Source: Rhina ancylostomus (Eukaryota). From it: a stretch of 64,000 nucleotides of DNA. Position numbers and translations under genes: made by a program. Shown here piece after piece: positions 1 to 64,000 of this stretch. Every line of letters begins with the position of its first letter. Positions within the stretch are counted from its first letter, which is position 1. The stretch covers positions 47,943,001 through 48,007,000 of the forward strand of contig JARFYF010000063.1 in the NCBI GenBank assembly GCA_030265395.1. Reading direction: 5' to 3'. Under the pieces are notes generated by a model. It saw only the letters and a list, made by a program, of their open reading frames with translations, did no database searches and had not been told where the DNA came from.

Positions 1-2819
1 CTTGTGACCCCGACCTCCACATGCCACACAGTCTAGGCACTGGAGTCTGTTTTGGAGGCTGCAGGAAGTCTTATCTCAGTGCGGATCAAGAATCCCATTT
101 GAACATTGGCCCTTTACTTAGCACGGTTTCAGAAGGTACAGGGTGAGTAAAAGTTGGCTGATCTGTGAATGATTAAGAAGCTTAAGAACCAATGAATCAT
201 AAGCTGGAGATGAATTTTTGGCTTTGCATTAGCATTGTCATCTTTTGGGGGCAGTTGTGTGCTGGATAAAATTTCCAGTGCTGAAGATAATCCTGATGGA
301 AATTCAGGGGAGTACTTTCTAATCAGGCACCAAGAAACCTGGTATTGGGAGCAATACTGCTCTGCTCTCGGTTACGGCAATTTTCAAATGCACAGCGTGA
401 TTTTTTTCCAGAGATGTGTGAAGAAATTTCTGGGCCACGGTGTTTAAGAACATCCTTCAATTATGACTTCATTCTTCTGTGCTTCACCCTCACTTAGCAA
501 AGCATGCCAACAATCCATCTCACTGGCTGCAATAACAGGCACTATATCTTGCCTTTCAGCACGTGGACCAGCCATTCCCCGGCCACTGAACATGTTGCAC
601 AGGCTTCATGCTTGCCCATCACCGACAAGATTCCAACTCTGACTCCTCTTCACCAATGAACAGCCTGGATCAGCAGTTTGCCCAACAGAATCTGAAACCT
701 GTCCTGTGATCCCTCACCCTTATTCACATATCTGCTAATTCCTGCATTCTGGGGATTCAGAGACCCTTTAGACTGTAGGTTTCAGCTGCAATGACAACAA
801 CAATGCTTGGTAATAGGGCAATGCCAAGGAATGTCTTGCTTGTTGGGTCCACTGCAGCAAATTTCAGTAGCAGCCAAAGACTGAGGTTCCAGTGCTCCTT
901 ATGGTCCTTCTTATGGTCCTTAGAGTTCTACCTCACACATTGCATGACTGAAAATCACTGGTCACAGTGGAGAGCAGGCCTAAGGTAATGAGCTGGGGGG
1001 AGTGGTGCTGTTAAAAGTCTAAATGAGGCCTGGGGTTTGAGACGAGTCCCACATACGGGCCTGGTGGGGGACTGGGGGGTGGGGAAGAAGCAACTTGGGT
1101 GGGTGGGAGTATCAGCCAAAAGTAATCATTTTGGGGCAGAATTAAGTATTGGGGACCTACCACAGTCAGGTTCTACCTGAGTCAGGTGAGCCTGCTTTAA
1201 ATCAGAAGCTCCAAAGCAGCATTTCAGAGGAATGGCTTGATTCCTTGCACAGCCAAGGCAGAAGTCACATCATCCATACAAATGAGATTCACAACTGTGT
1301 GGTTAAATCTCCAGGGTGCCATGATCTGACCCTGAAATGCTTACAATCACATTCCACCCCTGAAATAACTGCTTTTCATTCAGGTGACAGAATTTCTTGG
1401 TTCTTGTTCCTTTAAGGACTCCTATTTATAACCTTTGAGCAACACTTTACAAGTGGGACTTGAAAGGGTTTTAAACACTGGGATTTTAGTAAATATTTTC
1501 ATGCCTGAAGCTATGATTTCACTCCTTCCATTAAAGTTGATGAAATCTACATTTGATCATAATAAATCCAGTTAGGTGCTGGCAACTTACAGGCAAGAGA
1601 TAACAAGTAGACATTTAACATTGATCACAACGCAAACACATGCAAAATATCTACTCCTGGTGGTACATACCTATGCACAAGAGTTCTATTGAAGTCAACA
1701 GATTTTAAGTACTTTCAAGAATATAGGGCTTAAATACTAAGTTAAAATATAATATATTTTAGGTATAATTATGGTTTAAATATACCACTTGAAAAGAACT
1801 GAAACATGAAGAAAATGCATTATTATTGACCAAAAGTACTTGGGAATAGAATGAGGGGAATTTACTTCTTACTTCCAATATGTTTAGGGTCCTCAATGAG
1901 TGTTGGTTTCTGCACTGCCTGTAAAAGCAGACAATTATTAAACAGGCAAAACAGGAGTCAACAAGAGGTCAAAGGGAAGTGACAGAAGATAGGTCCTGGA
2001 TATGGAAATGTCTGGAATTTCTGATAATTTTAAATGAGACTCTGGGTCAAATGAAGAGTGTTCACATCTGTGTCCATTCAGTAAAAATCTGAAGCTGCAG
2101 AAGGGAACAAACCCTCATCTATCCATCAAGGGGNNNNNNNNNNNNNNNNNNNNNNNNNNNNNNNNNNNNNNNNNNNNNNNNNNNNNNNNNNNNNNNNNNN
2201 NNNNNNNNNNNNNNNNNNNNNNNNNNNNNNNNNTCAAGGGGAAATTCTAGGATAAATTGGGATAGAAGCTTGCACCATTCTTTGCAACGGTGATTTTTCC
2301 ACGTTCATTTCTCAACCCCTCAACTCCTACACTCAAGCTCCTTCCTCACCCACCACCTTCTTTAATCTCTGGCACCTTTTTTTAAGTTTACCTCTCACCA
2401 CCCCTTCCCCAATCCAGCTCCTGAGTGTTTGAAACTAGGCTTGATAGGATTCTTCCCCAATCCACCTAGAAATTCCTCAACCACTGATATTTAAATATAT
2501 ATCCTGTTTATCTTTCACAGGGAACATTTTTTTTTCATTGTGTAAGTCAAGCAGGATGTGTTACAAAAATAACTGACTACCTTACTCGTAATGCGGCTGC
2601 AATGGGACCTTGCTACAACTGAGTGTTCTCTCGTTGAAAATCAGGCACTGCTAACTTGCATGCAACTAATGTCTAGTATTCTAAACTGAGGTTGTTTGGA
2701 ATTTTTTTTACACACACATTCTATACCTTCTGCATCCTACAATTACAGATGGTGTTCAGCATGGTTTAAGTGCATAGTAAGGTTCTTTATGCTCTCCTCA
2801 ACAGAGAGGGACAAAAGCC

Positions 2820-3170
2820 TGCACTTAGCAATTTTGTTTTGCAACCTTGGGGCATCCTAAAGATCTTTATAGCTGGTGAAGAACTTTCTTTTTTGAAGTG
2901 CAATCATTGCTGTAGTGTAGGGAAATTGACAAGTAATTTGCACACAGCAGGCTGCCATAAATAGCAAAATTAAATAATTTAGATATTTTTAATGATGTCT
3001 GATGGATAAAGATTGACTTGGACACTGGGGGGAGCTTTCCTGTTCTTTGAAATGTATTATGGGATCTTTCAGCTGAAAGGGCAGATGGGACTTTACTTTA
3101 ATATGTCATTTGAAAGACAGTGCCTCAGATAGTACGACAGTCTGTCAGTATTGGGCTGGAAGCTGGGGGT
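2820..3170 (-). mobile_element. Deu-domain SINE (SacSINE1-like), degenerate
   Basis: Reverse complement matches the SINE body and L2-like tail seen at 25465-25870 (ggacactggggggagct, gggatcttt...gggcagatggg, tttgaaagacagtgcctc). Confidence 0.75.
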
Positions 3171-3559
3171 ACCTTCTACTGTTCTAGAATCATGGATGAC
3201 TGCAAATGACTTCTCTAAGATCAGCCAATAGTGCTGTAGTGTTGACTGCTTTTTGATGATGAAATGGTAGTGTTAAAAATTGCAAGCTCAAAGTATATGC
3301 TAAGGCAAGACTGTTGAAGGAATCTGGCCAGTTCTCTGCCAGCGCAGATGATTACATGATACTTATAAAATCTCTCCAGCCACTTAATAGGGTGAATATA
3401 ATCCTGAACATGAACCAATCGGGAAAACCAAGTTACTGCAGCTAAATCATTTGGAAACAAATGTCAGATGAAACTCTCAGTGTTTTGTGTAAGGCTTGTA
3501 GCACTTGTGATCGGAAGAGAGAGGGACTCAGGATGTTTTGGAGATCGCTGATTCTCCTA

Positions 3560-3790
3560 TAGTAAAAACAAAACATGCTGGACACCTCCAGCAGGTCTGG
3601 CAATATCTGTGGAAAGAGAAATGATGTTGACATTTCAAGTCAGAGACCTTTTATCAGAATCAGAAATCGATTGTGCTTTAAGCCACAGTGAGGAGGGATG
3701 GGGAGAGAGAGACAAGGGGAACATCTGTGATAGGTTGGAGACTAAGAGAGACTGAATGACAATAAAAGTGGTGGCAACATCAGGTGATAT
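3560..3790 (-). mobile_element. Penelope-like pLTR fragment with degenerate hammerhead motif
   Basis: atgctggacacctccagcaggtctggcaatatctgtggaaagagaaa...tttcaagtcagagaccttttatcagaa. The reverse complement gives CTGATAA-AAGGTCTCTGACTT-GAAA. Confidence 0.7.
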
Positions 3791-4144
3791 CAGGCATTGA
3801 TTTTCAAACACTATTTCTTGTCTCCGTCTCTTTTCTGCTGATAGAAACACCTTTTTTCTCTCCCCCCCACCACCACAATCTTCTGTAGGATAGAAATTTG
3901 CCCACAGTCACTTGCAGTGAACATGCTTCCAAAGTTCAGTTCTACTTAAGTCAATGGAATTAAACATCAAAAATTCAAAGCAACACCCATCCATGATTAT
4001 ATAGCACATGTTTTGCAAGCAAGTGAGGACAAATTTAATGTGGAACGGGTAAATCTCCTAAGTACATGGCGAGTTTATCAAAGCACACAGCACAACAATC
4101 TGTACAGATTAGACAATCCTGGAATATTACTGAAAAATAAATAT

Positions 4145-4250
4145 CAACTCTGATGAAAGGTCATTAACATGAAGTACTAATCTTGTCTCTCTCTCCACAC
4201 ATGCTGCCCGACCTGCTGGATTTTTCCAGCCCTTTCCAGTTTCATTGCAA
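4145..4250 (+). mobile_element. Penelope-like pLTR 3' fragment
   Basis: ctgatgaaaggtcatt...tctctctctccacacatgctgcccgacctgctggatttttccagc, the same family as 9050-9144. Confidence 0.7.
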
Positions 4251-7200
4251 AAGCAAAATATGGAAATGCAGATCTGAATTTGTGAAAGGCAAAGTTGGAG
4301 CTAGTGGCAGAGAATGCGATGTACAACGTGGGATTAACAGATGGAATGGATTTCCATGTGGAGTATTGAAGTTAAAACCAGCAACCCATCATTTCAGAAA
4401 CAATCAGACGTTGCAGTGGGGGTAGGGGTAAGTGGAAGGTCATTCTGGATGAATGAACTAAGAGAGGCAAAATGACCTTCCTCATCCAATTTAATCTTGC
4501 GATATGAATTTAAGGTCCCGGGGGTGACAGAATAGTGTCCCTAGGGAGACATTAACCTAAAAAAAAATGAAACCTAAAGGGTTAAAGCCCCCATCACAAT
4601 AACAGGCTGAGGAATGTCAAATGAACTCATCAAGCATTTGTTCCCTAATGTCACCAGCAGTAAAATGTAATCTTAGAGCTTCAGTACAGACACGAGCGGA
4701 ATCAGGAAACATCTGTATGAGGTCAGGGGATTCAGAAACTGACTGATCAATCATTCAAATACAATTCCTATTATATTTTAAATAAATTTTATTCCAAAGG
4801 CTATACTTCAAAAAGCTGGAAGAATTTATTTTTAGCAGGATGTTGTACAGGATTTAAAAGACTTGGGTTCTGTAGCTGAAGCAGCAAACATTCTACCGAG
4901 GAGGATCTCAGGCTGAATTTGTTGGTTTGTTTTCTCCATTCTGATCCTCCTCTAATCCTGTGACCCCTTTTTTAAAAAAAATACATGGGCTGATTTGCAC
5001 ATTGACCAGCTTCATTTTATAATCTCTCTGAGACTCACAAAGCCAGATGCCAGACCTCAACCTGTCTTTTGCTTTACCGTGTCTGACCCTGGAGAAATTT
5101 GTGATGATGCAAGTCAAACTCAACCCGGGCTCACCTCCTGCCTCCCTGCTGTTTTAGGACCAGAATGAAATCATACATCCACATAACCCAATAGCTTTCC
5201 TCCCCCTGTGCAAAATACCTTTTCTCCTGGGTGCTGGTCTCAAAAATGGGGCAGTGTAATCTGACTGAGAAGACAGATCTGACCCAGACGGTTCTTCCAG
5301 CTATCCATTTGGAAGCAATCTCTTGCATGAGACTTGGAATAAAAAAATCTTCAAAACCAGCATACTGAGTACAAATAAATGAACCTGACCAAGGCTATTC
5401 AGCATGTTCTTTTTTAATGATAGGAATTTATTATATTATAAGGAAACCTTCATCTTGTTATACAATATCAGCAAATTAAAATAGATTTTTGGATGAAGGG
5501 TGAATAAAAACAATTTCAAGACCATGCTGTTTGACGATTTAATTTTGGTCTCTCACTGCTTACTCCTCTTCTACTGCCTGACACAAAATAAAATTCAATA
5601 CTTCAAGGTCTATAATAACATATCTGAAAATCTCAACAGACTGTAGTATATAGCCCTGGGTGCATGCACATTATTATATGGAGAGATTTGTGTGGCTTCT
5701 CAAACAATTATTTTCTTAAGAGAGTGGTGTTCATCCTAGCACAATGGAAGACACATAATTTGCATGTGCTAGACATGTGAAAAGGGGCTTTTCATTGTTA
5801 GTCCCAATACCTCTGTTTCGATTTCCACTAACTGAAGGTTGGGGCAAAATCTCTGCAGGTCAGTAAGTTCATTATCAAGCCACTGGATGATTTGTGAAGT
5901 CAGATGTGTATTACTTTTGGGATCTTGCATAATACTGAAATGGTGCTGCATACACAGTGCGGGTGTTTCCCATCCACATCCAAACCCTTAACCACTCCAA
6001 GCATCCAATTGCTCATTCTAACCTCCTTATGACATACCAAAAGGCCTACTGTGAGGCTGGCAGATCAAAATGAACTTTTCCAATGGAGTAAGCAGCCAAT
6101 GAGGTGTAACAGGTGTCTGTGGCTCACTATGAATATGTACATGAGGTCTGAGAAGCAATTCATGACACACCTCAGGGCTTGGTTTGGCTGTGAGCTGCCT
6201 CAGCAGGGCTGTGTCTGATCCTAAAAGCACCCTACCTTAAAGTCAGGTGTGACCTATATTTGACATTGTTTATTATCTTTTGGGAGTCTTACACTCTGCT
6301 TGATTCTGTAGCAACAAAGCCACTATGGGGTTGTGGGCTGGGCAGGAATGGTGGGGTAGAGGCTTAGCTGGCATGAACAAATTTGCTGATGGCACTGTCC
6401 TCGATTCTGGCAAAGCGACAAGCTATAAATCTAACTGAGATATATGCTACACCATAAGTGAGGTTTAGTGGGTGGGGGTTGGGGGGGTGGTGGTTGTTAG
6501 TATTGGCTGGAGTGCAAGGCAAGGTGGGCTGTTTGCTGCCTATTTTTCTTTTTATCTATTGTATTTATGGAATGTGTTTTTCGACAATCACCATCAAGTA
6601 AAATTGATTAACATCCAAATGTGAATCCCTAGACATCTGCTCTGTCTTGTCTTTCTTAAGAAGACACATGGTTAGACCCGAGTCAGTCGGAACAAATCTC
6701 CTTCAAATGCACTATGTCAACACTTACTTTGTTAACTTTCCCAGGTAAACTCCTTGGATAAGCAAATTCATGCATTTAATTTGATTAGTCGAGGCCTATT
6801 AGCATAAAAACAAAGCTGCGAGATCTATTTTTCCAGTTCTGAAGCATACACAGCACACGTTCAAAGCATTATCTTTCTGCTCAGTGTTAATCAGATAGGC
6901 TCCATTCTAATCAACCATAAAAACTACAGTAACACTCCACAGACCCCATGATTCAAATAAAGTTTCCCTCTTGTTACCCCATTCAAAAATCCTCTTGGAT
7001 CTTGCTTGGATATAATAGGCTGACTGGCAAATCCTCTGAATCTCAGAAGACAAGCTAACTATTGGAGGGTTATTTCTACGTCTTAAAGGATCTGTGTAGT
7101 AAATTTCAAAATCCTATTAGTTTTGCTCATTTGGAACATTTGCCATTGGCTGTTAAAGAGCAAATTATGTTTTGACAAAGCTTTACAGGGATCAATAAGA

Positions 7201-8906
7201 ATCAGTTGAAATTATCTGTATTTCAGTGTAATTTGTATCTGCCAAACTGTAATGTAATAACTGGTTAGAACAATAAAGTAATGCCTTGGACAATGCTGAG
7301 ATTTCCGTTGTTCATTATAAGATCTTTTGGTGAAGTAAGGAAGATGTGGCTGCAAACACTTGTCCTGCTGATTCTGAGAGTCAATGGAACAATTAGAGGC
7401 TGCTCCTCCCTGCTATCATGACACACATGCAAGTGTAAGCAGCAGGCTGCCAAAATGAAATTGTGGTACAAGTACACTCAACTTGTCTCACATTTTCTAT
7501 TGGTTCTTTAGGGTTTTCATTTTCACACCAGCTGATGGAGTCCAAGTGGGATGGGCTGATGGGGTGTAGATCAATACATTAAGATATGGAGATTGATCAA
7601 TTCCCTCAGTGACCACATTAACAGACTCCTAAATGTGAACTCTGACCAGTGGAATGGCTTAAATTCTATTCAACCTCACCATTTTCAAAATAAGAGTAAT
7701 GCAGGTCAAAGGTCTCTGTTTCCTATTAATTAGTGTGGTTTTCCTTTGGGAGACCAACTGTACAGCTAAATAACCCTGCTTGTCAATAGCACAATCTGCA
7801 TTCATGTACAAATTTTCAGCCTGCAAGTACTTCCTCATACATGTGTCACATGCATCTTGAAAATCTGGCACTGGGAAAAAATGTTTATGCACCAAAGAGT
7901 CTGCATTACTCTATTTTAAAATTATGAAATGGAGAAACTACAGTTCATTAAATGGCTAAAGTGCAGCTTGACTAATGAAACTCTGCGATGTAGGTTCCTA
8001 ATGAACTGTGTCTGAACATTTTCCATGCACTTGCCTGCTTTATGTTTAATGACCAATGGACAGTTTCATGAATTAACTATTGCTAATCAGAAATCTGATG
8101 TGCTAGAAGCAGTCACTGCTACCCTTACAAAAATGTCATGTCAGCATCTGTACTGAACATTTACCAAACAGGTTCTTAGTCTTGATGAGAAGCTCATTTT
8201 GATGCCAATAAATGTGGAACCACAAACTTCTTTATCTCACTTATTGATTTTCTTTTTTAAGTACTCAGTAGGTGATGGGAATATTGAAACATTGGTATAT
8301 CAGTGCTGGGAATATGAAAATATTGATATATTGATCATAGGGAAAATCAATAATCTATGTTAATTCAGCATGATATGGCTACAAATCTGTTGAAGATGAA
8401 GTAATCATTGGATTTATCAAGATTGTGTCAGGAAGGTCAGGCAAATCAATCAATCCTTTTGAAAATCAACATGTAATAAGCACAATATGTGTTTCTCTGC
8501 AGCAGTCCTGCAGAGATCTGGAGTGAAAGACTAGAAGGTATATCAGCACCAAAGTGCAAGTGAAGCTTTTACCCATTGATCCACAGTACTTCTATGCTGT
8601 GCTTCTATGTGACTGACAGAAAAGTATTGTACATGTTGGTATCTGATATGTGAGCTGCAGTGTGAGGGCAGATTGTGTTGAGAGGAGTTTGCGTCTACAG
8701 GAGGAAGCTCACTAATGTGCTTGCTTCATCATTTAACTATTTGAAAGGGGCAGAAATGTACTAATGTTGGAGGTATGTAATTACCAGATTAGTCTTTGAA
8801 GTGCATACTGTGGGATAGAAAATTGCCTTAGATACCAACACAAACGGAATGGCATTGCTTTGACCATCCATTCTTACAATGAAGTCAAGCAAACTGAATA
8901 TTAGGT

Positions 8907-9144
8907 ATAAATCAACAAGAAAACTACAGATGCTGGAAACTCAAAACGAAAACAGGAAATGTTGGGAATGCTCAGCAGGTCAGGCAGCATCTGTGGAAAT
9001 TTAAACAGTTAAGATTATGGATCAGGGGCTCTTCATCAGATGTTCTATTCTGATGAATGGTCTCAGACCTGAAACATTAACTGTTTCACTTTCCACAGAT
9101 GCTGCCTGATCTGTTGAGTGTTTCCAGCATTTCCTGTTTTTATT
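8907..9144. mobile_element. Palindromic Penelope-pLTR-derived insertion with 12-bp TSD
   Basis: Left arm (to ~9040) is the reverse complement of the right arm (9050-9144). Flanked by TGAATATTAGGT (8895-8906) and TGAATATCAGGT (9145-9156). Confidence 0.85.
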
Positions 9145-10559
9145 TGAATATCAGGTGGGATGTGTCTTCACCCATTTTGCATTCTTTTTTGAGACAAATT
9201 AAAATTCATGCCCCGGCTACACAAATATCATGTTTTGATACTTTTTAAATTCTTTGTGCTGATAGCCCAAGTACAAGAGCTTTCTACAAATCACTCTACC
9301 AGATGTTCCAGAATGAAAAGCTACTACCATTTTAAAAGCTGTATGAGACCTTTAGCATTCATAAAAATATCAAGTATGAAGCTACGAGTGCAATAAGAAC
9401 AGAAAGCACATCTTCTCAGTTTAGGGAATCACAAACTCCTCCTTTCAGCAGCATAAAGATGCTGACAATTTACACAGAATCAAACTTCTTTATTTTCAAT
9501 TGCATTCCAACAGTTTTGGGCAACTACAACCAATTAGACCTAGAATAACTCACCTCAATCTTTATTTAATGACCCATTAAAACTGTTCTGCTGTACTGAC
9601 AAGCTGGATTTACAAAGTAGCTACACAAAGTTATTTGATTTGTGCCACTTCTGAAATACAGTCTCTGGGAAGATTATGGAAAAGGAACTAATAATGATAA
9701 GTACATGGTCATGAAAACAAATGCTCAGCAATAAAATCAAAGACAGACTTCAACAGATACCTGATAACTAATATTGATAATCACAATTGACGTTTCAATG
9801 ACTCCAGTCTTACTAACATTTAATTAAAGGACTCTAATTAGTTCAGCAAAACAGAAGCATTTACAAGATTATCTCTGACTTGTATATAAATGAATGTGGC
9901 ACAGATTATAGTTGGGGAGGTACTGCAGTTGTGACTAATATTCAATAATGAGCAGCATAAAAAAACAGTCTGGTGGATCGCAGTCAGTAACAGACATGCC
10001 ATCAGATGATACCTCTGTTTTACGCCAAGGTTTTGTGCCTCATCAAAGTAGCAAGTGCATGAACAGCTCCCTCCTTGCTGCTAGCATTTTTTGTTTATGT
10101 AACTGCAGTGAGAATGAAAGCCCTAAATCTATCCTTTTAACATAGTCACCCCACACATTTCCTTCCTACTGTCTATATCTGAGCTACATCACAGACTTCT
10201 GGTCTCCTGCCTGCAAGTCTAACCTCAGCTCTTTGAAGACCCTGGGTGACAGGGTGGAACAGAGTAGAGGATGACCTGCTCAGTAAAGCAGATGGAGGAG
10301 TGGTGGATTCTTAACAACAGCAGTGATATAAGGATCTCTTGGCCGTCACTTTGACAAGCTAACAAACACTACCCCAACAAAAAGGTTCATTTGATGCTCC
10401 CTTCTCAGTGTAGTTGGAGAAACGTTTGGTCTTACAATGAATAGTACTGTGAGGGTCATCAATCGGTACCCAATGAAAGAAAATCCATACAGCCTACTGT
10501 ACATCTTCTGCACTGCCTGTGTCAAGCACAAAGAGCAAACCATTTTGTGGTGTTCAATT

Positions 10560-11045
10560 GATTTGTTTTTTTTTTGTTTTTTTTCCTGTGGAGAGGCATC
10601 CATCATCAATAGATTTCCGCTTGCAAGACAGAATTTCCGGTGCCTAAACTACTGCTGGAAGTATGATCAAAAACATTGTCAAAATGCATTCATTCCCTCC
10701 ACCACTGGCAATACCATAGCTGCAGTGTGCATCATCTACAAAATGCACTATAACTATTTAATCAGGAAGCACCTCCCAAAAACCCCAGGACCTCTGTTAC
10801 CATGACGAGCAAGGACAGCAGGTGCATGGGAACATCCCTTTCAGGTCAACTGCCATCCCGATTTGGAAATTCATCTCTGAGTCTAACTCCTGTAACTCTC
10901 TACTCACCATACTGGGAGTAGAGTCACTGGAAGGCCTGCAACAGTTCAAAGGGGTGGCTTACCACCACCCTCTCAAAAGCGGTTAGGGATTGGTAATAAA
11001 TCTTGGCCTTGCAATCAACGCACATATCCCAATAACGAACTTAAA
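10560..11045 (+). mobile_element. CR1-clade LINE 3' end (HER1-like)
   Basis: gcagtgtgcatcatctacaaaatgcac...gcaggtgcatgggaacatc...ttagggattggtaataaatcttggccttgc...cacatatcccaa. The tail is shared with the SINE at 31870-32125. Confidence 0.7.
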
Positions 11046-11059
11046 GAAAGGAGGATGAG

Positions 11060-11325
11060 TGAACTGAAAATGGTTGGAAAGGTGGTGAGCATGTTTCCTT
11101 TGCTTTTGAAGGTGATCAGAGAAACCATTTTGAGTGCTTGGCCAGGATTTTGTAGTCAGGGGAGAAGTGATGACTCTTTCCACTAACATTGAAGAAAGCT
11201 GCCAAAAAGGATCTCCTGATCTCTGTGGTATTGGCTTCCCCTTCCCTGATGTCTCTGCTGCCAGGTCCAAATGGATCACCGGCATTCAGCAACACTGATG
11301 TCATCAACTGGGCTGAGCAGCACAC
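11060..11325 (-). mobile_element. Degenerate L1/Tx1-type reverse transcriptase fragment
   Basis: Minus ORF contains DYKILAK, characteristic of the L1/Tx1 RT N-terminal region. The rest is decayed and abuts a gap. Confidence 0.45.
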
Positions 11326-11830
11326 NNNNNNNNNNNNNNNNNNNNNNNNNNNNNNNNNNNNNNNNNNNNNNNNNNNNNNNNNNNNNNNNNNNNNNNNNNN
11401 NNNNNNNNNNNNNNNNNNNNNNNNNNNNNNNNNNNNNNNNNNNNNNNNNNNNNNNNNNNNNNNNNNNNNNNNNNNNNNNNNNNNNNNNNNNNNNNNNNNN
11501 NNNNNNNNNNNNNNNNNNNNNNNNNNNNTTAAGCATTTTATAGTGAATGAAGTTTGGAGAATATACACATTGTACTAAGGCAAGAGACTATATATCCTAA
11601 GCAGCTTTTTAAAATAAAAAGGAAATATTTCAAAATCATCAATAGCTTCAATAGTTCTTCATAAGTAACATTTTAAGTTTTATTTTCACCTCAAGTTAAC
11701 TGGTGAAAAAAAACTTGATTTTCTCCCAAATTTATACTGCCATTGCCATCACTGGAGTTGCCATCTAATCTTGATTCTGACTATGACAGTAATTTGGCTC
11801 AGGTATGGATTAATTAGATGGTATTTGTGT

Positions 11831-12100
11831 AAGGGTCACCAATCCTTCACAATTGCTCTGGAGTCATCAGAAATTCAAGATTAATCTCCTGGACACTGCT
11901 GCAGTCAAAACCTGGGAAGAAAGTCACTGGGGTGTTGAAACAAAATCAATGTTTTTGTCTGTTTCTTTGAACAGGTTACTTATTAGTAGTGAAAAGAATT
12001 TAGAAATTTAAAAAGGCTCTTTTGGGTGGGGCAGTTGGGAGTGGAGGGAGGCAAGTCATCTGATAAAAAATCCAGGTTCATATTCAATCACTGTTGATAA
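11831..12100 (+). mobile_element. Possible hAT-like non-autonomous DNA element end
   Basis: aagggtcaccaatccttcacaattgctctggagtc...gattaatctcctggacactgctgc resembles AGGGTTGCCAAC-type termini. The other end was not identified. Confidence 0.35.
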
Positions 12101-12120
12101 TTTTAGATTGAGGTAGTTTT

Positions 12121-12490
12121 TTCTCAAGCATATATTTTACTGATAATTTGTACAGGACATGCCTTTCTCTACCATCATTTTACCATCAATTCAAAACATT
12201 CTCCTGCAATACCTCATGTTTGCTTCTTAAACAATGCATTCATGAAGCATTTGAGAAGCTGTTCCTGCAGCCCCCTCCCTCCCAGTTCAGTGGCAACAGA
12301 ACCCTCTGTCCTACCCTACAGATCCTTTGTGGTGGCTTCACTGAGCTTCAGTGCATCCTTCGGCATGTACTTCTGCACCTTCGAACGTGCCAATTAGCAG
12401 CACTTATTGGCGGACATAAACTTACGCTGCAAGACCAAAGCACAAATTTCACCAAGTTGATGATCTCCCAGCAGCAGTTTGCCGCAGTAT
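12121..12490 (-). mobile_element. Tx1/L1-clade LINE 3' end (ORF2 C-terminus plus 3' UTR)
   Basis: Minus strand encodes NCCWEIINLVKFVLWS, then after a frameshift LVLQRKFMSANKCC*LARSKVQKYMPKDALKLSEATTKDL*GRT, a decayed Tx1-like C-terminus. The AT-rich tail ends in A's at 12121. Confidence 0.75.
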
Positions 12491-12812
12491 TCCTTCCTCT
12501 TCTTTGCTCTTCTACCCACCACCTCTCAGCTTATTACATCTTCTCCCCCTCCCCCACCCACTACCTTCCCCCTCTCACCTGGACTNNNNNNNNNNNNNNN
12601 NNNNNNNNNNNNNNNNNNNNNNNNNNNNNNNNNNNNNNNNNNNNNNNNNNNNNCTGGCTTCTGCCCTCTTCCTTTCCAGTCCTGATGACGAGTCCCGGCC
12701 CGAAATGTCGACTGTTTATTTCCCTCCATAGGTGCTGCCTGACCTGCTGGGTTCCTCCAGCACTTCTTGCGTATTGCTCCAGATTCCAGCATCTGCAGAA
12801 TTTCTTGCGTCT
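12490..12812 (+). mobile_element. Penelope-like pLTR with intact hammerhead core
   Basis: Pyrimidine-rich pLTR body, then cagtcCTGATGAcgagtcccggcccGAAAtgtcgactg...gctgcctgacctgctg...gattccagcatctgcag. Confidence 0.85.
12677..12714 (+). ncRNA. Minimal type I hammerhead ribozyme motif (predicted)
   Basis: Stem I CAGTC(12677-81)/GACTG(12710-14), core CTGATGA(12682-88), stem-loop II (12689-701, one mismatch), GAAA(12702-05), vestigial stem III and GTC cleavage triplet (12707-09). Activity untested. Confidence 0.7.
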
Positions 12813-15469
12813 CGTGTGTTGATTGAGGTAGTTTTACTACTTGTGACACTCACACAGACATCTCAGTTCTGCTCAGTGGCGGATCCCTCTTTCATTATCC
12901 AGCAAAGCACCTTTTGGTAACATGCATTGCTGGAATTCAAAGTGCTGATTTGTGGCCAGCTCAGGAGTAACAATGTTCAGCACCTGGTACACAAAATAAT
13001 GTTATTGCCTTACAGCACGTGACGTTCCACTTGCTGATCACGCTAAAGAATCCCTTCCGTTAGTCCATTTGTCTCTGGGAGTTCAGGAGAGACAAATCAC
13101 CAGTGATGTCACTGGCTGAGACCAATAAGGATCAATGGCAACTTTTTATTTTAAATTTGCCACTGCCCAAGGACCTTCCTTGCCCTTGCCAACTTTAAAC
13201 TCACTGTTGCTTGTTCATGGAAACGTATTGCAAGTCAAAATTCTTCATCTTCATGTACCAAGCTAATACTCCAACTTGCTTTATGTAACCCTCCAACCTT
13301 TCCTATCCATATTTAGCAATGACCTATCCAACAGAAATGAACAGAAAGTATGTACTTCCTTATAAACCACCAAGAAAATGTGAACTGTGTATTACAGAGA
13401 CATTGATCTGGGGAGAAATCTGGAGACCCACTCAGCCTCTGTCCCAAGATTTACAGCAATGAAGCCGGGAAACAATAATGAAGCAGTAAAGCTTTATGTT
13501 AGTCTGATATTGATCTTGTCATTTAATTATATGGTACTTATATAATGTTATACCATAACACGCACTGCAAAAACAAAGTCAGCATTGCCAAACAACATCA
13601 GTGTTGCATGAGTAAACTGATTCAGCCTAAGGTGAAGAGGAAATGCTTCCAAGCTTTTGTTTTTTTTATTAAAAGTGTTTGATAACTATTTTGTGAAACT
13701 AGATTAAAGGCAATGTATAAACAGGAACCATTATTGATGTCAAAATTATCAGCTGTCAAACTAACATATACGTTCAAAATAGTTTTCTTGGAGTTTCGGA
13801 TGGACTTTGAGATTATTAACAAAGATTTTGAGGAAATTAGAAATTTAGGAATGTTTATTTGCATTAAGATGGACTGTTGGAATCCAATGGTTGAATTTAT
13901 AGTTAAACAGGGGAGCATACTTTTTTTGTTGCAAATCTAATGGTTGGATGGTTTTATTATAAAAAAACTTATTTTTTCAGTGCCTCATGAAAGAGTATAG
14001 ATGGCCAAAAAACAAAAGCAATTGAAGCTTTGGATATAATTGTTAATCTGGATTTCTGAATTTGACTTCAATTCTTGGTATCAAGTGTATTCAATCTGTA
14101 ACTTCAGGAAAACTTGTATAAAATTGAGGCAATGGGTAGAGTATTGTACATAAATTATAGAAAATATGAAGCAGTGATCTAATTAAAAGGTTCAGGGATC
14201 ACGAAAAAGTACAAAACCATGGATTAAATAGATTATAGATTAAATTTGAAGTCGGACCACTTGTGTGATAGATGCCAACTAAACACTCAGAAAAAGTGTG
14301 GATTTGTCTATTCATGTGTAAATAAGTTTTAATTGATAATTAGACTAAATTCTTCAAAACAACCTCCTTGTTACTAATATTTTACTTTCATCAGTGATAA
14401 CGTTGCATTGCTTTGAATTTTAATTTGAGTTTTCTAAAAGATCTTTTAAAAATTGCTTTTCCGTTCGAATTCTTCATCTCTTTTTAATGCTTCTTTGCTC
14501 TTTAGACATGATTTGGATTTGAATTAGCTATTTTAATTTACACTTGCTTGACCTTGTGTGCCTCATTGAGGGCTTTTCAACATGATTGCTTACGAAAGCA
14601 GATCCTGTCCACATACTGTAGGTCCAGATCTCCTATGGAGGCCGACACAATACCTGGTTCTCCAATTACCACAACTTCGGGCTAAGTGCAAATAAAGAGG
14701 TTGTGAGCAAGCATGAATCTAATGAATCACTTGCATCCTTTGCCACTAAATGCAAAATCTAGGCTAATATTTTCAACTTGGATCTGTCTAAAACAATGTT
14801 TAATTAATCATCCAATAAGTTAATAGCCTGGATCTTCTATCTGGGCACCAGCAGTTCTGTCAGACTGACCTACATTTCTTCACAGTTGTCCTAAAGTTCA
14901 GCACTAGCATTGGTTTAAGCTTGTAGTGGCATCTTCTTCAATGCTGCCTGTTATGCAGGGACAGTCAGCTACATGTTGCTGAATGCTTCTATGATGTTCA
15001 ATAGGACAGTGCAGATTTCCCAGGTCTCAGGCTGGGAATTCTGCTGCTCTCCCTGTGCCAGATTAAACATGGTACAAGTTGAAATCAAGGGAACAAAATA
15101 GCTGGCTGGCTGGCAAGGGTAAGAAACTCTTTTTTTCAATTTAATTTTTTATTTCTTTAAGAGTTTAATTTTTCTTAATTACAATAATCTTTTTTTTATT
15201 TGTTAATAGTTTCCATTTGATTTGAAGGTTTGTGAATATCAAAAATATGAAACATTCAATTTAAGTGATAGCTTTGACAGCTAATGAGCTTGGGGCTGGG
15301 TCAGGCAGGAAGCCAGCTATCCTGGGGTCAGGGGAACATCTGCCCCAATATTATTTCATTGCACTTTCACTTGCACTACACTTGCTTGTACTCGCCACAT
15401 CTGTCTTGCTGGAAGATCAAAAAAAGAATGCCTGTTCTGAAATGACTGCTCATGTGGTGAAAGAAATAA

Positions 15470-15635
15470 CATCAGAAAATGCTGGAAACTTTCAACAGAT
15501 CAGGGAGCTTTAGTGGCAAGAGGAATAGAGCTGATACTTCAGGTTGGTGTCTTTTCATCAGAGGCAGAACGACAGATCATTAACTTGAAATGCTAACTCT
15601 ATTTCTTTTCACTGCCAGTCATGTTGAATATTTCA
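15470..15635. mobile_element. Degenerate palindromic Penelope-pLTR-derived element
   Basis: cagaaaatgctggaaac...ttcaggttggtgtcttttcatcaga, then agatcattaacttgaaatgctaactctatttc...gttgaatatttcaaca in inverted orientation. Confidence 0.6.
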
Positions 15636-16750
15636 ACAACAATGTGTATTTATAAAGCAGATTTAACATGGTAAAATATTCCGAGGGATTTTGAAGGAAA
15701 TAAAACTCCTATGTGTGAAGATATTAGGCCAGATGACAAAAGCATGGCCATGGAGATCATGTTAAAATAGAACGGAGAGGTAAAGAGACTAAGGTTATGG
15801 GAGAGACAATTTCTGAACTTTGGGCTTTAGCAGCTGAAGGCAAAGCCACCAACAGTGGAGCGATTAAATGTGGAGATGCTCAAAAAGCACAAATACAAGG
15901 AGCTCCAGACAGTTGGAGGACTTGAAGAGATTCGGGATTTAGGGGGAAGCAAGTCCATCAAGAGATTTTAAACCAAAATGAGGATTTTTAAAAATCAAGG
16001 TGTCATTTAGTCGAGGTTCAATGTCGGTAAGTGATCACAGGGGTGATGACTGAATAGGAAATGGAGCTGCTAAGGATAAGAGCGTGAAACAGGAACACAT
16101 TGGAATAGTCGAGAGCCTTAAGTAACAAAGGAGTGGATGGGGGTTTCAGCAATAGATGGACTAAAGAAAGGGAACAAAGGTAATGTGACGAGGAAGAAAT
16201 AGGCATTCTGGGCAACGGTGTTGATAGGTAGTCCAAAATTTACCCAGGGGACAAATATTGGTTCAGTTTCAGAACATTCCCAGAAGGGGAATAATATCAT
16301 TGGCCAGGGAACAGATTTTTGTGATTGGGAAATCAAAGCCAAAGCTCTTGGTCTTCCCAGTCTTTATTTTGGGAAATTTCTGTTCATCCACCACTTAATA
16401 TCAGATGAACAATCTAAAGAGGTAGAGATGAGTATCTACATGGAAACTAAGCTGATATTCCTTAGACGTAGCATATGGATGAGGCCTGGGGTGCCAGGAT
16501 AGATCCTTGGCAAATGCCAGAGATAACATTATGGGAGTGGATAGAGAAGTGATTGCGGGTGATTCTTCGGTAACACCTGGATAAAAAGGTTAATGCAGTC
16601 CCACCTAGCCGCGCAACTGGAGAAGAATGGTGTGTGAAACATGTCAAAGGTTTCAGATAGTTCAAAAAGGACAAGGAGGGATTCACAATGGATCTCATCA
16701 GTGACTGGTAAGAGCCATTAAAGTGAAGGAGCAAAAACCTGATTGAAGGA
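15635..16750 (-). mobile_element. L2-clade LINE, decayed 3' portion
   Basis: Starts with the reverse-complemented L2 tail (aacaacaatgtgtatttataaagc...), followed by purine-rich antisense ORF2 sequence. The minus strand includes GICQGSILAP, a decayed GVPQGS RT motif. Confidence 0.65.
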
Positions 16751-16769
16751 ATTAATTGATGTTAAAGGG

Positions 16770-17570
16770 AATCTGAAACAAAAGCAGAAAACGGTGGAAG
16801 TGCTCAGCAGGTCAACAGCATCAGTGGCGAGAGAAACTTTGAGTCAAGCACCTCAACAGAACTGNNNNNNNNNNNNNNNNNNNNNNNNNNNNNNNNCAAG
16901 CATGTTCTAAGTTGCAGGGGGTGGGGGTGGAGAAAGAGTGGAAATAGATATCAGTCAAAGACTGCAGGCAAAAGTTGTCAAGATAACAATTACAAGCTGT
17001 CCCTGGGTCATGGACGCCCGACTGATGGACAATCCTACGTATGAACGAGCTCCCATAATATAATTAAATTCAAGAGTCCAATGTACATAGCTAGTTTCCT
17101 CTCTCTTCCCACTTTTAGTAATTATTCTTTCTTAGCAGCTTTGCTTTCGATGCCATTCATTACAATACTGTGGAGATGTGTTTATCAGGTCAAGTCACTT
17201 TTGTGCATTTTTTGACTAATGGACAAAATCGACTGATGGACGTCTGTAAAAACAGAATTCGTTTGTTACCTGGGGATGGTCTGTGCTTTAAAAACTGGCA
17301 GTTTGAGACAGAAAGGAAAAATGAAGCAAACTGAAACAGAAAGGTACAGCCATATCAGTAAAGACTGTGTAAAAAAAAGGGATTCATCTGAAATTGTTAA
17401 AATCAATATTAAATCCCAATGCCGATAGCATGCCCAGAAAGAAGATGAGTTGATGTTGAGCTTATGCTGGGCATCTTTTCAGCAATATAGAAGGTTGATG
17501 AACAAGAAGTCAGAGTGGGAGTAGGACAGAGAATTAAAATGATCGGAGACTGGAAGTTCAGGGCCACCCT
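16770..17570 (-). mobile_element. Penelope-like element 3' part (GIY-YIG C-terminus plus pLTR), interrupted by a MITE
   Basis: Minus strand 17560-17385 reads LPVSDHFNS...LIFFLGMLSALGFNIDFNNFR*, the typical Penelope ORF end. pLTR terminus at 16770-16865. Confidence 0.75.
16993..17283. mobile_element. Tigger/pogo-type (Tc1/mariner) MITE
   Basis: Imperfect TIRs: ta-caagctgtccctgggtcatggacg vs the reverse complement of the right end, ca-cagaccatccccaggtaacaaacg (differences mostly transitions). Subterminal cgactgatggac occurs twice. TA at the left end. Confidence 0.65.
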
Positions 17571-20500
17571 TGTATGCTCTAAGAGTTATCGAAAAGATAG
17601 GGTCAAATTTGGAAGCCTGATTTTACTTCAGACTTCCTGCATCTATAGTATTTTAGAAAATAACAGGCACATGGTGTTGACAATAATTGTGCTCTCTTTT
17701 TTGACAGGTTACTAGTTTGCTTGTTACCACATTATTTATGAATGAACAGTCATCCAAAACTCCCAGCCCCCACCTCACCCTGCCACCCATTCTCCCAAAC
17801 AAGCAGATACAATTACAGCCAGGATCCGAAATAGCAGCCACGAAACAGCAGCTCCNNNNNNNNNNGTCAGACTTAGAGAGGAATGTGAAAGGTTGAAGAG
17901 CTCAGCAAAATTTTTAAATGCAGGATGAGGCCAAAGCAAAACTCACACGCCATCGCCGATTGTGGACGGCAGATCATCTATCAGTGGACAAATGCAGGAA
18001 CTTTGGAATGCAAGTTCTCAAATGAAATAATATATCTTTTAAAAGCCAATGCCCATTTCAGGCCCAAAGCCCATACATCAAGCCACAGGCGCTTGTGGAT
18101 ACACTTTAGAGTCATTAACCTTACACCTGTCTACTCTTGTCCTTCACCATGATCCCCTGCCCTTGATTTTATTTTCACTCCCTGTTCATCTTCCTACTCT
18201 GTAATATAAAACAGAGGNNNNNNNNNNNNNNNNNNNNNNNNNNNNNGCAGGGACATAGTTACAAATCTCTGCCACGAGCACAGTGACGGTGAAAGGCAGT
18301 TTGTCAGTTCTGCACCAGGTGACCTTTGTGACACAGACATGAGGTGAAAATATCGTCAGTGAGTAAAACAACGGACCGCTGGGACTCCGATTAAATAATT
18401 AACTCCTTTGTAGAAATGGCTGCAGAGCAGATGTCATTAATATATACATTTTTTAAAAAGCAGGAACCAATGTCAAGTTTGAGCCAACTAATTTTCACAT
18501 ACATAGGCAAACTAGAAAAAGATACACAAGGCAATTTTAACCCTTTCAGTGTCCCATGTGCCAAATATATTCCTAAAGATTGAATTGTTGCCTTTGGGCA
18601 GCAGCTGAAGGACTCCCATTGTCTCTTGACCTGTCTGAGAGAATAGCATCAATTCGGGGCTGCTCATTAACTGACTGTATTGTTTATGCAGACCACGGAT
18701 GTTGTTGCAAGGCACTCTTGCAGCATTGGACAAAACTTCTCCCCTCCTCAGTAGTAAATACCTGGCATGCATTTTGCATCATTTTTCTCAGTGCCAGCAT
18801 ATGCCTTGGGATTCACATTGGCATCAGCAGGTGCCTAGGCCCTCTGTCTGCTATTTTCACAGGGAACCTGTCACGAGCAGGGAAGCCTTGTACACTGAGC
18901 TGTGAACCTGATTGATTAAATGGAAGTCTGAGATGCTCCAATAATCTCCCATAAGCATCACCACCCTCTCTGCTTAAAGTGTGCCTATTATTCCGTAAGG
19001 TAATTCATTTAGAGCCGGTTTAATTAATTTCCAGAGCTTAAAAATACAAACACAACTAACTTCAATTATTCAAAGCATATGAAGCAATCCTCTCTTAGAT
19101 GAAAATTTGAAAGCATTCATATAGCACCTTTCACATTCGTTTCTGGACTTCCAAAGTATATTACAGGAAATACTGAATGAGTTAATGGCATTCCTGTTTC
19201 AAACACTTAAATATAACCCAACAGCAGAAAACAGATGTAATACACACACTGTCCTTGCCAGCTACTCAGTTATAAGGCCATTAGTTAACAACCTTGGAGT
19301 AGATTTTCCTATTCCTGCTCTTGGTTGCATTTGGCTTCCTGAGATGGAATCGAAGAAAATCTGAATGCATTCTCATAATGGATTCTTCACAATGTTCCAC
19401 CCATTTAAACTAATGGATGGAAAGGGGTGGTCTGCGTTAAGGGTGCACTCACCCCTGTTGAGTTTCCATCACAAGCAACTCACAAGGAAAATCTGCCCCA
19501 ATGTCTACCAGATTAGGTACTTGGAAATAAATGAACAACACCCTCTCCAACCTACCCCAGCAAAATGTCCTAACTTTAGAAAGACAGCTAAACTGCATCA
19601 ATTTAACTAATATATCCAATTCCCACATCTACTCTCATATGGGCGTCTCTGAGTGAGAGTGCACAGTTAGAGATTAGGGAGAGCAAAGGATACTGATGCT
19701 CCCTAGAAATTAGACAAGGACTAACCATACTCATTTCACATTGTGTCCTTCATGACAGCAGTCAATAAGAGTCTAAACTGGTTTGAAATCCTAGTCCAAA
19801 AATTAAAGCTGCTGCACCACCCTTTGATTCAGCCCTTTGAATGTAGACATTTACCTTAGTGTAATAATGCCCCTGCTAAGCCAGTAAGCAAAGGAATGAC
19901 ATATGAAAAAAATAAACATTTCACAAACAATATCTCCAGCAGAAATTATCTGAACATCCTACTTGCTGTCATAGATTGCTACAAAACTTATAAATATTTT
20001 TTCAGATAACATGTTTTCATATATAATAGACAAACTAGACTCATCCTTTACACTCTTAATACTATNNNNNNNNNNNNNNNNNNNNNNNNNNNNNNNNNNN
20101 NNNNNNNNNNNNNNNNNNNNNNNNNNNNNNNNNNNNNNNNNNNNNNNNNNNNNNNNNNNNNNNNNATATGTTATGATATATTATGTATATCTGCTGCAAA
20201 GAATAATAGCTAGAAATTGGATTTCACCCATTTTTGGTGTCTGAATGACCATTACATTTTGCTCTGTTGCCAAATCGGGTTTCACCAAAAGTAATAGTAA
20301 AAGTGGGATAAACTTGCTTTTCAAAATTGTTTTTGTTCTTTCCTCCCTTTAAGAAAGGTTTAAACCCAATCATGGCAATTCAGTAGGCAGCTGCTGTGTT
20401 ATTCAGGGTGCCATGGAGAAACGGGGACAGGGTGATTGTGGCAAACTGTGGGGGGGATAATGGAAAACGGGGCTGTAACTGCGTGTGGGTGAAGACCCAA

Positions 20501-21559
20501 TGACAAAAGGTGCTCTGTGCTGTGTGTGGCCCCAGGTCCTGATGGTATCGGTGCCACAGACCAAGGCACCTGAGACCTGAAGATATCAGAGCATGGAGGA
20601 TTTGATCTGTGCTCAGCATGGCCGGTGGTGAGATTTATAAAGTATTAAAGTGATTGAGGGAGATTTATAAAATGTAAAAATGACATCCTAGTAGGGAACC
20701 TTTCAAATGGTGCATTATTCCCTACTTTCAGCATGATGCACTCTTTGTTGAGAGTTAATAACATAGGTTGTGACTTTTTGATCCAATTTCTGTTGGTAAG
20801 TAAATAATGGGTGATGCACACATTGATGACATCATCATGAGCGAATCCCAGTGGGAAATGACACCTGCATTAGGATGAATCATGACAGGAAGTTCCTGAT
20901 CCAGTTTCCTGATGGGGGATGTCTCAATATGAAATGGTTTCAAGCACCTCACAACATATACAAAATACACTTGCTGGGAGATTTACACATAAAACATATA
21001 AAAGCAGGTCTAATTTCCAGGCATACAGGACCACATGCAGATAATTCCTCTGGTATCAAACATAAAGTGAAAAGAATTTGTGACTCGGCAACAGCTGTAG
21101 AAAATTGTGCCCTGTCACAATATTCAATAGTACAGACTTAAAACTATGAAATTATCAAAACTTTCTCCTCAGATAATGTCCTTCACAACAGGAAAGATCA
21201 CAGAGAAATTTACTGAACAGTGTCACATGCTGCACTAAGGATTTTGGATTATTAGTTATTACTCAGATTGTGCAGGTATGGAGAATTCGTCAAACCTCAA
21301 GAACATTAAAAAGTCACGTCTAAATCAGTAAACAATAAGAAGTGATAGTTATCATTCATAATCAGTCTGTGGGAATTCTGATCCAAGTAGAAAGTTGCAT
21401 TCACCTATAGTGCACAGATGAAGCATCTCAAAATTGAAAAAGATCAAAGCTTACCACATCTAGCACTAACTTTTCTGAAAGGCAATAAAACTCTGATAAT
21501 CCACTGTCCAATTGTTTGGAATTGTCAATCATTTAGCATCTAGCTCATCAGGTGATATT

Positions 21560-21810
21560 TCCCCTGCTCCCTTTAAAATCATGGGGATGCCATTCCAGGG
21601 CCCCTTCTTGTGCTTCCTTGAAGTTCACTGAGGTCCTGTTTCCCATGGTTCCTTGAAACTCATAGGGCCCTATTTCCCACACTCCCTTTAAATTCACTTG
21701 GGTACTGTTTCCCATAGTCTATTTAAATTCATTGGTGCCCCATTTTGTGTGCTCCCTTTAGACTCATCAGTGCCCCATGCCCTAGACTCCCTTGAAATTT
21801 ATAGGGTTCA
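21560..21810. repeat. Degenerate ~33-bp minisatellite
   Basis: About 7 diverged units like ctcccttgaaattcatagggccctgtttcccatg. Confidence 0.7.
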
Positions 21811-23369
21811 CTGGAATAGTTATTATACTAGGTGGATTATCTCAAAAAATGTGAATTCTTACATCCAATGGTTCAGAAAATCTGTCAGTCTGGTACTTCC
21901 AAAGCCCTGGGCATTCTAGATTAACACTCTTACTGTAAGTGTTACTATTGGAGAAAGTGGTTGAAAGCATCTAAAGTCTCTGATCTGTATATGCAACTGG
22001 CAAATACCGAAATAATTTAGGCTAGAAACAGCACCTGGTTGATTTTGAAAACAGTTGAGGCAGAATTTCTAAAGGCCTTGGTTACACTTTTTGGTTTGTC
22101 TTTGATCATAAATGCTAATCTTTTCTTATGGAGTTAATCAAGGGCTGCCTCCCAAATTCCCATATGCCCTGTTGTTGAGAATTGCTAAATGGTCTCACTC
22201 TCAATGTTTTCACTTACACAGAACTCTGCTAGAACACAGCTACTAAAGGAGGCATGAAATTAAGCCAAGTAACAAGCAGTAACATAAATCGGGAAAATGA
22301 TTCTATGATATCAGTCAGTGGGATTCTTGCCTTTGAGTTCGAAGTAGTAGGTTTATGCTTGTTCCAGGCGTTGAGCTGATACTCTGGTTTAGATTACGGA
22401 CTGCATTCTTGCAGCAATTTTGTCCTCAGATGTTAAATCAAGGTCTTGTTTGCCTGTTTAAATGAATGTTAAACATTCCATGACACTATTCAATGAGCCC
22501 TTTCTAACACCAACCATCCTGAGTGCACTTTAATGAGAAAGCCAATTAAACTCAAATTAGGAGCAACTTTATTAAATAGGGTCCACATGGAACTGGATTG
22601 AGTCCATTTATACTCAATGAGAGCAGACCTTAAAACAGAACAGTTGGCTGAAAATAGCTGGGCATTTTGCAACCTGAAAGCTTGCTGTGATGCCTGGCAA
22701 GTGAGAAAACCCCTAGCTCTCTGCTGATCTCCCTTTAAACAATGAGCTATCCCATTACTGCAAGTTCTTCTTCTCAGGCAAGGATCACTCCCTTGCGTTG
22801 TTTCCAGTCTTTTAAACAAATACAAAATGGGAAGAATGCCATAGCTGGTGACAACAAGCTGTATTGTCCCGAGAACATCTGTTTCCGTCTCTCAGGCCGA
22901 TACATGCAGTGAGTGTGAGTGCTGGGGCCTGGGCTGGATCAGCCACAAACACTGCAGGGCAGCAGAAAGAACTGAAAATTGTTGGCATTACATCTGGCTG
23001 AGCAATCTGCAGCCAATCCACACAGGAAAAACCCTTTAAAACATGACATATTCATTCTGTTTGATTTACGTTACATTGCCTTTTTTTTCTCTCTCCCAGG
23101 ACCCTGTCTTGATTCCAAATCACTTTTGATCCCAGCCCACAGTTTCAACTGACCAACTGATTTTCCATTCACTTCCATTGGACGGCATTCCTGATCCAGG
23201 CAGCACATTTACAATCAGAAATCTGATCTAGGCACAGAATATTCTACAACTATTCAGGCCTCAGACACACTTGGCAAGCTGAGCATTGTTAGATCTGTAT
23301 AGTAAATGTCAGTTACTAAGCACATCATCAGTATTTAGCTTTGCTTTTCGTGATGAAATTGTTATTTCA

Positions 23370-23600
23370 ATTTATTTATAAAGTGCCTTTAACATCTTCA
23401 GGATGTCCTAAATCACTTCACAGCCAAAAGGAATATTATGCAGGCAAATGAGGCAGCCAGCTTGTGCACAACAAGGTCCCAAGGTAGCAGTGGGATGAAA
23501 GAGGAATCATTCTGTTTACTCCTGGTATTGTTTGAAGGAGAATATTGGCCTCGAAGGTTCTGGGAAATCATGGCCAGTGAGTCTGACATCTGTAGATAAA
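23370..23600 (-). mobile_element. Deu-domain SINE fragment
   Basis: atttataaagtgcctttaac...caggatgtcctaaatcacttcacagcc...aggcagccagcttgtgcacaacaaggtccca is the reverse complement of the SINE tail. Confidence 0.65.
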
Positions 23601-25287
23601 ATGTTAAAAGACTGTGATGAAATATGAAACACCAACATAAGGAGGAGAAGGAGAAAGAGGCTATTTGGCCACTCAAATTTGCTCAGTGGGATTCCAGAGT
23701 CATCGTGTCACAGACTGGTTTATCCATGTTCCCACATTATTCCCGTATTTCTTTGGTGTCTAAACAAAATTCCGTTAGTGCCCAAGAAGTCAGCACGACT
23801 TTAAGAAAGGGAGATCAGGCTTGGCAAAATAGAATTTTTTGAGGAAGGTTAGATAAAAAGGAAACTAGACCCTTGACTGCCAGGAATGACCAGCTTTAGT
23901 TAACAACAGGTCCTGCAGATACTGCAACTCATTTCATTACAGCAATGAGGGTTAAAAGCAGATCTTATCGAGGTGATCAAAGGTTTTGATAGAGTAAATC
24001 AGGAAATATTACCAATCAGATTAGCAGAACAATAAGATACAGTAATTTGCTCTTAGTCAGAGCTGTTAAACATGAGGTGTCCCATCATAAAACAAATTCA
24101 TAAAGTTTTAAAATAAAAAGTGGGTAGCTCTTTTAGAGGATTGGTATTGGCTTGACAGACCAAATGTACTCCTGTAACTGCATGGTCTACATACCCACTT
24201 TCTGCAGAAAAGCAACAAATAATGAGTGAGGTTTCTCACAGGATGCCTTTGTCTGTGTGTAATTTCATAGAATAACCTCAGTACTACANNNNNNNNNNNN
24301 NNNNNNNNNNNNNNNNNNNNNNNNNNNNNNNNNNNNNNNNNNNNNNNNNNNNNNNNNNNNNNNNNNNNNNNNNNNNNNNNNNNNNNNNNNNNNNNNNNNN
24401 NNNNNNNNNNNNNNNNNNNNNNNNNNNNNNNNNNNNNNNNNNNNNNNNNNNNNNNNNNNNNNNNNNNNNNNNNNNNNNNNNNNNNNNNNNNNNNNNNNNN
24501 NNNNAATTTTGGTTGGTTCAAGTTAGGCATCATCAATTGCACTTTAAGCACGAGCAGATTAATTTCTACCCCTTTGGATGCCAATATGGCTGTAACACTT
24601 TTTACGTTCACTGAACAGCAAAAGCTCTTCATGAGCTGAGTAACTGCTACTTAACTGCAATTTCTTCTTTATTTCAGACTAGATTTGTGGAAAAATACTG
24701 GACTGATATTGTCAGGCAAAGGTACAGTCAGTATGTTCCAGCAGCTGATGGTGATCAACATCGCAACAAGCTACTGCTCAGCAACCAAATTACTGAGCTT
24801 TAACTGTATTAAAACAACAAATCAAGAACTACTGGGTCTGTGCTAGGAACTTCATCCCTTTTATTGGTCTCCCTGCACATGTGTTAAAACACTGAGCTTC
24901 CTTAATGGGTTAAGGCTATTTTTAGGGAGACTGATTGAAATTTTGATTGTCCATGCACAGAGCCATGATCTGCCCTAAATCACTCACCCAATCTCATGCC
25001 TCAAGTAGCAAGTTTCTATGCTACTTTTACAAACAGTTTTAGTAACAAATATCAGTCTTTCCATTAAAGCTGATGTTTTATGTTTTCTAAGCTGAACTGT
25101 ACTCATACCCTTTTTTTTGACAGAAACAACTGATCATGTCAAGTCATTCTCAATGTCTGGTTACAGACTTCAGCCCTCTTTCAGAGCACTTAGCTCATTA
25201 GGTTATTACATAGCACTGTGCAAAAATGAATTAATGAGCTTATACTAACAATTTTGGGGTTTACACCAACATCAATAGCAGACAAGA

Positions 25288-25462
25288 CTCAAAAAATGCT
25301 GGAAATAATCAGCAGGTCAAGCAGCATCTGTAGAAAAGTTACCAAGTTAATATTTCAGGTCAATGATCTTTCATCAGTTCAGATTATTGACCTGAAATGT
25401 GAAATCTGTTTCTTTCCCTCCCGATGTATTTTGAATTTCCAGCAGATTTTTGCTTTCAGATT
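25288..25462. mobile_element. Palindromic Penelope-pLTR-derived element
   Basis: aaaatgctggaaataatcagcaggtcaagcagcatctg...tttcaggtcaatgatctttcatcagttc joined to agattattgacctgaaatg...ctgtttct...tttccagcagattttt in inverted orientation. Confidence 0.75.
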
Positions 25463-25464
25463 AT

Positions 25465-25870
25465 AATACTCTTGCTTTGAAGTCAGAAAATTATGTGTTA
25501 ATTCTCATTCCAGAGACTTGAGTACAAATTCTAGGCTGACACACCATAGAGGTAGTGGATAGAGAAAGGGCTGTCACAAGTGTTGTCTTTTGGGTGAGAT
25601 GCCAAGCCATGAACCAGTTTGCTGGTTATATCAGGTGGATATAAAAGACACATTTTAAGAAGAGCAGGGTGTCTTACCCAGTGTCTTTGCTGAGATGTTT
25701 ATCCCTCAGTAAAACAGATTTATCTTCTCATCAGCACACTGCTGCTTACTGAACTTGCTCTATGCATTTAGTCTATTATGTTTCCCTCTATTACAATGGT
25801 GGCACCATTTCATTGGCTATAAGCATTCTGGGACATCATGGAAAATGCTATTTGGATAAAATCTTTTCTC
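25465..25870 (+). mobile_element. Deu-domain SINE (SacSINE1-like), nearly full length
   Basis: tRNA-like head (actcttgctttgaagtcagaa...ccagagacttgagtacaaattctaggctgacac), Deu core (caggtggatataaaagac...aagaagagcaggg), L2-like tail (ttcattggctataagcattctgggacatc). Confidence 0.8.
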
Positions 25871-26499
25871 TTTTTACCATTTTGTTTTTACCTGATGCAA
25901 ACAGAAAAACTTGCTTTGATATTTCACTGAGTTTAGTTCATCCATACTTGGTATAAACTCAACCTTTTGAAATGTTTCTACCTTTCTTGTTATTGAGATG
26001 AATCCTATTAATTGGTTCCATTTGTCCAATATAACATTCAAAATCCTATTAAATTTTATTAAAAGTTAAAATTTAAAATTCTGAAATCGGGCATCCCTTT
26101 CTTCTGAATTGGCTTCAGGGCAAATCTACATGAATGAATAATTTTTCTGCAAAATCTGGCTGCTGGGTTCACTACTGCTACATTTGATTCCATCCTCACC
26201 CTGCTCTAGCCTGGTCTGTTAACCCTAGTCAAAAGAAGATGTATGGTTTTGTTTAACATTTCTGTGCATTAGCAAGGATAGTAAAATAAAAGATCCAACT
26301 TAATGTAAAGAGTTTTTATTATAGCAATGTCACACCGGGCAGTGCAACTTTGGTAAAAATAAAGAGGGAATAGCCATTGGCGATGGAAATCCAAGCAAAC
26401 AAGTGCAAACACTTTCCTAAAGCTGGCCCATTTAAGGTTATAAATAGGGAAGTTTCTGTGGAAATTCAGAAACCAGTCCAAATGCACAGTTAGATTTGA

Positions 26500-26605
26500 A
26501 CAATGGAGACTCAAGAGACTGCAGATGGAATATGGAGCAACACACAAGATGCTGGAGGAACTCAATGTGTCAGGCAGCATCTCAGGAGGGAAATGAACAG
26601 TTGAG
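26500..26605 (-). mobile_element. Penelope-like pLTR terminal fragment
   Basis: gagactgcagatgg...cacaagatgctggaggaactcaatgtgtcaggcagcatctcaggagggaaatgaacag. Confidence 0.7.
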
Positions 26606-27699
26606 TGCTGGAAAATGCCAATGTTTAACTGTATGAAATGGGCACACTGGGTCAATACCAACTGCCATTTGCTGGCAGTGCGAAGCTGGCAGAACTGTCT
26701 GCTACCTTTGCACAAATGTGGCCAACCAAGTATGGCTCACAAATCTCTTGTGTCACTGGCCTCTGGCACTGAAAGGTAGAGAATGGGAATTAGGTGCGCC
26801 TTGTCTCTCTGCAAAGTTACTCAATACAATGGCTGAGTCACTTGTCCATGATGATTCATGGGGTATGCTGCAATGGCTGAGAAGGGTGCATGTTTTCTGA
26901 CTGTGGCAATATGGTGATGCTTGTTCAGAGTATCTCCAATGTGGAAATAGTCATGAGACATTGCAATTATTATTAATACCTAACAACTAAGGATAGCAAA
27001 GAAACGGGATCACCTGGAGTTACTGTTCCTGTTTTGCATCCCATCTAACTGCTGGGTGGAAGGTACAGATTTGTGGATTGCAGATGAAGACATTATTAGT
27101 GTCAACCTCCACAGTAATCCTACACTGAGGCCTAGAAATTCACCCCACCCAATCGTACCTCACTGAAGGCTTCTGTGACAACAGCCATGAGACAATCCTC
27201 AGTCTTAATTCACTGGTAACTCTATGTACCGCATGACCCACAACCTCACCATTTGGGTCATAACCCTGGCTTCCCATGTTCAAAAATGAGCATGTCCAAA
27301 CCTCTAGGTCCTGCTCCTCCTGCTCAATCATTGCGGATGGTTTCTTGGGTGAGGTACTGAAGGTGTTAATTCTAGCTGTGGAACTGCAGGCAAGGAGAAC
27401 CCACAGCATTAGGGAAGGAATGGGGAATAAATGTGAAATTAAAAAGCAACAACAGCTCCAAGCTTTCCACATTGTTGGTGAGACATGAACTCCAGCAGAT
27501 AATCCCAATTACAGTGGTGTTTTGAAAGATTAGTGCAAAGCCCTGATATTTATGGGAAGGTGGGGTGAGAGTCAGGTAGTGGGTGTTGTGATGCCAGGAC
27601 TGAGAGAGACCTTGTTCCCCTTCCTGGATGATGTAAGGAATCCCAAGGCATTATTTGAAAAGGAGCAGGGGAGGTTTCTCCCCACTCCTGATCTATAGT

Positions 27700-28440
27700 T
27701 ATAGAGTTATTTGGGAAGTCAAATAGAGGTAGAACATATACACTAAATGAATGTTATATAAGGAACATTGATGGACAGAGGGATGTAGGTCTATCGTTGC
27801 CTGAAAGTGGCCACACAGATCGATAGGGTGAAAAAGGCATATGACACATTTTCCTTTTTAGGTCAGGGCTAACAATATAAAAGCTGGGACTTTGCAACTT
27901 TACAAAATACCTGTTAGATTGCATTTGGGAGTATTATGTGTCTGGTCGCGAGACTATAAGAAGGATGTGGTTTCGCTGGAGAGTGTAGAGGAAATTCACC
28001 AAGATATTGTCTGGATTGGAGGACTTTAGTTATTGGATAGGCTAGGTTTGTTTTCCCTGGTGTGAAGGAGGCTGGGTGGTGACCTGCCTAGGTATACAAA
28101 ATGATAAGAGACATAGATTGGGTAAATATAGTCAGAAGCTTTTTCCCATAGTAGGGGTATTAAAAACAAGACAGCATAGGTTTGCAGTGAGAGGAAAGAA
28201 TTATAAAGGAGATCTGAAAGGCAAGTTCATTTTATTTTACACAGCAAGAGGCTGATGTATGGAACTCGCTGTCAGAGGAGGTGGAGGAGTCAGATACAAA
28301 CACTATGCTTGGGAAACATTAAATAAACAAGGCATAGAAGAATACAGATCTAATACGGGCAAATGGGAGTAATGTAAATGGGCAAAAAGGTCGCATGGAC
28401 ATGGTGGGCAAAAGGGTCTGTTTCTGTGCGTTATGACTAA
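27700..28440 (+). mobile_element. CR1 LINE 3' portion inserted into a Deu SINE
   Basis: CR1 ORF2 end and 3' UTR (ggaactcgctgtcagaggaggtgg...catggacatggtgggcaaaagggtctgtttctgtgc). SINE halves lie at ~27560-27700 and ~28440-28615. Confidence 0.8.
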
Positions 28441-29149
28441 AACAAAAAGATAAACTATCATTTTGTTTTATTGCTGATGTGGGACCTTGTTGTGTGCATT
28501 GGCAGCTGTGTGTCTTCCAGTACAATTATGGTTACTGAAGGATACTTTGTAATGTGCTTTGGCATAATCTGGTGTCAGGAAAGGTGTTAGGAAAGTGCAA
28601 GAATTTCTTTTACTTTCAAACACAAAGCTGCTTTGTGCCTTAGAATCACCATAAAAAAACCTAGTGAATGATAAAGAATTGAGTAATTACTGNNNNNNNN
28701 NNNNNNNNNNNNNNNNNNNNNNNNNNNNNNNNNNNNNNNNNNNNNNNNNNNNNNNNNNNNNNNNNNNNNNNNNNNNNNNNNNNNNNNNNNNNNNNNNNNN
28801 NNNNNNNNNNNNNNNNNNNNNNNNNNNNNNNNNNNNNNNNNNNNNNNNNNNNNNNNNNNNNNNNNNNNNNNNNNNNNNNNNNNNNNNNNNNNNNNNNNNN
28901 NNNNGGAGGGCGGGCGGGCAGGGAGGAGTTCCTCCAGCAGATTGTTTGTTGCTTGAATGTACAACTTTGTTTCTATGTGATCTCCTTGCTCTCTCTCCCA
29001 GCTCTGCATTGACAGATTGTATATTGCTTTTCTGTATCTGTGCATAGAGACTCTAAACAAAATAGCTGATCTGCTTGACTTGACTGGGAATGGATACAAG
29101 AACAATTGGTTTAAAACATTTCAAAACACAGCTTGCAGAACAAACCCAT

Positions 29150-29490
29150 TGCACACTGCTGTATTTTCTTCCATTTGGGATCTCTACACACTTCCAAGTC
29201 AGGGCCCTTACACATCCCCAATTTTTTTATTGCTGCACCATTGGTGTCCATACCTACAGTTAACTGGGTCCTAAAATCTGGAATTGTCTCCCTGTGATTT
29301 GGCCTTTTTTTTCTTTGAAGATGCTCCTTAAAACCTACCTCTTTGATCAAGCTTTTGGTCACCTTTCTTTATATTTCCTCATATGGCTCTGTTTTTATAT
29401 AAAAAAATATTATGTGACTTTTTTGATGATTCATCCACAAGGTACTTTGGGAAATATTACTGTATTGGAGGTTCACAAATACAAGCTTTT
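29150..29490 (+). mobile_element. L2 LINE 3' end
   Basis: tgggtcctaaaatctggaattgtctccc...ctccttaaaacctacctctttgatcaagcttttggtcacct...tttgggaaatatt. Confidence 0.7.
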
Positions 29491-29749
29491 GTTCTGCGCG
29501 GCTTCTGGGGAACATTGGGAATGATGTCTCCATAAAGACCAGCACAATACTTATCTTCCAATGACCAACTTAGGACAGTTTGTTTGTGTATACTCAGCTA
29601 AGAATAGCACCCTCTTCACTATATATTTATAGAGGAAGTACAATAAGGTTCCATCAGCAGAAAAGCAAGTAATATTTCCTGGCTTTACTTTGTTCCAAGT
29701 TTTTTTTTTAATTGCACTCTTTGGAACTTGCAATTCAGAAATTTACTGG

Positions 29750-30150
29750 ATCTATAAAACAATACAAAAGGTTTTGCAGCCAAATGATACTCTACCGAAG
29801 AGCAGGTACTTCTATAATGTAGGATACATGGCAGACAATTTGTGGACAGCAAGGATCCATTAACAGCTCTGTAACATGGTTCAAATAATCTGTTTTTGTA
29901 AGTGCTGTTGATTGTGGGATAATTGCAGTGGTATCAGAGAAAATTCTCCTGCTCTTCAAAACAGCACTGTAGGATCACTTAGACCAGACATTTCCCTGCT
30001 TTAGCAGTGCTCTTGAAGGATGGCACTGCAGATAATGTCGCACTCCATAGTACTGCATTGAAGTCCAGACTTTATACTGCATTGTCTCGAGTGGGATGCA
30101 AACGCATAATCTTATTCTAAGTCAAGACTGATACCAACTGACAGCACCAT
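29750..30150 (-). mobile_element. Deu-domain SINE
   Basis: tgtaggatacatggcagacaatttgtggacagcaaggatcc...aattctcctgctcttcaaaacagcactgtaggatc...tgaaggatggcactgc...gtctcgagtggga. Confidence 0.75.
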
Positions 30151-31869
30151 AAAATGACAATCATAAAGACCAATTCAGCATTGTTGAAAAGTGTTTGAAT
30201 CATTTTAGGATTATAAGAACCCAACACATATAAGTCTCTAACACATGAACTTTCTCTAACTGCTCTCATCCTGCCCACATCTCAATGGTGCAGCTGTTGA
30301 CGTAGGGAGACAGAGGGTTGCTCTCCCAGTGTCACTCTGCATCTAACCATAGGGAGTTAAGCAAGAAGGACATGGCTCAGGACCCTTCTCGTTTTTTCTG
30401 GAGAGGCTTTGACTTTATTTGCACTCTCAGCTAGGAGCAATTACTTCTAAAAAAAAATCAAAATAATTTTAATTGGTCCATTTCCAGGCAACACAAAAAG
30501 AAGAAAATTTATGTAGAAGGAAGTCTGCACTTAACACAAAAATAACTTCCACTTCTTGTGTCTTAATTTTCTTTGAAGAGAGACTCTCCCTAATAAAACA
30601 CATAAAAAAGGAGGAGAAACAGCAGAGAAATGCAAAGTAAATGACATGGTGTAGAACTTTAACCTTAACTTCCCTACAGTATCCTCAGTTACAAATAGTT
30701 GCTTTTCACAAAGCCAGTGTGGCTTCAAAAACGTCAAGGCAACTGTTGCCGTCAGTGGCTGCCGTTAGGTTTGGCAAGAAGCGTTCACCCAAATCATCAC
30801 TCAGTTCTTTTTCTACTTTCCCATACTAGAACTCACTTCACTTAATCCAACCACAACAAACTCTTGTAAGCAAAATGGATTTTGTACATGTGCTGCACTG
30901 CAAAATCATGCAAAGGGCAAACAAGTGGGCAATTAATTACAATCTACAACTTTATTAGAGGATATATACTTGTAAACAAACTCAGAATTACAAATAGCAA
31001 TTTACAAAATCACCCTGTGTGCTGTTTTCATACAGAAGTGTAATCAATGCAATCATACCAGCTCTGTGAAACGGAGAAATATACTCAATACTTTATCATT
31101 TAGTCACCTCATAAAATGCCTTCAGATAACATTTAACTGTATAAATGAAACCTTTTGTCCTTTAGTCCTCTTTGAAATGATGAGATTCAGCCAATTATTC
31201 CACTTAATGATCCTCGAGTTCCCTTTAGGTACAGATGTGGGGAAGAGCCTAGTGACATATAGCAGTGGAATAGACAGATTGCTGAACCACAGAAATCTTT
31301 TTGTAGAGAGCCCACCTGATATGTTATCTCCCAGTTAACGTTTAGGGGCAGTGACTAAAACCAGGCTTGAAAAGATTGTTCTTCTAAGGCACAAAACTGA
31401 TAATTGTTTTCTATTCTTATTTTCATTGCACAATTATTTAAAATTGCTATTCTGGTATGTTCAGTTGCTACTCTGGGCTGGGCTACTTGATAACTCTCTC
31501 ACTGGCCCTGTCAACTACATCAACTCAAGTCTTGCTATTCTCTGCAGATGACATTTTATCTGGAAGCATTGCTGCGCTTACCTCAATCCCTAGGGACTGC
31601 AATTTACTGAAACTAAGTCACCAAGTGCTGAACTTTGAAATTAAAATGTACAGCATAGCAACATCTGCAAACAGAAAAGACCTTCTACAATGTGTTGAAA
31701 CAAGGTGCCCAGAGAAAACTGGTATTATCTCNNNNNNNNNNNNNNNNNNNNNNNNNNNNNNNNNNNNNNNNNNNNNNNNNNNNNNNNNNNNNNNNNNNNN
31801 NNNNNNNNNNNNNNNNNNNNNNNNNNNNNNNACAAGGTGCCCAGAGAAAACTGGTATTATCTCTTTAAT

Positions 31870-32125
31870 AACTCTGGACTAAAAAACTGGTATCAGTAAT
31901 GGTGACTTACTGGATTGTCATAAAACCCATCTGTTTCACTAATGTCCTTCAAGGAAGAAAATCTACCATCCTGACCCAACCTGGCTGATGTATGACTCCG
32001 GATGCACCAATATAGCTGACTCTTAACGAGCCTTTGAAATGGTTCAACAAGCTACCTGGTTCAGGGACAATTTAGGATGGGCAATAAATCTTAGCCTAGC
32101 CAGTGACTTCCACATCCCATGCACT
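31870..32125 (+). mobile_element. HE1-like SINE 3' part
   Basis: aaaacccatctgtttcactaatgtccttcaaggaagaaaatctaccatcc...ggatgggcaataaatcttagcctagccagtgacttccacatccca. The tail matches 10980-11040. Confidence 0.7.
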
Positions 32126-32389
32126 TAACAGATAATGACAAATTCACTGTAAATACCCAGCATCTATTTTTATTTCACTGGGATGTCCTTCATCATTATT
32201 TCACAGGTTCTTACCATTGAACCAGTGCAATGGGCACTGAACGTCATTCCTGCGATGAGAGGAAAAGAGACTGAAGAGATACCAATAACCAAGCCCACTC
32301 AACCCCGAGCATCACATGCATCTCCAATGAAGAGAGATTGAGTGGAATGGATGTTTATTTGAAGGGGTTTAGAAGAAAGGGGCATAACA

Positions 32390-33130
32390 GGGTTAACATT
32401 GTGGGGCTCTTGCCCTCTAGAACCAGATGTCACATTTGTAGAGAAATGGCTGCACTGAAATAAAAACTTTTTTCACTCAAAGGAAAGGAATTTTTGAAAT
32501 TCTCTATCCCAGAGAACTGATTGCTCCATCAATGTATACAGTATATTAAGATAGAGAGACATATTTAGGGATCAAAGGGAATCAAGGAATATAGAGCTGG
32601 GACAAGAAAGTGTTGAGATGGAAAATCAATCACAATATTAGTGAATGATGGAGCAGGCCCAATGGCTAAGTTTCCACTTGTTAAGCTGTTATTGTTGAAA
32701 CTTCTGATGTCATTTCATTTGACTTTATTTGGAAAGCTACTATTCCTTGAACTTTGCTTCCTCCTCTCATTTTTCACCCAGTTTGCTGCCTTCTTGGCCT
32801 TGTCTGCTCTATCTCAGGTCCTAAGTTCCTTGGAAATATCTGTGTTCCTCTAATTATGACCCCTTGTGCATTCTTGATTTCTATTGCTCCCTAATATTGA
32901 CATCTGTGCTTTCAGCTTGCAAGCATTAAACCTCTTGAATTCACTCCGCAAGTTTCTCCCCACGTCTAACCTTCTCTTCAATTTTAAGACACCCTCCAAA
33001 CCTCTTTGTCCAGGCTTTTGGTCATCTTTCCTAAGGTCTCCAAATTCTGCCTCAAAGTTAAGTGTTTCTTGATAACATTGGTGTAAAATGGTGAAGTTTT
33101 ATTATGTTAAACATGCTATATGAGTGTAAC
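32390..33130 (+). mobile_element. CR1 3' end (~32390-32680) followed by an L2 3' end (~32690-33130)
   Basis: tttttcactcaaagg...tttgaaattctctatcccagaga...gaatgatggagcaggc (CR1), then tgtgctttcagcttgcaagc...ttaagacaccctcc...caggcttttggtcatc (L2). Confidence 0.65.
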
Positions 33131-33599
33131 GTGTCACCACATAGCCTCCTTTGGTCAGGGCGATAGAAAGCCTAAGCATGAGCAAGCTGTCAATACCAGC
33201 TTTGAAAATTGCTCTAATCAATTAACATAATTCCAACTGCAACACAATGAAGAAGCCACATTCGCTTTACATTTCTTTAGAAGTGAAAAGTTAGGACACT
33301 GCAACTTTCTCCACCAGACCCTGATTTGGTCTGATTAGGTTCACAAGGTGAATATTATTAGATATTCATCTCAATGCATGATGGCGGTTATTATTGAATT
33401 ACAGAGAAACATTACAGCTTGGGACAAAACCATTTGCCAGTTCATACTTCTTCCTAATTTCAAGAGAAGCAGCAGCTCTCCTGTGTTGTTGCCCTTAATG
33501 TGAAAATGCTTGCAGACTGACTTGTCTCTCCATTACTTCATTTGTGAGCCAGCAAATTCAATTGCAATTCCCTATATCACCTCTCTGGGGCTCTGCAAA

Positions 33600-34090
33600 C
33601 ATACTCTAATACCCACACTCACCTCACACCAACATCAGCTTCGCAGCCATCAGTTATTCAACTCCACTGATTTAGCTTCATTGCAGGTCTCCCGGCACTG
33701 CAACTCCAGCATCTCTCCCCTAATGGATCCCATTATCACCTTCCCTACTTTTCAGATTCCAGCACTGGTAGCCTTGTGTTCCCACTTATCACCCTCCTGG
33801 CTGTCTTTGTCTTCACCTCCACCCATCTGGCTCTGCCTGCCTTTTCTTTGCCTGTCTCCACCTATTATCCATCTGCCTCTGTCTCCCAACTCCACCCCTC
33901 CCCCTCCCAGTCCAGCTTCATCAGCCCAACATCCTTCACCACTCCTCCGTCCACCAATCACCTACTGGCCCGTCTCACCACTTCCCCTCTCCTCTTCATA
34001 CTGTCATCTTGAAATATCGACAATTCCTCTCCCCCTACCCCACACAGATGCTGCTTGACTGCTGAGTTGGTCCAGCAAATTGTTTGTTAT
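33600..34090 (+). mobile_element. Penelope-like pLTR fragment (hammerhead core deleted)
   Basis: Pyrimidine-rich body ending cttgaaatatcgacaattcc...ccacacagatgctgcttgactgctgagttggtccagca. Confidence 0.65.
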
Positions 34091-34309
34091 ACTAATTTAT
34101 GTTAATATTACTTGCTTTCAGCCCACCTAATTGGTTGAATTAAGTTGATGTACACACACACTGCTAATCAACACTGATGCTATTGCCAGTAAACAAGCAA
34201 TTCGTCCCCACTCCCGACCAACAAGTGGGTAAAAGGGAGTAGCTGACTGGAAAGATATAAAAAATGTAAAGTAAGAAGCTAATAGCTGTGTTTCAGTGTA
34301 GACTTTTCT

Positions 34310-34700
34310 CCTCTGACCTGGATAGTCTCATTCAGAGCTATAACCATGAGATCTAGACTGTCTTTCTAATGTGGTCCTGAGGAAATGCTTAATTGTTGGA
34401 GGTTCCAATCTTCCACTGAAGTGTTAAGCTGAAGGCCTGTCTGCCCCTCTGCTGGAAATGAAATATTTCAAGGCACCATTCTGCAGAGGAGCCAGAGATT
34501 TCTTCTCAATGCCCTGACCAATGTTTATCCTCAGCTAATATTACTAAATAGCTTGCTGTTGGTCAGAACTTGATGAATGCAAACTATTCCCTGTGATTCC
34601 TGCATTACCACATTGAGGATTCCAAAGTACCTCAGAGGCTTTTCTAATCTCCAAGGTTTCTTGACGTTGTGAATAGCACCTTATTGATAAAGCCCTCTTT
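34310..34700 (+). mobile_element. Deu-domain SINE
   Basis: ctgaggaaatgc...tgttggaggt...tgttaagctgaaggcctgtctgcccctc...gcaccatt...ccctgaccaatgtttatcctc. Confidence 0.7.
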
Positions 34701-35009
34701 TACAATTTAATTTTGATAGTGTATCATCCAAACTAAAATAATATTACTTGATGATTAAAATAAACTACCAACCTATCATAATAAACTCCAATATTAATAT
34801 CCCACCAGTATGAAATTTAAGAGTACGCTCATTATACCACAATTATAATGGTGTAACTTCCTGTAATAACTCAATTTAATATTAATAAGTCTTAATTAAA
34901 ACAGCTTTCATTTTCTAACCTTACAGAATAACATTCAAGAGTTTTGCAAGCCTCTTAATACAGCATACCTTGTTATCAAAAACCTCCTTTAAGAAACATA
35001 GTTATATTG

Positions 35010-35190
35010 AATGTTGCATATGAACCTCCCATTGTAATGAACATTGATGCTCTGAACCTCACACTATGACTACTCATGAGAACTTCCTGTTGTTAATGAA
35101 CACTGATAATATGAACCTTCCAACATAAAGAACATTGACAGTGAATCTCCTGTTATCACAAACTCCAATCTTATAAACTTTTAATATTCA
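35010..35190. repeat. Degenerate ~30-32-bp tandem repeat
   Basis: Units like tgaacctcccattgtaatgaacattgatgc, gaacttcctgttgttaatgaacactgataa, tgaaccttccaacataaagaacattgacag. Confidence 0.6.
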
Positions 35191-36616
35191 AATCCTTCTG
35201 ATTTATTAAATGCAATTATATCTATTGCCCTAAATATATAACCTTCACATTAACAAGTTTCTTGTTATTAACAAATCGCTTCCCCCACTTCAGAAGAAAC
35301 CCTTTCATATAAATAAAAGGGAGCTCCAGTCTCGATAAGACAACCTTCAATAGTAAGGACTTTTATGACTATTGCAAGTTTGTAACTAGGAGATCTAAAA
35401 GCACCAGGAGGTCACTGGCTCCTACAGTACTTTGGGATCAATAGCTCATTATAGTTCTAAGTTAAGGAGTTACTATATAGCTCAGGCCTGTGAGTTATTT
35501 TCTAACGCACACTACAGAGATTTACACTGTCTCTTGTGTCTATTTTGAGGGTGGCACCTGCAGCGTGTGTATTGTGAAGTACCGTCTGAAAACCCTCTCC
35601 TCACTCTTTGCTGTTTTTGAAGGGAAGCACATAAAGGGATTGAGTCTTATAAGTTCCTGACCATCTGGATTTAATGTGTACACCAGACAGGTGAATCCTG
35701 AAGAAATCTGAACAATCTGATTTTAGAAACTCTTACAGTGGAAACAGTTTTGTGTTTGAGGAATTTTTGTCTCAACAAAGACTCAGCACAATGCATCTTT
35801 GGCAATAAAACATAATTTCCTGCTTAGGATATTACTTATTGTGTTCNNNNNNNNNNNNNNNNNNNNNNNNNNGAATCTGATGAGTAAACAACTTTGACAC
35901 AATCACACTTATCTCCTATAAATGGTCTGTGTGTGATCAAGAAAATAGAAATCAATTGCTGCCATTGGTTACTGGAAAGAAAGGCCTGATGAAAGTATTG
36001 GTAAGAAGCTCCCACAGTAACTGCACAATTTCTGAAATGAGAGTTGATCGAAGACTTCCTTCCACAATCCATTTGGAGTTTAAAGATCAGTGAAAGTGTT
36101 GGAGGAACAGAGTTAAGGAGCAGTATTCAGACACAGTCTACAATTAATTTGATTTATGTATGAACTCACATTGTAGGAAAGAGCAGTCTATTTTCAGTTA
36201 AATTTTGCTTCTGTGAGTGCCTCACCAGTAAGTACAGGAATTGTTGCTGTTGTGTGACTCAATCATCCTGGTTTGTTAGGAATATTTCTTTATTCTCTTT
36301 AACAAAGAGGAAACTAGAGAGGACAATACATTTCTAAATTGCCCCAGAAAGGTGGTCGTGTTTCTCCCACTTTTTTTTATATACAGGCTATTTTCCATGC
36401 AATGTTCTAAGTAATACATGATATTGCCATGGGGTCAATGATTACAGATAACCTGCTATTCATCCTAATGAAGCTTAATAGCTGCAGTAATTGGAAAAAG
36501 AAATTAAATAGGAATATTTCACTTTGGTCCAAATATCCATTGTAGTTCTAGTACTACATGTCATTTTTAGGAAGGTACTATAATGAAGTACAATCATTTT
36601 ACATACACTGCTGAAA

Positions 36617-36977
36617 TAGAGCTTGCCTCTCTGATATAAGCCTAGTTGATTTTATATGTGGGGTTTGGGTTGAATTGGGTTTATAACCTTACAGTTTAGG
36701 TTTGACCATGCTATGCCATGCTGACTGGGTACCATCCAGGTCAGGTGATTTGGTTAGTAAATAACTGTCATAAAGCTGAGAACTTCAGCTGTATGTATTT
36801 GGTGTTTTAGTCTCAACCAATCAATAGCATGTTTGATGTTGTTATATTTACAGTGAAAGTCCAATCATGTCAGGTTGGATTGAAAATGGAAAAAAATAAG
36901 TACTCAGATTTGAATCAGGTTTGGATTAGCTGAGATCAGGAGAGGTTTTAATTTTTTTTAACTTGAAATGACTCTAC
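36617..36977. mobile_element. Degenerate non-autonomous DNA element (hAT-like, TAGAG...CTCTA termini)
   Basis: Begins tagagcttgcc and ends gactcta, with internal decayed gggtcgggt-like repeats. A related copy lies in the opposite orientation at ~37615-37945. Confidence 0.4.
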
Positions 36978-37399
36978 ACAGGAAATAAGATGGTCAAGGA
37001 AGAAATGGTTGGTCACAGATCTATCATATCAGCCCTGAACAGTGTCGTGTCACTCCTGGTATGTTCACATGTTTCTTCCTCACACCATCTTGGCGACTCC
37101 TCCCCAGGAGTGGATGGTGGAAATGGTAAGAGCGTGCATGTTGTGTGGGCTGCCAGGAGGGGTTATATATTGCATTGATATTTGATTGTTCTGAGCAGAG
37201 GCATTAATGCATCCAGAGCTACTTAAACTACATGTCCTACTATTAAAGCTTAAAATGATTTCTGATCTACACCAATACTATAGGTTCAGGCACTCAATGG
37301 TTCAACCTCTTACGCTTCAATAGTAACATTCTGAAATGCTGCTTAATTTTGAGGAGACAACTCGGGGATAAAAAGTGAGCAACACAAACTATTAAGTGG

Positions 37400-38260
37400 A
37401 CATGGTAATGACAGATGAAATTTCATCAGAATAGTTTAAACACGTGTACGTAGAAACAAAACAAAAGTTACATTCATTATTATTTCATGAAAAGAGCCAA
37501 CAGAAGAAAGGATGAAGTTGAAAGAGACCTTCCAGCGGATTTGATGCTGGACATCGACGGCCACCTTCCAAAGGTAAACAGAGTAAATGGCCAAAATTCA
37601 AAAGCTAGTTAGAGTAAAGATCTGCTTGGGCATAAAATTAAAACTGACCCTACCTGATCTAACCACAGCCGATCCGAACCCAACCTTTGAGTCTACCCAA
37701 TCCAATCTTATACATATTATTGGTCTGTTTGAGGCTGAAGCATTAAATATCGATTAAGAAGAGGATGCGTGCAATAATACTAAGAAAATTATCTATATTT
37801 AAAATTATAATATTTAAACTACTGAATCTGACCCAACCTGAACTAAACTGTAATGTTTTATCAACATATTCACAGGACCCAAACCAAACTCCATGCACAG
37901 AGGCAGATCCTTTCAGGCTTGGGTCAAGAAGCCAGGTCTAATCTAGAGGAAGTTCTTATTGCGTTCTGCAACTGAAATGTCAGTAGGCATTTCTAGTACC
38001 GAATCCAGTTCTGGTCATTCAGACAAGAGGAAGTTCCATGCCTTGGTGCAAATTAAAAGACAAACTTGACTCTAACCCCTCAGAAATATGAAAACGATGA
38101 CAGGTTTTTGGCTTTGAAGGGAAGTGATTTCACACAGGTATATGAGACAGTTAATAGTATAGAGTAGGCAGATCTAGAACATACTTCAAAGCAAATCTTA
38201 ACAGTAGGACACAGTTTCAAAATGCACACAATAAGACGTAGGTTAACATGTGGACATCAA
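37400..38260 (+). mobile_element. Decayed CR1-like LINE fragment interrupted by a DNA element (~37615-37945)
   Basis: agtggacatggtaatgacagatgaaatttca...gttgaaagagacctt, resuming after the insert with gtaccgaatccagttctggtca. The insert has acccaacc/ccgaaccc repeats. Confidence 0.45.
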
Positions 38261-38653
38261 GCAGGCCTCCTGCCCCTGTGGACAAGTATAGCAGGCAAGA
38301 ATATAGATCTGAGGGGGATTCTATTCGAGTCAAGGTGCTTGTATCCTCCTTTTCCCAGAATGGTTGGATTTGGGAACAGGAATAAAAAATCCATTGGAGT
38401 GTTCTCAAGCTAATCCAAAGTGCATGTCACTCAGTTGCTACAAAGCGGTGTAGTATAGTGTATGTTGTATATTCAATGTATGAATTGGAGTTGACAATCT
38501 TGCATTTTAGTATGAAAAGTAATTGTATGTGATTGTTCCCTAAGTTTCTTCTATTCTACCTTTCATATTTGGTGATTAAATTCCATTCTCTTGCTTCTTT
38601 CAAGATTTCAATGGAGCCTGAGAACATAGAAAGGAGTTTAATGCCCAGGTGCA

Positions 38654-39383
38654 AAAACAACAAGATGCTGGAGGGACTCAACAGGCCAGGCAGCATCTGT
38701 GAGGAGAAAAAGACGGTCAACGTTTTGGGTCAGGACCCTTCTTCAGGACTGAAGATAGGTAAAAGGGAAGCCCAATATATAGGAGGGAAAAGCAGGAGCA
38801 GTGATTGGTGGATGAAAGAGGGGAGGTTGGGTGGACACAAGGTATATCCAGGTAAGAAATAATGATAGGTAAATGTGGGGAGGAGGGACCTTACAACCTA
38901 ATAGGATGAACATCGAATTCTCCCACTGTAAGTAAACCAATCCCCCCCCACCATGCCTCTTCTTTTCTTCCCTTTCCTAGCCTATCACTCTTTATTCTCC
39001 TTGCCTATTTCTTTCTTTTTTTCCCCTTTCCTTCCCTCCCCTCATGGGGCGCATGCTTCCATACCTGTGACCCATCCCCTGCTGGATCTGCTCTCCCCTC
39101 CTCCCCCACATCTGCCTATCACTATCTCTTACCTGCATCTACCTATCACCACCTTGTGCCCACCCCGCCTCCCGTCTTTTGTCCACCCATCACTGCTCTG
39201 TTTTTCCCTTCTTTATACTGGGCTTCCCCTTTTCCTATCTTCAGTCCTGAAGAAGGGTCCTTACCCAAAACGTTGACCGTCTGTTTTCCTCCATGGATGC
39301 TGCCTGGCCTGCTGAGTTCCTCTGGCATCTTGTTTCTTTTTAGCCTAGATTCCAGCATCTGAAGCCCTTCATTTCTCTATTAC
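38654..39383 (+). mobile_element. 5'-truncated Penelope-like element with inverted pLTR arm
   Basis: 38655-38887 is an inverted copy of ~39093-39340. The centre encodes GTLQPNRMNIEFSHCK* (Penelope GIY-YIG C-terminus). Degenerate TSD taatgcccaggtgca (38639-38653) / taatgctcggggca (39384-39397). Confidence 0.88.
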
Positions 39384-42300
39384 TAATGCTCGGGGCAGTG
39401 ATATGCACACTTTGGGACCTGGAATGCTTGGCTTTCAGTGGATTAAATTTCATTTAAATTAAAAAGTAAGAATAAAAACCTATTTTCAAGGTGGACATAA
39501 GTGAGGTGAACAGTATTCTTCTTGTGCCAAGCAACATTTTGTTCACTCTTACAGACCAATATGTAGTAATTGTAACTGAGACGTCTTCGCTACACTCTGA
39601 CTGCACTCCTCGTGATCTTTTGGAATGTCTGTATGTGAAAGTGGGTGGTTTTAGTTGCTTTACATTTTCTAAGCTAACCATCTAACAGTGTGATTTAAAG
39701 TTTAAAAGTCCAGCTATGGCCTTGGGCATGGCAGGAGGCTGACAAATTTAAAGCTGTTTCTTTGCAGTTTTTACAATAGACACCTATGATAAAATTCATC
39801 AGAAAAATATAAACATTTTTTGAGTTAATTTAATGTAAAAATTAATGCACATTTATCTTAAGTAATATAATTAAATTGTCCTGCTAAATAAAGAACATCA
39901 TTGTGAAATTGCAGGAGTTACTTAATGTATTTTTATTAGGGTTGATTCCAATAATGGAACTTTCAACTCGACTAGGTGCTAAAGTGTTCTAAAAGGAAAT
40001 ACTGTACAAGTAATAGCGAGTTTCTGTTGCACACACGTCATAGCAGGATCCAGCTGCAGCTTATTAAAATCAGCACAACTCTCCTTTTGGTCTGTCAAGA
40101 CATTCCATGATGAGAGAAGCAACCTAGGAAGTGATTCCTTTCATCAGCTGTGTTAACTCTACTTCCCAATCCAATCATCAAGCTGACACAATACTATCTC
40201 AGAAAACTACCCACAATGTAAATTAGTTTTTCTGTGTAATAAACATTCTCCAACTTTGAACTGGGAGGTAAGGTTTGCTATGTTTTAGAGAACACCAATG
40301 ATATTAAGTTGTTTTCTCTTTAAAGGCTGAAGAATTAAAAGTACAAAAATAATCTGATAGAAGGTTTAGCTCATCAACAAGATATGATCTACTAAGAATT
40401 TAATCTTAAATACTGTATTTCTTTATACCTTTTTCTGTAGAACTGCTAATTAGAACTAATTGGTTAAAAGTCTCTACTGGTACCAAGTACTATACCTAAT
40501 TGTGATCTGGATTAAGACAACGAAAACTCACTTCATTCATTCACAGGGCTCTCACAATTACATTAGTTTGGGATGGATATGGACTACTGTATAATGTTGG
40601 GGAAATACTGTTCCAAATTACTGTATTAACCATTCCTCTCAAAGAAAAACTCAGAAAAATTTTAAAAATTAATTTTACATTAAAATTTAATTTAGCTAAG
40701 TTAAGTTAGTTATCAGAACCACAGACACTGCTCATTCGTGTTCAGAAAATGCACGCCTTTGAAGGAAAGCTACAGGGTCTTGGTTATTGACACCATATCA
40801 CTGGAAGTCACTGAAATTCTTGGCAGTAAAAGGCTAAATCTCCATGTCATTACTCCCTGGTGAACATTTTCTTATTGCAGTCTATTTCCTGACAATCCTA
40901 GCTTCAAATCAGCTGGTAGATGCTGCTCTCTGATCTACTGAGGGCCTTTTATTTTCAATATAAAAGTAATTGATTTCAAATTGACATGCGCATCATTGAA
41001 AGAAGGAAGTATCTCTTTTCAAGTGATACCGAAAACTTGCCCATCAGTCATACCGAAAACAAACCACATGGGGCCCTATGTGCTCTCTAGCTGCAAGGCT
41101 GTTAAACTGCCTTTGTGTTAGAATTGGTGATGAGCTGGGGAGTCCCTGATATCCAGTGAATGGGCCCTCATGTAAACAGCAGCAATTTCAATTAGAGTCA
41201 CAAGATGTGCTAAGTCAGCTGGCTGAGAAAAACGTGCCTTTTTGGCAGCCTGCCTTAGCCAATAGGATGGGTCCCCTTTGCCTCTGGCTGTGTAAGACAT
41301 ACACACATGGGACTGATAGCTTTTTGTCGTCACTTAGACCCAAAATAAAGGCAGAATTTGTCCAGGGATCTAATAACTAAAACTTTCCTGTTGACTATGG
41401 GTAAGGTTCTGGAACCAATTTCTTCAAAATGCCCACTTGCATTGTGGTTGTCATGGTACTCAGTTTTGGGGTCTTTCAAAGAGCATTTTACATGAAAATT
41501 CTTTGACATGATCAGGAGTAGGAGTAGGCTTGGGGCTGACTATTTTCTAATCCTGAAGGCAACACACAAACAAAACTAAATTCAGTTCCAACTGTAGATA
41601 AGCAATTGAAAAAAGAGGATCCAGAAGCATATGTGTTCTGATAAAATGTAAATAGGGATCCTCCTTATTAAAAAAATAAAGACTACGCCAGTGTTAACTC
41701 TGGACACTAACTGACGCAATATATACTACTTGTATAAATGTGTGATTTATGAAAATGGGTGCGGTTATATGTTCCAATTCAAAAATCAAAAGTAGAAAGC
41801 AATTAACTCATGTCTAACAAATGTCAATTGTTAATCAAGGCAATCATCATATCTGCCTTTATGAATGTTTTGTGGTGAATGGTGTGTCCCTATCATTGGA
41901 AAATTAAGATTTTGTAATTTGTAATATTTCTTGCTCATTATAACTTCCGCTCAACAATCATGAAACCAGCAATATGTATGGCTACAGAGCGAAAATGGTT
42001 GCATGACAGTCATTCCAATGGAGCAGCAGAAGCTCTTGTGGTAATCCAAATTCAGATTCTAGACTAAAATAATTGTGCCAAGGATCTCCACAAAAGGTTG
42101 AACACCAACATGTTGAAGCTGGAAAGAAGGGAAGACAAGAAAGATTCATTTCATCAAATGAAATAACCTTCCTCTACCTGAAGTACCACAACAATGCTGA
42201 AGTCAGAGGAGTCACTGCCACTGCTTAGAGGAATATTGTGAGGGTGGTGGGTGAGAATGGGGAGAGAAAAGAAGCACGGGGTAAGAGGGGATTAACTGTG

Positions 42301-43479
42301 AATGAGGTACTGATAAAAAAAACTAAAATTGAGACAATTTTAGAAGAAAATTATGACAAAATTATGGTGCCAAATGAATTATGCTCAAGAAAATATCAAC
42401 ATACTGTAATGATTACAAAATAGGTCTGGATGTAGATAATAAGCACAGATTGAACAGCTAAAATATGCCAATTGGCAATAATATCAATAAGCTGTCTGGT
42501 AAGTTGTTGGATCAGAGACGGAGATTAGACCACCTCTCTGTTATGTTAACCTATCAGAAATCACACATGCTTAGGGAAAACCTCTTTAATAACAAAGTAC
42601 TTCCACCTCCCCCCCAAAAACCCCTGCTTTATCCTTTTAGTTAAGGTAACCAATTCCAAATATTGCTGAAAGTTAAAATGAATTCAGATCAATATCTGCA
42701 AGCTTGAAGGCAGCTGACAAATACATTAACTTCACATTAACCTCTGTAGGAGACAGGAACGGAAACATCCAAGCTAGCAGGCCTGCAAGTCAAGTGTCTA
42801 CAAAAGAAAAGTAAATATCATTCCAAACTCCAGCTGAACCATCTACAATTCAATCAGAAACATCTGTGCTGGGAATATAGTGTTACTATGGTGTTCTGGG
42901 AAAAGCGGCTGTTTTCAAATGAGGAGGATCGATTGCAGACGAGAACAACCCAAGAGCTGAAAACAGTCCAGCTCGTGCCAGGAGGTGATTGCAATAATTT
43001 ATCTGTTTCCATTTCTTTCTTTTCTGAGGTCACATCTGACAACACCTGCGGAGGTGAGCAGAACAGTATGACTGTTTACTGTGGTCTGTGGATATGTAGG
43101 GGAGGTGGAAGGAATGGTGTGGGCTGGGCTGGGGGGAGGGTGTTGGGCACTGGTAGTAAAGACAGCGCTTCTTGAGCAATCACCCTTTTCTGTGGTCCAG
43201 CAAAGATAATGAAAGAGACTGATGTTCCTGGGCAGCAGTAAGATAACTAATATTATAAGAAATCAAAGTACACTGTTGTGCAAGCTCAGAATAAAGAACT
43301 TACAGAATTAAGAAATATCGTAGGGATATGACTAGGTATAGCATGGAATAGAATTATGCATGTCAAACAGTCCTAATGATATTAAACATTAACAGCTGCA
43401 ATTGCTCCACAAGATTTTCAGCTTCGTAGAAGAAGGTCCTTCTTGCACCTGTGCTGGGTGTTTGAAGGGTGTACTCATT

Positions 43480-44145
43480 TAGCCCCATTCCCCTGACCTT
43501 TGTTTGCTGTGTTCAATTTCAGTCCTTGATCAAGAATTTATCCAATTCCCTTTGAAAAGTTAATATTGAACCTTCTTCCACCAAAGTTGCTAGCAGTCCA
43601 TTCCAAACCAGTGTGAAAGAAAAATGTCTCATTCCCCTTTGGATCTTTCATCAATGATCTGAAAATCTGTTTCCTTTGGTTACTGACCCCTCTGTAACTG
43701 GCAACCGTTTCTCCTATTTGCACAATGAAAACCCCTTGAAATTTTTCCACTTTGAAGGATTCAATTCTAATTTTTACAGGTAGTTTAGCTGACCACCCAT
43801 TTAGTGTTGGTTCTAAGCCAGCAGAAACTACCAGTACATTACAGGAAGACAAATAGTTCTGATGACATCAATCACCACCAAATATGACATAAAGTAATTA
43901 GTAGAAGGATAAATGGGGAGATGAGGATTTTTTTACTCAGAGGGTGGTAGAGATCTGGAACTCACTGCCTGAAAGGATGGTCGAAGTTGAAAGATTCACC
44001 ACATTTAAACAGTACTTGAAGGGATACCGGAAGAGCCCTGACCTGGAGGGCTATGGACCTGGCGCAGAAAGATGAGACCTTTTTGACCAGCACAGACACA
44101 ATGCGCTGAAGGCCCACTTCTGAGTCATAAATTTTCCATGATTCT
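43480..44145. mobile_element. Two CR1 3'-end fragments in opposite orientation (~43480-43780 minus, ~43910-44145 plus)
   Basis: ttatccaattccctttgaaa...cattccaaacc (minus-strand tail) and ttttttactcagagggtggtagagatctggaactcactgcctgaaagg...tttccatgattct (plus-strand tail). Confidence 0.65.
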
Positions 44146-44993
44146 CTAGTACCACAACACTGTCACTTTGCAACAAAGGTGCAGGAAGCACATAAAGTGT
44201 GTACATTTACACATCCTGAGATACTTTAACAGAAGAGGAAATTATAAATTCTCTTTATCTGTCTAGTTTTACACAGAATGTGGTACTTGGAATTCCGGTC
44301 AGAAGAACCAAGGAGCAACTATTGAGAGCTTCCATAAATAATGTGCAACAAATCCAATGAAGTGTAACAGTTATAGCTAAGCTGCATGGCTATTTCGACT
44401 TTGCTCGTTTGTATACAAGGAACAGAATGGTTTTAGCCAGACTCCCAGAAAGCCATTCAGTTCAGGAAACAATCAGCATACAGAAGAGCTTTGGGCAAAT
44501 CACTGGATTCTAGAACCAGCCAGCTGGCATCTTCTCACTTTCTTTTTATAAAATATCCTCCTTTACATATGAATTTACAAGAAGTTAAATTTTGTTCAAT
44601 GGAGAAACATAAACACAATGTCCAGGGTGTTTTCCCAGTTCAAGATTTGACTTGATTTTAAAATGTAGATTTTTACAAGGTTTCACCCATATATACATTT
44701 GGTAAAACAGGGTTATTTTCCCTTCCTGAAAATCAAGGGTAAGAACTGACAAATAGATTTAAGGCTCCAACAACTTGTATTTACATTAGATCCTCAATAC
44801 AGAAACATTACTACACGGTTCACAGGAAAGGAGCAGCACACATGCTAAGTCTCTGAAGTCAGGTCTTAAACTTCAAGTTATGATGGCAAATTCCAATTAT
44901 TACTGAAAGTTAAAATGAATTTGGATCAATATCTACAAGCCAGATGCGGCCAAATACCGAGCAGCAGAAAGGCTTTCAAAGGAAGGAAAGGAA

Positions 44994-45013
44994 GTAGGTA
45001 GGTAGGTAGGTAG
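44994..45013. repeat. (GTAG)5 microsatellite
   Basis: gtaggtaggtaggtaggtag read directly. Confidence 0.9.
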
Positions 45014-46699
45014 ATGGAATGGTTTCCAAAGTGAGATCCAGGACATAAGAAAGCTGTGCTACTAATAGCAATGAGACCATAAATAATGCTGTACTTTCCT
45101 GATGTCCAATGTAAGAAATCCTATTAATTATCTGTGACCCAATTGAGTTGTCACTGGCCTAAGTACTCAACATATTTGATAACACCTCCCCTATAATATT
45201 GGTGAATGTAAAGTAGTGTAAGCTGTAAGGCTATCTATTTTATAGATTATAGGTCATCATAGAGCTATGTAAGGATAATTAGAACTATGCAGTTCAACTC
45301 AGCATTCTTGTACTGTAATAATGGTAGCACGGTGGAAAACAAGAGGACTCAGTAGATCTATTGTGGCTTTGACAATGGCAGGTCAAGATAAGGCAAATAT
45401 CCCTCAGTGATAATAAAGTGTGTGAATCCGGCAGTTCTGGAGATCGTGAAGCTCTCCCTCATGGCAGACATGCCTGGTTGCAGGTAAGACTGTGCAATGC
45501 CCAAATAGGGAGTGCACAAAATGCACCATAAATTTAATGACACGTAACTTCTTGTCAAAATAGCAGTGAGCCTAATGGCATTTGGCAGTATTTATGCTCA
45601 AATCCTGCAGCAATTTCAGAGGAGGACAAATGTGTGGTTTAATGCGGAAATCCAAAATTTACTGTCTCAGAAGCCATTATTTTTGAGAAAATGGCATCTT
45701 GCTTTCTGCCTCTCTAAAGAATTGAATCAATTGTAGTGAAGATGCACTATCTACACACTAATATGAGCTCAACTCATTACTGAAAATTGTCTTATCCATT
45801 TTAGTCTGAGTACACTTTTAACAATGAAATTAGTGTTTATTACTTCCAGACAACCACTCTGGTACTAAAAATTAACTATTGCAGCGTCTCATTCCTTTGA
45901 ATTCTTGGGGATTAAAAAAAATGAAATAAAATAAAACAAGATTCTTCCTGCTACCTCTTTTCTTTGTTTTTAATCCTATCTTTCTTCCCCTTTTATTTCC
46001 CTTCCCATATTTGATTTGACATTGAATTCATCCATTTTAATTTGGACTTCTTTTCAGTTCATGCATTGTTAACGCCACAGTCTCGCAATTGGATTTTTGA
46101 AGCAGATATGCGATTGCTTTCCCCAATCACTCAGATGCCAAGTACCTGGTTTCCCTCAGTGCAATATTATCAGGTCATACTTCCACAAACTCGTCATAGA
46201 ATTTTGCTTTTTAAAAAGTTGTTAAATTCAGTCCTACAAAAATTATAGACGGTAAAAATGTTTCAAAGTAGAAAATATTTCAAATGATTTGTTTAAGTAT
46301 ATTTAATATCCATCCCAAATGTTAGAAAAATTCTGGTAGGGGAGGATGGTGCCAAGGCTGAGTGGCATTGAATCTGAGCAGCGGTAATTTAACAAAATAG
46401 TCCCCTAAACTGTGTGGTGGCCAGATAGGGGATCAACTTCAACATGATGCATTATTTTGTCATACAACTCAAAGCCAAATAAATTATATTTTTATACTCC
46501 TTTTCAGTTCCTTGCTTGCAGTGGAAGAATCATAGCATTTGAAAAGAATGAACATAACTTTAAATTTGTTACTGATACCTCAACATCATAAATTGTTGAA
46601 GCAGGTTTTCTTGAAGAACAAAACTGCTCTTTCTATCATAACACATGAAGCTCCACATCTTCCCTCACTGTCCTGGGGAAACTCGTGCAATGCTGCCAT

Positions 46700-47570
46700 G
46701 TCATGAGCCCTGTGGGCCATTTGGTGCAGGGATGGTGAGTAGGGCTTGAGACAGATTAGGCAGCTTGTGAAGGCAGTAAATGAGTGGCCTGGATGAGGAT
46801 TTCAGATAAGCAGTAAAGCAGAGCCAAAGATGAGTGTACTTATGGAAGAGCGATTAGGACATTGCTTTGAGATGGAGGGAATAAAACTTTGGGTCAAATA
46901 GGATGCAGAGGTTGGGAACTTTCTGAAACTGTAAAAAGGGTACTGGATGGAATTCGTGGGGGAGGGGGAGGTAGGGAAGAGAAATTAGTGATGGAGCAAA
47001 ATCAACTTTCAATGCTTAATTGGAGGAAATGTTGGTTCCCTCAGAATTGATATCAGACAACAACAATTAGAAGGAACTTGCATTTAGATAGTAAGCACCT
47101 CAAGATTACTCAAAAGCATAGTCAAATAAAATTTGACCATAAGCCAAACAGAAGTTATTAGGCAGATATTAGAACTTGATCAAAGAGAAAGTTTTAAGGA
47201 GTGTCTAAAGCAAGAAAAGACAGGACATGAAGACATTAGGAAGGGAATGATAAATAATTTGAAAATGCAGTCTCTGCAGCAATTTGGAGAGATTATAGTG
47301 TGGTGATCCTGGGTGTCATCTGTGTACATGTCAAAGCACATGGTATTCTTTTCAGGTAATATTGCTGAGATTAGCATGTAGACTAAAAACAAGAGTAGGC
47401 CAAGGAGGGATCCTTTGGGTACTCCAGAGGTAAAGGCACAGAGAGATTCTCTGGTTATTGAATAGGAACAGGAGGACAGGGGGAAGGAGGATGCTGTGAT
47501 CAACTTTGTCAAAGGTTGCAGGGAGGACAAAAAGTATGAGGAAACTGAAAGGTCTCAATCTTGGTACTGA
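46700..47570 (-). mobile_element. L2-clade LINE fragments with RT core
   Basis: Minus-strand translations PATFDKVDHSILL and GVPKGSLLGLLLFLVYM...FDMYTDDTQ (decayed AFDTVDH, GVPQGS and YADD motifs). L2 tail near 47070. Confidence 0.75.
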
Positions 47571-50500
47571 CGAGATCCAAAAGCTCTACATGGTTGTTGG
47601 TGGGGCAGAGGCAGGGTGGAAACTTTAATGAGATCACTATGAGTGGTATAGAAAGGAATCTGAGATGCACCGAATTTCATCAGGAAATCTATTTCCATAT
47701 ATTGCTGTGCTTAACTCAACATTTCATAGAAACAGACATCAGGCAAAGTTGTGTTACATCAAATCTTCAACAATATTAGTTTTTGATAGGCACTTTAATT
47801 AAAATATGCTATTAAGAATATAGAAACTATGAAATTATTTACACTGCCCCTGCTTAAGTAATAGACAAGAGGTCTACTATCTGATTCATTTGTATTCCAT
47901 GGCCAAATGTGTCTGTTTATTTAGTAGTACTCTCTCTCTGCCTCATTCCACCACAAGTGAAAACTGAAAATCATGCCAATTCCCCATGAACAGACATTTC
48001 CAATTGTTATGGAGCAAATGGCTACAAGTAGATGCTTCAGAGAAGCCCAGGATGACTGCCTCCACAATTCCCAATACTTACGTGCAAGAATATCATGTGC
48101 TATCATTTGACATTTTGCCACAGTTATATAGCCAAAACTGGGAATTAAATAATATGGCTGTACTACATGAGGTGCTTTAACCTGCAACTTCATAGTACCA
48201 TTTGACTCAGAAGTCAAATAAATTAAAATACCTCAAGGCATAACTCTAAAGCTGAACTGATGGGATCTCTTTGGCAATGTAGACACTTCAACAAATTCAT
48301 GTTACATGTAGCTGGGTCTACAATGGTAATTTGATTATTAGACTGTAATTAACACAAAGAAAAATGATCTGGAAGAAGGTGGACAGGATTAAATAGCAGC
48401 CAATTTATGTGGATCCAGATCCCTCAAACAAGAGATGAATAACCTGCTGAAGTTCTGCCATTTGATTTTCACTTCTGCCCAAACAAATGGATGGGACCTT
48501 GGCTTAGCAAATCATCTGCAGGGTGACATCTTCCACAACACATCATTCCTATGCCGAGGCTACACACAAAATTTTGGAATAGGCCATTAAGCTGCCAACC
48601 TCTGATTCAGAAATGAAGGTTTTGGCAGCTGAATTAACCTGAGACCTGCAATATGTGCCTGAGTCTCTGCCAGTGCTTTGCTTATTTTGGTCACAAGTAA
48701 GTGCGCTACTGTAATTCATTCTTCCCAATCCCTCCCACTTTCATCCACTGGGAATTCCTGCTAGCAGTGGCAGGAACTTGCTCTGTCCTAACACTCCATG
48801 TCACCTCTACAAAGAGTTCTGCGTCGACAGCAATCCACTTAGCCATTAGTTAACCTAAAGTACACTGTAAAAACCAGAAGAGGCTCACTGGATTTCAGTT
48901 GATTACAGCTGCTTCCAACTGAGCGCATGAAGGTAATGAAGAGGAAGAGATTCAACATCTGCATTTCTGAAAATGTTGAGTACGTCCACTGATTGCAGTT
49001 AAACTGAGTTGAGAAACTGGACCGGGGAAGCCCAGCAGGAAACAGGGAGCAGGAACAAAGTTACAAATCTCTATCACTGATGGTGTTAAATTAACAAAGT
49101 ATCAAAGGCTTGCTNNNNNNNNNNNNNNNNNNNNNNNNNNNNNNNNNNNNNNNNNNNNNNNNNNNNNNNNNNNNNNNNNNNNNNNNNNNNNNNNNNNNNN
49201 NNNNNNNNNNNNNNTTCTAATAAATATGACACTTTTCATTGTCAATTCCCATCTGTTAATACTTAATATAAAATGCACACACTCTGTTATTCTGGGTCAC
49301 ACCAATCAGAGACCTGGGAGCATGTACTGCATCAGAAAAGGAAGCAACATTAAAGCAACAATTGTTCCAAAACAATTCATCTGAGGGGAGCAAGTAATAA
49401 ATGGCACTTAGTTGCTGACTGATACTGTTTAATTGCCATGAAAGTACAACTGCCCATGCTTAGTACAAAATTGCCTTCATGACCAAGAAGTTTCTTTTGG
49501 TTTGAAAAAGGAAAAGCCTAGGAGTTTTCTGTCAATTTTTATGGTAAAACAAAATCTGACTTAATGTTCAGGCTTCTTTCTGATCTAGCTATGGTAGAGA
49601 CCTCTCAACATGAACCAGCCAACAGGACCGTTATGTGGCCATTACAACAATTTCCATTACCAAAGACTCTCACTGTCAAATGATATCTTGGACCATCTTA
49701 CAAACTATAAGAGGTAGATCTTGGCTTTGTCCAACAAGGTAAGGCCAGCTCATGCTGCATCACTCCTGATTTTTTACTTCCATCAAGGTCAACAATAATA
49801 AAAATGGTGGGATGCTAAAGAGTCTGCTAATTCACTACCACTCGTTTTACATAATCCAACACAAAATGTTTAAAATGATAGATGGTGATTGGAGAACTTC
49901 ACTTGTTAGGAATGCTTTTATTTTAAGGACATGGAGAGGCAGGCTAATTCTGAAACATCAACGGGTTGATATTTTCTGGGAAATGCTGGTAGTTCCATAC
50001 CAAACTACCAGCATTTATCATCCCATATCTATCAGGGAGTCTGTGCCTCCTGAACAAATATGGAAGTCACAAACTTCTTGTCAATCCTGTGCCTGTGATT
50101 TCCCTATTGTTCTCCAATACTGAATTTGGTGAATGAATTTGCTGAATTCCCCAGCAGTTACTCTAGGATATCTCCTTGATGAGCCTGCACCAAGCTAGAT
50201 CTGGCAATGGAAGAGCGAGTCTACTCATTGTGCTCAGAAGGAGAAGAAGGATCATTCCAAGTCAAAATCTTTCAAAATATTTATTTATTTATTTTAACTG
50301 CTTAAGTGATTTAATTTTCCTTTGCTCTTTAAATAATTGTTTACTTCATCGCAATCATTTAGGAATATTCATCCCTTTGACAGCCAGCAAAGCTCAAGGA
50401 TGTGACTTTGCCAGCTGCCAAAGTTTTCTCAGTTATTTTGTGGGTGAGCTTGTTCAGGGTTGCATATGTCATGCAAGGCCCTNNNNNNNNNNNNNNNNNN

Positions 50501-51054
50501 NNNNNNNNNTCTTGCCACTGAGGTTTGGGATGGCATTTACGAGCAAGTAAATACAGGGGAATCCACAGCGGTTGATACCTACGTTAATGATGAGTGCTGG
50601 AAGCAAGTCCAGCCCATTGTTTCAGTGTCTGAAAGACTGGCCTCTGATGCTCTAATAAAGGGAATAAGAAACAAACGGCAATATCCAGCTTTGAAATCAC
50701 ATGCTGTAGTATGCATGGGGATTCAAACTGCGCATGCCATATTGCACACAAGCACTCCTGATCTTAAAGTGAAGCAAAGTCTGAGTCAGTATTCTTGTAT
50801 TCCTCTAAACTGTTTAGAACACAGACTGCTTAACAGAAACACCCTACAAGAGATGGAGTGTGGACTTTCAATTGAGGAGGTGCAGAGTCTTCACAAGAGC
50901 AGGACTGCTGCTAGAATATAGGCCCAGCCTTTTTTTTTATCAAACAGTAAGATAGGGATCTCCTTGCTCTTAGAGCTAAAGGAAAAGGTTTCTGATCATG
51001 TCCAGAAGTAAATTCTTTGGTGCCAATTTTTTTTTAACCTACCTACTAAACAGA

Positions 51055-51220
51055 ATTATTGGTATTAGTTTATTATTGTCACTTGTACCGAGGTACAGTG
51101 AAAAACTTGTTTTGCATACCGATTGTACAGGTCAACTCATTATGCAGTGCAGTTACATTGGATTAGTACAGAGTGCATGGAGGTAGTACAGGTAAAAACA
51201 ATAACAGTACAGAGTAACGA
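51055..51220 (-). mobile_element. Interspersed repeat end, probably a LINE 3' tail
   Basis: attggtattagtttattattgtcacttgtaccgaggtacagtgaaaaacttg has the form of a reverse-complemented retroposon tail (AATAAA + ccaat repeats on the minus strand). Family not identified. Confidence 0.4.
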
Positions 51221-52989
51221 TTATAGTAAGGGTAATGAGTAGATCTATAGAGAGCAGCTTGCAACGAGTCACCACACTCTGGTGCCATCTTGCTTCCTGA
51301 ATTAAATCCTGATTCTCAGTTTGATGAAATCATGGCAATATGGAAAATCTCTAATATAGAAGATGACATTAGTATTCCTTTAGCACACAATGACTAAAAT
51401 TATGCCAGAATACTCATGCACTGTGCTTATATAGCATTCATAATAAACATTTAATTCCCTTTCTTTGGCAGGCTGGAGTCAGTTACTACCTGAAAATTAC
51501 AGGTTGCTTGACAACAGAGAAATATTGCATTGATAATATCTTGCACATAGGTAGAGTTTTACATTTCACTCGCTAAGTAGCCAGCCATGTCACTGGTGAG
51601 CTGATGAGTAATCAGGCAGCCAGATATGGACGGGGAAGTCTGATTTTAGCATGCTCTTGCCTGTTTATGGATATTGAAGGCAGAGTCAACAAAAAATTTT
51701 AACCAACTGCTGGATTTATTAATTTAGACAAATGAAAAACAGCTGGGAACCAGTGAGAGCTTACTTAATATATTCATAGAAGATCTCAGTTGATGTAACT
51801 GGGGGGGGGCAAGGAGCTCTTCTGTCAGTGTTGCTGCCATTCCTTCCTTAACTTGCTGCTAAACCTTGGGCAGCACATCTTGAAATGCAGCCACTTGCAT
51901 ATTACACAAACTTCAGGTGCACTAAATTGGAGTGTATCTGAAAATGACTCTTTTGTCCATTTTGTACCTTTTGAGTCCTACACACTTCTCTTAACTTTTC
52001 CATTGCAGTCTGTTATTCTCTTGCTGGCCTTTTTGCCTTTTTTCACCCGGTCTCTGTAATATGCTGCTAAAGGTTCATGTGAGTTTACTCCTAGCCAGAT
52101 TTCCTTCCTTCCCAAATGATGAGCTGTCCATGAGTAACACAACTAGCTCTGGCATCTTGCCTGGTCCACTCTAATGTGGGTCAGCAATGAGAATTGATTG
52201 GGATTTTGGAACAATTGCTCCATGCTGTCTGATGTAAGCAGGATGCTGAAGTTGACTTTGTTGCCTTCAAATTGTCTGGTTATGAAGTGTGCATGTTGGC
52301 CCATTACTTTTAGACTTTAATGTGGATTATGATTCATATTTTAACTGCCGGTGCAAGTGGGAAATGAGAATTTTGGCTTTTCATTATCTGGTGTGAGGGA
52401 AACAATGCAGATAATAAACTAACTGGGATAACTGAGGGATGATCTTCCATTGAAAGGCCGACCTGCAATTGTCTCATGATCTAGTAGTAATTTTACTGCA
52501 ACTCATGGTCAGAGAGTAGATTTTAAGTAAGATATTTCATTAGTGAGGGCTTCACAAAGGACAGTTGGGTATCAGGTCTACAGAGCAAGCAAACAGTACC
52601 TACAATTGTCAAGAATTTAAAGAGTGAAGTCTTGGTACAGCAAGGAGACGGGACTTCTGATGTTCCAAAAGACAAAACCATGGACCGTGCTGCACTCCTC
52701 CATGTTGCTTTGAAGTTCCAGCCAAACATTTTGTGTTCGAGATCCCACAGCAGAAGTTGAACCCATGGGCTGCTGACTCTAAGGTGGGGATGAGACCCTC
52801 TGAGTCATGGCCAACATCTTAAGATTGTTCAACAGGAAAGAACTTTTAAAAATTGCTTTGATCTATAAACTTCTCATTGAAAACAAGAAAAATGCCTAAA
52901 ACCTGGTGCAATCAGGAATTACCAGATTCTCAATCACCAGATGACACCTGTTGCCTGCTATTATATTTTCCTTATGTGTTCTGTTTTAT

Positions 52990-54420
52990 GCATAGACTAA
53001 AATCATAAGGCCACAAGGCAAAGAAGCAGAAGTAGGCCATTCAGCCCATTGAGTCTGCTCCATGAACTAAACTAAACTATTCCCATCTAGCCCCAATTTC
53101 TGGTGTTATCCTCATATCCCTTGATACTTTGACTAATTAGATACCTATCAATCTCCTCCTTAAACACCCTCAATGATCGGGCCTCCATAGCTGTATGTGG
53201 CAAAGAATTCCATAAATCCACGACCCTCTGGCTAAAGATATTTCTCCTCATTTCTGTTCTAAACGGGTACTCTCTAATTCTAAGACTGTGCCCTCTGGTC
53301 CTGGACTCACCCACCAAGGGAAGCAGCTTAGCCACATCTTCTCTGTCCATTCCTTTCAACATTCAAAACATTTCTATGAGGTCCCCTCTCATTCTTCTGT
53401 ACTCCAGTGAGTACAGTCCAAGAGCCGATAAACACTCATCATATGTAAGCCCTTTCATTCCCGGAATCATCCTCATAAATCTCCCCTGAACTCTCTCCAA
53501 CATCAGTACATCCTTCCTAAGATATGTGGCCCAAAACTGCACACAGTATTCCAAATGAGGCCTCACCAGTGCCCCATAAAGCCTCATCAACACTTCCTTA
53601 CTTTTATACGTTATACCTCTCGAAATGAATGCCAACATAGCATTTGCCTTTTTTTTTACCGCCGATCCAACCTGGTGGTTAACCTTTAGGGTATCCTGTA
53701 CAAGGACACCCAAGACCCTTTGCACTTCTGTACTTTGAATTCTCTCCCAATGCAGATGATAATCTGCCCATTTATTTCTTCTGCCAAAGTGACAACTGCN
53801 NNNNNNNNNNNNNNNNNNNNNNNNNNNNNNNNNNNNNNNNNNNNNNNNNNNNNNNNNNNNNNNNNNNNNNNNNNNNNNNNNNNNNNNNNNNNNNNNNNNN
53901 NNNNNNNNNNNNNNNNNNNNNNNNNNNNNNNNNNNNNNNNNNNNNNNNNNNNNNNNNNNNNNNNNNNNNNNNNNNNNNNNNNNNNNNNNNNNNNNNNNNN
54001 NNNNNNNNNNNNNNNNNNNNNNNNNNNNNNNNNNNNNNNNNNNNNNNNNNNNNNNNNNNNNNNNNNNNNNNNNNNNNNNNNNNNNNNNNNNNNNNNNNNN
54101 NNNNNNNNNNNNNNNNNNNNNNNNNNNNNNNNNNNNNNNNNNNNNNNNNNNNNNNNNNNNNNNNNNNNNNNNNNNNNNNNNNNNNNNCACAGCCTCTCCC
54201 TTATCCACCCTACCTGAGATTTCCTCAAAAAACTCCAATAGGTTGGTCAGGCAGGATCTTCCCTCCATGAAACCATGCTGGCTTGGACCTATCTTGTCTT
54301 GAACCTTTAGGCATTTCATAACCTCACCCTTGAGGATCGATTCCAATAACTTTCCAAACACTGATGTCAGTCTAATAGGTCTGTAATTTCCTTCATGCTG
54401 CCTCCCACCCTTAAAATGGG
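52990..54420 (-). mobile_element. CR1 LINE, relatively young, 5'-truncated, RT region
   Basis: ORFs 53363-54361 and 53087-53362: SQHGFMEGRSCLTNLLEFFEE...LVRPHLEYCVQFW...LERVQGRF...RRMRGDLIE...RTRGHSLR...FSQRVVDLWNSLP. 3' UTR taggccattcagcccattgagtc. Confidence 0.95.
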
Positions 54421-55002
54421 TGATACTGATTCAACAGCCTGTTTTCTTTTGAAACCAGTGAAAATAAAAACTAACAGTGATGTAAAAGCAGGTTGCCTGT
54501 ATCTTATCACCTGTGTTATACTGTAAGAGAAAGTCAAAACTTCCCCCAAGAGATTAGCCACTAGAAGGTTTAATAAAAGGTTTAAATGACTAACATACAT
54601 GTAGGGCTTGAAGATTTTTATTGATATTTACTGAAAAAGCACTCCAGAAAACCCACTTACAAAATTTGTTTCTTGCTCTTTACAATGATAAATCCCTGTG
54701 TTGTCAATATTTTTATGATGTGATAATGTCCATAGACTATAGACCAATTACATTTGTTTGTGGACATAAGGTAGGTTAGTCTCAGACCTGACTTGGTAAT
54801 TCTGTAGTAAAAAACCTGGTTAGTAATAACACAGTGGCAATGGATGACTTTGGACATGCAGGTATTATTTAGTGCCATTACTAATTTAGTTGCAATTTAT
54901 CATAATTGAAACAGTTGCCAAATTCTTTTAACAACCAAATTTTACCAAAGATAATAATAAAGACCTCCACCCCAAACTGAACCAAAAAATAGAAACTAAA
55001 AA

Positions 55003-55005
<3 letters not shown>

Positions 55006-55048
<43 letters not shown>
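55006..55048. repeat. (CA)21 microsatellite
   Basis: Perfect CA run read directly. Confidence 0.97.
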
Positions 55049-55050
<2 letters not shown>

Positions 55051-56143
55051 TGTACATTGTTTAAGCCCACACTATTTTGAAAACAATCCACAACCAATCT
55101 TTCCAGCAAGTCTGATCATTTGTGACAGCTATTTTAATGCTGCAGTCTTGATCTAACTTTTTGCAGCCAACCAAGAAGATTTCCTTTTGTAGTTTTAACT
55201 GAGTCACGGCCAATGCATCAAGTGAAAGATCACAACTTCCAAGGCTTGCTAAATACAATGTTGACCATACACAGAATTACTTGCTCATACACTACAATTC
55301 TGCATAAAAATGAGAAGACGTCGAAATGGCAGTTTTTAAAAGTTTTTTCTTCAGTCATGAAAAACATAAAATAGCTAGAACTGAGAACTTTTCTGGACTA
55401 CGCAAATGAAAACCCTCATGAAAAGTTACTTTCAAAATATCGAGCCAGAAATTTCAGAACTATTTTTCCAACTGCACATCCTAATTTGAAAACATTTTCT
55501 TCATACAAATAAAATCTATGTCCAGTATTTTTTAAAGGTAATGAAACTTCGATTATTGGTGGTGAATTGACTCCTAGTTTTGTTTGTGCACTTCGAAGGG
55601 ATGGATTTTTAATAGTTAACTTAAGCAAATTCCATTTTATCATGAACTGAATCTGACAGAGGAAAATATATAAAATATAGAATGTTTATATTTTTCTCAC
55701 TTGATGATCATAGTAAAAAGTAGATATGACTACAAGTCAAGGAAAACAAATTTAGATTGATCCCTATACCATTGCTAAAATTAGTTTTATGTTCATGATA
55801 TTCCAGATACATCATGTATTGATATAAATCCCAGAGTGGGAAACTAGTGTTGTAGGATTTAGGTAGACATGATTTAGTGAAAGCATACTGTTGATATTTT
55901 GATCCCATTTGATTTTTGTTCCATTCTTTTACATGGGTGCACAGTCCTGATTTCCCATGCAGCACCATGCCCAAGGTCATAATTTATACCCAGATGGCAC
56001 AGATGGAAATCTACTCCAGTGGCTTTCTCGGATATAGAAACTTGCCTGATCAAAATGCGGATGGTGCACTGTTAATATATCATAGCTGCCTCAATTCGCT
56101 ATTACTCTCAGTTGCACTGACATACAATTACAATACAAAATTA

Positions 56144-56813
<670 letters not shown>

Positions 56814-59454
56814 TTATTAAGAAAAAATCAATCTATTGGGTGATAATAAAACAATACAAGATCTGTAAGAGTTTTTAATTGTTTCTCAGACATTATTACT
56901 GTAAAATAATAAAAGAAATAAGGAAGTAAGTATTGTACACTTAAAAACCTGGTAAATTCAAGAACATTTGTTACAAGCTACAGTTTGTGCATTCCAAAAT
57001 TTAAAGAATGTGAACTTAATCTTTTCTGGTTGGAATGGTATTTTACCAATAACAGGCCAATCATTATTTTAATTGAAGAAGAAATCCTTATTCCATAGAA
57101 AATCTGTGCTTTAGACTATACTTCAGGAGAGTCTGCATTTATCTAATGGAAGAAAGCATTTCAAGCCAACAGATCAGACACACCCATGTGATTATGTATA
57201 GGTGTGTCTACATGTATGAAAATGTCCCCCTATTCTGTCCTGTACTGATCATGATGGAGGCAAAAAAACCTTTGCGTTCCATAATGGCAGTAAAGGACAG
57301 TGACACAAAGGAACACTAACATATGCTATGCATATGCATAAAAACACATTCATGATAAGATCAGGCTCTGTTATGTTTCCTTATTGACGGGGGCTTCTTC
57401 CTTAGAAATCAATTTACAGGCTTTACAAAAAATACTGTTACATCTATATTTAAGTGATCTTAAATTTCCTGTGCTTGGGTAAAGAAAAATATTGTAAAAT
57501 AAAAAGGTTGCATACTTCTGAATTTCTCTTAATCAGGAGTTCCTTTCAAACTTTTTAATTTGTCTCGTTTAATGCATCACTTTTTCCAATTTCTTGTGCT
57601 TGATTTTTTTTTATTCATTATTTCTGTTTTGGCTCCTTACAATATGGCATTTGTATTTACGCCTGCTTTCCTCCTTTTTCTTTGAATAGTAATATACAGT
57701 TGCTATGCACCATTGTAATATTTTCCATGTGAAAAAATGAGCTCACTGAGAGTCCTGGTGACAGGGTCGTATATTCTAATATCTCCGGAATTAAAAATAA
57801 TTAAAACAAATCCAATTCAATGGATGCCTTGGGAGTCATTTTAATGGTCTCTGTCACAGTAGTGTCTGTCAGCAATGTGTAGATCTAACAGCTATTGAGT
57901 TCTCACTGAGCCTATTGGTGACCAAAGCAAAACAGGAACCTTTGACAGCTATGTGACATATTGAGACTGCTGAGACTTACACCTGAGGTTGTAATCAGAG
58001 CTTTTTTATCTTAGGAATTAGCACCATATTAAAAATTTATTATAGGCTTTGTGTATCCATTTTAAGAACTTTTGACAATTGGAGATTTAAACCTACATGG
58101 TAGAATGCAGATCGGTAACTAATTGTGAGTTCCTTTGGGAAAACGTTCTTGGCTTCACATAACCTAGTCAAGTGTTTCCATTTGTGTCCCAATAATAGTT
58201 CATTCATTCATTATTAACTACCAATACATATATAATGTACTCTTAAAAAATCAGCTTCATATCATAAATGCTCAGGATTTTGCAGTGGTTAAATCTTAAT
58301 GTAAATTGTTTCCATGACTATCGAAAGGGAGAGACTGAAGTTATTTTTTCAGGCTGACCACAAGATTGATTAATTCTTAGCTTGCTTAGTACCATAGAAA
58401 GAAAGTTTAAGATATCATTGTTTCAGAATAAAAGACATACTACAATTGGGGTAGCATGCACTTTTAATATGAAAGTCCTCATNNNNNNNNNNTTGGAGCT
58501 ATCTCAGAGGCTGTGTTGAAATCCTGACCACGTATTCATGTAACGGGCAGTTCAATGAAGTAATTTAAGCCTTACACAATTCAAATAATAAGATTTAAGA
58601 ACAGAACTCTCCTAAAATAGTCCTTCAAATGTTGTTTGTTTTTGTTTAAATCAATTAATTGGTACATTGACAGAATTATTCTGAATGTTTTTGAGTCTTT
58701 TGTGCATGAGATTAAACAATCAAACAACATGGGAAATGCTTTACATTGGAGCCAATAAATTACAGTTAATTTTCTGACAGGTTGAGATACAAGTGGCAGT
58801 TAAGTTTTTGAGCAAATGTTTACACCGATGACTTCAGATATCATTCTGCGTAACATTCCTAACTCCTTAAATCTATAAGGATCAAATGAAATGAGGTGAT
58901 ATCTTGATATTCTGATTCCAGATGCTACATATAAATATGGAATGAACTGGAGGTAGACAGAAGAATGTAGAGTTAAACCTGAGTGATGTAGGTTAATGTG
59001 CTTTTGTAGAGAATTATGTGAGCAAAGTGTAGATGAACATGACTGAGAATTAAGAAGGACATAATGCAAAAGTGTAGCCCAGAAAGATGAGGAAAGTTGA
59101 TCAAGTTAAAATGATTTATAAAGATAAAAAAATACACCCTGCACTAAAAATTGTTCACATTACTGTGTAATGATATGTTAAACATGTTTGTAAAGACATT
59201 CTTACTTTGTATATTTGAGCAAAGCTAGAGACCTTAGAAAAACTGTACTCTTCAGTCGAATTACTGACCAGCAAAATGTACATAACCACCTGAGAACTTG
59301 AGGAATTCAGAGTCCTACTACATAATACAGGATGGAATGGAATTGTATTAGATGGTATTGATGTTAAAATGAGGCAGAAGGAAGTGGGAGGTGGTGGTGT
59401 AGAGGAGATTTGGAGCACCAAAAAATTAAGTGAGATTGATATAGCTTTTTAAAA

Positions 59455-59680
59455 AAATGTTTCACTGGATGTAGAATTGCAAGTAATGTTGTCCACCCCA
59501 GTTGTCCTTGAACTGAAGAGCAATTAAAAGTCAACTACATAGGTGGATCTGGGTTCACATCTCAGACTAGGTACAAATAGTGGACTTCCTTTCCTGAGGA
59601 ATATTCATGAAACACATGACTTTTATGATAATGCTATAGTTTCATGATTTCTCTCAGCAAGATTATGTGGCAAGAAACCA
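59455..59680 (-). mobile_element. HE1-like SINE fragment
   Basis: gtccaccccagttgtccttgaactg...caattaaaagtcaactacat...ggacttcctttcctgaggaatatt is the reverse complement of the 31870-32125 family. Confidence 0.55.
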
Positions 59681-60064
59681 AAAGATGTGACAGAATGACC
59701 CAGCATGACATATAATGCTAAGGCATTACATGGATAAAGGAAGGGTATAAATATTTTGGAACGATTTTGAACTTGGTTCTCATATTTGTTTTCAAAATCT
59801 ATTTAATGGAGTTGACAGAAAAGGAATTCATTTTTGATGCACCAGATTCAGTCTGGTTCCGACCGGCAAATTACATTTTAAAAATGTAATTGCTGCAATT
59901 TCTGTCTCCATAATTCAAAAAGAACTGTGTCAAAATCAATTATTATCTTTCCCTTGTGAGGTGTTTGCAACTTCAGTTTTTTTGGACATACTTTGTATAA
60001 GGGAGAGGCTTTACAGACTCTTCCAAAATACCCATCAATACTCAAAATGAAAGCACTAGAGCTC

Positions 60065-60706
60065 ACCTCACCCTATTACTGCGATTTTTGGATTACCAAG
60101 GACTGAGTCTGGCCATTTATCTGCTTCCGCTAACCATATGATTGCCTTTGCTACATTAATGGCTAAGCAATCCATTTTGCTTAAATGGAAGGATCCAATA
60201 CCCCCTACTACCTTTCAATGGTTTTCTCAAACTATATTATGTTTAAACTTGGAAAAAATTAGGAGTGGTACTGTTGATCCTTTGCTTAAATTTGAAGACA
60301 TTTGGAGTCCATTTATCCAATATTTTCACATGATGTAGATCTCCCTTCACTAACTTTTTAATTTAGAGGAACGGACTCGATGACATGACATTGCTCTGTT
60401 TCTATTGAGAAATCTTGGCCCAGTTTTTTTGTTTGCTTAGTTTACATTATTTATAATTTTATTTATTGATTTGGTTTTTTTTCCCCCCTTTTTTTAATTT
60501 ATATAATAAAACTTTTTCTTTCCTTTCTTTTATACTCTCTTCATGAACTAAGGGATCATTGGACTTTTAAAAAAAATATATATTTTATTGTATGATTAGC
60601 TAAAGACTTGAGTGATATCCAGGTCTCTTTGTAACATATGTACAAATTTTGATGCTATACCAATTTATATTGATTTGAAAACTAATAAAAAATTGAAAAA
60701 GAAAGA
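60065..60706 (+). mobile_element. L1-clade LINE 3' end (ORF2 C-terminus, 3' UTR, A-rich tail)
   Basis: PHPITAIFG...IAFATLMAKQSILLKWKDPIPPT...WF...LNLEKIR...KFEDIWSPFIQYF* is typical of fish-type L1 ORF2 ends. T-rich UTR, then aataaa and an A-rich tail at ~60684-60706. Confidence 0.85.
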
Positions 60707-60759
60707 ATATTAAAGTAGAAGTTTAGAAATGGCACATAATTGCAGATATTTTTTTTAAA

Positions 60760-61400
60760 AACTGTAGATGCTGAAAATAATAGAAAATGTTGAAAATACT
60801 GAGCAGTCAGGCAGCAGCTGTGGAAGGAGAAACAGTTAACATTCCAGGTTGAAGCCCCTTCATCAGAACTGGGAAGAGAAAACAAGTTGTAAGTTGCAAA
60901 GAGGGTCAGGGAGTGAGGGATATGACAAAGAGAACATCTCTCATTGGGCAAGGCAAATGTTGCCATGGGATAAGCTGTTAACAAGGTCATCTTTCAAATA
61001 GATTAATGGGGGGGCAGTTACAGGGAGAAATCATGGCCATAAAAACTCTGAAATGAGGGCAGTTAGAGAGAGCACACAGACACAGGCATAAAATGCAGGT
61101 CGGTTGGATGTGCCTAGCTGGTCAAGTGATATTAATGAACATAGAAAAACTGAGCCAATATCACAGATGGATGCCTTTGCCTCTTCTGATATGGACAGAG
61201 AAAGCAGGTTAACTGAAATTACAGAATTTAATGTTGGGTCCTGAAGATTGCAATGCACCCAGACAGAAGGGATGCTGTTCCTGACACTCACAATGGACAT
61301 CATTATAATAATGCAAGGTGGTTGCACACAAGTCAGTGCAGAATGAGGAGAATTAAAGAGACAGGCACTTGGAAGTTCATGGTCACCCCTGAGAAAAACA
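60760..61400 (-). mobile_element. Penelope-like element 3' part with pLTR and hammerhead motif
   Basis: Minus strand near 61280-61210 reads EQHPFCLGALQSSGPNIKFCNFS*. pLTR at 60760-60875 has CAGTT-CTGATGA-AGGGGCTTCAACCT-GGAA-TGTT-AACTG. Confidence 0.8.
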
Positions 61401-62349
61401 GGCACCCAACTTTTGGAACATGGAATGGAGTTCTTACAGGAGGCAGGATGGGAAATGAAGAGAAATCACATAGCAGGAACTCAATTTATGGCTGTCATTA
61501 AGGAGATAAGAGACAAGAGGAAGACGGAGATAGTTCCCATATTCACTCAAAGGTATGCAAGTCCTAGTCCACAAGGTGCACGTCTGGAAGGAGAGGTTAT
61601 GCACCAAATTGGCAAGGTACATTGGGAATGGTGGCCAAGAGACCCATCAGGCTCTCCAGAGGTAATGCCTGGCAGGACTTGGGCAGAGTAGTCAGCAACA
61701 AGAGTANNNNNNNNNNTAATGCAGAAATGCTACAAGAAATTTCATGATCTCAAGATCTGTTCACCACTGTTTACATCAGCAGACTGTCAGAAAATACATC
61801 CAAGTTCTTTAAGCATGGACCCTGCACAGAAGGATGCAAGGGGATTTTCTACATCATCTGATTTCTGCTGGTAAGGATTGTAGTACAGACAGTCACTTGG
61901 TTTACCAGGGGAAATTTTGTAGGCTCTTTATGAAAATTGTCTCTCAAGGAATATGTTGCATCCCAAGTAGCCAATGCCAACCTTCTCCACTCAGCTGTAA
62001 GATAAGCTGTGGGTGCTGAGCTTGCTGCTCCTCCTCTGGCACTGGGTGCAGTACAAGGTTTGCCAAATCAAGTCTCTGCATCTACTCTGTATGGGCTGTA
62101 GAGTGTCTCCAGACGAACGAAGGCAATGAATTCTTATCAAGGAGACCTATAGCATTTTCCACTATCATCCTGATAGGTCCAAATCTTACACATCCATTGC
62201 TCAGTTGCTGAAATAATTCTTCAATTTATTTTTTAAAAATATGGTTTTGATTAATAAAGCATTTACCAGAAAAGGAATATAAAGAGTAATGCTAACACTT
62301 ACAAATCACTAGGGAAGTAGTACTGAGCAAATTGCTGGAGCCGTGGGCT

Positions 62350-63770
62350 GACGAATCCCGGCATCCCAGAGCCCTAAAAGCAGTGAGATGGTTGATGCAT
62401 TGGATTTAATTTCCAAAAATTCTCAAGCCAGAAAGAGCAAATGTAATTCGTTTATTCAAAAGAGAGTGACACAAAACTATAGGCTATTTACCTTAACAGT
62501 TGTCATTGTGAAAGTTATTAGACTTTATTGCACTGCACTTAAAAAAAATTCAAGATAATTATCCAAAGTCGACATTTTATAAATGGGAGTGTGTTTGACC
62601 AATTTAGTGGCATTCTTTGAAACAGTGATATGTCCTGTGGATAAAGAGGAACTAGCAGATGTACTGTACTTGGATTTGCAGAAGGTATTTGACAAGGTGC
62701 CACTTCAAAAGTTGTCGCAGAAAATAAAAAGTCATGGTCTAAGAGAAAATGTTTTGGCATGGATAGCAGATTGGCTGGCTAATAGAAAATAAAGTAAGAT
62801 AAGTAGGTATTTTTCTGATTGGCAAGATGTAACACATGTGCCACAGAGATCAATGTTGAAGTCTCAACATTTTACAATTTATATAAATCACTTGGATGAA
62901 GGCACCAAAGACATGGTTGATAATTTTAAAGATGGCATAATGATGGGCATATAAGCAAGTTGTGAAGAGGACTTAAGAATGCTACAAAGAGATAAAGGTG
63001 GGTTAAGTGAGTGGGCAAAGATCTGGTACATAGAATATAACGTTGGAAAATGTAAAATTATCCATCTTGGCAAGAAAATTTAAAAAAAAAAATCACCTAA
63101 ATGGTGAGAGATTGCAGAGGAATCCAAATGTCCTCGTGCATTATTATAAAAAAAGGGTAAGTTACAGGTACAATAAAGCTTTCAATTTTGGACAAAAATT
63201 GAGAGTATCTTTTTGTTTATTTCTCAGGGATTTGAATACAAAAGGAGGGACTCTATGCTTCAGTTATATAAAGATACAGAGTACTGTACATCACATTGGT
63301 CTCAGTTAAGTATATAAATGCATTGAAAGCAGTTCTGAGGTTTCCTGAATGAGCAGATCAGAGGTTTACAGGATGTGTGGGTTGTCTTATGAGGAAGGAT
63401 TGTATAGGCTGGTTCAGAAGAGCAAGAGGAAACTAGGCTGAAATAAACAAGATCCTGAGGGTTCTTGACAGAGTGGATGTGGAGAAAATGTTTCCTCTTA
63501 TGGGAGAAGATAGAACTAGTGCTCATTGTTTAAAGCTCATTATTTAAGACTATTAAGTGAATTTTTTTTCTCCAAGGATTCCAAGTTTTTGTAATTTCCT
63601 CGTCAAAGGGTGGTAGAAGAAGAGTTTTTGAATATTTTTATTACAGAGGTAGATTCTTGGTAAACAATGGTATGAAAAATCACAGGGAGGAGACACGAGT
63701 GCTGAGGTTACAATCAGTTCAAACACGATCTTGCTGAATGACAGATCAGGCTCAAGGGCCTGAGTTTGTG
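62350..63770 (+). mobile_element. CR1 LINE, decayed RT region through 3' end
   Basis: CLTNLVAFFE...DVLYLDLQKVFDKVP...LAWIADWLANRK with many frameshifts. 3' UTR gaatgacagatcaggctcaagggcc. Confidence 0.9.
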
Positions 63771-64000
63771 GGTAGCAATGATGAAATTCATTTAGGTCAA
63801 TTTATAAAATCACAAAATAATCCAAAGTTAATAAAAACACCACATTCCTACAGTTTGGTGGGTCACTGTGCTTAACTTCAATGTAAATTTCTAATTCGTT
63901 TTGGAACTTCTTCCTTCTCACAGACAATCTATCGTTGCCCAACTCTGTTCCCAAAATCTAAATACCTTCTAGTTCCTGTAATCCTGCATTACTTCTGACA

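Follow-up and report, generated by a model that had tools for sequence, protein, structure and literature searches.

The motif at 12677-12714 of the 64-kb stretch of Rhina ancylostomus DNA analysed here (the window) is very probably an inherited minimal hammerhead in a 5'-truncated pLTR fragment of a Penelope-like element (PLE), likely of the Neptune clade; this copy is probably inactive and under neutral decay. As a single copy it is a decayed repeat of an ordinary kind. Its family adds a cartilaginous fish, with high copy numbers, to the hosts of pLTR minimal hammerheads.

The hammerhead motif, its host fragment and related ends in the window

On re-reading, the sequence and coordinates that a first-pass annotation had given for the motif were right. 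The 5' strand of helix I lies at 12677-81, the CTGATGA box at 12682-88, an extra C at 12689 and helix II at 12690-701; in the 3' half, GAAA spans 12703-06, C17 is nucleotide 12709 and the 3' strand of helix I occupies 12710-14. The unpaired base that separates position 9 from position 10.1 is C in this copy and A in all subfamily majorities. The fragment that hosts the motif is interrupted by an assembly gap at 12586-12653. A profile search of the 64-kb window recovered 15 family fragments, namely the eight places already listed in that annotation (related sequence is present at all seven named in addition to 12677) and seven more:

12489-12813, plus strand: 5'-truncated 3' end (pLTR fragment) assigned to a Penelope-like retrotransposon, subfamily A1; blastn starts pile up at 12489 and ends at 12813, with truncation within the 3' UTR
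12489-12676, plus strand: pyrimidine-rich 3' UTR/pLTR before the hammerhead, partly N; aligns with the region from the GIY-YIG stop codon to the hammerhead in other loci
12677-12714, plus strand: motif of the minimal type I hammerhead, with an intact core, GUC at 12707-12709, an additional C following A9, a helix II interrupted by an A.C mismatch and a palindrome reduced to AUGU; fails the strict descriptor defined below
12715-12813, plus strand: about 100 nt 3' of the hammerhead, including the optional tail of 30-40 nt; continues into the ORF N-terminus in 5' pLTRs
3549-3666, minus strand: subfamily B end with A in place of G8; faces the 4144 copy head-to-head across about 480 nt
4144-4251, plus strand: subfamily B end that begins at the core (boundary -1), GAAA changed
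8921-9148, both strands: two subfamily B ends in fold-back arrangement (minus at 9041, plus at 9045) across 7-8 nt; counted from C3, both start at -1/-2; the minus arm is absent from the earlier list
15463-15652, both strands: fold-back pair of subfamily B ends, absent from the earlier list
16767-16864, minus strand: decayed subfamily B end adjoining a gap, absent from the earlier list
25283-25452, both strands: two subfamily B ends that fold back on each other; on the minus arm the core survives and helices I and II do not
26516-26604, minus strand: A-type end starting near the cleavage site (boundary +26), a rare kind
34008-34095, plus strand: decayed subfamily D end
38650-39365, inverted pair (38714-38751 minus, 39242-39279 plus): subfamily C ends with upstream pLTR sequence, G12 changed to A in both
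60759-60888, minus strand: subfamily B end, A13 changed to G

A weak MIR1888 match at 8993-9096, far below threshold, corresponds to the fold-back hairpin of the subfamily B pair.

The repeat derives from a Penelope-like element with RT and GIY-YIG

The identity of the repeat comes from loci elsewhere in the genome. The most informative, L097, is a decayed 2.9-kb copy that runs from RT motifs through a CX4CX2C linker, a GIY-YIG domain and a pyrimidine-rich 3' UTR to the hammerhead and tail, and its 3' end is 87.6% identical to window positions 12654-12790. Two cysteines lie between the GIY and YIG equivalents, as they do in homologues. The top database relative of L097 is a bamboo shark protein with an RVT_1 domain (62%), and full-length homologues combine RVT_1 with a GIY-YIG match below the curated cut-off. 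An 889-aa RVT_1 protein with such a sub-threshold GIY-YIG match can be followed colinearly, in the strand of the motif, through both L097 and L085; for L097, colinearity with a full-length homologue extends from residue 163 to 887. At L117 the hammerhead flanks RT sequence on both sides, 2.3 kb apart. The link to Penelope RT/GIY-YIG ORFs, on whose absence the first-pass annotation would have abandoned its reading, is thus found at L097, L085 and L117 and again at loci identified by the ORF N-terminus. Among 29 loci of the latter kind, 12 have a same-strand repeat end directly upstream, eight of these 12 keep most of the motif, and the sequence that follows the repeat end matches homologue residues 2-89. 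Since the hammerhead lies 3' of the GIY-YIG stop codon and 3' UTR and also 5' of the ORF N-terminus, it is present in both pLTRs. Some 20 nt separate the cleavage site from the first candidate ATG, and the start seen in homologues lies beyond it. That an ATG directly behind the motif is in frame found no confirmation: its spacing to the homologous start is a multiple of three in one of five decayed loci.

Across loci we see the features of EN+ Penelope-like elements: pLTRs at both ends, an inverted 5'-truncated copy and a 30-40 bp tail. Pieced together from decayed loci in a gappy assembly, this architecture supports placing the 12677 repeat in a pLTR whose Penelope-like element encodes RT and GIY-YIG domains. 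None of the 20 loci fetched holds an intact ORF or a full-length element, and Pfam and PDB sequence searches with the decayed frames returned nothing relevant. Long open frames from the protein search were rejected as runs of N.

The element probably belongs to the Neptune clade. The CX2-5CxxC type of linker points to Neptune or Nematis, and Neptune is favoured because it is one of the two PLE clades, with Poseidon, reported in vertebrates in the accessible part of a 2026 preprint (bioRxiv 10.64898/2026.07.22.740005); Nematis is thereby excluded only weakly. As far as the available text of Craig et al. 2021 (PMC8557442) goes, Neptune EN+ elements likewise have a single ORF with RT, a CX2-5CxxC linker and, at the C terminus, a GIY-YIG domain with CCHH, and likewise carry pLTRs, an inverted 5'-truncated copy and a 30-40 bp tail; unlike the elements described there, the Rhina family is known from decayed copies alone.

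Abundance, subfamilies and decay

Copy number was estimated from an even sample of 100 evenly spaced 10-kb tiles on large scaffolds; these tiles together with 264 kb make up the census. The even sample held 193 matches in 869 kb of called bases, or 222 fragments per Mb, with 0 in the reversed control, and the whole census held 240 family matches in 1.264 Mb, again with 0 for reversed sequence. For a genome of 2.2 Gb, 222 per Mb extrapolates to about 4 x 10^5 fragments, the basis being the large scaffolds sampled. Exact A-type cores numbered 231 genome-wide, and the reversed pattern 0. A strict descriptor (helix I of at least 3 pairs, helix II of at least 4 pairs, both core boxes and NUH) was passed by 3 of 203 fragments in 1.064 Mb, all of them family members, and by 0 in each of 10 dinucleotide shuffles; taken as 3 in 0.95 Mb, this extrapolates to a few thousand passing copies (roughly 1,200-18,000) genome-wide. 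Within the window no copy passes; a minimal-hammerhead descriptor was among the checks suggested by the first-pass annotation, and none of its eight listed copies survives it. Its statement that CTGANGA and GAAA are largely retained is overstated for these copies, given that both are kept in only three of the eight (12677, 9050 and 25345).

Clustering by tail sequence alone of 349 copies (182 from the even sample and 167 from search loci, two remaining unassigned) gave subfamilies A1, which includes the 12677 copy, A2, A3, B, C and D, with tail divergences from about 0.10 to 0.20. The motif had been proposed for at least two subfamilies; by this clustering it occurs in at least five. CUGANGA, GAAA and NUH are kept in the majorities of A1, A3, B and C, and two subfamilies show core changes of their own, U4A in A2 (65% of 26 copies) and A9C in D (76% of 25). 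A2 and D together account for about 70 of 224 sampled copies. Mutations at most hammerhead core positions reduce activity strongly (PMC3088659); U4A and A9C do not appear in the accessible part of that work.

Mismatch frequencies in core and tail are similar in A1 (0.058 and 0.053), A2 (0.080 and 0.104), C (0.040 and 0.055) and D (0.120 and 0.143; all p > 0.25), so there is little sign of selection after insertion in these four. The core of subfamily B is slightly better preserved than its tail (0.144 vs 0.172, p 0.04). The tail of the 12677 copy diverges by about 10%, typical of A1, and this copy is likely decaying neutrally.

Assembly errors can mimic tandem repeats in this genome: window positions 31700-31863 and C7:74622928-74623131 carry identical sequence flanking gaps of 100 N and are assembly duplicates. 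An apparent 170-nt tandem of two unmutated cores on C7 was rejected on this ground, the second core being a repeat of the first on the far side of a gap of 100 N.

Agreement of the family majority with the minimal type I hammerhead consensus

The family majority carries every element of the minimal type I hammerhead consensus as given in the accessible part of Cervera and de la Pena 2014 (PMC4209133), and a helix II of at least four uninterrupted pairs is present in the majority and in the 231 exact genomic copies. Where A, C and D have C-G at pair 2.1-1.1, B has U-A (49 of 69 copies), and their G-C at pair 10.1-11.1 is matched in B by A-U (41 of 90) or G.U (29 of 90); the latter change cannot be put down to CpG decay because the dinucleotide at 11.1-12 is TG in 83 copies and CA in 9. 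One-sided changes preserve pair 10.4 in A1 and pair 10.5 in D, the free position 7 is changed in C, and H17 is C or U in every subfamily. Helix I pairs 4-5 are broken in C and D, and pair 5 is broken in B. At positions 15.2-16.2 a CG is to be reconstructed for all subfamilies since TG and CA decay products are equally frequent, which would fit the AACGTT-like palindrome proposed for stem III; in the 12677 copy it has decayed to AUGU.

Covariation in both stems had been claimed as well. The stem I alternation (CAGTC/GACTG and CAGTT/AACTG) is real between subfamilies, and the stem II alternation (GGGTC/GACCC and AGGTC/GACCT) also exists between subfamilies, but AGGTC/GACCT occurs in none of the listed copies and only in the subfamily B majority. 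All told there are two compensatory double changes, both on the single branch that separates B from A, C and D. We compared covariation with shuffles in 73 copies, including 12677, that have an ungapped motif and at least 68% identity to their own subfamily. Measures based on cell counts were equalled in only 1-2 of 500 shuffles, whereas measures based on pair type were equalled in 222 and 230 of 500 and do not exceed the shuffled level. Significant covariation in the family, which the first-pass annotation had made a test of its reading, thus shows with the first kind of measure and not with the second.

These limits are what a chance resemblance inside a repeat, with no ribozyme ancestry, would have in its favour: two compensatory events on one branch, pair-type measures that do not beat shuffles, no hammerhead match in Rfam and changed cores in A2 and D. 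We nevertheless regard it as hardly credible, since the majority sequence satisfies the whole published consensus in the expected pLTR position and strand, and the descriptor finds nothing in shuffled sequence.

The 12677 copy is likely inactive at its locus

The annotation had described the 12677 copy as retaining the full core and a GUC site. Core and GUC are indeed present and helix I has five pairs, but helix II is broken, and the picture of a well-kept ribozyme is not supported. Helix II reads GAGTC/GGCCC, and an A.C mismatch at 10.2-11.2 leaves it short of four uninterrupted pairs; its calculated free energy on its own is 0.0 kcal/mol (unfolded), compared with -3.7 in an unmutated copy. 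When the copy is modelled as a 38-nt monomer, three of four helix II pairs, closed by helix I, still reach probabilities of 0.6-0.7, and residual activity in a dimer is therefore conceivable. Helix III is affected as well: positions 15.2-16.2 are UG, the palindrome has changed from ACGU to AUGU, and the model duplex, at +1.2 kcal/mol vs -3.1 for ACGU, is predicted to be unstable. A scan of the window against Rfam at E values up to 10 matched no hammerhead family.

The copy is solitary, the closest same-strand family fragments lie about 3.6 kb upstream and 2.9 kb downstream and are both decayed, and the tandem head-to-tail units, each with a complete hammerhead, that characterize non-LTR retrozymes are absent. 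From the folding models and this setting, the 12677 copy is likely inactive where it stands. That it instead still works as a ribozyme, perhaps one co-opted to cleave a host transcript, is very improbable; the intact core with its GUC and five-pair helix I would suit such a function, but the mismatched helix II, the decayed palindrome and the lack of a nearby intact same-strand partner would not, and a tail divergence typical of the subfamily argues against co-option. Moreover, none of the 56 frames of at least 85 aa could be recognised as host coding sequence, at a length cut-off that short exons escape.

Internally deleted relatives provide a different arrangement. At L135, L137, L144, L145, L148 and L022 we observe short non-autonomous units in which a pair of hammerheads on one strand, spaced 350-790 nt, encloses the ORF N-terminus and in some cases part of the 3' UTR; at L145 and L137 the second unit again begins at or near helix I. 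Such units would be the likeliest natural dimer substrates.

Truncated copies begin mostly at helix I and seldom at the cleavage site

We examined where copies begin using 224 of the 240 census copies, those with a clean boundary and a score of at least 50; 143 of them combine a non-pyrimidine flank with a start in the interval -10 to +60, counted from C3. Eighty of these 143 truncated copies start at -10 to +4, the 5' strand of helix I, whereas only 7 start at +25 to +33, the cleavage site. Expressed as a stop rate per nucleotide, the value is 0.050 at -12 to +4 and 0.004 at the cut site. The rate upstream of the peak stays high (0.015 per nt in A, C and D and 0.041 in B), so that the peak rises only about three-fold over the upstream side. 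Simulated boundaries fell into the peak bin in 14% of cases when uniform and in 1% for full-length copies, and the peak is therefore not created by the aligner. Short old copies are harder to detect and fewer late starts are consequently counted, which leaves the excess over the upstream side unexplained.

Several features near the peak suggest a transcription start. All subfamilies have an AT-rich island some 28-31 nt ahead of the A in a CAG that is conserved within the pyrimidine tract (in the window at 39202-39246 and 38746-38791); as a TATA box the island fits well in C and poorly in A1, and a branch point would fit equally well. By comparison with the TATA and initiator consensus, we read the island and the CAG as a putative TATA box and an initiator-like context. 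A TATA box with an Inr-like site has been described in a rotifer pLTR in the accessible part of one report (PMC3846280). We tentatively favour an RNA start at helix I as the cause of the boundary peak, at somewhat less than even confidence. Because copies start just before the motif and rarely at the cut site, the template RNA appears to have been uncut, and on our reading uncut RNA served as template for most inserts, which ended at helix I. The fuller account, in which the template is an uncut RNA whose 5' end is set at helix I by a TATA/Inr promoter and cleavage is dispensable for spreading, is more doubtful than the RNA start taken by itself; dispensability would fit the amplification of A2 (U4A) and D (A9C) with changed cores.

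The equally good fit of a branch point raises the question of splicing. The pyrimidine tract and CAG before helix I could be the 3' splice site of a pLTR intron, with the peak as its reflection, much as the Drosophila virilis Penelope intron, described in PMC2377424, ends at helix I in the accessible part of PMC4209133. In keeping with this, a pyrimidine tract that ends in CAG is found in every subfamily despite differences in the strand with which it would pair, and the boundaries of subfamily B favour -2/-1, directly after AG, over -5 to -3 (17 vs 6). We nonetheless consider it unlikely. Splicing leaves no free 5' end, the flanks of copies that start at the peak share no common exon on inspection, and a genome-wide search for the spliced-joint pattern with the best donor (at the ORF stop codon, the sole donor tried) gave three matches, none joined to endonuclease sequence. 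Among 15 of 58 joints in contigs of presumed RNA runs there was no joint for the predicted intron, and around the 5' pLTR these contigs gave nothing that could be interpreted; contigs cannot show starts, and this result is uninformative either way.

The peak could also arise from the structure of the RNA or cDNA, if reverse transcriptase, having copied both strands of helix I, dissociates or folds back. Head-to-head pairs within 1.5 kb outnumber tail-to-tail pairs by 64 to 18, as a fold-back process would produce, 25 of the 81 copies at the peak are accompanied by an inverted arm no more than 60 nt away, and at L244 the inversion joint falls exactly within helix I; self-priming at palindromic joints has been proposed earlier, as far as the available part of PMC3846280 shows. 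On the other hand, helix I is only 3-5 bp long, with 3 bp common to all subfamilies, 56 of the 81 peak copies have no close inverted arm, and a stall at the helix should, we presume, occur on its 3' side, where the stop rate is lowest. We rate this mechanism as somewhat less probable than an RNA start and more probable than splicing. The 36 close fold-back pairs in 1.26 Mb could yield hairpin RNA.

Comparison with known systems and a proposed cycle

Published work on other PLEs already describes pLTR-borne minimal hammerheads, truncated copies standing alone, pairs in inverted orientation, and tails. In the accessible part of PMC4209133, PLE minimal hammerheads share with the Rhina family the CUGANGAH box, G10.1-C11.1, a helix II of 4-5 bp, GAAA, a palindromic 15.2-16.2 (in Rhina a reconstructed CG), NUH and a short helix I; they likewise lie in pLTRs, occur mostly as solitary truncated copies with several consensus families per genome, and form opposite-strand pairs 100-700 nt apart. 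The Rhina family differs in its helix II loop of 2-4 nt, and also in subfamily-wide U4A and A9C changes and an A10.1-U11.1 pair, these last three not being seen in that part. Cartilaginous fish are absent from the vertebrate rows consulted in the same paper's alignment, and the available part of its supplement gives 0 matches for shark, Callorhinchus and Leucoraja.

A second comparison is with Poseidon PAc of Anolis carolinensis (Frangieh et al. 2024, PMC11167929), which belongs to another clade; in the text available, its hammerhead likewise sits at the pLTR-ORF junction and reverse transcription likewise begins in the tail, but its start codon lies inside helix II, and no 5' truncation peak at helix I is described there. 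Nor did a limited survey of open papers bring up any account of such a peak. Finally, non-LTR retrozymes are, in the accessible part of Li, Clavereau and Pollet 2026 (bioRxiv 10.64898/2026.07.22.740005), non-autonomous pLTR derivatives with type I hammerheads, and hammerhead retrozymes are reported there from one chondrichthyan genome. The internally deleted Rhina units resemble these in having two same-strand hammerheads at the spacing given above, whereas the copies in the window are solitary or inverted and do not form tandem arrays.

Taken with these precedents, the data suggest the following cycle. The motif of the source element would fold as a type I hammerhead, and its ACGU palindrome would need a second copy, or the element's protein, to complete helix III, after which the RNA could be cut behind the NUH triplet. 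Available portions of two reports agree with such a requirement: a single minimal hammerhead gave no cleavage and dimers cleaved weakly (PMC4209133), and the Anolis motif cleaves only with the element's protein, while mutants still insert and uncut RNA is the main substrate (PMC11167929). Reverse transcription would start about 65-100 nt downstream in the tail, consistent with initiation in the tail of the Anolis element (PMC11167929, as far as accessible), and would usually copy across the uncut site. Copying would mostly stop at the 5' strand of helix I, where the template RNA may begin at a TATA/Inr-like promoter, and a restart may often follow and generate head-to-head pairs. After insertion, CpG decay and point changes would break most copies, that at 12677 included.

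The boundary footprint bears on the role of the hammerhead in Penelope transposition. If the peak marks the RNA start and the missing peak at the cut site reflects uncut templates, the Rhina copies would lend in vivo support to an in vitro result obtained with one lizard element. Several hundred thousand pLTR fragments would then record the Penelope cycle in vivo, with the ribozyme as the first structure of the transcript.

Other repeats occur in the window. The segment at 51057-51217 belongs to a different interspersed repeat and is 92% identical to stretches in L097 and L099; a 75-nt direct repeat (42629-42703 and 44866-44940) shows 81% identity between copies 2.2 kb apart; and a small degenerate tandem region lies at 21544-21735.
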